DNA from: Eutreptiella sp. 'Long Island Sound 2002'
Taxonomy: Eukaryota > Protista > Euglenida
Direction of reading: 5' to 3'
NCBI GenBank assembly: GCA_964036045.1
Contig: OZ038378.1
Coordinates: forward strand, 806,001 to 870,000
Length of the DNA stretch: 64,000 bases
Shown: in pieces, positions 1 through 64,000 of the stretch
How positions within the stretch are numbered: the stretch's first letter is position 1
Layout: each line of letters starts with the position of its first letter
Position numbers and translations under genes: made by a program
The notes under the pieces: model-generated
Seen by the model: only the letters and a program-made list of their open reading frames with translations
What the model was told of the DNA's origin: nothing
Databases searched by the model: none

Positions 1-490
1 TGGAGAAGGGGGCCGTGGAAAATGTGCATAATTGAATTTGACAGGATGACAGTAGGTCTGGCAACCCAATTGTCCGGTGAGGCCCGTAGTTCGGGTCTGA
101 TGTGCGCTTTGTACCGCCGTCTGGCGCTAAGACGTTAATCCTGCATACTAGACTTAGCGTGAAGTTGATATGTGTAATGCAATGCATGCAAAATGGACCA
201 CATCCAATATGTTCTGTGTGTCCAATGTGCATGGTGTGTTTCAGTGTGCATGGAGTTCTATTTTATTCCGTGTGTTAACTATATGCCAAATTTGCTTCAT
301 TTATTGTGACGAGCCGGGCAATGAGCCCTTTTGGCCGATAGAACTATGTTTTCCCACGGGTTTTTGTGGGCCATACACTAGGGGTCACGGCCCATGCACT
401 ATGGTTTTTACCTATCTTGGCCCACTGCCGCATCACTTGCTTCTATCTAAGCGTGGGTGGTGTGGGTGGGCTGGGACAGAGTGAACCCCA

Positions 491-784
491 GGGGGCGTTT
501 TCGCACAGCGCGCGCACAGCGCCAAGTATTACGTTGTTTATCCTGGGAACACCCCTGAAAACCACCCACCTACAGAAGCGTCCATGATCCATTCAAAACA
601 GCATCAGGGGTGCAGAATTCAGGACCCTGGGACCCGTGGCAAGCATCAGACTAAAACAAAAAATCCCTGGTGTACCAGCAGAGGCTGTAGGGTGCAGAAT
701 TCAGGACCCTGGGACCTGTGGCTACCGGTGGTGAAAAACAGCCGCCAGTTCGCACAGCGCGGGCATAGCGCGCGGTGCGCCCCC
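491..784. mobile_element. Non-autonomous PIF/Harbinger-like element, 294 bp
   Basis: Ends GGGGGCG...CGCCCCC; CCA on both flanks (488-490, 785-787); CGCACAGCGC-type 10-bp repeats just inside both ends in the same orientation; internal 35-bp direct repeat (about 606-640 and 689-722). Confidence 0.6.
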
Positions 785-995
785 CCATGGTCAAAATCCA
801 GGAAGCTGGAACACAAATAGTTTCAAAATCCCAAAATTCAAAGTCCAGGAAACTTGAGTACACGCTGCAAAATCCCACAACACACACAAGCAGGTGCAGC
901 ACAAATCAGGGCGGTCCTTAACGGGAAAGAAAAAAAAAGTGTTCCGGAACCAGGTTTCCCAAAAAAGCCCGCGGGCACTCCATGTGCTCAACCAT

Positions 996-1174
996 GGTTG
1001 GTGGCGGTTGGCGGTTGGCGGTTGGCGGTTGGCGGCGGTAGGCGGCGGTTGGCAGTTGGCAACTGGTGGTTGGTGGCGGTTGGCAGTGGTTGGGAGTTGG
1101 CGGTTGGTCGCCGCTGGGGGTTGGTGGCGGTTGGTGGCGGTTGGTGGTTGGCGGCTGGTGGCGGTTGGCGGTTG
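996..1174 (+). repeat. G-rich tandem repeat of GGTTGGC / GGTTGGTGGC units
   Basis: Directly visible mixed 7- and 10-bp units; a degenerate AACCCTAACCC follows at about 1249-1261. Confidence 0.9.
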
Positions 1175-1722
1175 ATGAAAGTTGCAGAATCGTGGTCCCC
1201 AATCAAAAAAACATCCGTCCACCAAGTCGTGCATGCTGCTGCTGCCCCAAACCCTAACCCAAGCCCAAACTAATCGCTCCGTTGTACCATGGCAGCATTG
1301 AGACAAGCTATCAGAAAACACCACAAATGGGTAGAGAAGATTAAATGGCAAAGCAACAATGCTAGGGCACACATTGCATCAGAATTTGCCAGCATATTCC
1401 AAATAATTGTAATAGAATCGCAGTCTAGTCTTTCCTGAGAAGCGACATGATCACGTGTATCCCGGCCTACTCAGTGGGAGCCACAAACGGCCGCTCCAAT
1501 AGACGAAGCCAATAAATAAAGCACGACAAGAAAGGAAGTAGGCTTTTTGTTTCAAGAAACTCCAATGGCACCAGCGGTGCACTGTGTACAACAAGTACAA
1601 ATCACTTCAATTCACAAGCAGGTGAGACAAGGTGCCGTTGGCAAGGGCATGCAACAAAGTTGTGCCCAACACCAAACCACAGTCAATGGATCCTGCAAGC
1701 CCACTTCTTCATAGACAATTGA

Positions 1723-2557
1723 GGGGGAATGGTTGCCCGGCGCGTGCCCGGCGCGCTACTTTTTTATTAACTATCCCGACTTCAGCCCCAGATTTAGCCT
1801 CTCATGGAGAAGCCCCCCAAGTAGACCACGTTGCGCTGCACACCTTCCCTACAAAGCACGTTGCATAATAAAGCAATAGCTGTGAATTCAGCAACTCCAA
1901 CTGTCATCTGTATTGTACTTAACAAACAACATTGGTCCTCCAAGTGTGGGTGTCAATACATTCAGTACAATAGTGCTCCTTACCCTCATCACACTGCGAC
2001 GGTGGAGCGCTTCTGGCAACACAACACACACACTTCTGCCTCATCCTCTGCCTCATCTTGCGTGGCGGCCGAGTTGCTTTGGTCAGTCCAAACATGAGGC
2101 GGGACATGCTCCCATGGTCTGTAAGGAGGTTGTCGGACTTGCCTCCGGATGCAAAATTGTGTAAAATGCAACAAAATACGGACTGACTAGTGCAACTCAT
2201 TGCCGCCACGCCAGATGTTCCTAACCAAACCCCAATGCCACAACCAAGCAAACCGAGCACATCATTGTAACATTGTTGGCGGGCTGTCAAAGTACCATTC
2301 TTTCTTCCAATGAATGGCACAATGACATGAATCCGGCCTTTATAAGCACCATCATGGCCCCCAACTTCGAAATCAAAGAAATCACCTTGGGTACGAGAAG
2401 GTCCATACCCATCTCAAATCAAAACATCTGCTGATGTCCCGGGGGCCAAGGGGCAAATCCATATAATGTTGCCCAACATATCACCGGCAACAATCCACCG
2501 GTGGGGCACGGGTCACAGAAGATGCCCGGCGCGCGCCCGGCGCGCTAACGTTCCCCC
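1723..2557 (-). mobile_element. Internally deleted PIF/Harbinger-like transposon with transposase remnant
   Basis: Termini (GA)GGGGGAA...TTCCCCC(TC); subterminal GCCCGGCGCG dimers at both ends; internal minus-strand frame 1919-2320 contains RQQCYND...CCILHNF, resembling the C-terminus of DDE_Tnp_4/Harbinger nucleases. TSD not intact (TGA versus TCT). Confidence 0.65.
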
Positions 2558-2781
2558 TCTGGGCGCACCGTGCGGCAGCTCCCTCAATGCACCCCGTGGG
2601 GAGTCACTTGATGAAAAACAGATCTGAAGCGTCTGCAAAGGGGCTGAGCAGGAAAGTGGTCGGCGGTGACAAAGCAGTGGGCAGAGGTTGCGAGAGTACG
2701 CGTTTCATGTGGCAGAGGGTGTTGTGCAGGGACCCCCTCCCCCCGCCGCCCCAGCAACTCTCTGGTGCACTCTCGGGCAGC

Positions 2782-3296
2782 ACACACCATTCAGTGAGCA
2801 CAAAGGTTGGTCTCATGGGCAAAACCAACACACTTCGACCACTAGATTGCAAAAGCATGCACCAGCCTGCCCTCCCATTGAAGTCTCCCCCACTCAACAC
2901 TGTGGGTCATGCCAACATATGCAGTCTAGTGACACCCCACAAAACCCTCGTACACCATGGGTGATGCAAATACGTTACCCCTTTACAGACTAGGGCTGAC
3001 ATGTTGCGAACCATCCTGGCCCACTCAGCTATACCCTGTACCTCGGCAATTTGCACGCTGGTTGCAGAGAAATACCGTATACGCCACATGAATTCAGAGA
3101 ATTGCAGCTCTGAATTTAAGCCAGCTGGCCAAGTTCAAAGCACCCACGGTGGGTGGGTGGGGGGGGGGGGGGGCGGATGGCACCGCCCAACCGTAACACT
3201 TCAAACACTTCAGCTGTGCATGCAGCATTTGCTGCACTCCTGAGACATTGACCTTGTACCTGGACACAAGTGCTTCCAAGGGGCCCTGCCAAATGC
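2782..3296 (+). repeat. About 515-bp duplicated segment, copy 1 (copy 2 at 6029-6541)
   Basis: Near-identical sequence from ACACACCATTCAGTGAGC to CCCTGCCAAATGC at both places. Confidence 0.92.
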
Positions 3297-3480
3297 GTTC
3301 CAATCTTGGGGCACCCAGGAAGATCCTGACCCACACTCGACCCCCGGCCTTGAAAGTGAGCGGGGCAGTGTGCAGGGCAACCGTCACGACATTGGGGGGG
3401 ATATTACAACTTGGGGGGAAGGTAGGAGTCAGTCTCAATGAAACCCTCGCTCTCACTGTAATCATGAAGCGGGGCGTTGG
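3180..3480 (-). pseudogene. Decayed LTR-retrotransposon integrase C-terminal (GPY/F-like) fragment
   Basis: FKAGGRVWVRIFLGAPRLERIWQGPLEALVSRYKVNVSGVQQMLHAQLK resembles the Ty3/Gypsy pattern F.VGD.VW...KL..KW.GPY.V...VH...LK; no other pol domains seen. Confidence 0.45.
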
Positions 3481-4279
3481 TACCATCTCTGTGGGACACG
3501 TATGGCTTAAGCCGATCAACCAACTGCAGGTGCATTGCAGTCTTTTCCAAATCTGCAATGTGTTCCTTCAGCGACATGTAAATGGATTCCCATTGGATCA
3601 AATCATGCACCTGTTGCTCCACTATGGGTCATATCAAATCCAGTACATCTGAAAACAGATCGCCAAGCACAGACCTTGTTGGGCAGAAACTCTGTAAATT
3701 AGTAAGACAGGAACAGCGTGAGAAATTGGGGACAACACTCCAGCCGAATTTCACCAACGGTGTCAGTCTGGAATCAGAATTTCAGCAACAGTGTCAGTCT
3801 GGAAGCAGAATTTCTGCAGCAGGCTCAGCAGGGGCCCAGAATCTTGGCAAGCACAACCATGCATCCTGAACGATGGAAATTGGCAACAGCACAAGCTGCG
3901 GAGTACCGCCGGCCGAGACCGCCACCGAGGATTTCAGCCTAAAATTCGGCCGACACCGCCGGGCGGCGGTCCGGCCGGCCGAACTACCGGCTCGTTCCGA
4001 TACACCCCCCACCCCATGTGCCTCTTGAAAAAGGAAAATCCCCCTCTTAGGCCCCTTAAATAACATTACTGCTGCGGTGCGTGAAAAATGTAAGTCGTGT
4101 ACAAAAAAATCGTCACGTCGTGTAATTTTTTTTTGCGGTAAATGCGTGTGACGGGCTTACGCGACAAAAAAAAATGACACAAATTACAACATACACGCTG
4201 CATACGCATCAATATGATTGACATTCATGGCTGAAAATGGCGAAAAACTGAGTGTTCTGCATGGCACAGGGTACAGTGA

Positions 4280-5400
4280 GGTGCCTTGGATCCAAGGAAT
4301 TTGAAACACAGAGCAATGCACCAATAATACTACCTCGTCCAACCAGCAAACACACACAAGAACCCGCTTTTTTTTTTTGGTGGCATGTGAAATACTTTGG
4401 ATTCGGCATGTCTGGCAATAAGCGTGTGTAGCAGTCCCCAAGAAGGGCTGAAGTCACGGGGCGCACATGGACATTTGGTCCAGAACTATCTACGTTGTCC
4501 ATCTTGTGACCTGTACCCCCCTTGTACAAGAAACACCTCCGCGCGACGGTTCCCTCACACACCCCGAGGGAACGTACCCCAAGTGACGGTTCCCTCGCCC
4601 CCCCGCTTACTATGCAAGGGATGCGCGACACGAAGCAGGACAGGGCATATGAACCACTGAACGACCTGAAAAAGGCCTGTTAACATGCATGCTTAGGTCC
4701 ACTGAGACACATGCTGTGTGTGCCACCTGTTCTGGCAGGAGTATTCGACTTTGAAGAGCTGCACATGCTCAACAGGGACCGCCTGAACTACTGAAACACC
4801 TCAAAACTGCTGTCTGAGATCCATGTTCAGGTCTGTTGAGGTACAGGCTCTCTGTACCACTTTCTTTGGTGAGAGTAGTTGACTTTGAAGAGCTGGGCTC
4901 TCCAGCTGCAGGCTTGGCTGCAGGCTTGGCTGCCGCCTTGGCAGCAGGTTTAGCAGGAGGTTTGGTGGCAGACTTTTTGGACCAGGGTTCGCAGCCTTGG
5001 GAGCAGGCTTGGCAGCCGGCATGGCAGGGGAATCCAACCCCTGTGGCAGGTTTTTCTGGCTCAGGAATGTCACGCGTGAAATACAATTTCCTATTGGCAA
5101 AAACATTTGCCAATCCCAATACTCCATGCGCACTCTTTGCCAACACAATCTCAGTGTCTGATCCACTGTCTACTTCAACATTCCTTGGCAAACCACTGTC
5201 GACAGAAATCAACAATGACACATCAGAATATCAGTGCCTTGGATGCAAGAAATATGGAGAACACAGCAATGCACAAATGCTACTACTTTGTCCAACCAAC
5301 AAACACGCGGGAGAAGCTCAATATGGAACTTTTCTGCAAATTTGGTAAAGCGAAAGTGACGGTTCCCTCGCCCCGCCCCCCTGCACTTAGTATGCAAGGG
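4280..5400 (+). repeat. Two diverged copies of a repeat module (about 4280-4620 and 5235-5400)
   Basis: Shared GTGCCTTGGATxCAAG...GTCCAACCAxCAAACAC and AAGTGACGGTTCCCTCGCCCC...TATGCAAGGG. Confidence 0.65.
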
Positions 5401-5446
5401 CGTTTCTTGTACAAGGGGAGGGGGGGCGGGTGTGGCTTCATACGGC

Positions 5447-5850
5447 TAAGGTGTGTCCCCAAGACAAAAGTGCTTCCACACTTTGTACTGTGATACTTTT
5501 GGGATTCAATTGCTGTTGTACACAGAGGACTGCGTGGTACGACTTGAGTCTGACCCATCACAACCCTCTGTTGGTGCAAAACTTTTCTCTGACAGGACAA
5601 TAGTGGTGAACAGACCACCTGCACAGATGCAAAGCAATGGTTGTGGCTGAGAGGCGCCCGTTGTGTGCCCTGGAAAACGCCAAAAATTTACCGTATCCCA
5701 TGGGGCCCTTTGCCTCACAACGCACACGCCAAGGTGTGTCCCCGAGACACAAGTGCTTCCACACTTTGTACTGTGATACTTTTGGGATTCATTTGTTGTT
5801 GAACATAGAGGACTGCGTGGTACGACTTCAGTCTGACCCATCACAGCCTC
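5447..5850 (+). repeat. About 120-bp direct repeat (5447-5565 and 5731-5850)
   Basis: AAGGTGTGTCCCC...GTCTGACCCATCACA present twice with few mismatches. Confidence 0.85.
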
Positions 5851-6028
5851 GTGCTTTGGAGTGCAAGCCAATTGAAAAGGCGGGGTGGGGGAGCGGGACA
5901 AGCCGTGAGCACGCTGTGCATAGCTGTGCATAGCCGGGTGGGTCTGGAAATGCAGGCCTGTATGTGAAAAATAAAGCTATTTGAAAGTGTACAAAAGTAC
6001 ACAATCCAAGATGGTATCCGCACACGAA

Positions 6029-6541
6029 ACACACCATTCAGTGAGCACAAAGGTTAGTCTCATGGGCAAAACCAACACACTTCGACCACTAGATTGCAAA
6101 AGCATGCACCAGCCTGCCCTCCCATTGAAGTCTCCCCCACTCAACACTGTGGGTCATGCCAACATATGCAGTCTAGTGACACCCCACAAAACCCTCGTAC
6201 ACCATGGGTGATGCAAATACGTTACCCCTTTACAGACTAGGGCTGACATGTTGCGAACCATCCTGGCCCACTCAGCTATACCCTGTACCTCGGCAATTTG
6301 CACGCTGGTTGCAGAGAAGTACCGTATACGCCACATGAATTCAGAGAATTGCAGCTCTGAATTTACGCCAGCTGGCCAAGTTCAAAGCACCCACGGTGGG
6401 TGGGTGGGGGGGGGGGGGCGGATGGCACCGCCAAACCGTAACACTTCAAACACTTCAGCTGTGCATGCAGAATTTGCGGCACTCCTGAGACATTGACCTT
6501 GTACCTGGACACAAGTGCTGCGAAGGGGCCCTGCCAAATGC
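6029..6541 (+). repeat. About 515-bp duplicated segment, copy 2
   Basis: Matches 2782-3296. Confidence 0.92.
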
Positions 6542-6750
6542 CAAGTTAAAAGCGGCACACTGTCCCGCTCACTTTCAAGGCCGGGGGTCGAGTGTGGGTC
6601 AGGATCTTCCTGGGTGCCCCAAGATTGTAGCGCATTTGGCAGGGCCCCTTCGAAGCACTTGTGTCCAGGTACAAGGTCAGGGTCTCAGGAGTGCCGCAAA
6701 TTCTGCATGCACAGCTGAAGTGTTTGAAGTGTTACGGTTGGGCGGTGCCA
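6423..6750. repeat. Fold-back: 119-bp inverted arms (6423-6541 / 6632-6750) with 90-bp spacer
   Basis: TGGCACCGCC...CCAAATGC is reverse-complemented by GCATTTGG...GGCGGTGCCA with only a few mismatches; about 6554-6750 is an inverted copy of about 3179-3373. Confidence 0.9.
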
Positions 6751-6762
6751 TAAAATCGGAAT

Positions 6763-7250
6763 CAAGCACCAACGGTCCCCAAGAAAATTTTGGCTCGCTG
6801 CAGCATGCTGCGGCATGCTGCGGCATGCTTCAAGCTGTTGGTTAAGGGTACCATCATTTCCCGAAAGCGGCACAGGTTTGTGATGCCTCGGTAGTTTGAG
6901 CATCTGCAGGACTTGACATGTCAAAACAACACCAAAAAACCAAAGATCTGTGCAACAATAGAGAGGAACTGACAGGGAAAAAATTGCCCTTTCCGGGAAT
7001 GGAACCCAGGACCCTAAAATCTGGAACACAGACCACTGAGCTACTATCCAGTTCTGAGACGTCTGTGCAACAAAGGGTTCACAGGTTTGACATGTTATGA
7101 AAAAAAAAGTCCGCCATGTGAAAATTTTGGCTCGCTGCGGCATGCTGCGGCATGCTGCGGCATGCTTCAAAACCCCCACCAACAGCTCCCAGAATCTGGC
7201 GCTGCGGCATGCCGCGGCGTGCTGCGGCATGCTGCTGCCGTTGGTGCTTG
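6763..7250. mobile_element. MITE-like element with 13-bp TIRs and (GCTGCGGCAT)n subterminal arrays
   Basis: CAAGCACCAACGG (6763-6775) and CCGTTGGTGCTTG (7238-7250); three arrays of the 10-mer; no TSD found; followed by GTTAGGGTTAGG. Confidence 0.55.
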
Positions 7251-7269
7251 GTTAGGGTTAGGCCAAGCG

Positions 7270-7718
7270 GCTCCCGCAGACTCTTTCCGCATCAACGAGG
7301 GGCGGCCTGGCTGGTGTCCACGCAAGCCGGGGGGGCTGTGGGCGGATGTTACGACGGGGAGCCGCCGGAAGGAGGCGTTGCAGGGGACGGGCGAGGGGGG
7401 CAGTGGCAGCGCGGGCGGCACCTCATTCCAGCCTCTCCCGCCGCAGGCTTCCACCGACGTGAGCGACGTCTCGGAGTCCTGCATGGGGCGCCGCTGCGAG
7501 GGTGGGCGGTTCCGCTTCTGGCGGGCCTGCGCCAGGATGGGGCAGGCCTTCACGGACATGCCCCACAACACCTCGGACTGCCACCGGACGTGCTGGATCT
7601 GCTCCTGCAGCTTGCGGTCCTTGGGTGTTGTAGGGGCCCGGGGCATGAGGTATTGGTCCGACCCAGTGATCTGGAGGAGGAGGGCAATGTACGAGGAGGG
7701 GGCATGCGCGGGGCTGTG
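7270..7718 (-). CDS. Probable exon 4 (C-terminal region) of the membrane-anchored MAP3K-like kinase; 3' boundary uncertain
   Basis: Pyrimidine-rich tract plus CAG acceptor at 7719-7721; phase-0 join SKQ|HSPAHAPSSYIALLLQ...; GC3-rich codons; the frame stays open to a stop at 7167 inside the adjacent repeat. Confidence 0.6.
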
Positions 7719-10043
7719 CTGGAATGGGGGAAGGGGGGGTGGGGGTGGTGATACCTAATGAAGGTGACCTAAGCGAAGGTGTAGGTGGACCCTTTCGTAG
7801 ACAGACCCTGCTCACCACCGCTACCTCCCAAGAGCTACCCGCTTGCACCCACTCACAGGCACATGACTTCAAAGTGACAAAGAGGGATGACACCAATAGA
7901 TGCGAGAAACGAAATGCAGTGTCAGACTGAGAACCTACTGCATTTATGCTTTTCGGAGTGGAGGGGCGGTGGGGGGGAGGGGGTTTGGCATGAAACCTGC
8001 AGTGGATAGATGTCTGAGGCTGCTGGCGCCCATTAGCCTCGCCACTTACTCTTGCCCTTCCCTTGAACCCTCTCCCTCCGTAGGTTGCGGTGCCCATCGG
8101 CCTCTCACCGACCAGTGCCTTTGCTCTCCCGGTGTGGCTTATCCTTACCTCCCTACACACCATTCCTTTCCGTTGGTCCATTGTGCCAATGGAGCCCCTG
8201 GGCCGCCCCTGCTTCAGGGAGTTTCAGTCGGTGTCTGTTAATTGACACCGACCAAATGGTATCTACGCTCCTAAAATCCCAGCACTCAACGGCAAAACAG
8301 CTTTGAGCACAGTACATGGGCTGCAGCCATACAAAGTGCCTTGGCTGACCTGCACCCCCCCCCCCCCCCTGCACATCGCTTGGATCAAAAGACACACTGA
8401 TTTTTTGCGTAACGAAATCTGTGGTCATTTTTCCAAGTGGGCTATGAATGCCCTGGTGTTTTCCCCTAACCTGCTGTCCCCTCCCTCCTTGGGTAGCGTC
8501 TCTTTTCATCATCTTCCAATGGTTCATAAACTTAAAATCCAATACTTCCGACTTCAGACTCCAGATTCCAGCCCATTCCCATAACAATATTGCCATGACC
8601 CTAGCTTTGATTTTTACAATCACTCTTCCAGGTTTTTAGGTCTAAATTCGCAGTGGGGTGTTGCAAGGTGCACAGATACCAGTGGAGCAACAATTTACAT
8701 GATTACCTCTGCCTTAGATGCCAGCAAACTCACTCCTATGATGATCCTGCCTCACTTTTTGCACGGCCCTCGATGACCATGTCCAGGCCTTCATTCAACT
8801 GTGGGGTACCCTGTTTGCTCCGATTGTGTTGCACTTTGGTGCTCTGACCTTACAAAGGTTAGGATCGCCGCAACTTTGTTCGTACTCTGATCCCCAAGTC
8901 TCTGTGGACGGTCCTGGTTTAGCCAATTTCAGGTTCCTCTGCTTCTGAGCATCGCCAGCACCTTAACCAAGCGTTAGTCGATCGCCTGGCACCAGAAACA
9001 TCGGCAGTGAGCTCGGCCCACAAATGGCTTCGGCAGAACCCGCTTGGTTGGGACCCTATCCTGTGGGCGCACCACTTGTCCGCGATCAAACCCTTCTCGA
9101 TCTCCCATGGACAGTACAGCACCTCAGTGGAGACCTCCCCCCTCGTGCAGGGCATCGTCCCCCCGCCTCCTCTCCCCACAAAACCTTTAGCTCGCTATCC
9201 CTGCAAGCACACGTAAGAAGACTCAGCCAAACCCAAAGTGCCAGTTCCACAGAAAAAGAGTGACCTGCGCCCTCAAAAGAAACAGTGAACCCCCCCATGT
9301 CAGCCCTCCCCTTTGCCCATCGCCCGTCCCTCTCAATCCAATTCTTATAATAAACGCCCCAAAGGACGTCACTTAGACCCCCTCCCAAAGAACCAGCCAT
9401 CCATCTCTTGGGCCACGGCAAAAAGCCCCCACCCAGACCCCCCCTTTTGCACACATCCCCTCCGCCCAAAGCACCGTCAAACTCGCCTCCCTTTTTCCCG
9501 CCACAAGCAATCGACTCCAAAAAACACCTGACCATCGGCAGTGTTGCCCACACACTCTCCCAGTGTCCGCTATTTCTTCCGCCCCGCTGTTCCTTCATCC
9601 CCTTCCAACTACCCAGTCACGCTACCCCCTCCAGAACCTCCACTCATTCCTTGAAGCCGCTCCGAAAACCCCTTCGTTATCTCTTTATGCCTGGCTTTCT
9701 TCTGCCTGCAATAGTGCAATCCGGCCTTCAGTGCACCTCACTCTTTCTTTAACCTTGCATGTCGATTGTATGTCCTGGCCTGTCCCTATATCATAGGTGC
9801 ACCCTTGTCTTTCTGTCCTTCAACACTCTGGGGCGGACATCAGCCCCCGAAAAAGTTGGTGCGTGACAGAAGGTAAAAACAAAAAAGCTGGAAGAGCCCT
9901 ACGGCGTCTTCATGGGGCACGGTGTATCAGACATGCCATTGCCCAGTGAGGCCCCCCATGCCGTAGTTCGCCCCGTTCCCGAGCCATGATCTGAGTCCAG
10001 GAGTAGGCACGGTCGAGGGCACGGACAGGGATGGGGGCTAGAC

Positions 10044-10693
10044 CTGCTTGCTGCCGGAAGGACCGCAAGACTGTGCCGTGCAGTACAATCGGGAGGATGT
10101 GGGCGGCCGGTCCACTTGAGTGGGAGACCCGGGCGGAGACGCCGCATCCGCTTCAGGGTTGAGTTGCGTGCGGGACGGTGTGCGGATCCACCGCGGCGAG
10201 GCCTGCAGAGCCTCCCCAGCGAGATCCTCGGGGTCTTCGTCGGCGTCCATGACAACCCACGGGTGGGCGAGCAGGGCCGTGCAGGTGGGGCGGTGTGGGG
10301 CCTGCACAGCGACACAATCAGAGATGAAGCTGCGGGTCAAGGGCTGGATGGTGTCCGGGACCTGAGGCCCGTCGGTGCAGGTGGCGATGTGGAAGAAGGC
10401 GGGGATGGGGTGCTCGAACTCGCGCTCGGCCCAGGGGAGCCGATTGGTGACCATCTGCAGGACGGTGCACCCCAGCGCCCAGATGTCGCAGGAGGTGCCA
10501 ATCTCCTCCTCCTGACACACCTCCGGGGCCATCCACAGCACAGTCCCCAGAGGGCGGGTGTCCTCTGAAGGGGCAAGGGACTGGTAGGAGCAGCCGAAGT
10601 CCGAGAGCTTGACTTCGCCCTTGTCTGAGACAAGGATGTTGGCCCCTTTGATGTCCCGGTGGATGATGCCTTTGTTGTGCAGGTACTCCAAAC
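10044..10693 (-). CDS. Exon 3 of STE11/MAP3K-like Ser/Thr kinase (subdomains VIb-XI)
   Basis: [21 protein letters not shown]...KLSDFG...[10 protein letters not shown]...DIWALGC...[12 protein letters not shown]; CAG acceptor at 10694-10696, GT donor at 10042-10043. Confidence 0.95.
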
Positions 10694-12721
10694 CTGCGGG
10701 TGCCAAGGTGTGCTTGAGGACTTGGTTATAGGCTTTGCTATCGACCTAATCAAGACTTACAACTAGGACTGAGCTGGGTCCTAGTCTTCCCCATTGCATA
10801 CGAAAACGCTGCGGAAGAAGAACAGCCCTCATTAGAGACACCTACAGGACACACTGGCCACCGTCTTGAATGTTCAGGGCAATGGTCCAGAAAACAGGCT
10901 GAAAAACGGCTCATTTTCACCTCAAAATGGACCACCGTATAGCACCAGGGCGTGGGAGATGTCTCATTGAACACCCATTTGCAACCATTTGATGCCCAAT
11001 CGCTGTGGAAGAAGAATGGCCCTCATTGGAGATGCCTACTTCACACGCTAGCGATTGTCTTGGACTCTCAGGACACCAACTCGGCTACAGAACGGGGTAG
11101 ACGGCTCAAAATCACATGAAAGTTGCTTGATGGTCATTTTTGAGCTACTGAGATGGCAGTTTCGACTGATAGTGTCCCCAAAACGACATTTTATGGGCCT
11201 GTTGCAGCTCGGTGCTGCTGCTAGAATACCTTGCTCACCCTGCACCCTAAGAAGGGTTGTAATACCTCCATTGGGAAACCCAACTCGTTAACCATAGTCT
11301 TAGATATAGGCTTTGATGTTGCTTGGGATATGGACTTCAATGGCATAAATGATGCAGTGTGTGGTCACTGGGTGGGCTTTGGGAGTGAGTATACCCCCCC
11401 TCCCCACGTGCATAGCCGCCTCTAGCTTTCAACAGCATTTCATCCAGGCGTCATGCCAATCCCCTGCAAACCGGGGGCAAAAACATGTTGTAGCAGCAGT
11501 ATGGATGGTCTCTAGGCCCCTGCGTGGTCGCAATACATGATCTCCGAAATGCGGCAAAAATTCGAAGCCCCCGGGACTTCGTCACTAGGTAGCGGGTGTT
11601 GGGACCACACACTAGGATCCAAGAGTTGTCTCGGTAGAAGAAAAACGTTATGTATACTCAGGGTGCTTGCACCTACAAAGCCGTCCCCTGCTTAGTATAT
11701 TTTGGTGTATGTTGTGGGCTAGGTGCTTGGTCTAGAATGCAACCCCGTGCCACACGCCATGTCCTTGGGACATCTATTGCTCAAGGAATGGACCAACACA
11801 TTGCAACTTCTGCATCTGTACAACAATCGCGCCGGACCGCAGCACAACACTATGCAATACCGCTGCAGGCATTAAAGGCAGCACTGGTTGCATCATGTTG
11901 CATTGATCCTATTTGCGATGAAACTAACTATGTCATTGTGCATTGGCCCACATGGTCACTGATGCAGAGAGCATCCACCAACACAGCCCGCTCGAATGGG
12001 AAATGAGGTGGCATAGCTTGCACCCTTTCAGCCATGTGTGGTGGCATGTAGATGGAGATCCCTAGTACTAGTCAATGACTTAGAGCTTCGCATATGACAC
12101 ACGTTACCCCCAGTCACAAGGTCCTACCATGTTGAGCAGCAAAAGGGGGATGGGGCTGACAGCCTCCCTCCTTGACAGCACTTTTGGCTTCCCTACCTTG
12201 TGCTTGCAGCCCCGGGCTGCCGTTGATAACGGTGTATGTGGTATGGGAAGGGAATAGATGGGGCAGGGGCCATCGATATCGGTAATTTCGGACACGCTGA
12301 TGTTTTGTCTACTTTTGGGGGGTCCAAAACAAGGGGGGGGTTATTTAAAAAAGTACCCCTAAATTTTGGGCCTTGGAGAAAAGGGGGGGGGGGGTTCTCT
12401 ATTGTACCAAAAGTGGCACGTAGAGCGGCAAATTCTGCCCGAAATCCAGACATACATGATTTCACCCAGTGTTCATAGCAAGATACCTTGGGCAAGGGCG
12501 CGGTGGCCTAAATGGGTAAGCATTTAGGAAGCGAGCTCCTCCACTCTAAGCCCTCACCAAGCTATAGAGCCGGTGCCTAAAGCCGGCCACACCCCCTACC
12601 AGGCCGGGGGCCGTTTCCTTAAAATCATTAGCAATGCAACCCACAGCCCCAAACAGACTGCATGCATTTCCCACCCCATATGTCTCCAACGAGAAAAGAG
12701 TGCAATTCATTGCGCTTCATT

Positions 12722-14409
12722 CAGGCCTGGGAAATATCCATATCCGGAGTATCCCAGTATCCAGCAGGCCACGGAAAAATGGGATAAATGGGGGAAATGA
12801 GGGGAAATGAGGGGAAATGAGGAAAAATGAGGGAAAATGGGGGGAAATGAGGAAAAATGAGAAGCTTGTCCACACTTGATGGTTGTTGCACCTTTTTGAA
12901 CCACTTTGCATTGCCCTTGCATCGGTGTTGCCAATGCTTGTATTTGTTTACAGCCATGTAGTGACCTCCATGACAACTCTGGTGAGCCCGAATGTTGCAT
13001 CCGAAGCATTAGTAAGAAACACGTGCAAAAACAAAGGCGGATCGTCGGTTCACATAACGTTGTTGTGTGCAATGTGCACATGTCTACAGCGGTGGAACTA
13101 CACCATTATAGCAGAAGGACACATAGGACTTGTGTTGCTTCTCAGAACGAACGTGTTTCCAAATGGAAAACGATCGCTCCACATCGCAAGAATGTGGTGT
13201 CCCCGGGAAGGGGGTAGCGGGACCCCCCCCCCCCCTTCCCGGGCCCAACTTCCGTTTGAGCACACGGACCAAGGGCGGGGCCGTGTACCAAAAACTAAGT
13301 GTTTTTGTGTTCAGGGGATCATGTTTTGTTGGAAAAACATGCGCTTCACCCCAAGTGGCCCATTTGGGACCGTTTGCCATTTTGGTGCCCGGGAGGTATG
13401 GGATACTTCCCGGGAGTACATGTAGACCAGACCGGGGTTGCCGAATTGGGATGTAGACCATACATACTGACCAAGAACCCCTTGCTGATTGCACTTCCGG
13501 GTGGGAATCCTGATTTTGGGTGGCACACAACAATGGGCACAACGGACAATCCACAACACAATAGTTCACTTGTACGTTGTTGTTACTCCTTTCTTTGCCG
13601 CTTGTTGCTTTCATCCTTCACTCCCCCCGTCTTTTGTAACGCCTTCAACCCCTCATCCAAGTCATACATCTCCAGGATATGTGCGATCCCCCTTTTGCTA
13701 ATTCGGGGGTTACGCACAGACCACCCCCTAAAGCAGTTTTGCAGGTGTGTTTTGAATGGTGAGTTCCGCCGTTCAGTTGGTACGGAAGTGAACATGTACA
13801 TACTCCTATATTTCCTGAAAACTACCGTCGGAAGAATGATATTGGTGTCCGGCGAATGTGGGTTCGCGGGCCCCATTGTACTTGGCACTCGAATGCATCC
13901 CCAAAGAAGAAGCCTTTTTCCACGGGCCCTTCAATTTCTTGGATGACTGGGCATTCGAGAGCCAGCCACGATTCACAACCTCTCGCTTGGCCATGAATAA
14001 TTTACCCTCGTGAAGCCAAAAGGCCTGAGGGTCCATTTTATGTGACAGAGCTAAGCAAGAGATTGAGAAGGAAAAAGTAACAAACAACAATAGCAACAAA
14101 CACCAACATATGACACCAACACAAAATTGTATTCCAAGTGGTCTAGAGGTACCCGAGTCACAGAAAATCCGGCTTCCCACTACAACATCAAACAAAATTT
14201 GGTGACCATGATGGAACAAACCTTATGGATAAATGGGGGGAAATGGGACACATTTTGGTTCATCCCCATTTCCCCCATTTTTCTTGGGAGTCACCAATTT
14301 CCGTACAGGAACGTAAAGAAAAAAGTTAATATCCAAATATCCGGTGGAAAAGTGGGGGGGAAATGAGGTATCTGGAGGTATCCGGAAAATTGGATACTTC
14401 CTAGGCTTG
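12722..14409 (-). mobile_element. hAT-like DNA transposon derivative, 1688 bp, in kinase intron 2
   Basis: 19-bp imperfect TIRs CAGGCCTGGGAAATATCCA / TGGATACTTCCTAGGCTTG; TTCATT on both flanks (12716-12721, 14410-14415); subterminal (GGGGAAATGA)n; internal MDPQAFW...LSNAQSS weakly resembles a hAT dimerisation domain. Confidence 0.7.
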
Positions 14410-15354
14410 TTCATTGAACTAAGATCAATAGCAAAACAGAACTGCTCATGGGGTTCAACATGGCACATGGGATGAGAGGGAAAGAAAGACAGCAAAATGT
14501 GCAAACACAACCAACAACCAAATGTTTACCACTTTGACCACGTGTCACCTTAATCCTAGCTAAAAAAGGGGAGGGGTTTGGTGAAAATGCATATTGTCAT
14601 TTTTCACTAATTTTGGGGACGTGGAAAAAACCCGGGGGTTTGCCCAAACCATCACTGTGTCTGGAAACCCCCAAAGTCGATGGCCCCTGTGATGGGGTGT
14701 CATCCCCATGCCACGTTGTATCCTGTCCAATAGGACTTCACGCGGGGCCGGGGGTGTGGGGGGTAGATCTCCACCATGGGGGGCGCCCAGGTGCAGTCCT
14801 TGACCCCGACACCCCTTCAAATTTTTGGCCCCTTGAAGGGGCGGGAGGGAAGGGGGGGAAGGGGGGCACAGGACCAAAACCACCCCTTTGTCTGAACCAC
14901 CATGGTGTGCCAGCAATATTCACACCCATGCACCCGCGCAACCACCTCCCTGTCTATTCACGCCCAAGGCAACCTTGCTCCTCAACTCATAATGATCTCC
15001 ACTTATGGTGTTTCTCAAAAACCTTGCAATGAACAAAGTGGCACGGACGCGGTCGCCTAAAGGGTTAGCGTACCACAATAGAGGTCCACTCTACCTCCTC
15101 AACAATATCATGCTAGCTGTAGCCGCCCACAAGCCTAGCGGGCGCGGGGGGGGGGGGGGTGACAGATTGAGACCTCTTTGGCACGGCCCACACCAAATAG
15201 GGTGTCCTAGAGGGTGCCCAAGCCTGTGAGGCCGTTTCAACTGTTGTGCGTTTTGTACCACCATCTCATGGGCCGTGTGGTCCCGTGAGGCGGTCATTTC
15301 GTATCGTTTCTCGTTTCGCATCTACTGCTTCGTGTGGCGGCCTTTCAATCCTCT

Positions 15355-16274
15355 ACTAGTTGGCCAACACAACTCGGGAGTCCCTTATGGCTCTGGTGGG
15401 CCAAGCCTCCCTCCCCGCGCCATTGATGGGGATTAGGCAATGGCGGAGCCATGAAAAATATGCGAAAAATATGCGAAATAGGCAAAAATATGCGAAAATG
15501 TGCGACTCACAATATGCGATGTTTTTTGAAGATGATTCAAGCAAACATTTGGATCTTGGGATTCCGATCCCTACGTCAGGGAAGTTTTGAAAGAGTAGTT
15601 GCTATAAGTCCCAGTGTCCACATTTCTGCCCCTAATGGCCCCTCATGGTGTACGAGGACTTTTAGTTTGATGCTTGCCATATGCCCTAGTGTCCCAATTT
15701 CTGCCCAAGTGCCCCCTACCGGTGCTTTTTAATTTTTGGGCTAATGCTTGCCATATGTCCCAAAAAAAATTTCAGTAACTTGTGTAGCACATGCACATAA
15801 CAGGGTACACAATGGCCACTTGGTGATGATTCATCTTAGTCCAAGCGTCCCTCGAAATCACCATTATAGTGGGGTTCATGAGGAAATTGTTCCCGTCGTT
15901 GTTGTGGGGTTATGCATGTGCAACAGTGTGCCTTCACGCCCCCTTGACCTTTCCCACGTTTCACACGGTTCTGTTTTGTTGTCTCATTGCGTGATCTTGA
16001 CGGCTAATCTTCATGTGCATGGGAGTCTGGACTTTCCATGTTGAAAGAAAAAGGAGATCACACAACAGATGAATCGGTGACACATGACACCTAGACACAT
16101 CACTGTCACGGATCATTTGCCCAGTCCTAGCTAGACCTTCACCATTGACCATCCCTCTACACATAACACAACAGGCAACCCTTGGAAAATATGCGAAAAA
16201 AGTGCGAGAATGTGCGAAAATATGCGAATCGCATAACCCCCCCCCCCCCAGGCCATTGTGTGTGGCCAACTAGT
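15355..16274. mobile_element. MITE-like element with ACTAGTTGGCCA inverted ends and AAAATATGCG subterminal repeats
   Basis: 12-bp perfect inverted repeat (15355-15366 / 16263-16274), which may include a TA or CTAG target duplication; 10-11-bp repeats at about 15453-15520 and 16187-16235. Confidence 0.6.
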
Positions 16275-16614
16275 CCTACTACGCATGCCACTAAGGGGTT
16301 GTAACAAATACATACCAGATTTACGTATCATGCATACAAATGAGATGATATGGCCCAACTAGGGTCGTGGCGATCCAAGGTCACAATGCCGGTATACTCA
16401 AGGTAGGAACGCAACTGGCTTTTCCAAGTCAACCGCAACCCCTGTCATTGACTAGGCCATGTTTTTTTCTAAGAGTGTACGTAGATCCCGAGACTATCTC
16501 GTATTGTTGCAGCACTATTGCAGCTTCATCAAAACAAAAAAATTCAGAGTGAGAATTGTATCCTTTTTCCTTGGGGCATGCTCATGGATGGGTCCGGTGA
16601 TGACTTGATTCGTC

Positions 16615-16830
16615 CTATTCTTTTACTAATGGTACATGAGTGCTTGGCCTTGGGCGGGGAATAGATGTCTTCGTATAGTGCTTGTGCGCGCCTTTGCAAA
16701 CCATTCTGTATATCACGAGATCGGGCTCCACCTGCGCCAGGACTTCATCCTTGGTTTTTTGAGCCCAAGACGGGTGGGCAATTGTATGCCCCAAATACCG
16801 GAATATGGGGGTTCGCATAAGGATGTCTTT
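16615..16830 (-). pseudogene. Short decayed non-LTR reverse-transcriptase fragment
   Basis: IFRYLGH resembles RT motif 7 (F.YLG); no other support. Confidence 0.3.
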
Positions 16831-17255
16831 GCCATTCCACCAAAATACATCGTAGTGTGGTGTCTGTTTCCGTTGCTTGCTCCAAGGGATCGTAACTCAC
16901 CTCTAGATTTCTGTCTTGCATGGGTGTCAGATTTCTGTCTTGCCTGGGTGTGTTTCAAAAGGTCTCACTTTGAATCAGGGGAATCGGGGTTGGTTGGTGT
17001 AGGATGAGCCTTTTGCGCAATCTTCCGCCGCTTTGGTGCTGGGGTGTTCCTCAGCATTGCCTTTTACAGGGTTTGTGCGAAGGGTGAACACTCGCGGTCT
17101 TGCATCCAATGCACTCTTGGAAGGGCAATACTCTTAGCCACTGGGGCCAAAGGGTGCTACTAATGTTGCTATTGCTCCTATTACTTACACTATTGCATCA
17201 ACTTCCTGGAGCGAGGCCAACGGAGGAGGTCGGGGTCCCAGGGTGTGTAAGGATC

Positions 17256-17345
17256 AAAGTGGCTACATAACCCCTGCCTTCTCGGGGTTGCCCAATAAGT
17301 GGACCAAATCAGAGGTGGCTGCAAAAAATCCTGCCTTCTTGGCAG
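17256..17345 (+). repeat. Dispersed repeat motif AAAGTGGCTACATxACCCxTGCCTTCTCGGGG (also 32727-32759 and 48583-48612)
   Basis: Three dispersed copies; the first has a degenerate tandem second unit. Confidence 0.8.
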
Positions 17346-18499
17346 CCCAAGGAGAACACCCCAAAAAACTGAGCATTTTGAGTTTAAACACATGGGGTGA
17401 CCTGTTTTACCAGCCCCTTCAAATGGGGCACAGTGATGGATATAACTCGGGGGTGGGTCCGACCCGCCCCCCCCCCCCCCTGGTCACAAAAAGGTCATGA
17501 TACTTGGTCACAAAAAGACTGCCCTAAAACCGGCCGTTTTGGGCAACCCTCAGCCCGTACATAAATGGAGTGGGGGGGGGGGGGGGGTGATGCAACAACA
17601 GACATGAAAGGCACAGAGCCCTATGGATGCAACATTTCCAATGCCATTAAATGTCATTCAATGTCATTCACTGTCATCACTCACAGTGACAATATTGTCT
17701 TGCCCGCTGCACCTACCGCGACTTGACGTGTCATTATCACTGTCACTATCGCTGCCACTGCCACTGGATGAACGTGTACTGATAGATGCAAAGGAGGATG
17801 GGGAGGCAAAAAGGAACAAAAGGGCCTGGAACTACAGAATACAGACACAGTGTACAAATACCTACAGTTACAATAAATTTGCAGTACAGGCAGGCACAGG
17901 AGACATTCCACCGGAGACACCTTGTTTGGTCACAATAGTTTTGGGGTTTGCACTTTCCCACTATGGCCCTTTAATTTTGTTTGTGACCAGTCACAAAAAA
18001 TGACCCTCCCCCACCCCCCCCAGACCCGGACCCCGCAAGTGGCACCAAATTATATCCATCACTGATGGTGCACCAAAATTGTCCGGCGCCTGTGGCACTA
18101 CTCAATTTCTCCATATTGGCTTGTACTATGGTTGAGACCTTTTAAACATGTGGGTGGGGGGGGGTTCGGGACTGCATCTAGGCGCCCCCTGTGATCTCCA
18201 CCCCAGACGGGCGCCCACCGCCGCGCCGGAGGGATGGGTGCACTGCAAGGCGCTCCATGGTCCACCACTGCTGACAAGTTGGTGGAGGGGGGTTTGGAGT
18301 GTGGATGCGACTTGTGGGTGCAGCCCCGCCCGAGAGACCCCACAGAATTCGGTGCTCAGAACACTGTAGTGACGGACCGCGTTCCCAAAGACCCATTGAT
18401 TTGCGCCCCGTGGGTTGCAATAAGCACTGCAGGCCTACGCGCAGTTGTGTCATGGTGGTTCAGGACAGGGAACAGCGAGGAATTGGGGTGGACAGTGAC

Positions 18500-18638
18500 C
18501 AAAGAGCACTTGCCGAATGTAGTGCTGCGCCACCTCGTCCTCGAAGGCGCCGTAGTTCTGCAAAAGCCCGGCGATGCAGCCTCCGGAGACGTACTCCATC
18601 AGAATGGCAAAGTGCTCTCCGCGGTCTGAACCGAGGCA
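18500..18638 (-). CDS. Exon 2 of the MAP3K-like kinase (subdomains IV-VIa), 139 nt, absent from the ORF track
   Basis: CAG|TGC CTC GGT...CTC TTT G|GT translates CLGSDRGEHFAILMEYVSGGCIAGLLQNYGAFEDEVAQHYIRQVLF-G; phase 0 at the 5' end fits NIVQ|, phase 1 at the 3' end completes G-LEYLH. Confidence 0.93.
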
Positions 18639-19124
18639 CTGAGTGACAGGCAGAGAGGCAGTGGACCACCAGGAGGATCACGGAGGATGGGCAGAGATGC
18701 ACCGCACGGCCCCTGCTTGCTACTGGACCCAACCCTCCCACTGCACCCCATGCACCGCAGTCCCATGCACTGCTGCACTGCTGCACTGCTGCGTCCAAGG
18801 GACGCAAAACTTCCACCCGCACGGCCCAATGTGCATCCGAGGGGGGCAACTGGCTGGGGAGGCACCTCAGACCTGCCACAGGCACCTCGGACCTGCCACA
18901 CTCCACCCTCCAGTTCGGGGTTCTGGGTGAAAGGTGGGGCACAGGTTGACGTTACATGAGTGCCATGCCCTCCTCCTTGCCGCCGCCAAAACTGCACAGA
19001 AGCTCAGGGGTGGTGCTGCAGGTGAACCTCAACCCCTCTGCCAATCCACCACCCCAACCAGTCCCTTCCGCCCCCAGCCAGGAACACCATATGCAGAAAA
19101 AAGTGCCAACCCACTCTTGGCCTG

Positions 19125-19156
19125 CCTAACCCTAACCCTCACCCTAACCCTAACCC
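19125..19156 (+). repeat. Interstitial telomere-type repeat (CCCTAA)n, about 5 units
   Basis: CCTAACCCTAACCCTCACCCTAACCCTAACCC. Confidence 0.85.
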
Positions 19157-20699
19157 AGAGCCAACATTCCTTGTGAAAAAAGAAAAAGGAGGTCTTCAGG
19201 AACGTCCTGCCCCCAGCCTGACCGCTGCCCCTGTGTACTGTGTACGCTGTGTAGGGCGGCCTGTTCGGATCTTGACACCAAACCGTGTGCGGAAACTTTT
19301 GGGGGCCTGGAAGGAGGAGGAGGTGGGTCGGCCGGTTGGCCGGTCAGCCGCCGGGGTCCCGGCCATGAAGCAACGGATACTTGGCTACCGAACGCCCCCG
19401 TGTCACAGGCGACCGGTCATTGCCACGCAAAGTTCAATCAGTTCCTCGTATTGTGCATTAATCACGACTGGAATGTTCCTTTGTGTACCTGCTCACAGGT
19501 CTGCTCTGCTTACGAAACACCAATACTATAGCACCTCAAAATCGTCTACCTCAAGCGATCCTCAACATGAAGATCTCAACTTCGATATCATTGCACCTTG
19601 ACATAATGTAATATCATGCCTTCCGAGTTCCCCCGGCTGGAGACCCACAAGTGAAGCTTAAAAGCGTTGCAGAGGCTCTACAGTGCTCCCCGACACTCAT
19701 TCGGTCTTGGGGAATCCAACAGCGGGCCATAGGAAGCTTTACGCCCCTGCCCAAACGTCAGCGACACTCAGAGAGAGCGAAGGCTGACAGGTCGTTGCCA
19801 ACACTTAGAGAAACCGCGGGTAGTGGGGTCAGGGCCGGAGGGGCCCTGAAGCATCAAGTTCGGCTGCCTGTACTCAAACAAAATGTAAAATCTATATATA
19901 CTGATCACTGTCTGGTCGGCTCGGCATGTTGAAAAGAAGCAGGCTCAAAACTGATCATCTAACTCCTGATGTGCCGGTGACATTTCCACTAGAGCCGCAT
20001 TCGGCCACTGCTCCTGACAGGTGTCCAGATGCAACCGAGCAACGGGGCTCAACTACGCGCATGTCCAAGACAATCAATTAATCCCGGGGTGGGGGGGGGT
20101 CCCGGGGTTGGGGGGGGGGGGGTCTGTGGGTATCCCAACATACATACCTCAGAATGATCCCCATGACGCGCTGATCATTTTGAATATACACAACTGGGGT
20201 AAAAAAATTTTCAGAAAGAATTTGCCCATCAGCTCAGGCTCCCAGCAGCCAAGGTCCGATCCAGAGGTCAGGTCAGGGGTCAAATTTGTTTTCATGTTTT
20301 TCAATCGTTTTTGAATTCTCCACAAAATTCTTAGTACTTTGAGTATAGACACATATGGTGAAAAAGGAAAATTACCCACTCAAGACGCCAAGAAAAAAAT
20401 AATCGGAGCCTTTGGCGCCATCACTTTTCCCAAATATCTCAATTTGGAGAAAGACATGTTCACTTCGAGGGGGGGTGGGGGTAATGCAGAAGGGTACACC
20501 TGTACAACAGCCCAAAGGACACCTCTTATCCGGAGGAAGGGTGTTTGATGGGACACAGGTGGTGGAAACGGCAAGGGGACAAGACATTTGCCCGCAAAGG
20601 GGGGGAGGGGTAGGTCAACGAAATTGTGAGCCCTTGAGTGTGAAAGTGCTGGAGGTATTTTTGAAAAACCATTGCCATTGGGATCACCAAAATCATCAA

Positions 20700-20868
20700 A
20701 ATCAAAAAATCCATTGGGAAATCATTTTGTCTGGCAAAATAATGATTTTACAAGGGGTTAGACATCCAATATCATGCCTTCGGGTATGCTATGCGAGCGA
20801 CCCCCAAAAAGGGGGGTGTACGGGTCTGCGCCTGTGCTTGATCTAACGACCTCTGTTCGAGGTGATTT
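20700..20868 (+). repeat. Dispersed structured repeat, copy 1 (others about 37142-37400 and 49379-49611)
   Basis: Shared core TTTACAAGGGGTTxGACATCCAATATCATGCCTTxGGGTATGCTA...GCTTGATCTAAC and a common right boundary AGGTGATT. Confidence 0.9.
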
Positions 20869-21065
20869 ATCTCAGTCAATACATTTAAGCCGCGATAAAA
20901 ATAATAAACCTTAACACAAAACAAAATGAGGGGGAAAACAGTATGTAAAACCCTCAAAAAGTACCTTTCATAATGACGGAGGGGCTGCCCTGCATCCCTC
21001 ATTTGGGCTGCTAGGCTCTGGCACGGATACCGAACCAAAAATCTCTGAAACCCTGACCCCCGGAC

Positions 21066-22110
21066 CTGCACGATGTTCGGATGGTGCAGGTTCTTCAGCA
21101 GTGCTACTTCGGACTCCATGGCCTGGATGTCCGCCTCCTTATAGCCATGCGCCAGCTGCTTGATGCAGATCAGTTCCCCAGTGTTGTGGCACATGCCCAG
21201 GTACACCTCCGCGAACCCCCCGCGACCGATCAGATTCGCGACGCTGTACCGCAGAGGCCTCTGCCGCTTCGCAGGGGTCAGCCTCAGCGCTGAGCAGCTG
21301 GAAGAGTCGCCCACCAAGCTGCCGGACGATGACGACGATGAGCACCATGCCCAAGGTGCTCTCCGAGTTTGGGATGTGCCGCGATGCTCTGCGCCCCCGC
21401 TTCTGCACCCTGGACTCTGACTGGGGGTACAAGCCCAACAGCAGCATGAAGATCGGCAGGATCGCGTTGCCGCCCTGGAAGACACACAGCTCCACAGGGT
21501 GCAGGGCATGCGGGAAAACGGAGAGGCCGAAGGCGCGCATGGCAACGCAGAGGATGGACGGCAGCAGCGCCACGACGCAGAAGAGCAGGCGCTGCACGGC
21601 CTTGCGGGAGAGGGTGGTGAGGAGCCAGAAGGAGTGGACGCCGCAGGCGGCCCACAGGAAGTCCGTGGCGATGAAGGCGGAGGTCGCGCAGAGCGCCCCC
21701 AGCCCTGGGCGGGCCCTGCACTTGGGGGCTGGCTCGTGGGCCGCCGCATCCTCCTGCACCGTGTCCTCCAGTGCGTTGCAGAGCACGTGGATGCTGCCCG
21801 TGGAGCTCACGCTGCGGCTCCGGAAGTCGGGGACGTCGTGGGAGGGCTTGCCCTGGGGACTGGCCTCCGCCCACTGCTCTCGGGTGTGGCTCGCAGCGTT
21901 GATAGCAGTGGCCTTGCGCTGCAGGACGCGCCGGAGGCCTGGCAGCAGGACGAGCAGACTGCAGCTGAGCCCCATCACGCCGAAGGCCACAGAGACGAAG
22001 CTGAGCGGATGGGGCTGCCAGCGGATCAAGGCGCTGAAGCACGCCAAGTGCAAGCTGGCGCACAGGGCCACGGCGGGCAGCCACATACTGGGGTCAGTGG
22101 ACCTATCCAT
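21066..22110 (-). CDS. Exon 1 of MAP3K-like kinase: multipass membrane region plus kinase subdomains I-III (contains an apparent 1-nt frame discontinuity)
   Basis: Hydrophobic, GC3-rich frame (MDRSTDPSMWLPAVALC...PIFMLLLGLY), then in another frame LIGRGGFAEVYLG...ICIKQL...MESEVALLKNLHHPNIVQ|GT; candidate acceptor CAG at 22127-22129, 16 nt before the ATG at 22110. Start codon is inferred. Confidence 0.8.
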
Positions 22111-22242
22111 GCCGTCGGAACAAACACTGCATAGGGTGTGGCGCAGGGCCATAAAAAACGCAGGGCCCAATCCGAAGACCATGGCCACAGGGGGTTGGGG
22201 CACGGCCCGAGTACACCAAGGAAGACGCGCACCACAAAGCTG

Positions 22243-22637
22243 GGCGACCTGAAAATTGCTCTACGGGGGGGGGGGGGGGGACACGGAGGCCCATTCTCCC
22301 AAACCCCCCCCTCCTTGGCCGTCGTGACGGGAGGGGGGGGGGGGTTCAGGGCGGGGGTGCCGGGGGGGGGGGGGTCAACCCAATATCTATGGCTCAAAAT
22401 GAGACCCACGTCGCGCTGATCATTTTGACTACTCAAATGTGGAGGGGGGGGGGATTATTGGTGGAAAAAGCTTTTTCGAGCCAAAATTTGTGTTCCTGGG
22501 CCTTCGGCGCCAACATCCGTTCTTACACAAAACAAAGGGCCCGACATGGAAGCCCATTTCTCCACCCCCCCCCCCCTCCTTCGGCGGGCGTCCATGTCAC
22601 CCCCCCCCCCCCTTCGCAGAGCAATTTTCAGGTCGCC
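22243..22637. mobile_element. MITE, 395 bp, 20-bp perfect TIRs, CTG target duplication
   Basis: CTG|GGCGACCTGAAAATTGCTCT...AGAGCAATTTTCAGGTCGCC|CTG; second copy at 45159-45573. Confidence 0.85.
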
Positions 22638-23929
22638 CTGCCCAAACCTCACCCGCACCAACACCCTCACAACAGGGCACCACAAAACCATCTGTACCCC
22701 CCCCCCCCCCCCTGCGACAACAATGGTCAAAAGCACTTAATAGGACGGAATCAATCCCTACTGCTACATTGACGAGGGCGTTGTTCTCACACGCACAGCA
22801 AGAAGACACAAGCATTCACCATTGCGTTGCGAATGTACTAGTCGCCAGGTTGATCCCGACGCTCCACCTCCAAAACAAGAATCGGTGAGAGTGGGTGGCA
22901 GGTCCCTACAATACCATGCACAGCTCCAAATCACAAAACGTCCATGGTCTTCATGGACAACCACAAAACGGAACCGCCCGCCATGGTTCCAACATGGCCA
23001 GGTTGCGGACAACCAAGTTGCAGAAACAACATCCAAGCTTGTGCCAACGCGGGTGGTGTTATGGCAACAGGGGGTAGGCAAAGTTCAGCATGCCGTCATT
23101 GGCCATCAAGTGCATCAAGACGGAGGAATGGCAGCCCTTATTAACCTTGTACCTCATTCAAAACGACAGCAGAGGGCCACCTCTCAGGGCTGGCTTTGCA
23201 TTTTGTAGGATGGGTCTGGGTTTCTTATTCTTTGGCACAAAAGCAATTTGGGCAACAAACTTGATTTCCGCCCACTTGTTTACATTCAAAATGCTCACAA
23301 TGGGTTAGGGAGTGCTTAATCTGCTTAATCTGCTGGCCAGGAGGCCTTTGCTAATTCACAGGTACATCTAGGTACATCTGTTGGAATCCGGTACTGTTTT
23401 TCATTTGTTCTGAGTGGTAAAACCAAATTTCACCCCACTTGTGTATATGCAACATGCTCACAATGAAATGGGGAATTCAAAAATGCCGCCCAAAATGGAG
23501 AAAACCACGCGGGCGTTGGTGTCTAGAACTGAACTGCAGACCCCCCCCCCCCGCGCGTGGCTAAATGTACATCCGAGTACGCATCACATTTCTTCGACTA
23601 TGGACAGGCCCTTGGTGATCTCCGGTCCCAGCGCTGTCATGTACCCCTCTTTGTGGAGGGACATACCCACCATGAAGAGACTGTCCGAACCTTTGAGGCA
23701 GCATGATGAGTGGATTTTATGTCCTTGTGATCTGATGTTTGCCATCCTGGGGAGGGCAATGAAGTGCATGTACGGACCAAGCTGCCCATGGCATTTGAGG
23801 GCAAGCTCTACTTTGCGATGGCTGCGATGCAATTGCCAGTTCTAAGCAAGTGCCAACTAGTATGGGTTGAGGGGTCCAGAACGGGCCATAAAGCAACGGA
23901 TACAGAGCTCACATATGCCCCCGCCTCAC

Positions 23930-24200
23930 AGGCATATGGTCATCGCCACAAACCTCAGTTCATTGTTGGACCTGCTGCACTGCAGCACACCGCGGACGAG
24001 GGCCGAATGTTGCCTTGGGCTCACCGCCATCGGCGACTATCGAATGTTTCTTGGCCCGTTTGGGTAAGAACTCTCACCCCCACTGAGCTGGTTAGGCGTG
24101 CTTCCCAGAAGACAAAGTGTTCAGTAACGGGACGTTCGGGACATTCAGGGCTTCCCAACCATCCTTGGGGTTCGAACCCCCGACTCGAGGACTGGCGTTG
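23930..24200 (-). mobile_element. tRNA-related SINE-like repeat, homologous to about 27170-27540
   Basis: Both regions share GCCGAATGTTGCCTT...TTTCTTGG and a minus-strand B-box-like CGAGTCGGxGGTTCGAAxCCCC. Confidence 0.5.
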
Positions 24201-24834
24201 GGTGTTGTGCCACTGTACTATCCCTCTATATCGGGGAGGGGGGCGGTTCTCGCTTGTTCCTGTTCCTATAGTCACTGACATCACTCTTGGTACTTGTGGA
24301 TCGCGCCCAAGTGAAGCGCGGGGGTAGGAAGCTTGGGCCAGGCTGGACTGTCATCAACTTCTCCAGTAGGGGGGCAAGGGGTTGGCGCACCTCCTTTTGT
24401 TGTTCTCACTGACATCCGTGCTGGGCAGCTTGGATCAGTTTGGGCTGTATCCACTGTCCTGTAAGGGGTGTGTGTGTGTGTGGGGGGGGGGGGGGGGTTG
24501 ATTCTTCTTTTTTGTGTGTTTTGCTGACGTCAGTGCTAAAATCAGACCCCTCTAGCCATCCATATAGCTTGCTGTCTTCTGAATCCGAGGCTTCACAGTG
24601 GAGTAGGCCTATCGCTGTGATTCTGTGTTCCTGGGATGTCTCTTCTTCTGCCTCACTCATTTCAACCAGGCCTAGCAACAACCATATGGCACCCGGCTGG
24701 TCGTCTGTTGAGCTGTTCATGCCATCCACCACCCATGTAACATTAGGCGGGGGGTGTCAGGCCTCACAAGTAAGCCCCCCCCCCCCTGCATTTAGCTAAT
24801 GAGACCAAACACATGCATTATATGTGTCTTATAC

Positions 24835-24861
24835 ATATGAGTCACCCTTAAAAGCTCATTG
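24835..24861. repeat. Candidate 27-bp target-site duplication, copy adjacent to the poly(A) tail
   Basis: ATATGAGTCACCCTTAAAAGCTCATTG versus ATATGAGTCATCGTGAAAAGCTCATTG at 30666-30692 (24/27 identical); abuts T12 at 24862-24873. Confidence 0.8.
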
Positions 24862-25051
24862 TTTTTTTTTTTTGACTGACTCCAGAAGTTCAAAGAGTAC
24901 TCAAGACTTTGCTTGGGAAAGTGGGCGACTCCAGCATATGATACAATGGATCCCTGCAACGCGGGGCACATGGCAAAGACCCAGAGTTCACATGCGTATA
25001 CCAGTGGGCTCTCTGATGCGGTAGGCAAAACCGCCACGCCATATGGCAAGC

Positions 25052-26370
25052 CTATAATGCGTAAGATTTAAGGGGATGAAGACATGCTGGATCACGGTGT
25101 GCCATTCCCCACGGGTCCTCAAGAGTGACAAGCTTTCGTCGCTTTGCAGGGGCCATGTCTGGTGGCGGGCGTTGGCCCAGGATGCCGGGCCTTTTGCGGC
25201 ACTGACGTTTGGGCAAAGGCGATTCCACCCGGTGGGCGGCGCGCTCAGATGCCCACAATTGGCTCATCACCGAAAAGAGCTGAATCCTTCGGTTATGCCG
25301 CTGGTAGTGTTGGTCTGCGGAGGTGGTCCACACTCTAGCACGTCGCAAAAGGGAGTGCCAGTGCCATGATTGCCGCACCACATCATCTAGCACGTCGCGG
25401 TATGAGTCCATCAGTGAGGCCCCGAGGACGGCACGTTGATGCAGAAACCAAGGCTGGGCTAGATACTGCATTGCCGAAGGTACCTGCTGTGCCCCTGGGT
25501 CCGCGGCAGTGGGACAGAGGCACTGGTCGAGATATTTCACCGCCCATGACCTGGTGTGGTACGACTGCGGCCGGTCCCATGTGCGCACCGCTCTACGGTG
25601 GGACATCTCTTGAGAGGCGCGGCCATCCCGTCGTGATGTTCTCTCCCGGGGCCCTGTATACCCTACTTGATTGCGGAGGATAGAGTCCGTGGGGTTCGGT
25701 CGTAAAGCTCGTGGGCGCAGCTTTGTGTACCATGCCGGCACCGCTGTGGAGGGCGTGGGCGGCACCTGTGGGTCGCGAGGGGGCATGCTGAGTTGGCCGC
25801 GCAGTTGGCATACGCCATGTAAAGCGTGGTACTGGTGCCATGCCACACGCTCCCTGAGGTCTACCCGCATTGTTCGGGGGATGTGGTCCCATAGGGACTG
25901 TGGTATGCGAAGGCAGGAGACATGGTGTAGGTCCGCCGCGGACGCCCTGTTCCACCATTCCGTTACCGTATCTTGCCACGGTCCCCAGGTGCTAAGCCAC
26001 ATGTTGCGAAATGCGACTTTCCAACGCATGCAGTGGATGAGGCGCTTGTGGACAGTGGTACCGTGATGGAGGGGACACATGGGGCATTTGGGGGTGGTAT
26101 GGTCCCACGGCGCGCCCGTCCCATCCCATCGTACCTGGCCCCACAGCCATTTAACCCACAGCATACGTCGGTCCCCGCGCATCGGCAGCCAGGATACCCA
26201 GTGCGCACCGTCAAAAGTGACAACACGCCTCCGCTGGAGGATCCATTTCCGCGCCGGAGTGGGGGCGGGCCCGCCGCACATTGCAATATCTTCGGGGTGC
26301 CGGGGGTCGTAATCCGGCACGGGTAGGCGCGTGGCCATCTTGGCGAGCAGGTCTACTTCCCCATTGCGCC
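25052..26370 (-). pseudogene. 5'-truncated non-LTR retrotransposon ORF2-like C-terminal fragment
   Basis: Over 430 open codons with CPMCPLHHGTTVHKRLIHC (C-x2-C-x8-H-x5-C, zinc-knuckle-like) in Trp-rich context, followed by about 180 nt and A12; no RT core motifs present. Confidence 0.55.
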
Positions 26371-27514
26371 GAATTAAAAAAAAAATTTTTTTTAATGGAA
26401 CCAATAGTATGGACTGGGACCACACCAGCACCAGTCTTGCACGCAGTGCCACTGAAATTTACTCCACCCATCTGGTGCTGTATGCTGCACTGCAAGCATA
26501 TCTGCCGGGTCACAGCGCATTTGTCACCTCTCCACTGCCCACTTGATGGCAAGGCCAACAAACGCACAGACAATTGGTGTTCTACCAATCACATTACAAG
26601 ATGCAGGGGCCCAAAATTACCGGGGCCCAAAATTACCGTCCAGAGATGTTCGGTTCCAAATACCAACAGCTGGCACATGCAATGGAAGGGGCATTGGAGC
26701 TCACAAAAGAGGGAACCTACTTTTTTCCAGCACTACTTGTGCAGTATGCCCCATGCCCCTGCTTTTCCTGAAATTCCGTGCACATCACAATAATTTTCGA
26801 ATCGCCGGTCTTCTTTGGTTTTACAAAAATTGGACCTCTAAGGTAAATCTGTTGAATGACTTCAATAGACAGTCTAACCTGTCTTTGAAGGCAGAGAATG
26901 TGCCAAATGCAGTGCATCCTAACCCTTTTCCACATGTTACCATAAGCTTGACAAATGTGTGATGAATGATCTGGACATGGGATTAGCTCAACACCTCAGC
27001 ACACCTCATAGTAGGTAGCAATGGAGTTGCTCCACTTCCTACCGAGAGGTCGCTGGATGCATTGTTGCAATAGTGCGTTGCTCCACCGCAAGTCCAACAA
27101 CATGCTTGTGGCAAACCCCAATTGCGCTCCTTGTAAAGGGCAGGCTGGGGTGGTTCCTGCCGGACTTATAATGCAATTTCAATGTTCAGGCAACAAACGC
27201 CCTGTGGCGCCATGCACACCGCTGCGCAGCGCAAACCAGAGCAGTGCCGAATGTTGCCTTCAGTTCTCCACTTATCGAAGGTTATCAAATATTTCTTGGG
27301 CTGTCTGGGTTAACTCATCCCCCTGCCACAGGTTGGCCTCAAACCATGCTGCACACGGGGGTTCAGTGGGGGTAGTTGAGCTCCAAAAGGAATGTTGTGA
27401 GTCACGTGACGGCACTGAAGCATTGAAGAACATGGGTACTAATACGCAAGGTGCCCAGGGAGGGTCAACACTTGCTCCCTCTGGCCATAGAGGTCAGGGG
27501 GTTTCGAACCTCCG

Positions 27515-28609
27515 ACTCGTGACTCAGTACTCCGCTCTGCCGGCATGGCACCCTGATCCCACGCCTCACACAAATGTCGGTACAAAACCCATTGGAAGGT
27601 TTCCATTGTGTGATGTGTGGCGAAATTCCGTCCATGCCCAGGAAATTTGTCCGAGGCTGTTGTGCCACTGCTAGACCTCCAATGTACTGGAAAGCAGCCG
27701 TTGCAGCAGTTATGGACTGATGAGCAGCAATCCTTACCACTGACATCCATCACTGCAGCTTGGCACTTGTAAAAGACGCACATGCCACATACATGACTTG
27801 AAGAAAAGGTTGGGAGTGGTGGTGGTCAGGATGGAGGGGGCAAGAAGGTGTGGCACAAGGCCTTGCAACGGTTACCAGCAAGGACAAGAGGAGGAGAGGT
27901 GATGCGATCGAAAGGAGCACGGTAAAGCCTGCCCTCTGCATTCCTCACCCGAACCAATGCTTTCGAAGGCAGATACCATAAACAGTGCAAGGGCCAAAGG
28001 TCATACCCATCCAACGCCGCCTCGCATGACCAAACATGCAACACAATACCCCAGTGCTTCCAACTCGTGACTCAGTACTCCGCTCTGCCGGCATGGCACC
28101 CTGATCCCACGCCTCACACAAATGTCGGTACAAAACCCATTGGAAGGTTTCCATTGTGTGATGTGTGGCGAAATTCCGTCCATGCCCAGGAAATTTGTCC
28201 GAGGCTGTTGTGCCACTGCTAGACCTCCAATGTACTGGAAAGCAGCCGTTGCAGCAGTTATGGACTGATGAGCAGCAATCCTTACCACTGACATCCATCA
28301 CTGCAGCTTGGCACTTGTAAAAGACGCACATGCCACATACATGACTTGAAGAAAAGGTTGGGAGTGGTGGTGGTCAGGATGGAGGGGGCAAGAAGGTGTG
28401 GCACAAGGCCTTGCAACGGTTACCAGCAAGGACAAGAGGAGGAGAGGTGATGCGATCGAAAGGAGCACGGTAAAGCCTGTCCTCTGCATTCCTCACCCGA
28501 ACCAATGCTTTCGAAGGCAGATACCATAAACAGTGCAAGGGCCAAAGGTCATACCCATCCAACGCCGCCTCGCATGACCAAACATGCAACACAATACCCC
28601 AGTGCTTCC
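27515..28609. repeat. Near-perfect tandem duplication, 548-bp period
   Basis: ACTCGTGACTCAG starts at 27515 and 28063; GTGCTTCC ends at 28061 and 28609; I noticed one substitution (GCCTGCCCT / GCCTGTCCT). Confidence 0.95.
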
Positions 28610-29315
28610 GTGCAACCCTCACATCCCATTACTCCGTGCAACACTCCATCACACGGTCACAGTGCAACACAATGTCGATGTGCGCTGACGTCCAACTCAG
28701 AGCGGAGGCAACAGGGCCGCCAGGGAACAGCAGTCCTCCACAGGAGGGGATGTTCAGGAAATCCCCTCTCCTTCTGGTGGTATGAAGAAATGAAGTTTGC
28801 AACGTCAGACAAGAAATGCAGTGCGAACATGTGCGATGGGTCTGGAGCAAATCTGGCTCCAAATGACGGTGGGAGGTCTTAGAGTCGCCACGGCTGTAGT
28901 GAGGGTCTAAAGCACTGTGGGGCATTGTTGATTGTTGTTGAGGGTTGTTCAGGGATGTGGACGGTTTCTGTTGCCATAGAGGAACGGTCAGGGCCGTTGG
29001 CGTGTTGAGGAATGGCGAGGGTCAACAGGGGTGAGCTGATCGACACAAGTGCCAGTTTGAATGGAACTCGTGTCCTGGTATTAGACCCCTATGAGGCTCA
29101 CTGAAGAAATGTTGAATTGGATTGAATATGGTGCATTACGTGAGTTATCAAGGGGATTCTAGGCCGGTCTGAACAAAGGGTCAACAAGGACTAGACATGA
29201 GACACTGTACATGGGAGCACGTTTAGACGTCAGCTCAACAAAAAAAAGGCTGCTGCTGACCTATACTGCTCTCTCTTCTGAACTTCCTCAACCTCCTCAC
29301 GACTCGCCGTTCTCA

Positions 29316-30620
29316 TTAGTCATCAGCGAACATGCAACAGAGAACACAGCAAAAAATTACGGCATAAATTGATGAGTACACGATCCACTGCACCATACAC
29401 GACGTGGTCTGCGATTGCAGTTCTGATTGCATGGTGTACGGAGTGTACTCAGACACCCAGTTGATAAAAAGCCTCTTGTACCCGCGATCAGAGGCAGGGA
29501 ATAATTTGGCTGCCGTGGTATATTGCCCATACTCCTCCGACTCCATCATTGCATACACCGACCGCGAGCGGTAGACTTGCGCAAATCCCCCAGGTCTGTA
29601 ATTCCATCCGCAATTCTGCTGAGCAGCTGCTCCACAATCTCCAGTGGTGGAGTAGCATATGGCAACTGGGATGATACCCTCGCAGTGGTCGGCGACCGGA
29701 CTTTTGTAATATCTGCCCGCATCCGTAACCGTCTTCAACTTCACTGGGGCTGCACAAAATGTGTAGCGCTTCCCCTCCGCCACAAGAACCTGCATCTTGA
29801 CGCTGGTGCGGTCGATCGTCCAATCGGGATCCGTAAAGCGAATCCATTCAATATCGTCATTCCAACGCTTCGGTGAAATAGTGGGGCCTGGGCTCTTCCA
29901 ACAATTCGCCTCAGCAATGTAGGGCATGATTGCCCGTTGGCACATAAAGGGCATGGTGTTGGTACACGCATTGACCTGGAATCCGTCCAGAGAAGCAGAT
30001 GCACACCCAGCCACGTGCTCATCTTGCGCCTTTTTCCATGGTCTGTATGCAGAAGGCAGCAGGGAGGGATAAACCCACTTGGCTTGAGTACTTGCAGCCG
30101 TCACACCACCTCCTGTTCCTGTGCTAAGCCCAGTCCAAAAGTTCGAAACGCTGGCATTCAGTGCTACTTGTCCCAAATAATTGAGCGCCCCGGGGGTTGT
30201 GATTGCCACAAGTTCCGCCTTTAGACCGTCGCAATGATCAGTCGCACTGTGCCAACTGCTCGGCTCCGTGAACAACTTGTAGCACTGATTGTCGTAACTG
30301 ACCCAACCGACGCCACAATCGGTTTGGTAGATCAAATCTCGTGACACGGCCACCTTTTGGGCAGTCACGGCAAGCGGAAACGAAGTCCCAAGAGCCATCA
30401 TAAACGAAACAATACAGAGTGCGATTCCAAGCTCCGAGTTGTCTTCATCGTCTGTGGTACCGGCAATTATCGCCAAGGCACAAATCCAAACGGCTGCCAT
30501 ACCAAAGTTGATAAGGAATGACCATCCCCATACTTCGAACAAGCCAACCATGTAACAAAGCCCAAGTTGTGTAAAGAACAAGATTGGACAAAGTATAATG
30601 CAAGGGGAAATCCGAGGCAT
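29316..30620 (-). CDS. Intronless multipass membrane protein with C-type lectin-like domain (434 aa); retrogene
   Basis: ATG at 30620 (MPRISPC); about 3 N-terminal hydrophobic segments; CGVGWVSYDNQCYKLF...SWHSATDHC...LVAI...FWTGL...C...C...FMCQ CTLD pattern; Cys-rich second region; C-terminal hydrophobic segment. Confidence 0.9.
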   Translation of the reverse strand: MPRISPCIILCPILFFTQLGLCYMVGLFEVWGWSFLINFGMAAVWICALAIIAGTTDDEDNSELGIALCIVSFMMALGTSFPLAVTAQKVAVSRDLIYQTDCGVGWVSYDNQCYKLFTEPSSWHSATDHCDGLKAELVAITTPGALNYLGQVALNASVSNFWTGLSTGTGGGVTAASTQAKWVYPSLLPSAYRPWKKAQDEHVAGCASASLDGFQVNACTNTMPFMCQRAIMPYIAEANCWKSPGPTISPKRWNDDIEWIRFTDPDWTIDRTSVKMQVLVAEGKRYTFCAAPVKLKTVTDAGRYYKSPVADHCEGIIPVAICYSTTGDCGAAAQQNCGWNYRPGGFAQVYRSRSVYAMMESEEYGQYTTAAKLFPASDRGYKRLFINWVSEYTPYTMQSELQSQTTSCMVQWIVYSSIYAVIFCCVLCCMFADD

Positions 30621-30636
30621 GGTAGCTGCAACCAAA

Positions 30637-30664
30637 CGAAAAAAAATAGACACTCAGAAAGTGT
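30637..30664 (-). other. Genomic copy of the complete 28-nt euglenid spliced-leader exon
   Basis: Minus strand reads ACACTTTCTGAGTGTCTATTTTTTTTCG, the euglenid SL as I recall it from the literature. It is followed by a 16-nt 5'UTR and ATG, not by the GT of an SL-RNA intron. Confidence 0.95.
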
Positions 30665-30665
30665 G

Positions 30666-30692
30666 ATATGAGTCATCGTGAAAAGCTCATTG
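30666..30692. repeat. Candidate 27-bp target-site duplication, copy adjacent to the SL
   Basis: Separated from the first SL base by a single nucleotide (30665); matches 24835-24861 at 24/27. Confidence 0.8.
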
Positions 30693-33600
30693 TGCACGAG
30701 GAGGCTCTCGGTCACTCCTCTTTTTTCGCTTACACCTAAGAACCGCAATGCTAATGCTATGCTTCTGCTTAGACTGTAAAATTACTGCTGTACCCTAGAA
30801 AATGCCCAACACGGTGGAGAACTCGGCTGCACAACTGCGTACGGCATGGGGCTGAGTTTGCCCCATTAGGGTCCTTATCAGGGAAAAAACAAGTGGTCTT
30901 GTACGCAAGTTTCCCAAAAAAGCCCGTGGGCACTCTATGTGTTCAACCACTACTTCCTAGCCCTTTATGTCGTCACCCACGGGTTCCCAACTGGTCAACC
31001 ATTGGTTCCTAGCCCCACATGTGTGCAATCACTCAACCATTTGTTTCTACCCCCACATGTGTTCAGTGATAGCACCTAAACCCCACCTGACACCTAGCAC
31101 AATTCAACATGAACCAATGTTTTTTTCATCAAATGTAGTGACACGGCGTTCGACCACCCGAATGTTCAATCGCCGGTGGCATGACTGATAACAAACTCCC
31201 TACAACTAGTACAACCATTGGAAGTGCACCTTGACACGCTCCATAAGCTCACCCTTCGCCCCTCTCACGCTCAACCCACACTTCCCGCAAATGGTCTTGA
31301 ACTCAACACTAGTCCACTCATCTTGCCCCTCTCCATTGCCTGCAACACCGCCTCATCCACATCATACGCGAACACCATTTGCGAGGGGGGTTCAAAGGAG
31401 GTAGAGGGGAGGACTAGTGGGTTATGAAGGTTAGAAGAGGAGCTGCGAGAAGAGGAGGTGCTGGCAACTACACCTACCTGGTCCAAATCCTCATCGTCAC
31501 TATCCTCGTCCTCCTCTGGCCCAACCCCGTGCACATCCCAAATATCGGTGTCACGAGTTGCCTTCTTGGGGACAACCCACAAACCTTGAATGTTCAAAGG
31601 AACCTATACCTATGCACCCTCTTCCAAAGAAACTTGCAAATCCTTGAAAGCAGCAAACCACCATCCTCAACCTCAACCACATGCCCTTCCGCTTCCGTGG
31701 GCAAAAAGGGGTCTTCCGGAGCTCATCAAACACCAAAAAGCAAAGGGCCCCAGTCCTATGTTGCTTCCCCACTACACCTCACCCATAGCGCCTCACACAT
31801 GCGCTCCGTGCTCTAACCAAATTCGGTGGCTGTCACGTAGCTGAACACTTTGACACGAACACGAGCTTGCCTCAACCCGATCCTCCACCGGACAACACAA
31901 ACCCACTACACTTCATCAAAGCGTGTTTGCACATGTTCAATCACAGTGCGAAGAAACTGTAGCCAGCTACCCTTGATGGGGCCACTCTCTACCTCAACAC
32001 CCAACGATTCCTGCCACCCCCCCCCCAGCATGATGTGACGCTTGGTGTGCAAAAGTTGGTTGAACACGAGTTTTTCATTACCCCCACACAGCCCCTCAAG
32101 CTAGGATCGTTGCCTCACACATGCAAGAGTCCTTCAGCTATGTACATAAAGTTTAGTCTAGGGTTAGCAAGATAAGCAAATTTAGTTAGGGTTAGGCAAA
32201 AGCATGCTGCATATGACGTTGACCAAACCCCGGACGGCGGCGACTTGAACACCCCTTGTCGCTTGAACTTTCTTGCTAGCGGCACAAACCATAGTCAAAC
32301 TTGAAAAGGGGGTGCAAAAGATCATCCAACAAGCCCTCGGCCTTCTCCCTACGCCCAAGGTCAACCTCATTATGAATGTACTCAGTAAGGCGCAAGAGAG
32401 TAGCAGGAAGGTTCTCTAGAACAATGTCTAACTCATGGAACAGCTTCAACCCATCACACACCAGTGCGACGAGAGAAACAAAGCTTACCACCTTTGCGCC
32501 ACGACCCGCGCATTCTTTTGGGACTAGTTTTGTAGAAACAAGCCAAGGACGGACAAGGACGGTTAGGTTCCCCATAGGTACAGAAACCACCAAAGCAAAG
32601 CTCGCGACAGCCTTGGGTTCCCGGAAGGTACTTCCGTAGCACTTGCCTCCACAAGCGATCAACGTGCACGGTATTGCTACGTAACCCGTGCGTTCTTGGG
32701 GGTCCCAACAAAAGGGGACAAAATCAAAAGTGGCTACATCACCCTTGCCTTCTCGGGGGCCTGAAAACGGGCGGCATTACTACGGTCCCCGAGAAAGGGG
32801 GGGGGACAAAAATGGCCTGTGTCGGGCCAATGGAAAAAGGCCCGTCGTCCTTAAGGGCTATCCTTAATAAAGAAAAAAATGGTTCCCAGAGGACCCCTGG
32901 ATGCCTTGGATGTGTCATATGACAACCGTACCCGATTCCGTTTGTATTCATCATTTGTGTCCATAAACACTCGCGACAGTGCAACTGTGCTAAAAACCCA
33001 ATGCTTGTGTGCTATTGTGACACGAAAGCAGGGTGTGGCGTGGGACACACATCTTGGGGGGCACTATGCGCACACATACAACCGTACACCCCCCAACCCG
33101 GGGCGCGGTAAAATGCACTCTTTTTAAAAACAAGCGCACATCAGGGCTTTAACCCCTTGGAACGGAAATGTATGACCAATGAGAATTTTACGGCGCCAAC
33201 GCTGTAGACATTGACGAATCTTAGTCAAATTTTACATTTTTTGTGTATTGAGTTGTATTTGAAAAATATAGCTCTGGCGGCGTTTTAAACTAATAGTGTA
33301 GGATCCAAACCTTGTTGAGAAATTGTAGGACGGGTCGTGGGCGTCCCTAGGGAAATGTATAAAAGAGACCTACAAAGGGGTAGATGGCTATAAGTTGCAT
33401 TTTACAGACAAGCTAGAAGATGTCCCCCTAAGTGGACAACAGCAAGAGGGGAAATATTGATCAAATATGCCCCAAACAGCCATTCAATGCTCCCAATTTT
33501 TGTAATTTTCAATGCAATCATTAACCCTCAATTCCACGTCTCATCACCAAAATGTTTATGGCGCTGGCCCCCTTAAAAAAAACGTTTTTGCTTGAGTGAT

Positions 33601-33980
33601 TGGAAACCCATACTATGACCGAAGAATGTGTTTTGTGTCTGATGGTGAAGGGTAGCGATGGACAAGTTGGAAGGAACCTGCATATTCCACTTATACCAAT
33701 GCTATGCTACCAATTATTCCCTCTCAGAGCTGACCATGTGGTCCCACCTGCACACCATGAGCCCCCCCCCCCCCAGAACAGTTGTTGCATCGGACGTCAC
33801 ATCAAAGGCTAAGTCCTCATTTGTTGCGGGCGCAGGATCAAAACCGGTGTACTGGGTACTGTAATGCCGTCCTGCTTCGTAGGGTCCTGATAGACAGGTG
33901 TTACGGCACCCGGTTTAGTTTTGTCATTTTCCACAGCATAAAATTTGGTCATCATCACTCAACTAGTCCTCGCTACGTTA

Positions 33981-34644
33981 CAGGGGGGGGGGGGGGGTGG
34001 ATTTTGCACCGGGAATTTTTCGCACGAGAAAATTTCGCACCGGGTTTATTTCACACAGTGGCCTGAAAATCACGCGGGAAATTTCGCACCTTTCCAGAAT
34101 TGTTGTTCGCTACTGAGCAGTTCCTGGCTTGCACTGCCAAATTCCAGCGTGGGCAAAGATTGTTTTGGAAATTCCCAGGAGCTTCCACGATTGCATTCTT
34201 TACTTTTAGGGGGTTCCTACATAACCTGGATCTCAATCCCATGCCCCAAGATTCAAGGCAATCCAGCACTAGCCCCTTTATCTGCTTTGGGGCACAACAA
34301 ACACCAATTCCCTCATCATCTGGGATTCCTTGATCCCTGGACCCCGATCCTTGATTCCCCGGAGCCTTTCCCCCTCCCCGGAACGTCCGCGTGGACTGTG
34401 CATAGACACCCTCCAGCCAGGGAGGGAGTCCGGATTTCAGGGGCTGCCTCCATCCTCTTCCCACACTGAGAAGCTCAAAAGCGAGAGAACAAAGAGATAG
34501 TGAAAATGCGCCCCAGTGGCTAAATTTCGCACCGGGTTTATTTCGCACAGTGGCCTGAAAATTGAGCGGGAAATTTCGCATACATTTGAAATACGAAATT
34601 TCCTACAATGAAATATTCCCCCGCGAAATATTCCCCCCCCCTTG
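33981..34644. mobile_element. MITE-like element with possible TA target duplication
   Basis: TA|CAGGGGGG...CCCCCCTTG|TA; about 60-bp direct repeat at 34031-34090 and 34523-34580 built from AAATTTCGCAC units. Confidence 0.5.
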
Positions 34645-34823
34645 TATGGGGTTCGTGACCGGCCGCCGCAAGGGGCGGCTGTTGCACCGACCTCCTCTAT
34701 CTCATTGTCAGACGCTACACGCTCCTTGGCTGTGGGGCAGCGCTTGCCACTGGGGTTGCCATTTTGATGCCTTTTGATACCTGCAGGTGACACAAAGAGC
34801 CCATTTCAACCAACCCGATGCAA

Positions 34824-35015
34824 ATTCTATTGCCTTCACCAAGGCTCCTCGAAGAGAGGCGAACAGCCAACCAATCGGTCAGTCTGTCAGGGAAGCCATC
34901 CGTTAGGTAGTCCGTCGGGCAAGCATGCAAGCAGGCATTTGGCTTTTTGTAGTGGCAGACTACGGGTACAAACAGTGGGGAGTTTGAAGTCTACAGGAAT
35001 TGGTAGTGGTAGAGT
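34824..35015 (+). mobile_element. SINE-like family A, copy 1 (others about 36009-36231 and 49049-49320)
   Basis: Shared TATTGCC...CCTCGAAGAGAGGC, (CAGT)-like microsatellite, TTTGG...CAGTGGGG, then a tRNA-like segment. Confidence 0.7.
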
Positions 35016-36008
35016 GGTAGAACACTTGGTGAATGGCCCATTTAGCGTGCCCCTTGCAATGTTTGCAGCATGTGGGGAAATTGCACAGCCTATCAAGAAA
35101 GCTAATCTGTGCAAAATGTAGTTGGATGCGTAGCCTGCTGCACAAGCGCTTGTGTGTGGTGTCAGCATAACGATTTTCAACCATGGAGAAAACGCAACAA
35201 AGAAGCACCATGTTACAGTAGCAACAAACTGACCCAGACACAAGAATTTTTGTTCGCCTATTAGGGCGCCATTGAGCAACACCGTAAGCAGCCAAATAGA
35301 TGGCCAATGAGGTCTTGCCACCATATAAGAGGGGTATAGGCTCAGATTCACCAAAACCCTAAACTTTTATTACCGTATATTTGTTGCAGAGCCCCCTACT
35401 CATATCCAGAATATGCAACCAAGTACTTTCCTATTGTGGTATGAGGTATGAGCTCTAAGGCCATTCTGCCAGCAATCAAGGACCTGTACAAAAATTTATG
35501 GAGGTGCCGTATGGTAGCACCGCAAAACTGCTTTCGTGTACCCAATGGACTATGCAGGTTCTCCTAATTCTCCATCTCTGCCCTACCTCAAACCCTACAA
35601 AGACTCTGCAAATGACATGGCCTGTCTAAGGCAGGCTGTTACTGGCCACACCATCGTTTACTTATTTCATCATGTTGTTGCTTGCATGTGGAGGTGAAGA
35701 GAAGGGAAAAGGAGGTGGTAGTCTCTTTTTTTTTGTTTCGGGGGGGGGGGTCAAGTCTCCATGCGACCTTGCTACCTGACTGGTTCCCCTCCAATACCCC
35801 TGCCGCTTTACGACGGTGGGCAACACAAACGTTTGCATCAGAACTGCGCCAACCGCCTACCACCCCCCTTTGGCATTCCTACACTTATTAGCAATCTCCG
35901 TGGTGTTTACAGCACTTTTCACACCATCGCGCCCCACGTTTTTGGCTCTGCGCTTGCGCACACTACATCCCAAGTTAATGAAAACTCGACTCAGAAAATG
36001 GTCAAAAA

Positions 36009-36231
36009 ACTCTATTGCCTTCGGCAGTGCACCTCGAAGAGAGGCTGACAGTCAGCCAATCAGTCAGTCAGCCAGGCCAGCAGTCAGTCGGACAGAAACA
36101 CACAGTTTGGGTTTTGTGTCAGTGGCAGACTGGGCTCCAAGCAGTGGGGTGGACAGTCGTCCTCAGGGTAAGCTGTGGTCGAATGGTAATGCAGCCAACC
36201 ACAGACTGTTTGGTCGGCGGTTCGAACCCCT
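36009..36231 (+). mobile_element. SINE-like family A, copy 2, with tRNA-like A/B boxes
   Basis: TGGTCGAATGGTAA (A-box-like) and GGTTCGAACCC (B-box); interrupted right after the B-box by a GGGGG-ended element. Confidence 0.7.
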
Positions 36232-36992
36232 GGGGGAGTTGTTGCACGGTGCGCGCACGGTGCGTGCACGGTGCGCGCACGGGTCAATGTTTGTGGAATG
36301 TTCACCCAGCTTCTACCCCGTTGAACAACACCCAGGGTCCCAATTTCTGCACCTTGCAGCCCTTGCTGGCATCCCAGAATTTTTTGTTTTTTGTTCTGAT
36401 GCTTGGCACAGGTAATTTCTGCACCTTGCAGCTCTTGCTAGTAAACCAGAATTGAACTGAAATTCTCCACGAAGACGTGGCGTTCCAAAGGTCGGGTTGC
36501 AAGCCAGGCACCAGTTCGAACCTTAGCCACCCAATTTTAGGTTTATGTGGTTGTATACAAGCAGGGAAATATGCACTGGCCTGATGCATGAAAGCCTTCC
36601 CCCGCACAGTGAAGGGTTGTGCCCAAGCGGGAGGGGACAAGACGCACAGAGAGGGGTTTATTTTCAGTGGAGTCTCCACCACGTTCTCTCAGACCCTATG
36701 CGTGCCACGGCGTCATCTCGCATCCCCCTTTCTGGGTGAAGAACCGCTCCCCTCTTACCGGAGCACTCAGCCAACCGAATGCACCGTTAAATAGAAAGAA
36801 AGGAAAATTGGGAAAAGGAATTTTTCAAAAAGGGGGCAACCAATGGTCAACCAACAGCTGAATAGCTGTCCTGCATGCACAACAACCATGAAGAGCCCAA
36901 TTTCGTGGAAAAAAATCAGGCGTTCTGGATCTGGATAATAAACAATACCCAAAAGTATGCACGGTGCACGCACGGATCAAGCAACAGCCCCC
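36232..36992. mobile_element. GGGGG-ended PIF/Harbinger-like derivative with GCACGGTGCG repeats
   Basis: Left GGGGGAGTTGTTGC, right GCAACAGCCCCC; 10-bp repeats at 36243-36280 and 36958-36975 in the same orientation; flanks CCT / CTT (one mismatch). Confidence 0.5.
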
Positions 36993-37038
36993 CTTGTGGG
37001 GGAAAATGGCGGCGGCACCGCCAATGACAGTTGCCCGA

Positions 37039-37099
37039 GAAGGATTCGAACCGCCGACCAAAAAGTCTGCAGCCGGCTGCATTACCATTCGATTGGGGC
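37039..37099 (-). pseudogene. tRNA-derived sequence (tRNA-Cys-like loop CTGCAGA), SINE-associated, not an intact tRNA
   Basis: Minus strand TCGAATGGTAATGCAGCCGGCTGCAGACTTTTTGGTCGGCGGTTCGAATCC; anticodon and acceptor stems do not pair. Confidence 0.55.
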
Positions 37100-38838
37100 T
37101 TATTGTGACAGCGATGTGCCTCCCCACTGCTTGGAGCCTTCTGACCACAAACTTTTGACACCCCCCCCATCCCCCACCTCTCCCCCCCCTCAAAAAAGTC
37201 ATATCCAGTTTTGGGGGATAGAGTCCTCAGAATCAAAAACTCCATTGGGGGATTGTCTTATTGGGCAAAATAAGGATTTTACAAGGGGTTGGACATCCAA
37301 TATCATGCCTTGGGGTATGCTATGCAAATGACCCCCAAAAAGATGGGGTATATGACGCCCGCGCCTGCGCTTGATCTAACAACCTCTCTTCAAGGTGATT
37401 CCTGTTCAGAGAAAGATTTCAACAGCAGGATGCTCCAACAAGGCTGGTTCAGGTTATGGAGAAATGATCGTGTACAGCAAGCCAGTGCTTTGTCTTATGT
37501 GTGCCCTGCTTTTGTTGATAGAGTCCTTCGTGTCCATCGGGAGTGGGGGAAATGCGATTTTGCAGGGTAGAGTGGAATGGTTGTCCCCCTGCTCCTGATT
37601 GTGGAAGCACCACTTGAAAAGGCCGCATTCAGGGTCTGCTGCGTGTGAGGTTGTGTCCCCTGCGGCGCGGTGCATTTCCAAGCATCGCCCCATTCCGTGC
37701 TGGCGCCGGCAGAGGCTTCATACGCAGTTGTTCCCATGCTCGTGAAATCCGGAAGGCGCTGTCCAGCACATCTGATGCGGGGCGGGTAATACCAGACCAC
37801 AGAGTGTCACCCAAGCGGTGTGCTGCATTATCCAGAACATTGCATTCAGCCCTTTGATGATGCTGGCGCAGTGTGGACCACCCCCTGAGCCATGGTCACG
37901 TGCAAGAAAGCGTCGGGTAGTGATTGTGCATGTTTGCATGTGTGTGGGGGGGGCAGCTACTCCAACAGCGTGTGAGGGAGAGCAGCACTGCTGGTGATGG
38001 TACGGGTTGTGGTGGTGGTGGTGGTGCCGTGTGGGTGGCATGTAGGGATTGGAGTGGTGGCGATATGGTGGTGGGGGGGGTGATGGCAGTGGTGCTGGTG
38101 ATGATAGTGGTGGCGGTCGAGGGCGTGGTACGGGTGGTGATCCGGGTGGTGGGGTGTGGGTGTGGGGGTGGCGCTGCTGCCATCCACGGTCGGCTGCATA
38201 GCACCTGCCCCACCCCGACTGCCCTCACCGAACCACAAATTCCCTGGTAATTACCGCCGGTCTGCCATCAACCACACTCCCGCCTCACCCCAGCGGACGG
38301 CGGACTGCGTGTGTTCAGGGGGTGGATAGAGGCATGACCGAAAACTACAGTGGCGCACTACGATAGGGGTGGGCGGGTTTCCAACTCCAGGGATCAATGG
38401 TCGGTATCGATCGACTGAATGTCCCCGCCATAGACACTTTCAGCCACTGGTCCATAGGTTCTCGCACAATTGCATGTGTCCCCTTCCAACTTCGGGGGGG
38501 GGGGGGATCGATACAGCCCTCTAGCTAGGCCGCCCCCCCCCCCCCCTAAAAGGCTCAATTGACCCCCCCCCCCCCAAGAATCATACCAAGACTGACCCCC
38601 AGGCCCCGGAGGTGCAGCACGTCCAGGGGGTGCAGAAAATGCATCATTTGTATTTGGTGACAACAAAAATTTTGGGAATTTTCAATGCTCACCAATTTTT
38701 CAGAGCCTTTGGCGCCACAGTTCATCATAACTGATCACTGGACCTGTTGATTGAGCCCTGTTGCTGAACCTTACCCCCCAGGTTTTGGGGGGTTCAACCC
38801 CCCCCCACCCCCCCTCCCAACTTGAAAACCCGGTTCCC

Positions 38839-41800
38839 CTAGACCCCTTGCTTTTTTTGGGCAGCAGCAGCTGCCGCCGCCGCCTCTGCTGCAGCAGCTG
38901 CAGCAGTGGCTGCCGCCTCTGCCGCCTGCGCCGCGGCAGAGGCCGTTCCCGCTGCCAGTGCTGCGGCCTCTGCAGTCCGGGCGGTTGCCGCGGTTGCCGC
39001 CGCCGTTGCCGCGGACGCCGCTGCCGCCGCCGCCGTTGTTGCCGCAGCAGATGTCACTGCAGCTGCGGAGGCTGCCAAGGGCGCTTCTGCCGCGACTGCA
39101 GCCGCCCTCACGGCAAAGGCAGCGGCTCGTGCTGCCGCGGACGCTGCTGCTTGGGCTGCTGTGGCAGCTACTGCCACAGGCGCTGCTGGGTCTGCTAATG
39201 TCTGCTGGTTCCCGTCGATCCCCCTCACCTGCTCACCCTCTTTGTGCCTTGTCCACTCCTCCCACCGCTTGTCTTCATCCGTGTCCAACGCCCCTTGCGT
39301 CGGCCGCCTTATGTCCCTTGACAATGCCCTGTGCACATCCCTCTTCCGCCCCCTCGCCGTGTGCTTCTTCCTCGACACTTCCCTCTCCCTCTCCCCCGCC
39401 CTCGCCCTGCTGCAGTCTCTCTCTACGGACCGTTCCCTCGCTATGTCACTGTCTTCGAACATCTCCATCATCAGTTCCTCAGCCCGTCTTCTCTCCCTTT
39501 CCTGTTCTGCCTGCCTGTCCCTCTCGCTCTCGCTCTCCTTCGCCGTCGCCTTCGCTGATTCCCTCGCAGCGCCCTTCTCCCTCTCCGGCCCGTAACCCCT
39601 CTCCCTGTCATCCCACCGTTCCTCCACCAACCATGTTCCCCTCTTCTTCTCCTCCCCTCTTCCACTGCAGATCTCCTTCTCCGTTACGCTGCCACTGTCG
39701 CGTTCATTCTCGATCTGCTTTGCTTTCTGTAGTTCGATGGATTTGTCCCTCTGAATCGCCATCCCCACACGCGCACGTCCTGACCAACGGACGTTCTCCA
39801 TCATGTCTATTCTGGGGTTCTTGTTGTCCTTCTCCATCTCCGTCTCCAGGGGCTTCTCAGTCTCCTTCCTCGTCCTGCTCTGGCCCCCTCTTTCCCCACC
39901 GTTGTCCAATGCCATCCGCAGCTGCATGTGCATCCCCATCTCCCTCTTACCATCCTTGCTCAGCTCGCACCCCTCCTCAACTTGCATTGCCATCCCCCTC
40001 CCTCCCCGCTGCCTCTCCGAATCAGCCGCCCCCTCCACTTGCCTTTTCCCGTCCCTCTTCAACTCCTGCCCGCCCTCCAACCTCTCTGTCCGGAGCTTCT
40101 CCACCATGTGCGTTGCCCCTTCGGTCGTCTCCCTATCGCTGTCCCTTCCCAATGCTCTCTCCTCGCCCCTTCTCTCCCCATCTTTTGCCCTCACCAGTGA
40201 CAGCCTCAGCGGTGCCGTGTCTTTCGCCTTTGCCGTTTCCCGCTCTATCCCAGTTACCATGGCCACCAGCCCCTGCCTCCTCTCCTCCCCGTTGTTCTCG
40301 TTGCCCCGGTCCTTGTCCTGCTGCACTGGATCCGCCTGCTTCTCCCTCTCGCTCGCCTTCCCAGTAAATGCCACAGGCGCCACTGGCACTGCAGAAACTT
40401 TACCTCCAACAGCCGAATACATACCCGAAGGACTGGACTCGGCGTCGGAGCCGGGGTGCGGGCTCGGGTCAGGGCTGAAAGTAATTTTCGATTCGGACTT
40501 CAGGTCATGAACAGGGTGAGCCCCAGCATTGAGGCCAGGGCCAGGGTCAGGGTGAAGGGCGATCAGATGCGGAGGGTCAAATGTACAGCCAGGGCGGTCC
40601 TCGCTGAGTGGACGCGGCGCTCGCAGACTTGCCGTTGCAGCCAAGGTTAGGGCAAGGGCCACCCCAGTGGCCTGTTGCAAGCTGCTGAAGATACTGGCAT
40701 CTGCAGCATCTGAAGCACAGGCAGCCTCGCCTGCACCATTGGTCTCTGCGTCATGATGCGGTGGTGACCAAACTGGGCGTACCCCACGTGGATTGCCCTC
40801 ATCCCTTGGCCAGATACTGAGGGCCCCAGCCGGGCGAGTCGCGGACTCTGCGGGAGGGACTGGGATGGAGCCATTTGCAGGGACCGAGACTGCCGTTTGT
40901 GTCTGCTGTCCCTTTGAGCTCTGCGTCTCGTCCGCGTCGTCCTCTCTCTGCACCCTTTGCCATGCTGCTTCCGCCTCCTTCGCCTTGACCTTTGCCGATC
41001 CACTCGCCTGCCTTGCACACCCGTGTGTGTGTGAAGCATCCGTCCCTCTGCCGGCCAGCTCCTCTTCTTTGTCCGTCATCTGAGCCCCATTGTTTATCGC
41101 TGTGTTCCTCTTGTCTGCTGCTCCCTCTGATCGCCGCAGAAGCTCCAACTCTGGGGGGCTGGGGCCCGGTTTGCGGCAAACTATTGGGAAACTCGACGAA
41201 GAACAGCCGCGGAGTGAACTTTCCTGCTCCTTCACGTGTCGTAGGACCTTTTCGCTGGGGAGGGGCTGCTGGCGCGGCCTGAGGTGAGTGGGGTGCGCCT
41301 CCCCCACACCGCCTGTGGCTGGAGCTGGGGGTCGGGCTGTTATTGGGGCTCCTGGGGCTGGGGCGGAGGTAGTGGCTGAGGGTAGCGCTGGAGCTGGGCC
41401 TGGCACGAGGGCTAGGACTGTGGCTGGGCTTTTGAGAGGGGCTGGGACGGAGGCTGGGGCTGCAGAGGGGACTGCGACGAGAGTTGGGGCAGTGGCTGAG
41501 ACATGGGGTGCAGCTGGGGCTGCCATTGAGACCGGGGCTGGGGCTGGGGGCGCCATGCGGGAATCTCGTTTATCAGTCGCAGTCGTGGGCTGCAGCTCCA
41601 TTGCGTTGGTGCACCAGCCCTTGGTCTCGCATGCCTCAGCGGAACAAGCGCTCGAGGGTCGCTTGACAGGACTGCGTTCGGGGGTGCGCGGAGACATAGG
41701 TGGGGTGCTCGGAGGGGTGCTGGGAGGGGTACTTGCTGGGCTACTCCCAGGAGGTGCCCTCCCAGGGGGTTGCAGCAGCACCCACAAATCCCAACTCCCG

Positions 41801-44130
41801 TAGCAGTCCGTGTGCTCAACAACACGAAACCTCTTGTTGGTCTGTATCCAGGCTCTGATGCCTGCGTCGACAGCCACCAAGTCACTGAGTCGGCACGCTC
41901 CCCCAGAGGCCCGGATGAGCATCACAAGCTCCTGTTCCACTTTGCATCCGGAAAATCCTTGCTCTCCATGGTCCGCCATCACAGTTGCAGCTGCCGCAAC
42001 AACTGAGGCTGCACCTGCAGCAACAGCCTTGTGATCGAAATGGTTCCATTGTAACTTGTCCTTCTGCTCCTGCTGCTGCTGCTGCTGATCCCTCTCCTCA
42101 AACTTGTCCTGCAGCACACTTTGCAAACCCTCTTGCTCTTGTGGCAGCTGCTGGTGCCGCATCTCCTCCTCCTGCCCCTCAGGCTTCTCTCCGGCCGCCG
42201 CCGTTGCCACTAGATGCTGCTCTGCCTGTCTCTGCTGGTCCTGCGCCTCTTCCTCATCTTGCTGCTGCTGCTGTTGCCTCTTGTCGTCCTCGTCCTCCTC
42301 ACCCTTTTCACACCCAAGCTGCTCCCCTTCCCCTCCGTTCTTCCTTCCCCTCCTTCCCCTCCTTCCCCTTGTTCTCTTCTTCCTTCCGTCATATTCCACC
42401 CCCGCTTCCTCCTCCTCTGGCCGCTGCTGTTCCTGCTGCTGCCGCTCCTTCGCTTGCTGCTGCTCGTGCTGCTGCTGCTTCTTCTCTATCTGCTGCTGCT
42501 GCCACTCCGCCTCCTTCTCCTCTTGCTGCTGCTGCGCTTCTTGCTCGTCCTGCTCTGCCTCCTGCTGCTGCCGGCGCCGCCGCTGCTGCTGATCGCCCCC
42601 CTCACCCTCATCTTGTTGCTGCTGCTGCTGTTCTTCGTTCCCTTGCTTTGACTGCTGCGGCTGCAGCTGCGGCGACACGCGATGCAAGGCCGCGGCACAC
42701 AGCGTACTGCCACGTGGGGATGCCGGCAGTTCAAGATGCCGAGGAGGTACACACGGACCCGCTGCCACGTGCTGCAGCGTGCTGCGGGCCTGGCAGGCGC
42801 CTGCATCGCACACAGCCCCGTGGCCTTCCAAACCGACCTCTTGGGCACTCGGCTGCGGCTGCTGCTGCTCAAGCTCCTCATGCTCGCGCCTATCCTCATG
42901 CTCGTGCTTATCCTCATGCTCCACCTCCTCCGGGTCGTGCTGCTGCTCATCCCCGGGCGCTTCCTCCTCCCGCTGCTGTGGCTCCTGCTCCTCCAGCCCC
43001 CCTGCCTCCCGCTCCTTGACCTCCCCTTCCTGCCCCTTCTCCTCGCCCTGTTCCTGCTGCTGCTCGCCCGCCTCATTTCGCGGTCCCTCCTCGTCCTCTT
43101 TCCCCTTCTCCCCGTCCCTATGCCCCTGCCCTGGCTGTTGCTTCTGCATGTCCTGCAAAGGCCGGAGCAGCAAGAATTCCTTCTGCTGCTGCTCAAGCTG
43201 CAGCCTCTCCTTTCGCATCTTCCTCCGTGCACTCCTTGTCATCGCGGCGTGCTGCTCGGGCTCCTCCTGCTGGCCCTCCCGTGCCTCATGTTGCGCCACC
43301 TTGACTTCTGGCTCCTGGACGCCGCTCTCCTGAGGCTCCACGGCCAAGTCCGTTTTCGTGCTCCCGGCATGAGGGGGCCCATCCGCTCCACGAAGCCCAC
43401 TCCTCAGGGCCGAGCGCAGCTGCTCACCATCCAGCTTTAGCCCCAGATCCCTCTTGGGCACGAAAGGGTCCTCGATCACGACTGCGCTGTCGGTGCCGGG
43501 GTCCACCACGTCCCCCTCCCCGCGCTGCACGCGGCGTCCCAGCCGCACCGACACCACCTCGGCCTGCCAGCGGAAGTCGTGCAGGTAAAACGCGCAGAAC
43601 CCGGAGAACAGCTCCCCCACAGTGCCAGGGCCGGCGGCCGCGTGTCTGTCCCGCAGCGCCTTCAGCAGCGGCTCCGGAAGATCCCCCTTGCCCCAGAGGT
43701 GCTTGGGCACGAGCGCCTGCAGCGAGGGCAACGCAAACGGCCCCACCTGCAGGAAGTGCAGCGCCATGAGGACGACGGCGAGGGAGGACAGATAGCCGTC
43801 CGCCGCGCCGCACAGGCCGGCCTGCCGCGCCCAGCGCTTCACGCGCACGCCCAGGGCCTGCACGCGGGCGTCCCAGTGGGCGTAGCTCCGGAGCAGGTGC
43901 GTGTTGGCCAGGGGCTGGAGGTTGTTGATGGTGAGGCGGATGGGCCGCGGGGTGCAGGGGTGCTCGAGGTGCAGGATGCCGGCGGGGGAGGGGGACATCG
44001 CGAAGGGCGGGCACAGGCACCGCGCGAGGCAGTGCAGCCAGGCGCGGGCGTGGGGCCGGTACCAGCAGACGGGGGGACGGCCGGAGCTGGTCTCGATGCG
44101 CAGCGTGACGTCGATTTCGGATGCCTCGTC
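38839..44130 (-). CDS. Large exon of a Cid1/TUTase/PAP-like nucleotidyltransferase-fold protein with a roughly 1500-aa low-complexity tail
   Basis: CAG acceptor at 44131-44133; DEASEIDV...LTINNLQPLANTHLLRSY...LGVRVKRWARQAGL...GYLSSLAVVLMALHFLQ...GELFSGFCAFY...VVIEDPF (NTase plus PAP-associated motifs); then Q/E-rich, P/A-rich, charged and Ala-rich blocks. The 3' end may splice on at GG|GTCTAG. Confidence 0.88.
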   Translation of the reverse strand, partial: DEASEIDVTLRIETSSGRPPVCWYRPHARAWLHCLARCLCPPFAMSPSPAGILHLEHPCTPRPIRLTINNLQPLANTHLLRSYAHWDARVQALGVRVKRWARQAGLCGAADGYLSSLAVVLMALHFLQVGPFALPSLQALVPKHLWGKGDLPEPLLKALRDRHAAAGPGTVGELFSGFCAFYLHDFRWQAEVVSVRLGRRVQRGEGDVVDPGTDSAVVIEDPFVPKRDLGLKLDGEQLRSALRSGLRGADGPPHAGSTKTDLAVEPQESGVQEPEVKVAQHEAREGQQEEPEQHAAMTRSARRKMRKERLQLEQQQKEFLLLRPLQDMQKQQPGQGHRDGEKGKEDEEGPRNEAGEQQQEQGEEKGQEGEVKEREAGGLEEQEPQQREEEAPGDEQQHDPEEVEHEDKHEHEDRREHEELEQQQPQPSAQEVGLEGHGAVCDAGACQARSTLQHVAAGPCVPPRHLELPASPRGSTLCAAALHRVSPQLQPQQSKQGNEEQQQQQQDEGEGGDQQQRRRRQQQEAEQDEQEAQQQQEEKEAEWQQQQIEKKQQQHEQQQAKERQQQEQQRPEEEEAGVEYDGRKKRTRGRRGRRGRKNGGEGEQLGCEKGEEDEDDKRQQQQQQDEEEAQDQQRQAEQHLVATAAAGEKPEGQEEEMRHQQLPQEQEGLQSVLQDKFEERDQQQQQQEQKDKLQWNHFDHKAVAAGAASVVAAAATVMADHGEQGFSGCKVEQELVMLIRASGGACRLSDLVAVDAGIRAWIQTNKRFRVVEHTDCYGSWDLWVLLQPPGRAPPGSSPASTPPSTPPSTPPMSPRTPERSPVKRPSSACSAEACETKGWCTNAMELQPTTATDKRDSRMAPPAPAPVSMAAPAAPHVSATAPTLVAVPSAAPASVPAPLKSPATVLALVPGPAPALPSATTSAPAPGAPITARPPAPATGGVGEAHPTHLRPRQQPLPSEKVLRHVKEQESSLRGCSSSSFPIVCRKPGPSPPELELLRRSEGAADKRNTAINNGAQMTDKEEELAGRGTDASHTHGCARQASGSAKVKAKEAEAAWQRVQREDDADETQSSKGQQTQTAVSVPANGSIPVPPAESATRPAGALSIWPRDEGNPRGVRPVWSPPHHDAETNGAGEAACASDAADASIFSSLQQATGVALALTLAATASLRAPRPLSEDRPGCTFDPPHLIALHPDPGPGLNAGAHPVHDLKSESKITFSPDPSPHPGSDAESSPSGMYSAVGGKVSAVPVAPVAFTGKASEREKQADPVQQDKDRGNENNGEERRQGLVAMVTGIERETAKAKDTAPLRLSLVRAKDGERRGEERALGRDSDRETTEGATHMVEKLRTERLEGGQELKRDGKRQVEGAADSERQRGGRGMAMQVEEGCELSKDGKREMGMHMQLRMALDNGGERGGQSRTRKETEKPLETEMEKDNKNPRIDMMENVRWSGRARVGMAIQRDKSIELQKAKQIENERDSGSVTEKEICSGRGEEKKRGTWLVEERWDDRERGYGPEREKGAARESAKATAKESESERDRQAEQERERRRAEELMMEMFEDSDIARERSVERDCSRARAGEREREVSRKKHTARGRKRDVHRALSRDIRRPTQGALDTDEDKRWEEWTRHKEGEQVRGIDGNQQTLADPAAPVAVAATAAQAAASAAARAAAFAVRAAAVAAEAPLAASAAAVTSAAATTAAAAAASAATAAATAATARTAEAAALAAGTASAAAQAAEAAATAAAAAAEAAAAAAAAQKKQGV

Positions 44131-45158
44131 CTGCGGAACAGGGGGAGGGATTTGGGGTCAAGAGGTGCGGCGCGCGCGGGGGGAGGGGGGGGGGCAAATA
44201 TTGTCGCGGGTTTGGGGGGTGTTTTTGAACTCCCCGTTGCATTCTGAGCATTTTGAATATGCACGAGTCGGGGGGTATTGACATCCCCCACTGAAATGGA
44301 TAGTATATTCAAACCATTGCTGACGTTCAATCACCTCAAAACCTGAAGTCCTGAACCAGGCCTTCCTACGTTTCCCAGGCATTTTACAACACTCCAAGTG
44401 GGGGGCCACCCAAAACCCATGCTCACCTATGCACCATCCACCAAACGGGGGAAAATATGGGGAAAGGATGAGGACAGGATGAGGATGCGGCTAAGGATGA
44501 GAGTGATCGCATAGGAACAGAGAGGGGCAGGAGCAGTGCCGTACGCGAGGAGGCGGGAGGGCTATGCACTGGGAGTGGGGGGGGGGAGGGGCACATTCGC
44601 TTGGGGCGTGGAACCGAATCAAGGTCGGCTAAGCGAAGGTGTAGGTGCCTACTGGGTGGACCCTTCCGTACAGTTGCCCTGTTTAAGACAGTCACCCACC
44701 AAGAGCAACCACTTAAGAGGAGTGGGAAGGAGAGACGATGCAGATCAATGTGTGAAATACGCCCTGCAAAAACGTCTTGTCGCCTATCAATGCCAATGTG
44801 TCCCAGCGTGTGCCAATCACTTCAGAGCGAGAACTGACGGGGGTGCGGGTGGGGTGGGGGGGTGGGAAAGGTCAGGGTTGGGTCCTTGCGCATGCCCCCG
44901 GAGTAGCGGTCATTTGGGGACCGTTCCTCCCGGGGGTTGTGGGGGGGGCTGTCCATCGAGGCGGCGGGGTATAAACGACAGCTGTTCCCATACCAATGCT
45001 TGCGCGGGACCTTCTTCCTCCCAAATTCAGGGCTTGCGCGCCTCCGCCAACAGTTGTATCAACATCTCAGGCCCCGCCCCCGGGTGTGCTTTCTGGTACC
45101 ACCCCAGGTTTGGAGGCTCACGCAAGATACGGCGACAGCCCACGGACCCCGGGGGCTG

Positions 45159-45573
45159 GGCGGGAAGAAAATTGCTCTGCGGGGGGGGGGGGGGGTGACA
45201 CGGAAGCCCATTTTCCCAACCCCCCCCCCTCCTTGGCCGCCGTGACGGGAGGGGGGGGTGCAGGGCGGGGGTGCCCGCCCTGCCGTGCCGGGGGGGGGGG
45301 GGGGGGGTCAACCCAACATCTATGGCTCAAAATGATACCCACGTCGCGCTGATCATTTTGACCACTCAAATGTGGGGGGGGGGGGGGGATTATTGGTGGA
45401 AAAAGCTTTTTCAGGCCAAATTTTGTGTTCCTGCGCCTTTGCCGCCAACATCTGTTCTTACACAAAACAAAGGGCCCGACACGGAACCCCATTTCTCCAA
45501 CCCCCCCCCCCCTCCTTCGGCGGGCGTCTATGTCACCCCCCCCCCCCCCCCGCAGAGCAATTTTCAGGTTGCC
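45159..45573. mobile_element. MITE, second copy of the 22243-22637 family, inside the nucleotidyltransferase intron
   Basis: CTG|GGCGGGAAGAAAATTGCTCT...AGAGCAATTTTCAGGTTGCC|CTG; collinear interior. Confidence 0.85.
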
Positions 45574-45736
45574 CTGTGTGAGTGGGGCAGGTGGTGGACG
45601 CACAGAAGCCCCTGAAGAACGCACTGCGGCGGGGCTGAAGCAGCAATGAATGAGGAATTGGGGCTTCTAAATGGCGGTGCTGGGACGCCTGCCAATGCAA
45701 ACAAACGGTGGATAGTGAGGAAGCGCGGATCGGCAC

Positions 45737-46170
45737 CTCGAAGCCGTCGACGCACGAGCCATAAGGGTGCACCACAACTTGATGGACCCGCAGCCCCGCC
45801 GCTTCCCCGGCGGACCCCGGGAACGGTGCCTGGCATTGGTGGCACGTCGGCGTGTCTGGGGCAGCGGCCGCAGGCTCGAGGGCGCCGCGTGGGAAGGCCT
45901 CCGCAAGGGCTTTGCAGATGACGGAGACGGTGGGCCTGATGGTGCTGAGGTGGCTCACACGCTGCCAACGGCTGCCGGCGCCTGCCCCAAGGTCCCAGAC
46001 GATGCGGGGCTCCGTGAGACCAGAGGGCGCCGGCGGGTGTTGAGGGACGGCGGTGCTCGACGGCTGGAAACTGGTAGCGCCGGGATTCAGGCCCCTTGGG
46101 AATGGGCTCTGCCCCAGGGGCTGTGACTGCGGAGCCTGCACACAACGGTGGGGTTGGTGAGGGCGCGTGG
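45737..46170 (-). CDS. Upstream exon of the nucleotidyltransferase-like gene (5' boundary uncertain; no ATG, so further exon(s) expected)
   Basis: Ends VVVHPYGSCVDGFE|GT; phase-0 join to DEASEIDV gives GS-x10-[E]ID spacing, matching the Cid1-family GS-x10-DxD pattern. Confidence 0.8.
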
Positions 46171-46499
46171 GGTGCACCCGGGCCTGCGGTTGAAGGGGGT
46201 TGGGGGTTCTAGGACCCAACAGTAACAGTGTACGAAAAAAGGGCCCAAAGAAAATTGTCCTTCAGGAAATCACATTTTTTGCGACACCAGAATTTTTGGT
46301 GGTGGGGGCAGGGTCCAGGTGGGCAGCGGGGGGGGCAACACCCATGCCACAGAAGTATTCTAATTCAGGCGGGGCCTAACTGATATTGAGACACCGCCAG
46401 TGTTTTTGCGTCCCGTAGCATACCTTCGCAGGGGTTTCACGTTCATTGCCGTGCTCTGTGACTTTGCTTTGCACAATAAATGTGACATGTGTTGTGCCT

Positions 46500-47090
46500 G
46501 GTGAAGAGTTTTGTCCCCACAAATCAAATGTGCCTGCGCAATAATTTTCACCACATGCGCCACAAAGTGTGGTGGTGTGCTTCTGGCACAACAACGTACT
46601 CATCACCTCCATCATCTTGCGTGGCAGCTGAGTAGCTCGCATCAGGAATCTTCAAAACACGAGGGGCAATGTGTTTCTACATTCCATAAAGGGGGAGCAA
46701 CAGTCTGCAAATACAAAAATTTGCAAAATGCAACAAAATATGGACTGACTGATGCAACCAATTGGGACCACCACACCATTGGTTCCTAACGAAATGCCAA
46801 TGCCACAATGCTGGCCACCTTGGCCAACCACATTTGTAACCGCTGGAACCAGCTCCTGATTTGTTACTTGCTTCATCAACGCTGACCTGTACCGCAAAGT
46901 GTTGGTGAGCACCCCTTCAGAGCCCCCTTCCCAGTATTCGTTCAGAAAAATGTTGCAGGAAGGAGGTACCTTTGAGCACTTGGCTCCCCATTCCTGCAAG
47001 GGGTGCACGTGCTGCTCAACATCCTCCAAGGAACACTGGCTGCTGGGCACAAGCGATGCCTTCGGTGTGTCCAAGTGGTCCATGGCCTCT
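46500..47090 (-). pseudogene. Decayed Harbinger-like transposase fragment
   Basis: Nucleotide similarity to 1900-2230 (AAAATGCAACAAAATAxGGACTGACT); SQSIFCCILQIF. Confidence 0.5.
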
Positions 47091-48079
47091 GGTTCTCATG
47101 TGTCAGAAGTCATGTTCTTGCATCAGCAGGCAAATCGACGCTCGTTCCAAGCTGCGGCTGTGGCCACGGCCTGGGCAGTGGCTGTGGCTATGGCGGTCAC
47201 CATTGCATTTGGATGGCAACTGATGCAGAAGAGCAGTTGGAACGTCGTTACTGCCCAGGGAGGCTTTCAACACATCACACACACATGGGATTGTGGGCAG
47301 TGCTTTGTCATACATGAACCCTGGGACAAGACCGACTGGTGCAAGGTGGCTGGTGATGAAGGCCGTTTGTGAATATTGGGGGGGAGGGGGGATGCCGTCC
47401 AGGTGCAGTGCAGAAATTGAAGCCATAAGCTGCCATTGGATGCGAGGGCTTTGGCCAGATAGTTGCCTGCAATTGTGTCATCTGTGGGACCTGTGAGAAC
47501 TAGTTTTGGGTGTCTGCAACCTGCAAGGACTTGGATGGGCACACCAGCTTAGTGAGTGACCCAAGTTATTTGGGCCCCCAGACACCATGAGCTGGTGAAG
47601 CCCGCACACCATATGATACCCGAGACGACTCGCAGGATCAAGGCTCAGAGCTGTCCACTTTACTTCTACGATTGTCCCACAAGTAATGGTGGAGATTTGA
47701 TACGCACCAGATCCTTTTCTGCCTCCATGTTGCTGTAGGTCCCTGCATATTGAGCGCTTTTCATGGGGGCTCTGGCCCTGCCTCTGTGGCCCTGGCACCG
47801 CCCCTTGCCCCACCTCTAGTCCCCTGCCTCTAGCCCTAGGGGGAGTGTTTGCCCTGCGCGCTACTTTTATCATGACTTTCCCAGATTAAATCTCCAAATT
47901 CACCATTACCCATTGAAACCCCTAAGTAGACCAACAGATGCTTCTTGCCTACCAAATGAAGCAACAAACCATCCGTGCAAAACATTGAATCGGAGAAGCA
48001 TATCCGAATCACCTTCACAACTTTGTTCCACCAAATTCGTTCACTCAAATTGAACAAGCAAGACTGCTCAACAAAAAGT

Positions 48080-48500
48080 CTTGGTGTGCGGGTCAATACA
48101 TTCCACAATAATTCAAATTACATTCACCACATTATGTTGCAAGTGTGCTTTTGATACCAAAATGCACATATACCAACCTCATCCCCAACATCATCTTGTG
48201 CGGCATCCTCAGCGGTTGCGTCAGTGCTCTTCCAAACGTGTCGGGGAACATGTTCCCACGGTCCATACGGAGGTTTGCAGACCTGCCCCCGGCTGCAAAA
48301 TTGGGTAAAGTGTAACAAAATCCGCACCCGCATCTGCAACTTGTTGGGACCACCACACCAAATGTTGCGAATTAAACTCCAATGCCACAAATGAGCAAAC
48401 AGTTGCTCAGTTCGGGCCCTATACCATCCATGCACATCATTATATGAATGTTGCCGTGCCGATAGAGTGTCATTCTTCCGGCCAATGAACGGCACAATGA
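48080..48500 (-). pseudogene. Decayed Harbinger-like transposase fragment
   Basis: MPFIGRKNDTLSARQHSYND matches MPFIGRKNGTLTARQQCYND at 2320; collinear DNA similarity to 1930-2330. Confidence 0.6.
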
Positions 48501-51500
48501 CTACTATGTACTTCAGCTTTCTTTGTCACTCGAAAGTGGCTACTGGACCTCTACCGTCTCGGGGGCCCACGTGTGGGTGGAATGGCTACATCACCCCTCC
48601 CTTCTCAGGGTCCGCATGGTGGGGAGAAATTAATATGGCTGCACAGGCCAAGCAAAAAGCCCATCCAGCCACCCACTCGCCCATCCGCGGGGCAGAATCC
48701 ACCCAAAAAAACGGGGGTAGGAAACGGAAGTGGCCCAAAAAGTTGCCGTGCGCACTAACACTCCCTCGTAGTTTTGGCCCGAGCCCAGCCGTTAACCTTG
48801 GTTCTGGCTCTAGCCCTGACCGCACGCCACCAGCCCCCCTTGCACTGACCCCGCAGAACGAATAACGGGGTCCCCAGCCCGGGGGGGGGGGGGGGGGCAA
48901 TGACGCAAAGGGGGGGTTCACAAAGACCGTCCAAACCATCAAAGGTGTGGGGCACGCCGCTATGGCTACACTACTAGGGGCCGGCAGACCATAAAGGCCA
49001 AGAAAAACAGGCAGCCACGTACTCCATCTGGTGCCACACATGGATACAAATTGTATTGCCCTGGGCAAGCCACCTCGAAGAGAGGCTGACAGTCAGCCAA
49101 TCAGTCAGTTAGTCAGGCAAAAAGTTAATCGGGCAGTCGGTCAGGCAAGCAGGGAGGCGTACAGGCAGGCAGAAACACACAGTTTGGCTCTTTTCTAGTC
49201 GCGGACTACATCTACAAACAGTGGGGAACTCCATTAACACCGGAGCAATCAGCGATCAAGTGGTAGAACAATGGCGTAATGCCTCAGAAGTCGCCAAAAG
49301 TGGTCAGTTCGATTCTCCGCCAACGCACATCCACCGACCGATTATTCTTTTTCCCACCCTGGTTCAAATCCTTTTGAGCACAGACTTTTGACCCCCCCCC
49401 CTAAAATGTGACATTCAGTTTCAGGGGTATGGGGCCTCAAAATAAAAAAAAATTCAGTGGGGGATCATCTTGTCTGGCAAAATAATGATTTTACAAGGGG
49501 TTAGACATCCAATATCATGCCTTCGGGTATGCTACGCGGACGACCCCCACAAAGGGGGGTGTACAGGTCTGCGCCTGCGCTTGATCTAACGACCTCTCTT
49601 TGAGGTGATTTTGCACTGGGAGCCCTCCGCATTGCTGGGGGCTCGGGGCCTTTCAGCTGCCTTACTGCCTTTTTGCGCCGGCGCAGAGCAGGCGGCATGT
49701 TTGCCTTGCCCCACACCAACCCATCAAAGGCCGTCCACCTTTTTGCTAGCAGACAGCAGCCAGCAGCCAGTTGTCTCTCCTACCTCTACCTCCTACCGAA
49801 TGGGAATGTGGGAGCAGAAGTTTGCCCCTGCCCTCCAAACATTTCCGCGGTTGCGTGGAGTGGGCGTGGCCGGGCCCCAACAATACACTCCCAGACGGGG
49901 CACTGCCGCCTGCCACGTACGCCCTTGTCAGGGACACACGGGTCCCTCATAGGCCATGAAATGCGCGCAGGCGTCCCCTCATAACTTCAGGGAGTGCGGT
50001 GCATGGGTCTCCCTGAGTGGCACGTGGCACCGCGCTCTGGACCTGCGCCAACCACAACAACCACCCCGGCCTCCAACGCCTGGATATCATCTACCAGCCG
50101 CATGCCTCCAACAACAGAAGTCAGGCTCCTCTGCCAACAAGTATGCGATATGCAACACAACTAAGGCCGTTTCGTAGGTCACCAATTTGGATGCAGTCAA
50201 ATCAGTGCTTGGAGCATCCTGGCACTGAAATTCATACGTTGCAGGACACCAATGGCCAAGGCACTAGTCTTTCCTGCCTTAACTCCCCCCCCTTCGTAGA
50301 CCCCCCCGGAATGCCGTGACCGGCCCCACCACCGAACCATAACACTTCAGAACTGCAGCTGTTCCTGCACAACACTGGTGGTGCGAATCACATTGAAACA
50401 TGATGTTACTTCTGTGTGTGTGCCCTTTCCACCAGCACTGTATGAAACTCCTTTTTACGAATCCAAACGACCTTGAACTCCTGGACATGTTCAGTGGGGA
50501 ATTCAGGTATAGGCTGAGGATTGGAGACGAGGTAGCAGTGGACTATGCAGCTCGGTTTCCAGCCCGTTTGACAGCTGGCTTGGCTGGCTTGGACTGGACA
50601 GGCACCGTCAATTGTTTGGGAATCTGGTCATGCTTGCAAATGTCACGTCTAAGGTACGACACAACACACGAGCCTGTCCCATGGGCAGCCTTCGCCCATA
50701 CCACCTCCTCAGGCTCATCATCCCCATTCTGTGACTGTGAGTTGCAATCAGAGGAAATGGGCACTGACCCGTACGGCCTCCAACCGACAGATCTTGGCTG
50801 CTACATGGTCCACAGCCTTGTCCCCAGTACCCTGGTGTCAAATGTGCAGGAACTCAGGTCCAGAGGGTGAGGGACCAATGACAGTTGCCAACAGCGGGCC
50901 ACCCTTGTTGCGAGAGTGGCACAAACATGAGGGCCAGTGGCATACACTTGTGTCTGAATGATATATAGTAGATAGAGTAGAGAAGTGTGCAAGGGCATCT
51001 CATGGCAGCTTCGGACGCTGTACCGTCATCCTGGGCACTTGCGCAACCGGGTACACACTTGAACCAGCACGTCCGACTACAGAACACAACCGTCACCCCA
51101 AATATCACCGGGCAGCTGCAACCATGTGGGCGACGGCGCGGTCCATGACACTGGGGCGAGCCAACGCTGCCAGGCAGCGTCCGTGGATGCTTTTGCCCAA
51201 GCAGCAAGTAGAGCAGTCACTTGGGCCCCCTCCAAGTTCGGTGCACTGCTCAGGCACACCAACGTGTCTGTGACGTGCTGCAGGGTGCGCTCGGAAAACA
51301 TCGCACAAGAGCTCAAAAACGCTGCAACGCAGGTCACGGATCACTCCTACTACCCCTACTAGCCCTCCTAGCCCGCCAAGGGACAACGCCTGGTGCGTGT
51401 TTGTGCTGGCGGCGGGGGGGGGGGGGTCAACACACCTGACCCCCAGAGAGGGCGGGTGGGGGGAGGCACCGGGAGGCTTCCATGGGAGCTTGAATGTGCC

Positions 51501-51575
51501 CCCCGCCCCCCTCCCGGAGGAGATGTATTGTCCCACCATGACAACTCCGTGCACTAAGGCGTTCCGCGACGCGTG

Positions 51576-52811
51576 TCATACGTCCAGAACAAGGGACTCA
51601 AAGCGGCCTCGCAGCGATGCAAGCGCTTCCCGGCCGTGACCCCTGATCTGGTTGCCCCAGAGATTTAAATCGAGGGTGGTCAGGGCCGGGGCGTCGCGCA
51701 GTGCGCTGAGCGCCTGCGCCCCAGCGTCGCTGATGCGGTTACATCGCAGGTTCAGCTCCAACGACCTCAGCGAATAAGCGGTGTTCAGTGCCACGAGAGA
51801 CTGAGCCCCCCGGTCCCCAAGCCGATTGCCCCACAGATTCAGATGGAACTCAGTCAATGAGGGAGCCTCCGCCAGCGTAGCGAGTGCCTGTGCCCCATCG
51901 TCCCCAAATTGATTGAGCCCAAGGTTCAAAGCGAGGTGCGCAAGCGACGCGCCGTCGCTCAGCCCGGCGAGCGCGCGCGCGCCTTCGTCCCCAATGGCGT
52001 TGTCCCCGAGCTCCAGCGTCAGGTGTCTGAGGGAGGGGGCGTCCTTCAGCGTGGCAAGGGCCTGTACACCGTCGTCGGCCAGGAGCGTGTCCACGAGCCC
52101 CAGCCTGAGAGAAGTCAGCGCGCGCCCGCACCGCACCGCTGCGAGCGCGCGCGCCCCAGCGTCCCCGATTTGGTTGCACCCGAGATCCAGAACGAGGGTG
52201 CACAGTGCGCACGCGTCCGTCAGCGCCGCCAGCGCACGTGCGCCGGTCTCTCCGATTTGGTTGTCGCTGAGGTGCAATGCGAGGGTCTGCAGCGACGGCG
52301 CGGCTTTGAGCTTGCTAAGCCACTGCGCACCGTCGTCACCGAGCAGATTGCCTTGCAGGTTCAAGGTAAGGGCGGTCAACGACGGTGCGTCACCCAGGGC
52401 CCCCAGCCGCTGCGCGCCGTCGTCGGTGACCTCGTTGCGCACGAGGCTCAGGGTCACGGCTGCCAACGCGGGCGCGTCTTTGAGGGTGCCGAGCCAATAG
52501 GCACCGCTGTCCGTGATTTGGTTGCCATCGAGATGCAGCGTGAGGGCAGTGAGCGATGGCGCGGCCCTGAGGGCGGCGAGCGCCTGGGCACCCTCGTCCG
52601 TGAGACCTGTGCCTTGGATGGTCAGCGTAGCAACCGCGGCATCCCCATTCAAGACTGCCGCTTTCCTGACCACGTTGCTCAGGGTGGCGTGCCACGACAA
52701 GTGGCGCCTCTGAAGGAGGCCCCACGTCCGGCCGCAGACGTGGCTCGGCGCGGGCGATTGCAAGAAGTCGGAAATACGCCGCCATTCGTCAGAGGAGAGT
52801 TGCAGCGCCAT
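51576..52811 (-). CDS. Intronless F-box-like / RI-type leucine-rich-repeat protein (411 aa)
   Basis: Pyrimidine-rich tract and CAG 7 nt before the ATG at 52811; N-terminal LSSDEWRRISDFL...VCGRTWGLL is F-box-like; about 11-12 repeats of 29 aa, consensus LxxLxxAPSLxxLxLxLxxNxIGDxGAxA. Confidence 0.9.
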   Translation of the reverse strand: MALQLSSDEWRRISDFLQSPAPSHVCGRTWGLLQRRHLSWHATLSNVVRKAAVLNGDAAVATLTIQGTGLTDEGAQALAALRAAPSLTALTLHLDGNQITDSGAYWLGTLKDAPALAAVTLSLVRNEVTDDGAQRLGALGDAPSLTALTLNLQGNLLGDDGAQWLSKLKAAPSLQTLALHLSDNQIGETGARALAALTDACALCTLVLDLGCNQIGDAGARALAAVRCGRALTSLRLGLVDTLLADDGVQALATLKDAPSLRHLTLELGDNAIGDEGARALAGLSDGASLAHLALNLGLNQFGDDGAQALATLAEAPSLTEFHLNLWGNRLGDRGAQSLVALNTAYSLRSLELNLRCNRISDAGAQALSALRDAPALTTLDLNLWGNQIRGHGREALASLRGRFESLVLDV

Positions 52812-53674
52812 GGAATGGCTGCGCGCGAGAGTAAAGACTCCAAAGCCAGAGCAGGTCTGATTGCCTCTTAGTCGGATGCGACATGTGTGGCACCCGCACA
52901 GGGGCAACGGTGCCCCTCACAGCCCATCCCACCTCACTGCTGCACTCCATTGTCACCAAGCAGGAGCCAGATCCTGGACGATGAGCACAGCACAGCACAC
53001 AGTTTCGAATCTGGCGCCCTCCACTGGGGCAGGCCATGAGCAATTCTCTCTATCACTCGGGTTCAACTAGCGTGTTGCATTGGATGCCTGCCTAATCTAC
53101 TGAGCCACGCCCAGAGGCCTCCTAGTGGGGGTGTCAACCTGAAACGACAAACTCAGACGTCCTGCGGTGCTTTTCATAGGCCCAAACGTTTCACAAATCG
53201 GTCCAATTCAACCAGAGTGTCGCATGGGATACTCCCTGAGCTGATGAGATACTCTGCTCCAGTAGCGAATGCTGCCTTGGCAATTTTCTTGCCCTGCGTG
53301 TGTATTCAGCAAAACCCACCAGATTGGGTGGCCCTGTAACATCCACCACCACCTCTGTGTAGCACGGAAGCAACAAAAACAGGTTTAACATTCTGCTGTC
53401 TCCAAATGTGCAACTGTTTCCGAGCCCACTTTCTGATCAAATGGATGCCATCAATAGCATTAAACATTCCCACCCCAGAAACCGAGAAACTTGTGGGAAA
53501 AGCCCAAACCTAGGGTTTGGCTGGTCAGCAGCGTAAAAAACGTTGCACAGCATGCACTGCGCACCAAACATTCCCCTTGACTTTTGTTGAATTGGTGACC
53601 AGCACTAGTCTTGGGGCGGCAGGATGGGTAGCTATGGCAAACTTAAACTGTACTTTCAAAAAATTCTTGGAAAA

Positions 53675-54130
53675 CTACCTTTTGCAAAGTTGTGGTGTAA
53701 GAAAGGCTGAAGCGGGGAAGGAAGCCCTGGGCATCAAATACACCACACCATGAGCAGTCTTTGTTTGACCACCCAGCCACTGGAAACCTCCTTCCAATTC
53801 CTTCGGTTTCTGGACCTTTGCTGCCAATTCTTGGAGGCTCGTGGATGCTTGCTGGTGCCTGCTGGAGGCTTCTAAATAGTTGCTGGAGCTCATAGGCAGC
53901 AAAATACGAACATCTCCGGCAAACCCCAAATACCTAAACTCAAAATCTGCGTTCGTTTTGCACAACCGTCATCAACCTAAGTTTGGGCTACCATGCTCAA
54001 GCAGCGGACAGTCTGACAATTGAATCTCACAATGCTGTGCATGGCTGGATCTGCATGGCAACCCCTCATCCCGTTCACCCAGTATCAATCAATCTAAAAG
54101 GCAACGGAAATGCTCTCATGGAAGCAGGAT
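53675..54130 (-). pseudogene. Decayed non-LTR reverse-transcriptase fragment
   Basis: FEFRYLGF motif with a broken, possibly DD-like segment upstream. Confidence 0.3.
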
Positions 54131-57100
54131 GCTCTTGCAGGGATCCAGCCATTACCTGTATGCTGGGTCTTTGGGACAGTTCCCATACCTGCCAACATGC
54201 TCCGACTTGTCACATACACTGTTTTATCACGGCTCTCTACCGCGGAGGAAGACAGCTGAGACCATGTGCATTTGGGCCACACCCCCTTTCCTGTCCATAC
54301 TTTTGATTGCTTTAGAGAGCCGTGGGCAGACCCAACAACACTCTGTGCAGAACCACCGAGGCACGGGGGGGGGGGGGGGGGATGGAAATTGCGAAAATTT
54401 GGAACGGCGAAATTGCTGTATGTGAGGGAGCCCGGCGCACTGCACATCACACCAAGCGCGGTGTTTCGTGTGCTGTTTCTAGTATTTTCTAGGAATTTTC
54501 AGTTTGGCAAGGACGCGGCGGCCTGAGGGATAAGCATATAACAGTGGAGGGCTCCACTCAAACTCCTCAACAATGCAATGGTGGTTGTAGCCGCCAACAC
54601 CCCCTGCTAGGGGAGGCCGTAGGTTGATGATGAGAGGAGAAGGATGCACTGTTTGACACCGTCGTTACATCAAAGAGGCATGAACCCCACGTTTGGAATC
54701 GCTACCATAGGGGTTGCCCAGGCCCACAAGGCAGCTGTTTCATCTGTTTTGTGTTTCAAATCGCTACCAAGAATGTTGTGCCATTGTGCAGCCATGTATA
54801 ACAATGCTTCTGTGACTTGGTCAGCGGGCCATCTAGTTTGAGCGATGTGGACGAGAAAAAAGATTGTAGAACAGTTTCAGGGCTGAAAAAAAGCGGTATG
54901 CTGTGCAACAAGCAAATGCACAGACCCTTGTTTGAATATCAAGCATTGATGGTCTACAAAGAATGTGCACACCCCACCACCTAGCCCTGTGCACGCATCC
55001 GTGGAAGACGTTTGTGCCTCTGAGTGTGGGTTGCTTTTTTCCCAAAGGGGAGGGGTTGAGGCACCCGTGGCTATTGTCCACCATCACAACAGCCATCACA
55101 ACATGGCTTGGCGCCCTTTATTCTGCAGCCATGGCAGATGGGCTCACCGCGGGGTCACAGGGCCGATGAGGTGCTGAAAAAATGCACAGAGGGTAGATAG
55201 AATAGTGCCACCTGAACAAGTGATAGAGGGAACACCCAAAAGACAGCGGCGCGCTAGGCTTCCTTTGTTTATAACACTTGGTGCCGAGTTTTCAGTGGAC
55301 CAAATGTGATCCATAGTATGGCCTGGAACATTCAGTGGGACTGCCATTCCCTTTTTGCTCTTTTTGCATGCTCTTTCTGCTTTGTCACCCTTCCTTACCA
55401 ATCCAAGCACGCACGACGCCTATCTGCCGACGCCGACACCGATGTCTGTCTGCTAGGGCTTTCGCCACCGGAGGTCTGCAAGGGAAGGCATCTCATGCCA
55501 GAACGAGATGCATTGGACTCCACACCGCCAGACCCTGGGTAAAGACCGGCTTGCATGCATTTGGAAATGGCCCCACTTCCAAGGCTTTCAAGGTGTGCAA
55601 AAAGTGCAAATTCTACACAGTGCGCCCACGGCGCGTGCGCACAACACCTAATGTGCCCCCCTGTGCAAGCATGTCACTCACCAGCCAACAGTGTTGGATG
55701 GTATGCCATATCTACAGCGAAATTCACAATCCAAGGGACCTGTTCGGTCAATTTGGTCATACTTTTGCAATTTTCTCCTCTTGCAATTGTGATTGCTGCA
55801 TTGGCTTTCCATCCACCTCAAATTTGTGGAGTGCTATTATGAATTTCCGGTGGTCACAACAACCACTGCAGCCACAACAACAACCGCAGCAACGAACAGA
55901 AAAGCAACGGCAGCAGCACCACGAGCACCACTAGCAGCACCACCACAAGCAGCAGCAGCAACCGCAAGCGGGACCGCCCTTTCCTTTGGCCCTGGTGGTT
56001 ACCTATCCGAATACTATTTTTTTTTGTTCATCCACCAGTCCAAAATTCGGCCCCATGCAGGGAGCAGAATCATGCCAACACCATGGTCCATAATGGTTTG
56101 TTGATATGCCGGTTTGTCCGAGGCGTTGACAAACACTCCCTCGGATTTCCGGCAGTGGTACATTCAACCATCAACGGTATGCCTCTTGGCCACGCGTCTA
56201 CATGTGACACTGGGTACAGCATGTCTCTTCTGTCTTACATGCATCGCGTACTTGTCGCTTCTACCTCTACGCATCATGTCATGCTTACTCTCTCCCTCAG
56301 CCTATCCATCTCCTCTATTCCATTCATCCACTTGCACACCTCTCATTGTGTGTACCCTCTCTCACCCTCTGTCGCGCTCTCTCCTCTCTTGACACCACCT
56401 CTTTACAGCTGTGTGCGTGTTGGGGGGGGGGATCACCCTATTGGAGAAGGAAGCCCACATGGGCCTCAGTGTCAGAGCGCACTTATGCAGACCCCTTACT
56501 CGCAGAAACCCTTACTCGTGGCGCGTGTGCCGAGGCCGTCGTTCGCTCGTGCGCAAACTGCGAGGTTCAACATTCCTACGATCCTATTCCCTGCAGATAA
56601 CCATGTGCTCCGTGTCCCAAAGCCCTGCAAAGGCCACCCTGGCCAGGGTCTAGGATCTCCATATGGACAGAGTGCTGCCAACAAACTGCGGCCCCTGCCC
56701 TTGAGTCCAGCCTACAGAGCACCAAAATACACATGCACAACCATGTGCCCTGCCACCTCCCCCACTACCCGCCCATGCATCCCTGGCTGCTGACGCCCCC
56801 CCCCCCCCCAGCGAGGTCGGGACTGACAGAAGACTGGCTGGACTGGGTGCCTGGGGCATCAAAGCCTGCAGCAACCCAGACGACGGACCGTTGGTTAAGT
56901 CCGCCATCAGCAGGCAGAGGTCTCTGCTAGGGCCTTGTGCCCACTCACCACAGCACAAGGATGCAGCACCCGGCGATATCCTCCCCCGCCCCCCCGCCCC
57001 CCCCCCCGCAGCAAACAACGCAAAACCCAGTCAGAAGGCAACCACATTGCAATGAACAACCGAGACATGCAGCAGAGTAGTGCAAACAAAGGGCACCCAT

Positions 57101-58482
57101 GAGCAAGCTTTCATGCCGCAAGATGCAAGCCCTGGATCTGGCCACAAAGGTGTCAGGCCACAAAGGTGTAAGAGAGGAAAATTACACAGCAATACAGACG
57201 CGCAGCAACACTGATGCGCGGGAGCCCCCGCCGCTCTCTTTGAGTGTGTGTGATGTCCCAGATAACTGCAATGTATTGACAGCCAGTGCTTAGTGCTTGT
57301 GAGCTTGCCGTTGCTGGGCAACAGCACAGTGGGGCACAGCCAACCCTCATATTTGGGTACTAAAGAAAAACAGGACTGTAGACCAGAATGGACAACGAGG
57401 GGGCGCTATGCAGCTGATTTTAGCCCACATGAGATGTTTACTTTCGCTTAGATGAAACAAACAAATTGGAGTTCGTCGGTTGGTTGAGCAACGACACACA
57501 AGGTGTTGTGCACTCAAGCCCACAACAACTAAAACTTGTTTCATGGACCACTTATCTATGCTGTATCATCCATGATATTCATGGCTGTGCCTGCCAAAAA
57601 GAACGTCATGGTGCATGTATCTGCAGTATGTGCATACATGGCTGCAATCATTCGGGGCCATTCCTCAACTCTGCACTCCAAGGAAGCAGGCTACCCAGCT
57701 GATGGGCCTATTGACATAAGTTCATTTGTAATTTGCCCACAGAAGTCAAAGCTGCTCATCGCAAGACAAACATCCAGTCTCCACCTTGGGCACAGGGGTC
57801 TGTGTATATATAACTCCCTGCAGGAGGGCGATTGAAACGCCCTGAACCCTGGCACCAGCTCTCTTAGGCACCTTCCAACCTCCATATTTTTCTCAACCAA
57901 TACCTGAGCCCGCTTATGAGGCAAACATCCATTGTCAAGGAACGGTCGGAATAAAGCAGCCCCAAAATGATGTTAGAGCTGCAGCAGTAAAGTTCCAGAA
58001 AACTTCAGTCAACGCAATCTTTGCAATATCTTCAGCTATATGCTAGAAAATGACGGCAGAAGCAACCATAAAGTAGTGGCATGGGAGGACAATGGTGCAG
58101 TCAAACAGATACAGAGCAAGATGGACTGCTCTGCACTGTGAGTGGTGTGCCAGTTGTGACTATGGGCTGCAGTTGCTTGAGCGGAGTGGTGACCATTAAC
58201 CTGGAGCCCAAAGTGCCATCTTAGCAGCTTTTGTCCGCTCCCGACAATCCCTCAAATGCTGGTCTGCAGCAGTGAATGTCTTGGCTAGTAATCGTGATCC
58301 ACGGTGACTGAAACCCTCCACAAGACACTCTTTGGACCAACCTGAAGCATCAGTGGGGGCTGTGGAAGGCGACCTGTGGACTGTGGGCTGCAGCTGAACC
58401 TCAGTACCATCACGTGCGCCTTCCGACACATGAAAGAAAATCATGAAAAACGCAATCATGCTTTTATCGTATGAGGTGCTGT

Positions 58483-61008
58483 CTACCAGAAATCGTCGTC
58501 GTCACTGTCTGGCACTCTCCTCCTCGCTCCCTTGCCTCGGCCACCTTTGCCTTTTCCACCCTTACCGCCCTTCCCACCTCCGCCCTTCCCACCTCTGCCC
58601 TTACCTGACTGCTCCAACCATTCCCTGTAAAATTCATCACCAGGCCAATACTTACCACTCTTCCGCCTCTGATCATACTTTTTCTGCCACTGATACCGCG
58701 CCTTCGCCTCCCTTTGATTGTTCTCCTTTCGAACTGCCCAATATCCTTGGTTCTTCCACAGCCAGTCCCTCTTCTTCTTATCCCTTGCCACAAGCCGGCG
58801 CCTTTTCTTCTCCTTTCTGTACTCGTTGATGTCCCCCTTGTCAACAATCTTGTAGTTTTTGGAACGCCCAAACGCCTCCTGCACCGGTCGATCAAGTTCC
58901 ACCATCTGCTCTATCTTCTCTGCCAGGCGCGCCTCCTCCGGCAAATACATGGTCCACGCCCATCCTGGCACTTTGTTGCGGGCTGTCCGACCCACACAGT
59001 GCAGCCACTCAACTGCATTAGGGGGGAACTCAAAACAGATCACATGATTAACGACTGCAAGATCAATGCCCCGCGCAGCTGCGGGAGACGCCACCAGAAT
59101 GGGCAATTCTCCCGATCTGAAAGCCTCTAGCCGCGTGTGCTTTGCCTGTGACCGCTGGTGGTAGGTCTGTGCATCATGCCCCGCGTTCCTCAGCGCCTCA
59201 GCAGCAGCTTCCACGTTCGCCTTGCTGCAAGCGAATACCAGCACGTGGCTGTCTCCCTTCGACATAACATCCTCCATGAGATCCATGAACTGCTCCATAC
59301 GGTTCTCTTCAGAACACGGCACAAATTTATGTGTTAGTGTCTCGGAGATACGGTGCAGCCGCTGACCGCGGACCCAGGTAGCATTTGGGAACTTCTTCAG
59401 GACGGTTCTGGCTAGATTCTCCTCCCGTGCCCCCGGACTCCCTGACAAAGTTGCCCCCACGAGCACGTACTGGGTCTGGGTCCCATCCTTCTTGTTCTTC
59501 CTCGCAAGGAGCTTCAAGACATCCTCCGTCGGCACCCGCTGGGCCTCGAACATGTGGTCTGCCTCATCGAAAACCGCGACGTCGAAGCCACGAATCTCTT
59601 TGTCACCGAAATATTGCGTGATGTACGGCGGTGTGCCAATGACAATGTCAGGCTCGCCTTCGGGCACATACTCGGTGTATGCCATCACATTGTCCACCTG
59701 AATCCAGCGGTCATCCTCCGGCAGAGCCTGCATTAGGCCTTCTAATACACGGGCGACCTGGTTTGAAAGCTGCTTGCTCGGTTGGAGGATCAGCAACCGG
59801 ATTTGCTCCCCCTTGAGCATCCGCTGCAGCATGGGAACGAGATATGCAAGGGTCTTCCCAGACCCTGTCTCCGCCAGCATCACCACGTCACCACCCCCCA
59901 GGATCGGCGCCCATGAGCCGCTTTGAATGGGGTTCGCGGAGGTGAAACCACCTTCCGACAGTGCGTCAATGAGGTCTGGCGTGGCTCCCAGCTCAGCAAA
60001 AGATTCATCTTGGTCCCGTGGAACGACGTTCACAGTCGCTTTGGGGGTAAGTTTGACCCACTCCTCTTCCTCATCCTCTCCTTCCTTGGGCTCTGCGTCT
60101 TCCCAGTCCGTGTTACCATAGGCCCAAGGGGGCAGCAACGTACCATCGTCCAGCCTGATCCAACCACCGATGCTTATAGGCTCTTCTTCTTGTTCTTCTT
60201 CACTGTCATACTCGTCCCCACTGTCACTCCTGTCACCATATTGGTCGTCCTGCAGCCACCCATCCCAACCCCCTTTGCCGTCGTAACTCCAACTACCATC
60301 CTCGTCCCATTTGCCGCCATAATTCCACCTTTCGTCAGCTCTTTGGCCATTATCCCACGCTCGATCCCTACCCCAGCCTTGATCGTTTCCCCACCGCCTG
60401 TCCTGATTGCTACCCTGACCCCATTGGTTGCGGCCCCACCTCTGGTCACCGCCCCACATAGGATCGTCTTGATCAACTTCCCCATCCTCGCGCCAATCAC
60501 TCCAAGAGTCCCAGCCATTATAGCTGTTATCCGCTTGTCCAGTGTTCCGATAGGCTGCTGCTGTAGCCACAGGAGGCAGAAGAGGCATCTGGCTGTGCAC
60601 CCGTCTACCTCTGAGCACGAAGAGAACAACCAACCCGATAGCCATACCAATCCCTAGGACTGGCCCTTGCCAAACCCAATTGCTGACAACTGCATGAGGC
60701 TGGTCACCAGATAGCCTGAAAGACTTGCTATTGGACAGCATCGATTCAACCTCTGGTGAAGGCAACTGAGGAGATCTGCGTGCAGGTCTTGCAAGCTGGG
60801 TCCGCACATTTGTCGAAGTCGATATTCGCTCGGTGATGCCCGCAGTCCGACTCGATGGCGAAAGGGCTGCAATCAAGAGATGGCCATCAGCATCCGCTGG
60901 GCGTGCACTGAGTGCGCCAGAGGTCATGGCCCCCATTACCACAACCCCTGTTGCCAACAGCATGCAGGGAATAGCCTGGAAGCCTCTTGGTCCCTGAGTG
61001 TCTGCCAT
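58483..61008 (-). CDS. Intronless DEAD-box RNA helicase with euglenid class-I plastid-targeting presequence (841 aa)
   Basis: Q motif SFAELG...PIQ, AETGSGKT, PSKQL, TPPY, DEAD, GAT, ARGID, HCVGRTAR; N-terminus has a hydrophobic signal, an S/T/R-rich transit region, a second hydrophobic segment (VLGIGMAIGLVVLFVL) and basic RGRR; GK/RG-rich C-terminus. Confidence 0.95.
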   Translation of the reverse strand: MADTQGPRGFQAIPCMLLATGVVVMGAMTSGALSARPADADGHLLIAALSPSSRTAGITERISTSTNVRTQLARPARRSPQLPSPEVESMLSNSKSFRLSGDQPHAVVSNWVWQGPVLGIGMAIGLVVLFVLRGRRVHSQMPLLPPVATAAAYRNTGQADNSYNGWDSWSDWREDGEVDQDDPMWGGDQRWGRNQWGQGSNQDRRWGNDQGWGRDRAWDNGQRADERWNYGGKWDEDGSWSYDGKGGWDGWLQDDQYGDRSDSGDEYDSEEEQEEEPISIGGWIRLDDGTLLPPWAYGNTDWEDAEPKEGEDEEEEWVKLTPKATVNVVPRDQDESFAELGATPDLIDALSEGGFTSANPIQSGSWAPILGGGDVVMLAETGSGKTLAYLVPMLQRMLKGEQIRLLILQPSKQLSNQVARVLEGLMQALPEDDRWIQVDNVMAYTEYVPEGEPDIVIGTPPYITQYFGDKEIRGFDVAVFDEADHMFEAQRVPTEDVLKLLARKNKKDGTQTQYVLVGATLSGSPGAREENLARTVLKKFPNATWVRGQRLHRISETLTHKFVPCSEENRMEQFMDLMEDVMSKGDSHVLVFACSKANVEAAAEALRNAGHDAQTYHQRSQAKHTRLEAFRSGELPILVASPAAARGIDLAVVNHVICFEFPPNAVEWLHCVGRTARNKVPGWAWTMYLPEEARLAEKIEQMVELDRPVQEAFGRSKNYKIVDKGDINEYRKEKKRRRLVARDKKKRDWLWKNQGYWAVRKENNQREAKARYQWQKKYDQRRKSGKYWPGDEFYREWLEQSGKGRGGKGGGGKGGKGGKGKGGRGKGARRRVPDSDDDDFW

Positions 61009-61038
61009 TAAGAATGTGGAGTCAAAACAGCATCAAAA

Positions 61039-61052
61039 CGAAAAAAATAGAC
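61039..61052 (-). other. Truncated spliced-leader relic upstream of the helicase ATG
   Basis: Minus strand GTCTATTTTTTTCG equals the 3' half of the SL with 7 rather than 8 T; 30 nt before the ATG. Confidence 0.75.
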
Positions 61053-61588
61053 CTTGCCCCTGGTGATTACCTGCACAAACAATATGAGACGAATGGGAAG
61101 CCGGTGTTTCATGATGCTGTTGCAATCCTTCGCCTGGAGAAGGTGGGGGGGGGGGGGGGGCTAGCTTGAAACAATGCAAGCAACTCAAGGGGCAGCAAAG
61201 CAAACCAAAAAAAAAGCAAACAAAAACCACCCCATTTCCCAACTATTCAAGGGGTCCAAAAAACAGAGGGTTTAAAAAACCCACCCCGCGTTTTACTTTT
61301 CAGATCTGCCCCCCCCCCCCCCCCAAGCCACCGGTGACGAAAATATTATCCAACACAATGGCACATGGGACAAGCCTCTCCTCACGGGAGGGGACATGCC
61401 GCCTTGGCGAGTCATCAACTTCATCATTGTGGAAGGTATCCATTTTATTCTGGTTATCCCTTGTTGCCTACAAACTTTGGTGACTGGGCACCCACTGGAA
61501 GGGCTCCTATTTTTCACCGAGCTTAGAAGTCAAGGCTTGGTGGATGTCGTTATCACAGGGGGAATCCTTGCACTGCGCGCCACTGTTA

Positions 61589-61633
61589 GGGGGAATGTTT
61601 GCCCGGCGCACGCCTGGCGCGCTAACTTCCCCC
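61589..61633. mobile_element. 45-bp minimal PIF/Harbinger-like element with TTA target duplication
   Basis: TTA|GGGGGAATGTTTGCCCGGCGCACGCCTGGCGCGCTAACTTCCCCC|TTA; equals the left end fused to the right end of 1723-2557. Confidence 0.8.
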
Positions 61634-62860
61634 TTAGACTATGTTCCCCCCCAAGAGCCCCAGGCACGTCCCTCAGAAACGCCCTTGGAATTAGGCGACC
61701 CAAATAGGCCTAGAGGGGACTTTAAGGAGGACCTTCCCAGTTCTTGTGGCAGTGGTGAAGGACTGGGGGCCTTTGGGGGGGAACTTGGTTGTGTTTTGGG
61801 CGACGGAGATGGAGGGCAGTGAGGTGGCAAATGTGAACTTGGGATAGCAAAAGAGATGGACTCCATCTTGCGCTGCCGATTCACCACTCTCAACCCATCT
61901 TGGGAGTATTCCAAGTGGATGAGTCTGTCTTCAGCCGCCCCAACCACCGTGGCAAGAAGTCGCAGGCCGTTGGAGCAGGTGTAGAACACCCTATTCCCAA
62001 TACTCAGACCCACGGAGAAAATGGGCCTGGTAAGTGAGGAGGGAAGTATGATGTCCTGTAGCAGGCACCCCAAAAGTGTATCGCCATATCAATTGACCGA
62101 GAAAAAGAGTGGATGTGGTGGAAATGAGGAAAAAATGTGTGCAAAGGGTACAAATGGGTGAAATAGGGTGAAAAGCCAAAAATGCCATATCCCCAATGCA
62201 CCAAAACCTACTACCAAACAACAATGATGCCCAAAGTACCACAAAGTGTGGGTTTCTACTACGGCCGGACGCCCAAATAGTTGCACTACACTCGCACTGC
62301 CCGTGTGCAATGCGCTTAAGGCGCCCCCGGAGCTGTGGTGTTTGTTTGAGTGGTCGACAACAACCTTACTGTCGCACACCAGTGTCTCTCTCTCCTCAGC
62401 TAGAGCCGCCACTATGACAGCTCCAATCACCTCCGTGCGGTCGGAACGTTGGAGCCTGACACCCGCGCCAGAATTTTCAGCCCACCGCATGTGACAACCA
62501 CCCCCACCCGTTGGATGGAATAGTGACACAGCCTGACCTTACTCCCATCGCTATACCAATTTATACCTAATTTTCCTCCTCGATTCATGTAGCATTGGAT
62601 ACCGGCAATCATTGTGGGACAATAACAAGGCGGCACTACCCCTACTCCCTGGCACAATGATGGTTGGTCGTAGAAACTGGATGCCCCCGCCAATGCAATT
62701 CCAGCCAATGTTCTCAATATTCACGCATGTATACTACAAACCTCTGCTTCCATGTTTGTACACTCAAAGCAAAGGTGAAAAACCTGTGTGGGACCTAAAT
62801 ACTTCCTATGACTCAAAGGCAAACACATGTGAGAATGGCTGCCATTGTGGTAGACTAGGG

Positions 62861-63150
62861 TAAGGTAAAGGTAAGTTGCTCGGGCGATCTCCGAACTCCA
62901 GCGTATCAGTGATCCCTACCTGTCCCTCGCAGCATCCCTTCCGGCCTCGCGGGGTCACCGACACCCTAGCGCCTAGGACACTGCGTTCCGCCCCCACCGG
63001 GGTTCGAACCGACGCAGCTTCCCTTCCGGCTCGCGGGGTCACCGACACCCTAGCGCCTAGGATACTGCGATCGGCCTCCACCGGGATTCGAACCGAGCAC
63101 CTTTAGTTCAGGCGTCACGTGCATGACCGCTAAACTACGAGACCTTCTCT
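62861..63150 (-). mobile_element. Full-length tRNA-derived SINE with 16-bp TSD
   Basis: TSD TTGTGGTAGACTAGGG at 62845-62860 and 63151-63166; tRNA-like head 63073-63144 (TAGTTTAGCGG, GGTTCGAATCC, GGTCTC/GAGGCC stem); internal duplication of about 80 bp; TTACCT-type tail. Confidence 0.9.
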
Positions 63151-63699
63151 TTGTGGTAGACTAGGGCAACACGGCCTAGTCCCTATTGGCCTTACACAAA
63201 GCCGCATAGTCGCCGAGTCTCTAGAAAAACAAGAAAACCCCTAACATGAAGGCAAGATAAGAGGTCATGGCTCCCTTTCACTGCACAAAGTGGAGGGGCT
63301 TCTCCTACCCCAAATCCCCTACTCCTTGGTTCGTGGGGGTGGGAGGGATCGAATGCATGAAGCACCACATCGAATGGCACAAATTTGTATCCTCTGTGTT
63401 TTCTCATTGGAACGATATGATGGAGCACCAGGCCGAGCACCGTGAAAACCTTGCATGCAATAAAGCGCAAGCTTTATGAGCAGATGCCGAGATGACCAAG
63501 TTCGGCGGTCCACGATGCAAAAATATGGTCACCTAGCCCCCCCATGACCCATACCTTTCCGAAACGCCATTGCTTAGAGATTTCAAAAAAGTATAGCGTA
63601 CTGCCCCTGTGGAACGACATTTTTGAGAAAAAATGCAAAAATTCAAGAAGTGCCGGCTTTGAATCGGAATCACTCCCCCACCACCACCCACGAAAACGC

Positions 63700-63870
63700 C
63701 CATATGCTGTCTATGAGTGATTGTAGGTGGTGGTGGGGGGGTTCCCAGTGCCTGCATAGCTACACTTATCATACGGTGAGGGGTGGAGGGAAAGGCCTTC
63801 GCGATGTCAAGTAGACGTACATTCAGCGGGGTGTCTTGTGATCGCAAGAAAGTGATCAGTTCCATCACTT
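63700..63870 (-). pseudogene. Decayed non-LTR reverse-transcriptase fragment
   Basis: LLDIAKAFPSTPHRMISVAMQALG matches the LINE RT motif LD..KAFDSV.H..I...L..LG. Confidence 0.65.
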
Positions 63871-64000
63871 GTTGTGATGTGTTACAGTTTTTCTGTGAAC
63901 CCGCCTATCCTGAGATAAAGTGGCCGTAACAAGGTTTAGGTTATGCACCCTGCACTGAAACATGCACTGCACCACAAGTCCAACACACAGCCTGTCAATT

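Follow-up and report, generated by a model that had tools for sequence, protein, structure and literature searches.

A spliced leader (SL) is normally joined to transcripts only at the RNA level. In animals and plants, L1-type processed pseudogenes and retrogenes combine intron loss, poly(A), a target-site duplication and a parent gene located elsewhere, and in trypanosomatids the site-specific non-LTR elements SLACS, CZAR and CRE reside within SL RNA genes. SL-tagged ("recycled") retrogenes have been described in dinoflagellates (Slamovits and Keeling 2008; PMC6050394 (review); PMC5585692; PMC12014239), where the mediating retroelement is unknown and LTR elements are favoured (PMC6050394). 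Chimeras formed by LINE template switching are documented as U6/L1 and mRNA/L1 composites in mammals (PMC4476161; bioRxiv 10.1101/2025.02.02.635956) and as the MGL-LINE chimeras of Magnaporthe (PMC2104539); L1-type processed pseudogenes and retrogenes are reviewed in PMC5470649.

Here we describe an SL-tagged retrogene of a euglenid, located in a 64-kb stretch of genomic DNA (the window). A sequence-only reading of this stretch had taken the locus for a mature, SL-bearing mRNA written back into the genome by reverse transcription. Our analysis supports that interpretation, with a parent gene, a target-site duplication, genomic reads and a second copy in its favour, and adds that the insert ends in a fragment of a non-LTR retrotransposon.

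Structure of the insert and its parent gene

In the orientation of the gene, the insert consists of the following features:

30666..30693, minus strand: 5' copy of the target-site duplication, ACAATGAGCTTTTCACGATGACTCATAT; 25/28 identical to 24835-24862
30665, minus strand: extra C between duplication and SL, missing from the 3' duplication copy
30637..30664, minus strand: complete 28-nt SL, DNA-encoded; one exact match in the window, 0 expected by chance
30621..30636, minus strand: 5'UTR of 16 nt, TTTGGTTGCAGCTACC; 30636 is the first base homologous to parent exon 1
29316..30620, minus strand: 434-aa ORF, intact and free of introns; encodes a membrane protein with a C-type lectin domain
26394..29315, minus strand: 2.9-kb lectin 3'UTR, ending at the polyadenylation site ...GGTTCCATT
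27511..28609, minus strand: 548-bp tandem duplication in the 3'UTR, 2 mismatches between units
26386..26393, minus strand: A8, remnant of the mRNA poly(A) tail, absent from the parent gene
26376..26385, minus strand: T10 filler at the boundary of mRNA tail and LINE fragment, from neither source
24874..26375, minus strand: 3' part (1.5 kb) of a 5'-truncated non-LTR retrotransposon; ORF2 C-terminal region and 3'UTR ending GGAGTCAGTC
24862..24873, minus strand: A12, tail of the LINE fragment and the end at which the insertion was primed
24835..24861, minus strand: 3' copy of the target-site duplication, CAATGAGCTTTTAAGGGTGACTCATAT

A direct check of the window placed all previously listed features at their coordinates on the minus strand, and the order that had been claimed for them (repeat, 1 nt, SL, 16-nt 5'UTR, 434-aa ORF, A12, repeat) held throughout. 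The "about 4.4 kb of further sequence" described behind the ORF is not a single 3'UTR: it is made up of the 3'UTR, A8T10, the LINE fragment and A12.

The duplicated 27-mer occurs twice in the 64 kb (30692-30666 and 24861-24835; 0 expected by chance), and with only these 2 copies in the window it is excluded as a common dispersed repeat. Its copies are identical at 24/27 positions, or 25/28 once the preceding A is counted, and the 3 mismatches are clustered (CACGA versus AAGGG); such clustering in one copy counts against the explanation that we favour. Both here and at the second retrocopy described below, the duplication directly flanks the insert, as in target-primed reverse transcription. 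The extra C at 30665 is either untemplated or the SL RNA base that precedes the SL; TATC ahead of ACAC is also found in some genomic SL contigs. The 64-kb window holds no further copies of the insert or of its LINE piece, and no empty (pre-insertion) site was found by a look-up of flanking ORFs or by two junction-word scans of metagenome contigs.

The intron-containing parent paralogue expected for such a retrogene was found on ctg9655 of the same ENA assembly (L016, L010), by listing the cluster of the ORF; a look-up via one transcript-borne ORF returned that transcript alone. Counted as far as the last coding exon, the parent has 12 exons, and all 11 of its introns (GT-AG, 237-3295 nt) are precisely lost from the copy at exact exon junctions (positions ~30548/9, 30434/5, 30319/20, 30218/9, 30112/3, 30013/4, 29926/7, 29838/9, 29679/80, 29586/7 and 29465/6). 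Both retrocopies and all transcript contigs contain 238 nt (window positions 29091-29328) that are missing from the assembled parent allele, and that allele is therefore not the exact source.

The 28-nt SL is identical to the published Eutreptiella SL (Eut-SL; PMC3621762). The parent reads ...CATCTAG/TTTTGGTTGCAG/CTACCATG without an SL, and its homology to the copy begins at 30636, the first base past the SL; where the SL ends the parent has AG/TTTTGG and transcripts have SL/TTTTGG, so that the SL of the copy is seen to sit exactly at the parent's trans-splice acceptor. The 5'UTR contains a second AG acceptor (TTGCAG/CTACC), and both acceptors are used in transcript contigs (SL/TTTTGGTTGCAG... 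in L007, SL/CTACC in L006). Akin to other SL-tagged retrogenes, the SL is followed by 5'UTR and coding sequence without the SL RNA intron. Tandem truncated SL relics do not occur at either lectin retrocopy: the window copy carries one complete SL, and the second copy one 5'-shortened SL. An SL encoded in DNA ahead of a gene marks the reverse transcription of a mature mRNA, and its completeness here proves that the 5' end of the retrocopy is complete.

The C-type lectin domain of the 434-aa ORF matches Pfam PF00059 (E 6.5e-08). Private changes in the ORF (2 synonymous, 3 non-synonymous) are too few to judge selection. The 3'UTR of the copy matches the last exon of the parent collinearly, as it does transcript contigs L003 and L007, except for the 548-bp duplication, which is private to the window copy and present as a single unit in the parent, the second retrocopy and transcripts; the unitig of the 548-bp unit has ~2x the neighbouring depth (X1, X3). 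The window copy acquired this duplication and ~0.5% private substitutions after insertion. RNA runs X4 and X6 contained transcripts of the other variant type only and none of the window's own type, which is present at depth 2 in X13 (library kind not given).

At the 3' end, the parent and transcript contigs continue past GGTTCCATT with TGCTTCC... (TGCTTCCTTGC...), and the copy continues with A8, an untemplated poly(A) seen directly at the close of the mRNA-derived part, although at 8 nt it is short. The A12 that had been read as the mRNA tail is not that tail: it belongs to the LINE fragment, and the mRNA tail is the internal A8. The insert is therefore an mRNA-LINE chimera.

Genomic short reads cross the junction of SL and flank, as the sequence-only reading required, in unitigs from two studies at single-copy depth. 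In X1, a DNA unitig at 30640-30733 (depth 33.9, as compared with 32.9 in the flank) bridges SL, duplication and flank; in X7, a separate study, a contig over 30639-30900 and beyond does the same. Both runs are DNA, because the parent's intron junctions occur in them. No single unitig spans flank, SL and coding sequence, because SL words are extremely abundant (depth ~1e5). The window sits in a 1.45-Mb contig with ordinary coverage of 37x; the long-contig evidence comes from one assembly, and the window is 99.995% identical to L002.

The LINE fragment and the second retrocopy

An exhaustive protein search with the LINE piece returned 324 relatives, and the long ones carry Exo_endo_phos, RVT_1 and RNase_H domains, with the match lying just past RNase H. 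In one relative of 1566 aa with all three domains (P0035) the match covers residues 1217-1465, and in another with RVT_1 and RNase_H (P0015) it covers 538-821. Pfam gave no match for the GC-rich 442-aa ORF of the piece itself; its identity as a LINE is based on the protein search together with Pfam on the long relatives. The element is abundant, with word depths of 17,000-150,000 as compared with ~35-55 for unique sequence (DNA runs X1, X3), and many contigs diverge at 24862-24865 (loose ends).

The same GGAGTCAGTC motif is followed by A11 in other copies of the element. An ordinary copy (L017), fetched because it carries the element, is 87.6% identical to the LINE piece; otherwise, ~126 kb of genomic DNA contained 2 LINE copies, both on lectin retrocopies. 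The target of the composite, GTGCA/CAATG, resembles that of the ordinary copy, GTGCA/AGTCC, whose target-site duplication is only 11-13 bp long.

The two parts of the window insert come from unrelated RNAs and point the same way, and the 3' part is a LINE that is truncated at its 5' end and carries poly(A). A single duplication pair is seen to enclose the mRNA part together with the LINE fragment and its tail, and no separate duplication surrounds the LINE piece, as in template-switch chimeras. An all-A duplication around the LINE piece is possible at the window locus.

A second copy of the same lectin mRNA lies at a third locus (L001, ctg10140), where the parts follow one another in the same order and end in A11. 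The target-site duplication of this copy is 27 bp long and perfect, and its SL is 5'-shortened and joined through TTTC microhomology. Here the mRNA/LINE junction falls inside the 3'UTR, and the LINE piece begins 495 nt further upstream, in RNase H. The window copy therefore has 930 nt more 3'UTR plus A8T10, and the second copy has 495 nt more LINE. The junctions differ on both sides, so that deletion cannot have turned either copy into the other. Between the two loci the LINE parts are only 92-93% alike, whereas the mRNA parts are nearly identical (~0.7-1.5% substitutions), so we are dealing with two independent chimeras. That the same mRNA was retrocopied a second time, independently and within a perfect 27-bp duplication, shows the process to be recurrent.

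Origin of the composite insert

We put at about 0.6 the probability that a mature lectin mRNA was retrocopied by target-primed reverse transcription through the machinery of the high-copy LINE, most likely in one event; the mRNA and LINE parts were most likely joined in that single event by template switching. The source mRNA would have been cis-spliced, SL-trans-spliced and polyadenylated before copying, and the inserting machinery would be the endonuclease, reverse transcriptase and RNase H of a non-LTR retrotransposon. The endonuclease of the element would have nicked the target at GTGCA/CAATGAG, reverse transcription would have started on the tail of the element's RNA (A12) and copied its last 1.5 kb, and the enzyme would then have switched to the 3' end of the lectin mRNA and copied it as far as the 5' end of the SL. 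The duplication would have resulted from a second nick at a distance of 27-28 bp.

LINEs are known to insert into the A-rich tails of older retrocopies, and such an insertion combined with a target deletion could mimic both loci. An ordinary processed retrocopy may thus have received a 5'-truncated LINE later, in the same orientation, in its poly(A) tail; at the second locus, the LINE insertion would also have removed ~930 bp of the 3'UTR. We consider such a sequence of two insertions unlikely, though it is the main competitor. A-rich tails supply T-rich primers, and the LINE piece is flanked by A8 on the left and A12 on the right. The same window contains a retrocopy that lacks a LINE (truncated SL, 841-aa ORF, A9, ~21-bp duplication), so that direct mRNA retroposition does happen in this genome, and since duplications of the element can be as short as 11-13 bp (L017), an all-A duplication could hide. 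However, the same rare second insertion would be required at both lectin retrocopies, and at the second locus the deletion would have to place the LINE tail exactly against the perfect 27-bp duplication. Neither locus has a non-A duplication around the LINE piece, the ordinary targets seen for the element are GTGCA/... rather than A-runs, and the T10 would remain unexplained here as well. The length of the duplication, once considered as a further argument against two insertions, was dropped, as the ordinary copy of the element has 11-13 bp only.

The other explanations fare worse. Both loci share the gene, the order of parts and the LINE 3' terminus, as would copies of a single master chimera of SL, lectin mRNA and LINE tail that formed once and spread as a non-autonomous element using the LINE 3' end; such an origin is very unlikely and largely refuted, and we rejected it, because the junctions of the two loci differ on both sides in a way incompatible with derivation by deletion and the LINE parts are only 92-93% identical, as against ~0.7-1.5% substitutions in the mRNA parts. 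Retroposition of a long transcript, by read-through or 5' transduction from a source gene with a LINE downstream or in its 3'UTR, would account for the one duplication pair around both parts. Yet parent DNA and transcripts run on past the poly(A) site into unrelated unique sequence, no copy of this LINE occurs in the ~9 kb downstream of the parent, and neither A8 nor T10 at the junction is templated by the parent; we rejected this origin for the parent allele examined and give it slightly less credence still. That cDNA contamination or misassembly brought the mRNA sequence into the assembly is the least credible of all: the window and the ENA contig are one assembly and hence not independent, but the insert is flanked by a duplicated local target in a 1.45-Mb host contig at ordinary 37x coverage, its junction is bridged at single-copy depth in X1 and in the unrelated study X7, and a second locus has the same hallmarks with a different duplication.

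One element of the junction sits uneasily with template switching in its simple form: a jump onto a poly(A) tail would not be expected to leave a T10, and this counts against the favoured explanation. In two other LINE copies the corresponding position reads GAAC(G/A)CGAACA, and a run of at least 6 A followed by at least 6 T was found at this junction only, in 139 kb. We tentatively raise the possibility, which we regard as rather improbable, that A8T10 is a DNA fossil of the template's true 3' end, a deadenylated lectin mRNA with an oligo(U) tail (A8U10); with similarly low confidence, the LINE reverse transcriptase may have jumped off its own RNA and copied A8U10 end to end. If so, the LINE would initiate chiefly at its own 3' end and LINE-tailed chimeric retrogenes would be frequent. 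Their junctions would then preserve intermediates of mRNA decay and identify the element responsible for retrogenes in a lineage with trans-splicing.

Comparison with known systems

The mechanism class is not new, as both processed retrocopies and chimeras from LINE template switching are already established. Our literature searches found no report of a euglenid SL retrogene, which does not prove that none exists. Gene recycling marked by an SL had so far been documented in dinoflagellates; the locus adds the euglenids, and it indicates a LINE as the agent, a question left open in the dinoflagellate literature (PMC6050394). It offers a textbook case: the parent with its 11 introns has been identified, its sequence allows a base-by-base comparison at the poly(A) site, and the responsible retroelement family is attached to the copy. 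DNA-encoded SLs could serve as a genome-wide marker for finding and dating retrogenes, and help to explain intronless genes in this intron-rich, repeat-rich genome.

The trypanosomatid elements SLACS, CZAR and CRE likewise place an SL beside non-LTR retrotransposon sequence in a euglenozoan genome. However, they interrupt the SL RNA gene, whereas here the LINE piece lies 4.3 kb from the SL, at the opposite end of the insert. Membership in this group was rejected, since the SL runs into the lectin 5'UTR and coding sequence and not into an SL RNA intron. With L1-type retrogenes the window copy shares intron loss, poly(A), a duplication and a distant parent; it differs in that an SL marks its complete 5' end and in that it ends in a LINE rather than in the mRNA tail.

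As in the U6/L1 and Magnaporthe chimeras, a 5' copy of a cellular RNA is joined in the same orientation to a 3', 5'-truncated LINE with poly(A), within one enclosing duplication and with variable junction positions. Unlike in those chimeras, the 5' partner is a full-length 4.2-kb protein-coding mRNA with a cap-proximal SL and a tail remnant, the junction contains the A8T10 filler, the LINE is an RNase H-bearing euglenid element, and the same mRNA was captured twice. The SL retrogenes of dinoflagellates share with this locus an SL of RNA-level origin encoded in DNA directly ahead of a gene. In contrast to them, the host here is a euglenid with another SL, which is complete and single rather than a stack of truncated relics; the classical hallmarks occur all together, namely an identified 11-intron parent, the remnant of a poly(A) tail and a duplication, and the source of the enzyme is physically attached to the copy.

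Layout and genomic support of the lectin copy

The sequence-only reading had placed a repeat, a spliced leader, a 5'UTR, an ORF, an A12 run and a second repeat, in that order, on the minus strand, and all are present there.

Parts of the window copy, in the direction of the mRNA
30693-30666, minus: 5' duplication ACAATGAGCTTTTCACGATGACTCATAT (sequence read-out)
30665, minus: single extra C (sequence read-out)
30664-30637, minus: 28-nt leader ACACTTTCTGAGTGTCTATTTTTTTTCG (sequence read-out)
30636-30621, minus: 5'UTR TTTGGTTGCAGCTACC (sequence read-out)
30620-29316, minus: ORF of 434 codons, ATG start (sequence read-out)
29315-26394, minus: 3'UTR of the lectin mRNA (sequence comparison)
27511-28609, minus: 548-bp tandem duplication in the 3'UTR, private to this copy
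26393-26386, minus: A8, after the 3'UTR
26385-26376, minus: T10, after A8
26375-24874, minus: GC-rich 1.5-kb stretch with a long ORF, in the orientation of the mRNA
24873-24862, minus: A12 (sequence read-out)
24861-24835, minus: 3' duplication CAATGAGCTTTTAAGGGTGACTCATAT (sequence read-out)

The leader has a single match in the window, where none is expected by chance, and equals the 28-nt leader that PMC3621762 reports on Eutreptiella mRNAs. The proposed target-site duplication was borne out as a pair, with exactly two copies in 64 kb matching at 25/28 positions and the three mismatches clustered. The ORF carries a C-type lectin domain (Pfam), and its closest proteins in a protein search came from an MMETSP Eutreptiella transcriptome and estuary metatranscriptomes, pointing to Eutreptiella or a near relation as the probable source.

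The 5' junction is present in genomic reads: a 94-nt unitig of DNA run X1 spans 30640-30733, taking in leader bases, the C, the whole duplication and 40 nt of flanking sequence, with zero differences at a depth of 33.9, the neighbouring flank unitig having 32.9, and a 372-nt contig from a different study (X7) covers 30639-30900 and beyond. In these same runs, loose ends at 29679, 29927, 30012, 30320 and 30549 read the parent's intron ends; the runs are therefore DNA, holding both intron-bearing and intronless forms. None of the unitigs crosses the entire leader, since words from it reach a depth of ~1e5 in DNA runs (window 30596-30703; runs X1, X3, X7 and X13). Many different sequences precede or follow the leader in genomic contigs, so either it has been written into this genome very widely or there are very many SL RNA genes.

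Parent gene and composite 3' region

In one ENA assembly, a protein search found a protein of 98% identity on another contig and the window's own protein on a third, which is 99.995% identical to the window across 21 kb. The intron-containing parent that the sequence-only reading had called for was found on contig ctg9655, reached through the cluster listing of an ORF borne by the 3'UTR. Alignment with the window copy and transcript contigs places 12 exons ahead of its last exon, with 11 introns of 237-3295 nt, all GT-AG, and the spliced ORF is intact. Homology sets in at 30636, immediately behind the leader, where the parent reads ...TCACTCATCTAG/TTTTGGTTGCAG/CTACCATG; transcript contigs differ in where the leader attaches, at the first AG in L007 and at the second in L006, so the leader of the window copy can only have come through RNA. 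That the window copy is a retrocopy is all but established. In the assembly's parent allele, 238 nt (window 29091-29328; position 18896 of L016, from ctg9655) are missing that both retrocopies and all transcript contigs possess. This absence alters the C-terminus (MLGV-stop versus MFADD-stop or CCLLL-stop), and the same joint was found in runs X3, X4 and X6.

The "about 4.4 kb of further sequence" noted behind the ORF holds as a length but not as a single stretch, being a composite of 3'UTR, A8, T10 and LINE piece. Past GGTTCCATT, where the window copy continues with AAAAAAAA, the parent and read-through transcript contigs continue with TGCTTCCTTGC...; A8 is therefore an untemplated remnant of the lectin mRNA tail. 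The long ORF of the 1.5-kb stretch had no Pfam match, but a protein search gave 324 relatives, the long ones bearing AP-type endonuclease, reverse transcriptase and RNase H, with the match just behind RNase H. Word depth in this stretch is 17,000-150,000, as compared with ~35-55 in adjoining unique sequence (X1, X3), and many contigs in these runs diverge right at A12. Together these observations show that the stretch comes from the 3' end of a non-LTR retrotransposon (LINE) of very high abundance and that A12, earlier taken for the mRNA's poly(A), is its tail. The window's LINE terminus, GGAGTCAGTC(CC), recurs in an ordinary copy of the element (L017) and in the second locus, L001, there followed by A11. 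T10 is templated by neither mRNA nor LINE, and an A-run followed by a T-run in this manner occurs once in 139 kb. The 548-bp units of the 3'UTR duplication differ by two mismatches and share CGGA-like microhomology at their joint; a backward jump of the reverse transcriptase or later slippage could have produced them.

A second retrocopy and the joining of mRNA and LINE

Contig ctg10140 (L001) carries the same lectin mRNA without introns, between two perfect copies of TATGTGTTGAAGAGGACGGGGATTTTC (L001 9684-9710 and 17667-17693). There the leader is missing its initial bases and shares TTTC with the target, the kind of microhomology join that typifies 5' ends of these insertions. The 3' end is again LINE plus A11, but with another junction: the 3'UTR breaks off at the position matching window 27320 and no A-run follows it, and the LINE piece begins 495 nt further upstream, within RNase H. 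LINE pieces of the two loci are 92-93% identical and mRNA parts differ by ~0.7-1.5% substitutions; private substitutions (window copy 14, L001 13, parent 13) are star-like, ~0.5% per branch. By these comparisons L001 is an independent second retrocopy of the same mRNA. Derivation of either locus from the other is ruled out, since the mRNA/LINE junctions differ.

Two further features of L001 were observed. A nested 3.1-kb insertion in its LINE piece (13926-17080, 9-nt overlap at the ends) has relatives among the repeats of the window, at 37041-37400 and 20696-20869. Another complete leader (95-126, minus strand), with GGTGAT before it and ATTGACCGTCAGCATTTTGTTGATGG, not GT, behind it, has a similar contig in X3 and may represent one more insert that bears a leader, or a repeat family.

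We favour, with a probability of about 0.6, a single event in which reverse transcription would be primed on LINE RNA, copy 1.5 kb of it and then jump to the 3' end of the lectin mRNA. This is favoured because a single duplication pair surrounds both parts at both loci, because at L001 the LINE tail abuts the perfect duplication while the LINE 5' end joins the 3'UTR interior, because LINE copies in ~126 kb of genomic DNA are limited to the two on lectin retrocopies (leaving aside L017, fetched for carrying the element), and because the target of the window composite (GTGCA/CAATG) resembles that of the ordinary copy (GTGCA/AGTCC). The main rival, later insertion of the LINE into the retrocopy's A-tail, would involve a 930-bp target deletion at L001 and seems less likely; a plain retrocopy elsewhere in the window, one that has no LINE tail, shows that direct mRNA retroposition also occurs. 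The sequence that follows the parent gene contradicts read-through. T10 could be an untemplated addition by the reverse transcriptase or, as speculation, the oligo(U) tail of a deadenylated mRNA onto which the enzyme had jumped end to end.

The plain retrocopy (55983-61062, minus strand) has a truncated leader, GTCTATTTTTTTCG (~61040-61027), an intronless 841-aa ORF (61008-58483), A9 at 56025-56017 and a candidate ~21-bp duplication on both sides, AGGTAA(T/C)CACCAGGG(G/C)CAA(A)G. Runs of 12-14 G or C recur at window 24773-24799, 23538-23564 and 61146-61160 and L001 17800-17812, and some of them sit in a shared short motif, AG(A/C)C12...GCTAA.

Coding state, transcripts and known systems

The window ORF is intact, though with only five private codon changes intactness says little, and in RNA runs X4 and X6 only the other variant type is present. 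In the L001-type coding sequence, 17 nt are deleted (L001 9950-10000; window 30357-30373 equivalent), which shifts the reading frame downstream of the N-terminal membrane segments, and substitutions are clustered there. Transcript contigs from other strains match this sequence throughout their coding part (0 differences/1272 nt); exactly this version occurs in transcript contigs of MMETSP and estuary samples. One such contig bears the leader at the CTACC acceptor, whose AG lies 11 nt downstream of T8 in the DNA-encoded leader; this fits re-trans-splicing behind that leader, though a parental allele of that type may equally be the source.

A literature search found no report of leader-tagged retrogenes in euglenids. 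They are well known in dinoflagellates, for which PMC6050394 states that the mediating retroelement is not known, and LINE template-switch chimeras are described in mammals and Magnaporthe (PMC4476161, PMC2104539, bioRxiv 10.1101/2025.02.02.635956). The window feature is real, and is an unusually complete and informative case of these known kinds.

What the first reader, a model, noticed from the sequence alone, without database searches (positions are those of the whole stretch)
61009..61080. Second SL relic: truncated SL in front of the intronless plastid helicase, predicting a double-SL mRNA
Seen: GTCTATTTTTTTCG 30 nt before the ATG of a 2.5-kb intron-free CDS. There is no AG between relic and ATG, but AGs occur immediately upstream (GCAAG) and at TTTGTGCAG (about 61071-61079). 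Inference: an older or 5'-truncated retrocopy that stayed functional; if trans-spliced, its mRNA must keep the relic behind a new SL, as in dinoflagellates. Two SL-marked genes among five in 64 kb suggests retroposition may be common. No poly(A) or TSD was found for this gene.
Basis: partly seen in the sequence, partly recalled or inferred. Interest (0 to 1): 0.78.

Follow-up and report, generated by a model that had tools for sequence, protein, structure and literature searches.

The report
Spliced-leader stump marks helicase retrogene
A euglenid alga's only copy of a probably plastid-targeted RNA helicase gene was copied back from messenger RNA: its DNA keeps a 14-letter stump of the RNA-only leader tag, a duplicated target site flanks the insert, and the cell now splices a fresh tag 18 letters upstream.

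Summary
GTCTATTTTTTTCG lies at 61052..61039 on the minus strand, 30 nt before the ATG (61008) of an intact, intron-free 841-codon DEAD-box helicase gene.

It is not chance. The 14-mer occurs 695 times in the 2.28-Gb genome, against 13 for the reversed control. In most sampled copies the rest of the spliced leader (SL) precedes it.

The 20 nt abutting the stump recur 5.05 kb downstream (17/20), just after an A9 run. The degenerate 19-mer covering both copies occurs only at these two places in the genome. So a ~5-kb insert entered through RNA and was cut short 12 nt into the SL.

Its 3' third holds two dispersed repeats, and the A-tail belongs to the last one, so the retrocopy is composite.

One RNA contig shows a new SL joined at TTTGTGCAG|GTAATC (AG 61072-61071). 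That acceptor sits in a repeat fragment at the target site.

No parent gene remains.

This scan has found SL-tagged retrocopies at many other places in this genome. I found publications on them only for dinoflagellates.

The parts
61058..61139 (-). 82-nt fragment of a dispersed repeat family lying just upstream. It supplies the pyrimidine-rich tract and the AG now used as trans-splice acceptor.
   Evidence: at least 40 genomic copies at 80-90% identity to query positions 22-103; in the alignment with nine copies, the similarity stops at CACCAGGG on one side and at about 61139 on the other; no further similarity in either flank.
61071..61072 (-). AG of the 3' splice (trans-splice) acceptor TTTGTGCAG|GTAATC. 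The first exon base is 61070.
   Evidence: tables 7 and 8: X4 contig 32 lies on 60782..61071 and ends with 8 loose letters. Together with the G at 61071 these read TTTTTTTCG in mRNA sense, which is the 3' end of the SL.
61053..61072 (-). 5' copy of the target-site duplication (AGGTAATCACCAGGGGCAAG), abutting the stump. Without its AG it forms the 18-nt spacer between the new SL and the stump.
   Evidence: this is the only other match at up to 3 mismatches in 64 kb, with 0.01 expected; the degenerate 19-mer occurs twice in 2.28 Gb, both times here.
61039..61052 (-). SL stump GTCTATTTTTTTCG. It is the 3' 14 nt of the spliced leader (7-T form) and the 5' end of the retro-insert.
61009..61038 (-). 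30-nt original 5' UTR with no AG. It holds a 3-codon upstream ORF, ATG CTG TTT TGA, at 61033..61022.
   Evidence: Read.
58483..61008 (-). Intron-free CDS of 841 aa: two N-terminal hydrophobic segments around an S/R/A-rich stretch, a W/D/G-rich region, the DEAD-box helicase core (residues 335-705), and a K/G/R-rich tail.
   Evidence: RNA contigs are colinear with no joints.
57203..58482 (-). Single-copy 3' region, probably the 3' UTR. RNA contigs cover it at least down to about 57229.
   Evidence: no other genomic match to query positions 1-1280. table 8: X1 record 1 and X4 records 25-28.
56523..57202 (-). Dispersed repeat A inside the insert. Its copies share a 3' end and start at variable 5' points.
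   Evidence: hits to query 1281-1962 at 71-77% identity.
56014..56387 (-). Dispersed repeat B, about 370 nt, ending in the A9 run (56025..56017). It is the 3' end of the insert.
   Evidence: hits to query 2096-2469 at 76-87% identity, with a common 3' end at the A run and variable 5' starts..
55985..56004 (-). 3' copy of the target-site duplication (AGGTAACCACCAGGGCCAAA). It probably extends upstream to about 56014, right after the A run.
   Evidence: no empty site elsewhere in the assembly.

Best explanation
The 14-mer is the DNA copy of the last 14 nt of a spliced leader that once headed a mature, trans-spliced helicase mRNA.

That RNA was reverse-transcribed and inserted by a LINE-type, target-primed mechanism as a ~5.05-kb unit (61052..about 56005, minus strand). 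Copying or joining stopped 12 nt short of the SL's 5' end. About 20 bp of target DNA (possibly about 31 bp) was duplicated on both sides.

The unit is composite: SL stump, 30-nt 5' UTR, intron-free CDS, 1.28 kb of unique 3' sequence, then two dispersed repeats. The last repeat provides the A-tail. Either the source transcript ended in transposon sequence, or the reverse transcriptase switched templates from transposon RNA to the mRNA.

The insert landed behind an 82-nt repeat fragment whose pyrimidine-rich tract and AG (61072-61071) now serve as a trans-splice acceptor. The present mRNA is therefore SL + 18 nt of duplicated target + stump + 30 nt + ATG.

The gene has stayed intact and expressed, and it is the only copy left.

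Shown: the stump, its genome-wide excess, the genome-unique flanking duplication, the repeats, the intact ORF, and RNA coverage. Supported by one contig: the new SL junction. Inferred: the LINE mechanism, how the transposon pieces joined, plastid targeting, and loss of the parent gene.
For: Stump position and distance to the ATG.

Genome excess: 695 copies against 13 for the control. In 26 of 30 sampled copies the rest of the SL precedes the 14-mer and varied 5' UTRs with ATGs follow. The canonical 8-T 19-mer has 3,843 dispersed copies against 0 for the control.

Flanking duplication: the 20-mer abutting the stump recurs once in the window, on the same strand, 12 nt after an A9 run, with 0.01 expected. 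The degenerate 19-mer occurs only at these two places in 2.28 Gb. Both copies continue past the end of the repeat-family similarity with the same (G/C)CAA(A)GG, so they copy one another rather than being separate family members.

No SL similarity lies upstream of the stump: 2 of 11 positions match. This fits truncation, not decay.

New SL junction at CAG|GTAATC: X4 RNA contig. Intron-free and expressed: X1 and X4 contigs are colinear with no joints between 57600 and 61071. DNA contigs from X12 and X15 span the stump and both junction sides.

The closest paralogues are only 37-61% identical and are split into exons. Helicase domains are intact.
Against: The SL junction rests on a single contig of depth 3.5 from an estuary metatranscriptome. 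It shows only 8 loose letters plus one shared G, and no raw reads were available.

The two duplication copies differ at 3 of 20 positions.

The A9 run is the tail of repeat B, not a clean mRNA poly(A). The 3' boundary therefore reflects a composite event whose order cannot be resolved.

No parent gene and no empty site were found to compare with.

X1 also shows low-depth coverage upstream of the acceptor, to 61324. This could be unspliced precursor or DNA carry-over.
Confidence: 0.8

Rival explanations
1. Chance: a T-rich 14-mer in a 5' UTR happens to equal the SL's 3' end, and the gene was never retroposed.
For: About 13 copies per genome are expected by chance (reversed control). Among the 40 copies not preceded by T, the control count is 8. 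This copy has no SL similarity upstream.
Against: The match sits in sense orientation, 30 nt before the start of an intact 841-codon intron-free ORF. A genome-unique direct duplication begins exactly at its 5' edge and ends after an A run. The closest paralogues have introns.
Confidence: 0.03
2. An older, originally full-length SL relic whose 5' 12 nt were lost later by mutation or a small deletion. On this reading the flanking duplication is unrelated to this gene's 5' end.
For: Most relics in the genome are full length. The insert is old, given about 15% divergence between the duplication copies.
Against: The 14 retained letters are perfect while the 11 letters before them match the SL at only 2 positions. 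That is a step, not a gradient. The step coincides to the base with the end of the duplicated target sequence.
Confidence: 0.07
3. A plain mRNA retrocopy into whose 3' end repeats A and B inserted later, for example into its poly(A) tail. On this reading the insert was not composite at birth.
For: Poly(A) tracts are favoured targets of LINE endonucleases (general knowledge). A and B are separate families with their own typical ends.
Against: No A-rich remnant lies at the 5' edge of A or B or anywhere between the stop codon and the A9 run. The single duplication encloses everything, and its 3' copy follows B's tail directly.
Confidence: 0.12
4. Assembly artefact: cDNA or transcript sequence mixed into the genome assembly.
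For: None specific. It is considered because the structure looks like an mRNA.
Against: Contigs of two runs with flat depth of about 30-34 across genic and non-genic parts (X12 and X15, read as DNA) span the stump, both flanks and the repeats. X12 record 9 covers 57600..61304. They may, however, come from the sample used for the assembly.
Confidence: 0.01

Closest known systems
Dinoflagellate SL-tagged retrogenes ('recycled' processed cDNAs; Slamovits and Keeling 2008, as reviewed in PMC6050394; PMC5585692; PMC12014239)
   Same: A DNA-encoded remnant of an RNA-only spliced leader lies upstream of a functional gene. The gene is trans-spliced again, so the mRNA carries a new SL followed by a relic. 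Such relics are numerous in the genome.
   Different: The lineage (Euglenida) and the SL are different. Here the relic is separated from the new SL by 18 nt of target-site DNA, and the acceptor comes from a repeat fragment, not from an AG inside the old SL. The relic was shortened by 5' truncation at integration. A flanking target-site duplication and a transposon A-tail are visible, pointing to LINE-type insertion.
LINE-mediated processed retrogenes and chimeric or 5'-transduced retrocopies of animals (L1-type target-primed reverse transcription)
   Same: Intron-free copy, 5' truncation, A-tail, a direct duplication of about 20 bp of target, and transposon sequence at the 3' end within the same duplication.
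   Different: The reverse transcriptase responsible is unidentified. The 5' end is marked by an SL. Expression is restored by trans-splicing to a chance acceptor rather than by capture of a promoter. No parent gene survives.
Other SL-relic retrocopies noted by this scan in the same genome, for example the one at 24835-30692 of this window
   Same: An SL copy in DNA before an intron-free ORF, with a transposon-derived 3' end and flanking duplication.
   Different: That copy keeps the full SL, whereas this one keeps only 14 nt. The 3' transposon pieces of the two are unrelated.

Membership tests
SL-tagged retrogene (dinoflagellate type) | DNA-encoded SL or SL relic in sense orientation upstream of the CDS | tested here: met
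   14 of 14 letters match the SL 3' end (7-T form) at 61052..61039, 30 nt before the ATG. Genome excess is 695 against 13.
SL-tagged retrogene (dinoflagellate type) | The mature mRNA carries a new SL upstream of the relic | tested here: met
   X4 RNA contig runs 60782..61071 and then continues with the SL's terminal letters. This is one contig of depth 3.5, so it needs confirmation.
SL-tagged retrogene (dinoflagellate type) | The relic abuts the new SL because an AG inside the old SL is reused | tested here: not met
   The acceptor AG at 61072-61071 lies 18 nt upstream of the stump, in target-site DNA. Other loci of this genome do show the abutting form (L011 and L014).
LINE-type processed retrocopy | Direct target-site duplication flanking the insert | tested here: met
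   The copies match at 17 of 20 positions, with 0.01 expected in the window. The degenerate 19-mer is found only at these two places in 2.28 Gb.
LINE-type processed retrocopy | 3' poly(A) just before the 3' duplication copy | tested here: inconclusive
   An A9 run lies at 56025..56017, 12 nt before the 20-nt copy, or directly before it if the duplication is about 31 nt. However, the run is the tail of repeat B.
LINE-type processed retrocopy | No introns where relatives have them | tested here: met
   The ORF is continuous and RNA contigs are colinear. The nearest paralogues on C4, C18 and C6 match piecewise as exons.
LINE-type processed retrocopy | An intron-bearing parent gene elsewhere in the genome | tested here: not met
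   The best other match is 46% identical over residues 316-477. That search used a stricter first look, so weak matches may be missing.
Chimeric or 5'-transduced retrocopy | Transposon 3' end in the same orientation at the insert's 3' terminus, inside the same duplication | tested here: met
   Repeat B (56387..56014) ends in the A run just before the 3' duplication copy.
DEAD-box RNA helicase | DEAD and Helicase_C domains with conserved motifs | tested here: met
   Pfam PF00270 at 5.5e-25 and PF00271 at 2.9e-16. Motifs AETGSGKT, DEAD and HCVGRTAR are present. PDB relatives are Hera, DDX17 and CshA.
Euglenid class I plastid-targeting presequence | Signal peptide, then an S/T-rich transit-like region, then a hydrophobic stop-transfer segment (PMC2920757) | tested here: met
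   Hydrophobic segments lie at residues 9-35 and 111-137, with an S/R/A/P-rich stretch between them. Localisation itself cannot be tested here.

The most novel reading that the evidence does not exclude
In euglenids, SL trans-splicing together with LINE-type machinery forms a regular route of gene renewal. mRNAs that end in, or are joined to, transposon 3' tails are written back into the genome. They are expressed without a promoter of their own wherever a pyrimidine tract plus AG lies upstream. They can replace their intron-rich parents, even for organelle-targeted housekeeping genes. This locus would be a fully bounded example, with stump, target duplication, transposon handle, borrowed acceptor and a lost parent.
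Probability: 0.35. Interest if true: 0.75.

Novelty: new variant of a known kind. Interest (0 to 1): 0.55.

Why it matters
SL relics in DNA give a direct mark of genes that passed through an mRNA stage, independent of introns. So far this has been exploited only in dinoflagellates.

This locus shows the same process in an unrelated SL-using lineage, and both insertion boundaries are preserved. Three things can therefore be read off directly: the mechanism (target-primed insertion, 5' truncation, transposon tail), how expression was regained (a chance acceptor in a repeat fragment), and the outcome (the retrocopy is the only surviving gene).

With thousands of SL copies in the genome, a census could measure how much of a euglenid gene set has been renewed this way. 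It could also test whether this helps explain the mix of intron-rich and intron-free genes.

Tried and rejected
- Two scans of metagenome contigs, one for the SL-spacer-stump junction and one for the stump plus 5' UTR: 0 hits each.
- Exact k-mer search (9 nt or more) for a target duplication: it missed the duplication because the longest exact run is 8 nt. I saw the duplication next to the only A9 run.
- Continuation of the upstream repeat family into the downstream flank, as an empty-site test with paralogous repeat copies: no similarity, because the local copy is only an 82-nt fragment.
- Empty site elsewhere in the assembly: none.
- Parent gene: none closer than 46-61% identity over exon-sized pieces.
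- Shared transposon tail with the other retrocopy in this window: none.
- Pfam on ORFs inside repeats A and B and in the downstream flank: no families. ORFs in copies of the upstream repeat are short.
- I did not run the large protein searches. The protein family is clear, and absence of a parent was tested in the organism's own genome.

Full report
**What is there.** The gene lies on the minus strand. GTCTATTTTTTTCG occupies 61052..61039. The ATG is at 61008..61006, 30 nt further on. The ORF runs without interruption to the stop at 58483, giving 841 codons. No AG occurs in the stump or in the 30 nt before the ATG.

The 14-mer equals the 3' end of the euglenid spliced leader, with 7 Ts instead of 8. 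The full leader stands at 30660..30637 in the same window. It agrees with the 28-nt leader published for Eutreptiella (abstract of PMC3621762, listed). The species is not disclosed to me, so I call it a euglenid.

**More than chance.** In the window, 0.21 matches at up to 2 mismatches are expected and 2 occur, both on the minus strand. In the 2.28-Gb genome the exact 14-mer occurs 695 times, against 13 for the reversed control.

- In 26 of the first 30 copies the rest of the leader (ACTTTCTGAGT or near it) precedes the 14-mer. Varied short leaders and ATGs follow it.
- 655 of the 695 have the leader's T in front.
- The canonical 8-T 19-mer has 3,843 dispersed copies, with control 0.

DNA copies of an RNA-only tag are therefore abundant. 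Most are dead: only 5 of 30 sampled copies head an ORF of 150 aa or more. Several belong to repeat families.

The copy studied here belongs to a minority with no leader similarity upstream (2 of 11 positions). About half of the 40 copies not preceded by T are of this kind. For such copies chance is not negligible a priori (control 8), so position and flanks matter.

**The boundaries of the insert.** The only A run of 9 or more downstream of the stop codon on this strand is at 56025..56017. Twelve nt after it stands AGGTAACCACCAGGGCCAAA (56004..55985). This matches, at 17 of 20 positions, the 20 nt that abut the stump, AGGTAATCACCAGGGGCAAG (61072..61053).

- It is the only other match at up to 3 mismatches in the 64-kb window on either strand, with 0.01 expected.
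- The degenerate 19-mer covering both versions occurs exactly twice in the whole genome, at these two places.

The first 15 nt of the duplicated sequence belong to a dispersed repeat family, of which an 82-nt fragment (61139..61058) lies upstream of the stump. Both local copies continue beyond the end of that family's similarity with the same (G/C)CAA(A)GG. Other family members continue with TGTTGCG.... So the two are copies of one another, not independent family members.

The 3' copy also matches the family for a further 10 nt or so towards the A run. The duplication may therefore be about 31 nt and may follow the A run directly.

I read this as a target-site duplication around a 5.05-kb insert whose 5' end is the G of GTCTA (within 1-2 nt, given shared G's). 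The 3 differences in 20 nt suggest an old event.

**The insert is composite.** The 2.46 kb between the stop codon and the A run consists of four parts:

- 1.28 kb of single-copy sequence;
- repeat A (57202..56523; 71-77% identity to many copies);
- a 135-nt spacer;
- repeat B (56387..56014; 76-87% identity).

Matches to B share the 3' end at the A run and start at variable 5' points. Matches to A behave likewise. That is the pattern of 5'-truncated non-LTR elements. The A-tail is therefore B's tail.

No A-rich remnant lies at the 5' edges of A or B, and a single duplication encloses everything. So I favour one composite event: either a source transcript that ended in transposon sequence, or template switching. 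Later insertion of A and B is less likely but not excluded.

The other retrocopy in this window (24835-30692; notes s1-216450 and s1-216565) also ends in transposon sequence. Its 3' end is unrelated to A and B.

**Expression and the new leader.** I could lay reads only once, and only contigs were served.

- X12 and X15 have flat depth of about 30-34 over genic and non-genic parts and very high depth on repeats. One X12 contig spans 57600..61304. I read these runs as DNA, and they confirm the structure, though perhaps from the assembly's own sample.
- X1 (probably RNA; 34 million letters in all) covers 57600..60946 in abutting contigs with no differences and no joints.
- X4 (a metatranscriptome) covers most of the gene. 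The gene is therefore expressed without introns.
- X4 contig 32 lies on 60782..61071, running through the stump and the spacer. It then carries 8 letters that do not fit the genome. In mRNA sense, with the shared G at 61071, they read TTTTTTTCG, the end of the leader.

A 30-nt pyrimidine-rich tract, which belongs to the repeat fragment, precedes that site. The mature 5' end is thus leader + 18 nt (the duplication minus its AG) + stump + 30 nt + ATG.

Caveats: this is one contig of depth 3.5 showing 9 leader letters. A poly(A)-like reading on the opposite strand is unlikely, because the loose end starts with G and the site is a canonical acceptor, but it is not formally excluded. X1 also has thin coverage upstream to 61324, which could be precursor or DNA.

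**The gene.** Pfam finds the DEAD and Helicase_C domains. The motifs are intact. Solved relatives are ordinary DEAD-box helicases.

The N-terminus has hydrophobic segments at residues 9-35 and 111-137 around an S/R/A/P-rich stretch. This is the layout described for class I plastid presequences of Euglena (PMC2920757). 'Plastid' is therefore plausible but inferred.

In the organism's own genome the gene is single. The nearest relatives are 37-61% identical and match piecewise as exons on C4, C18 and C6. No parent survives, and no empty site exists elsewhere.

**Comparison with what is known.** Leader relics upstream of retroposed genes, and mRNAs with a new leader followed by relics, are documented for dinoflagellates (PMC6050394; PMC5585692 and PMC12014239). 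Six full-text searches found no such report for euglenids. The library is incomplete, so this is not proof of absence.

This locus differs from the dinoflagellate pattern in three ways:

- The relic is separated from the new leader by target DNA.
- The acceptor is borrowed from a repeat fragment.
- LINE-type hallmarks are preserved.

Other loci of this genome do show the abutting form, with the second copy starting just after the leader's internal AG (L011 and L014; L044).

This scan has already noted the phenomenon at many other places in this genome. This locus is one more member, but it is unusually well bounded.

**Verdict.** The new elements are the target-site duplication, the composite transposon tail, the borrowed acceptor and the (single-contig) RNA junction. 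Confidence in the main explanation is 0.8.

Noticed in passing
window 30637-30664 (minus): A full 28-nt spliced leader is encoded in DNA 16 nt before an ATG. This is the first SL-marked gene of this window, and other notes of the scan already cover it.
   Followed up: partly
L011, L013, L014; L044: Stacked leader copies in DNA. In L011 and L014 a full SL is followed at once by (T)GTCTATTTTTTTCG, meaning the second copy starts just after the SL's internal AG, as in dinoflagellates. In L013 two full copies lie 11 nt apart.
   Followed up: no
L053, L061, L063, L066: Several truncated stumps with no SL upstream are directly preceded by runs of 3-7 G. These may be untemplated additions at the 5' junction of retrocopies, or chance.
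   Followed up: no
L003/L004/L011/L047; L010/L021/L055/L057; L016/L023/L026/L030/L051/L052: Groups of SL-headed loci share the sequence after the leader. Multi-copy families, probably transposons or retroposed repeats, therefore carry the SL at their 5' end.
   Followed up: no
window 56014-56387 and 56523-57202: Two dispersed repeat families whose genomic matches share a 3' end but start at variable 5' points, as non-LTR elements do. No Pfam domain was found in local ORFs.
   Followed up: partly
window 61488-61900; also 61145-61162 and 61306-61324: Very high-copy repeats upstream of the gene: contig depth is 12,000-51,000 against about 30 elsewhere. Homopolymer G/C runs of 15-18 nt attract many partial contigs.
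   Followed up: no
window 61022-61033 (minus): A three-codon upstream ORF (ATG CTG TTT TGA) lies directly after the stump in the 5' UTR.
   Followed up: no
window 58483-61008 (protein residues 150-330 and 740-841): The helicase carries a long W/D/G/E-rich low-complexity region before the core and a G/K/R-rich tail after it.
   Followed up: no
runs X4-X7: Four estuary metatranscriptomes from four studies hold this gene. The one I laid (X4) matches with essentially no differences (11 of its 12 laid contigs at 99% or more). The organism or a very close strain therefore lives in, or was present in, estuarine samples.
   Followed up: no
window 55820-55970 (minus): The downstream flank holds a GCT/GGT/GTT-rich low-complexity stretch with many tandem-array matches elsewhere in the genome.
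   Followed up: no
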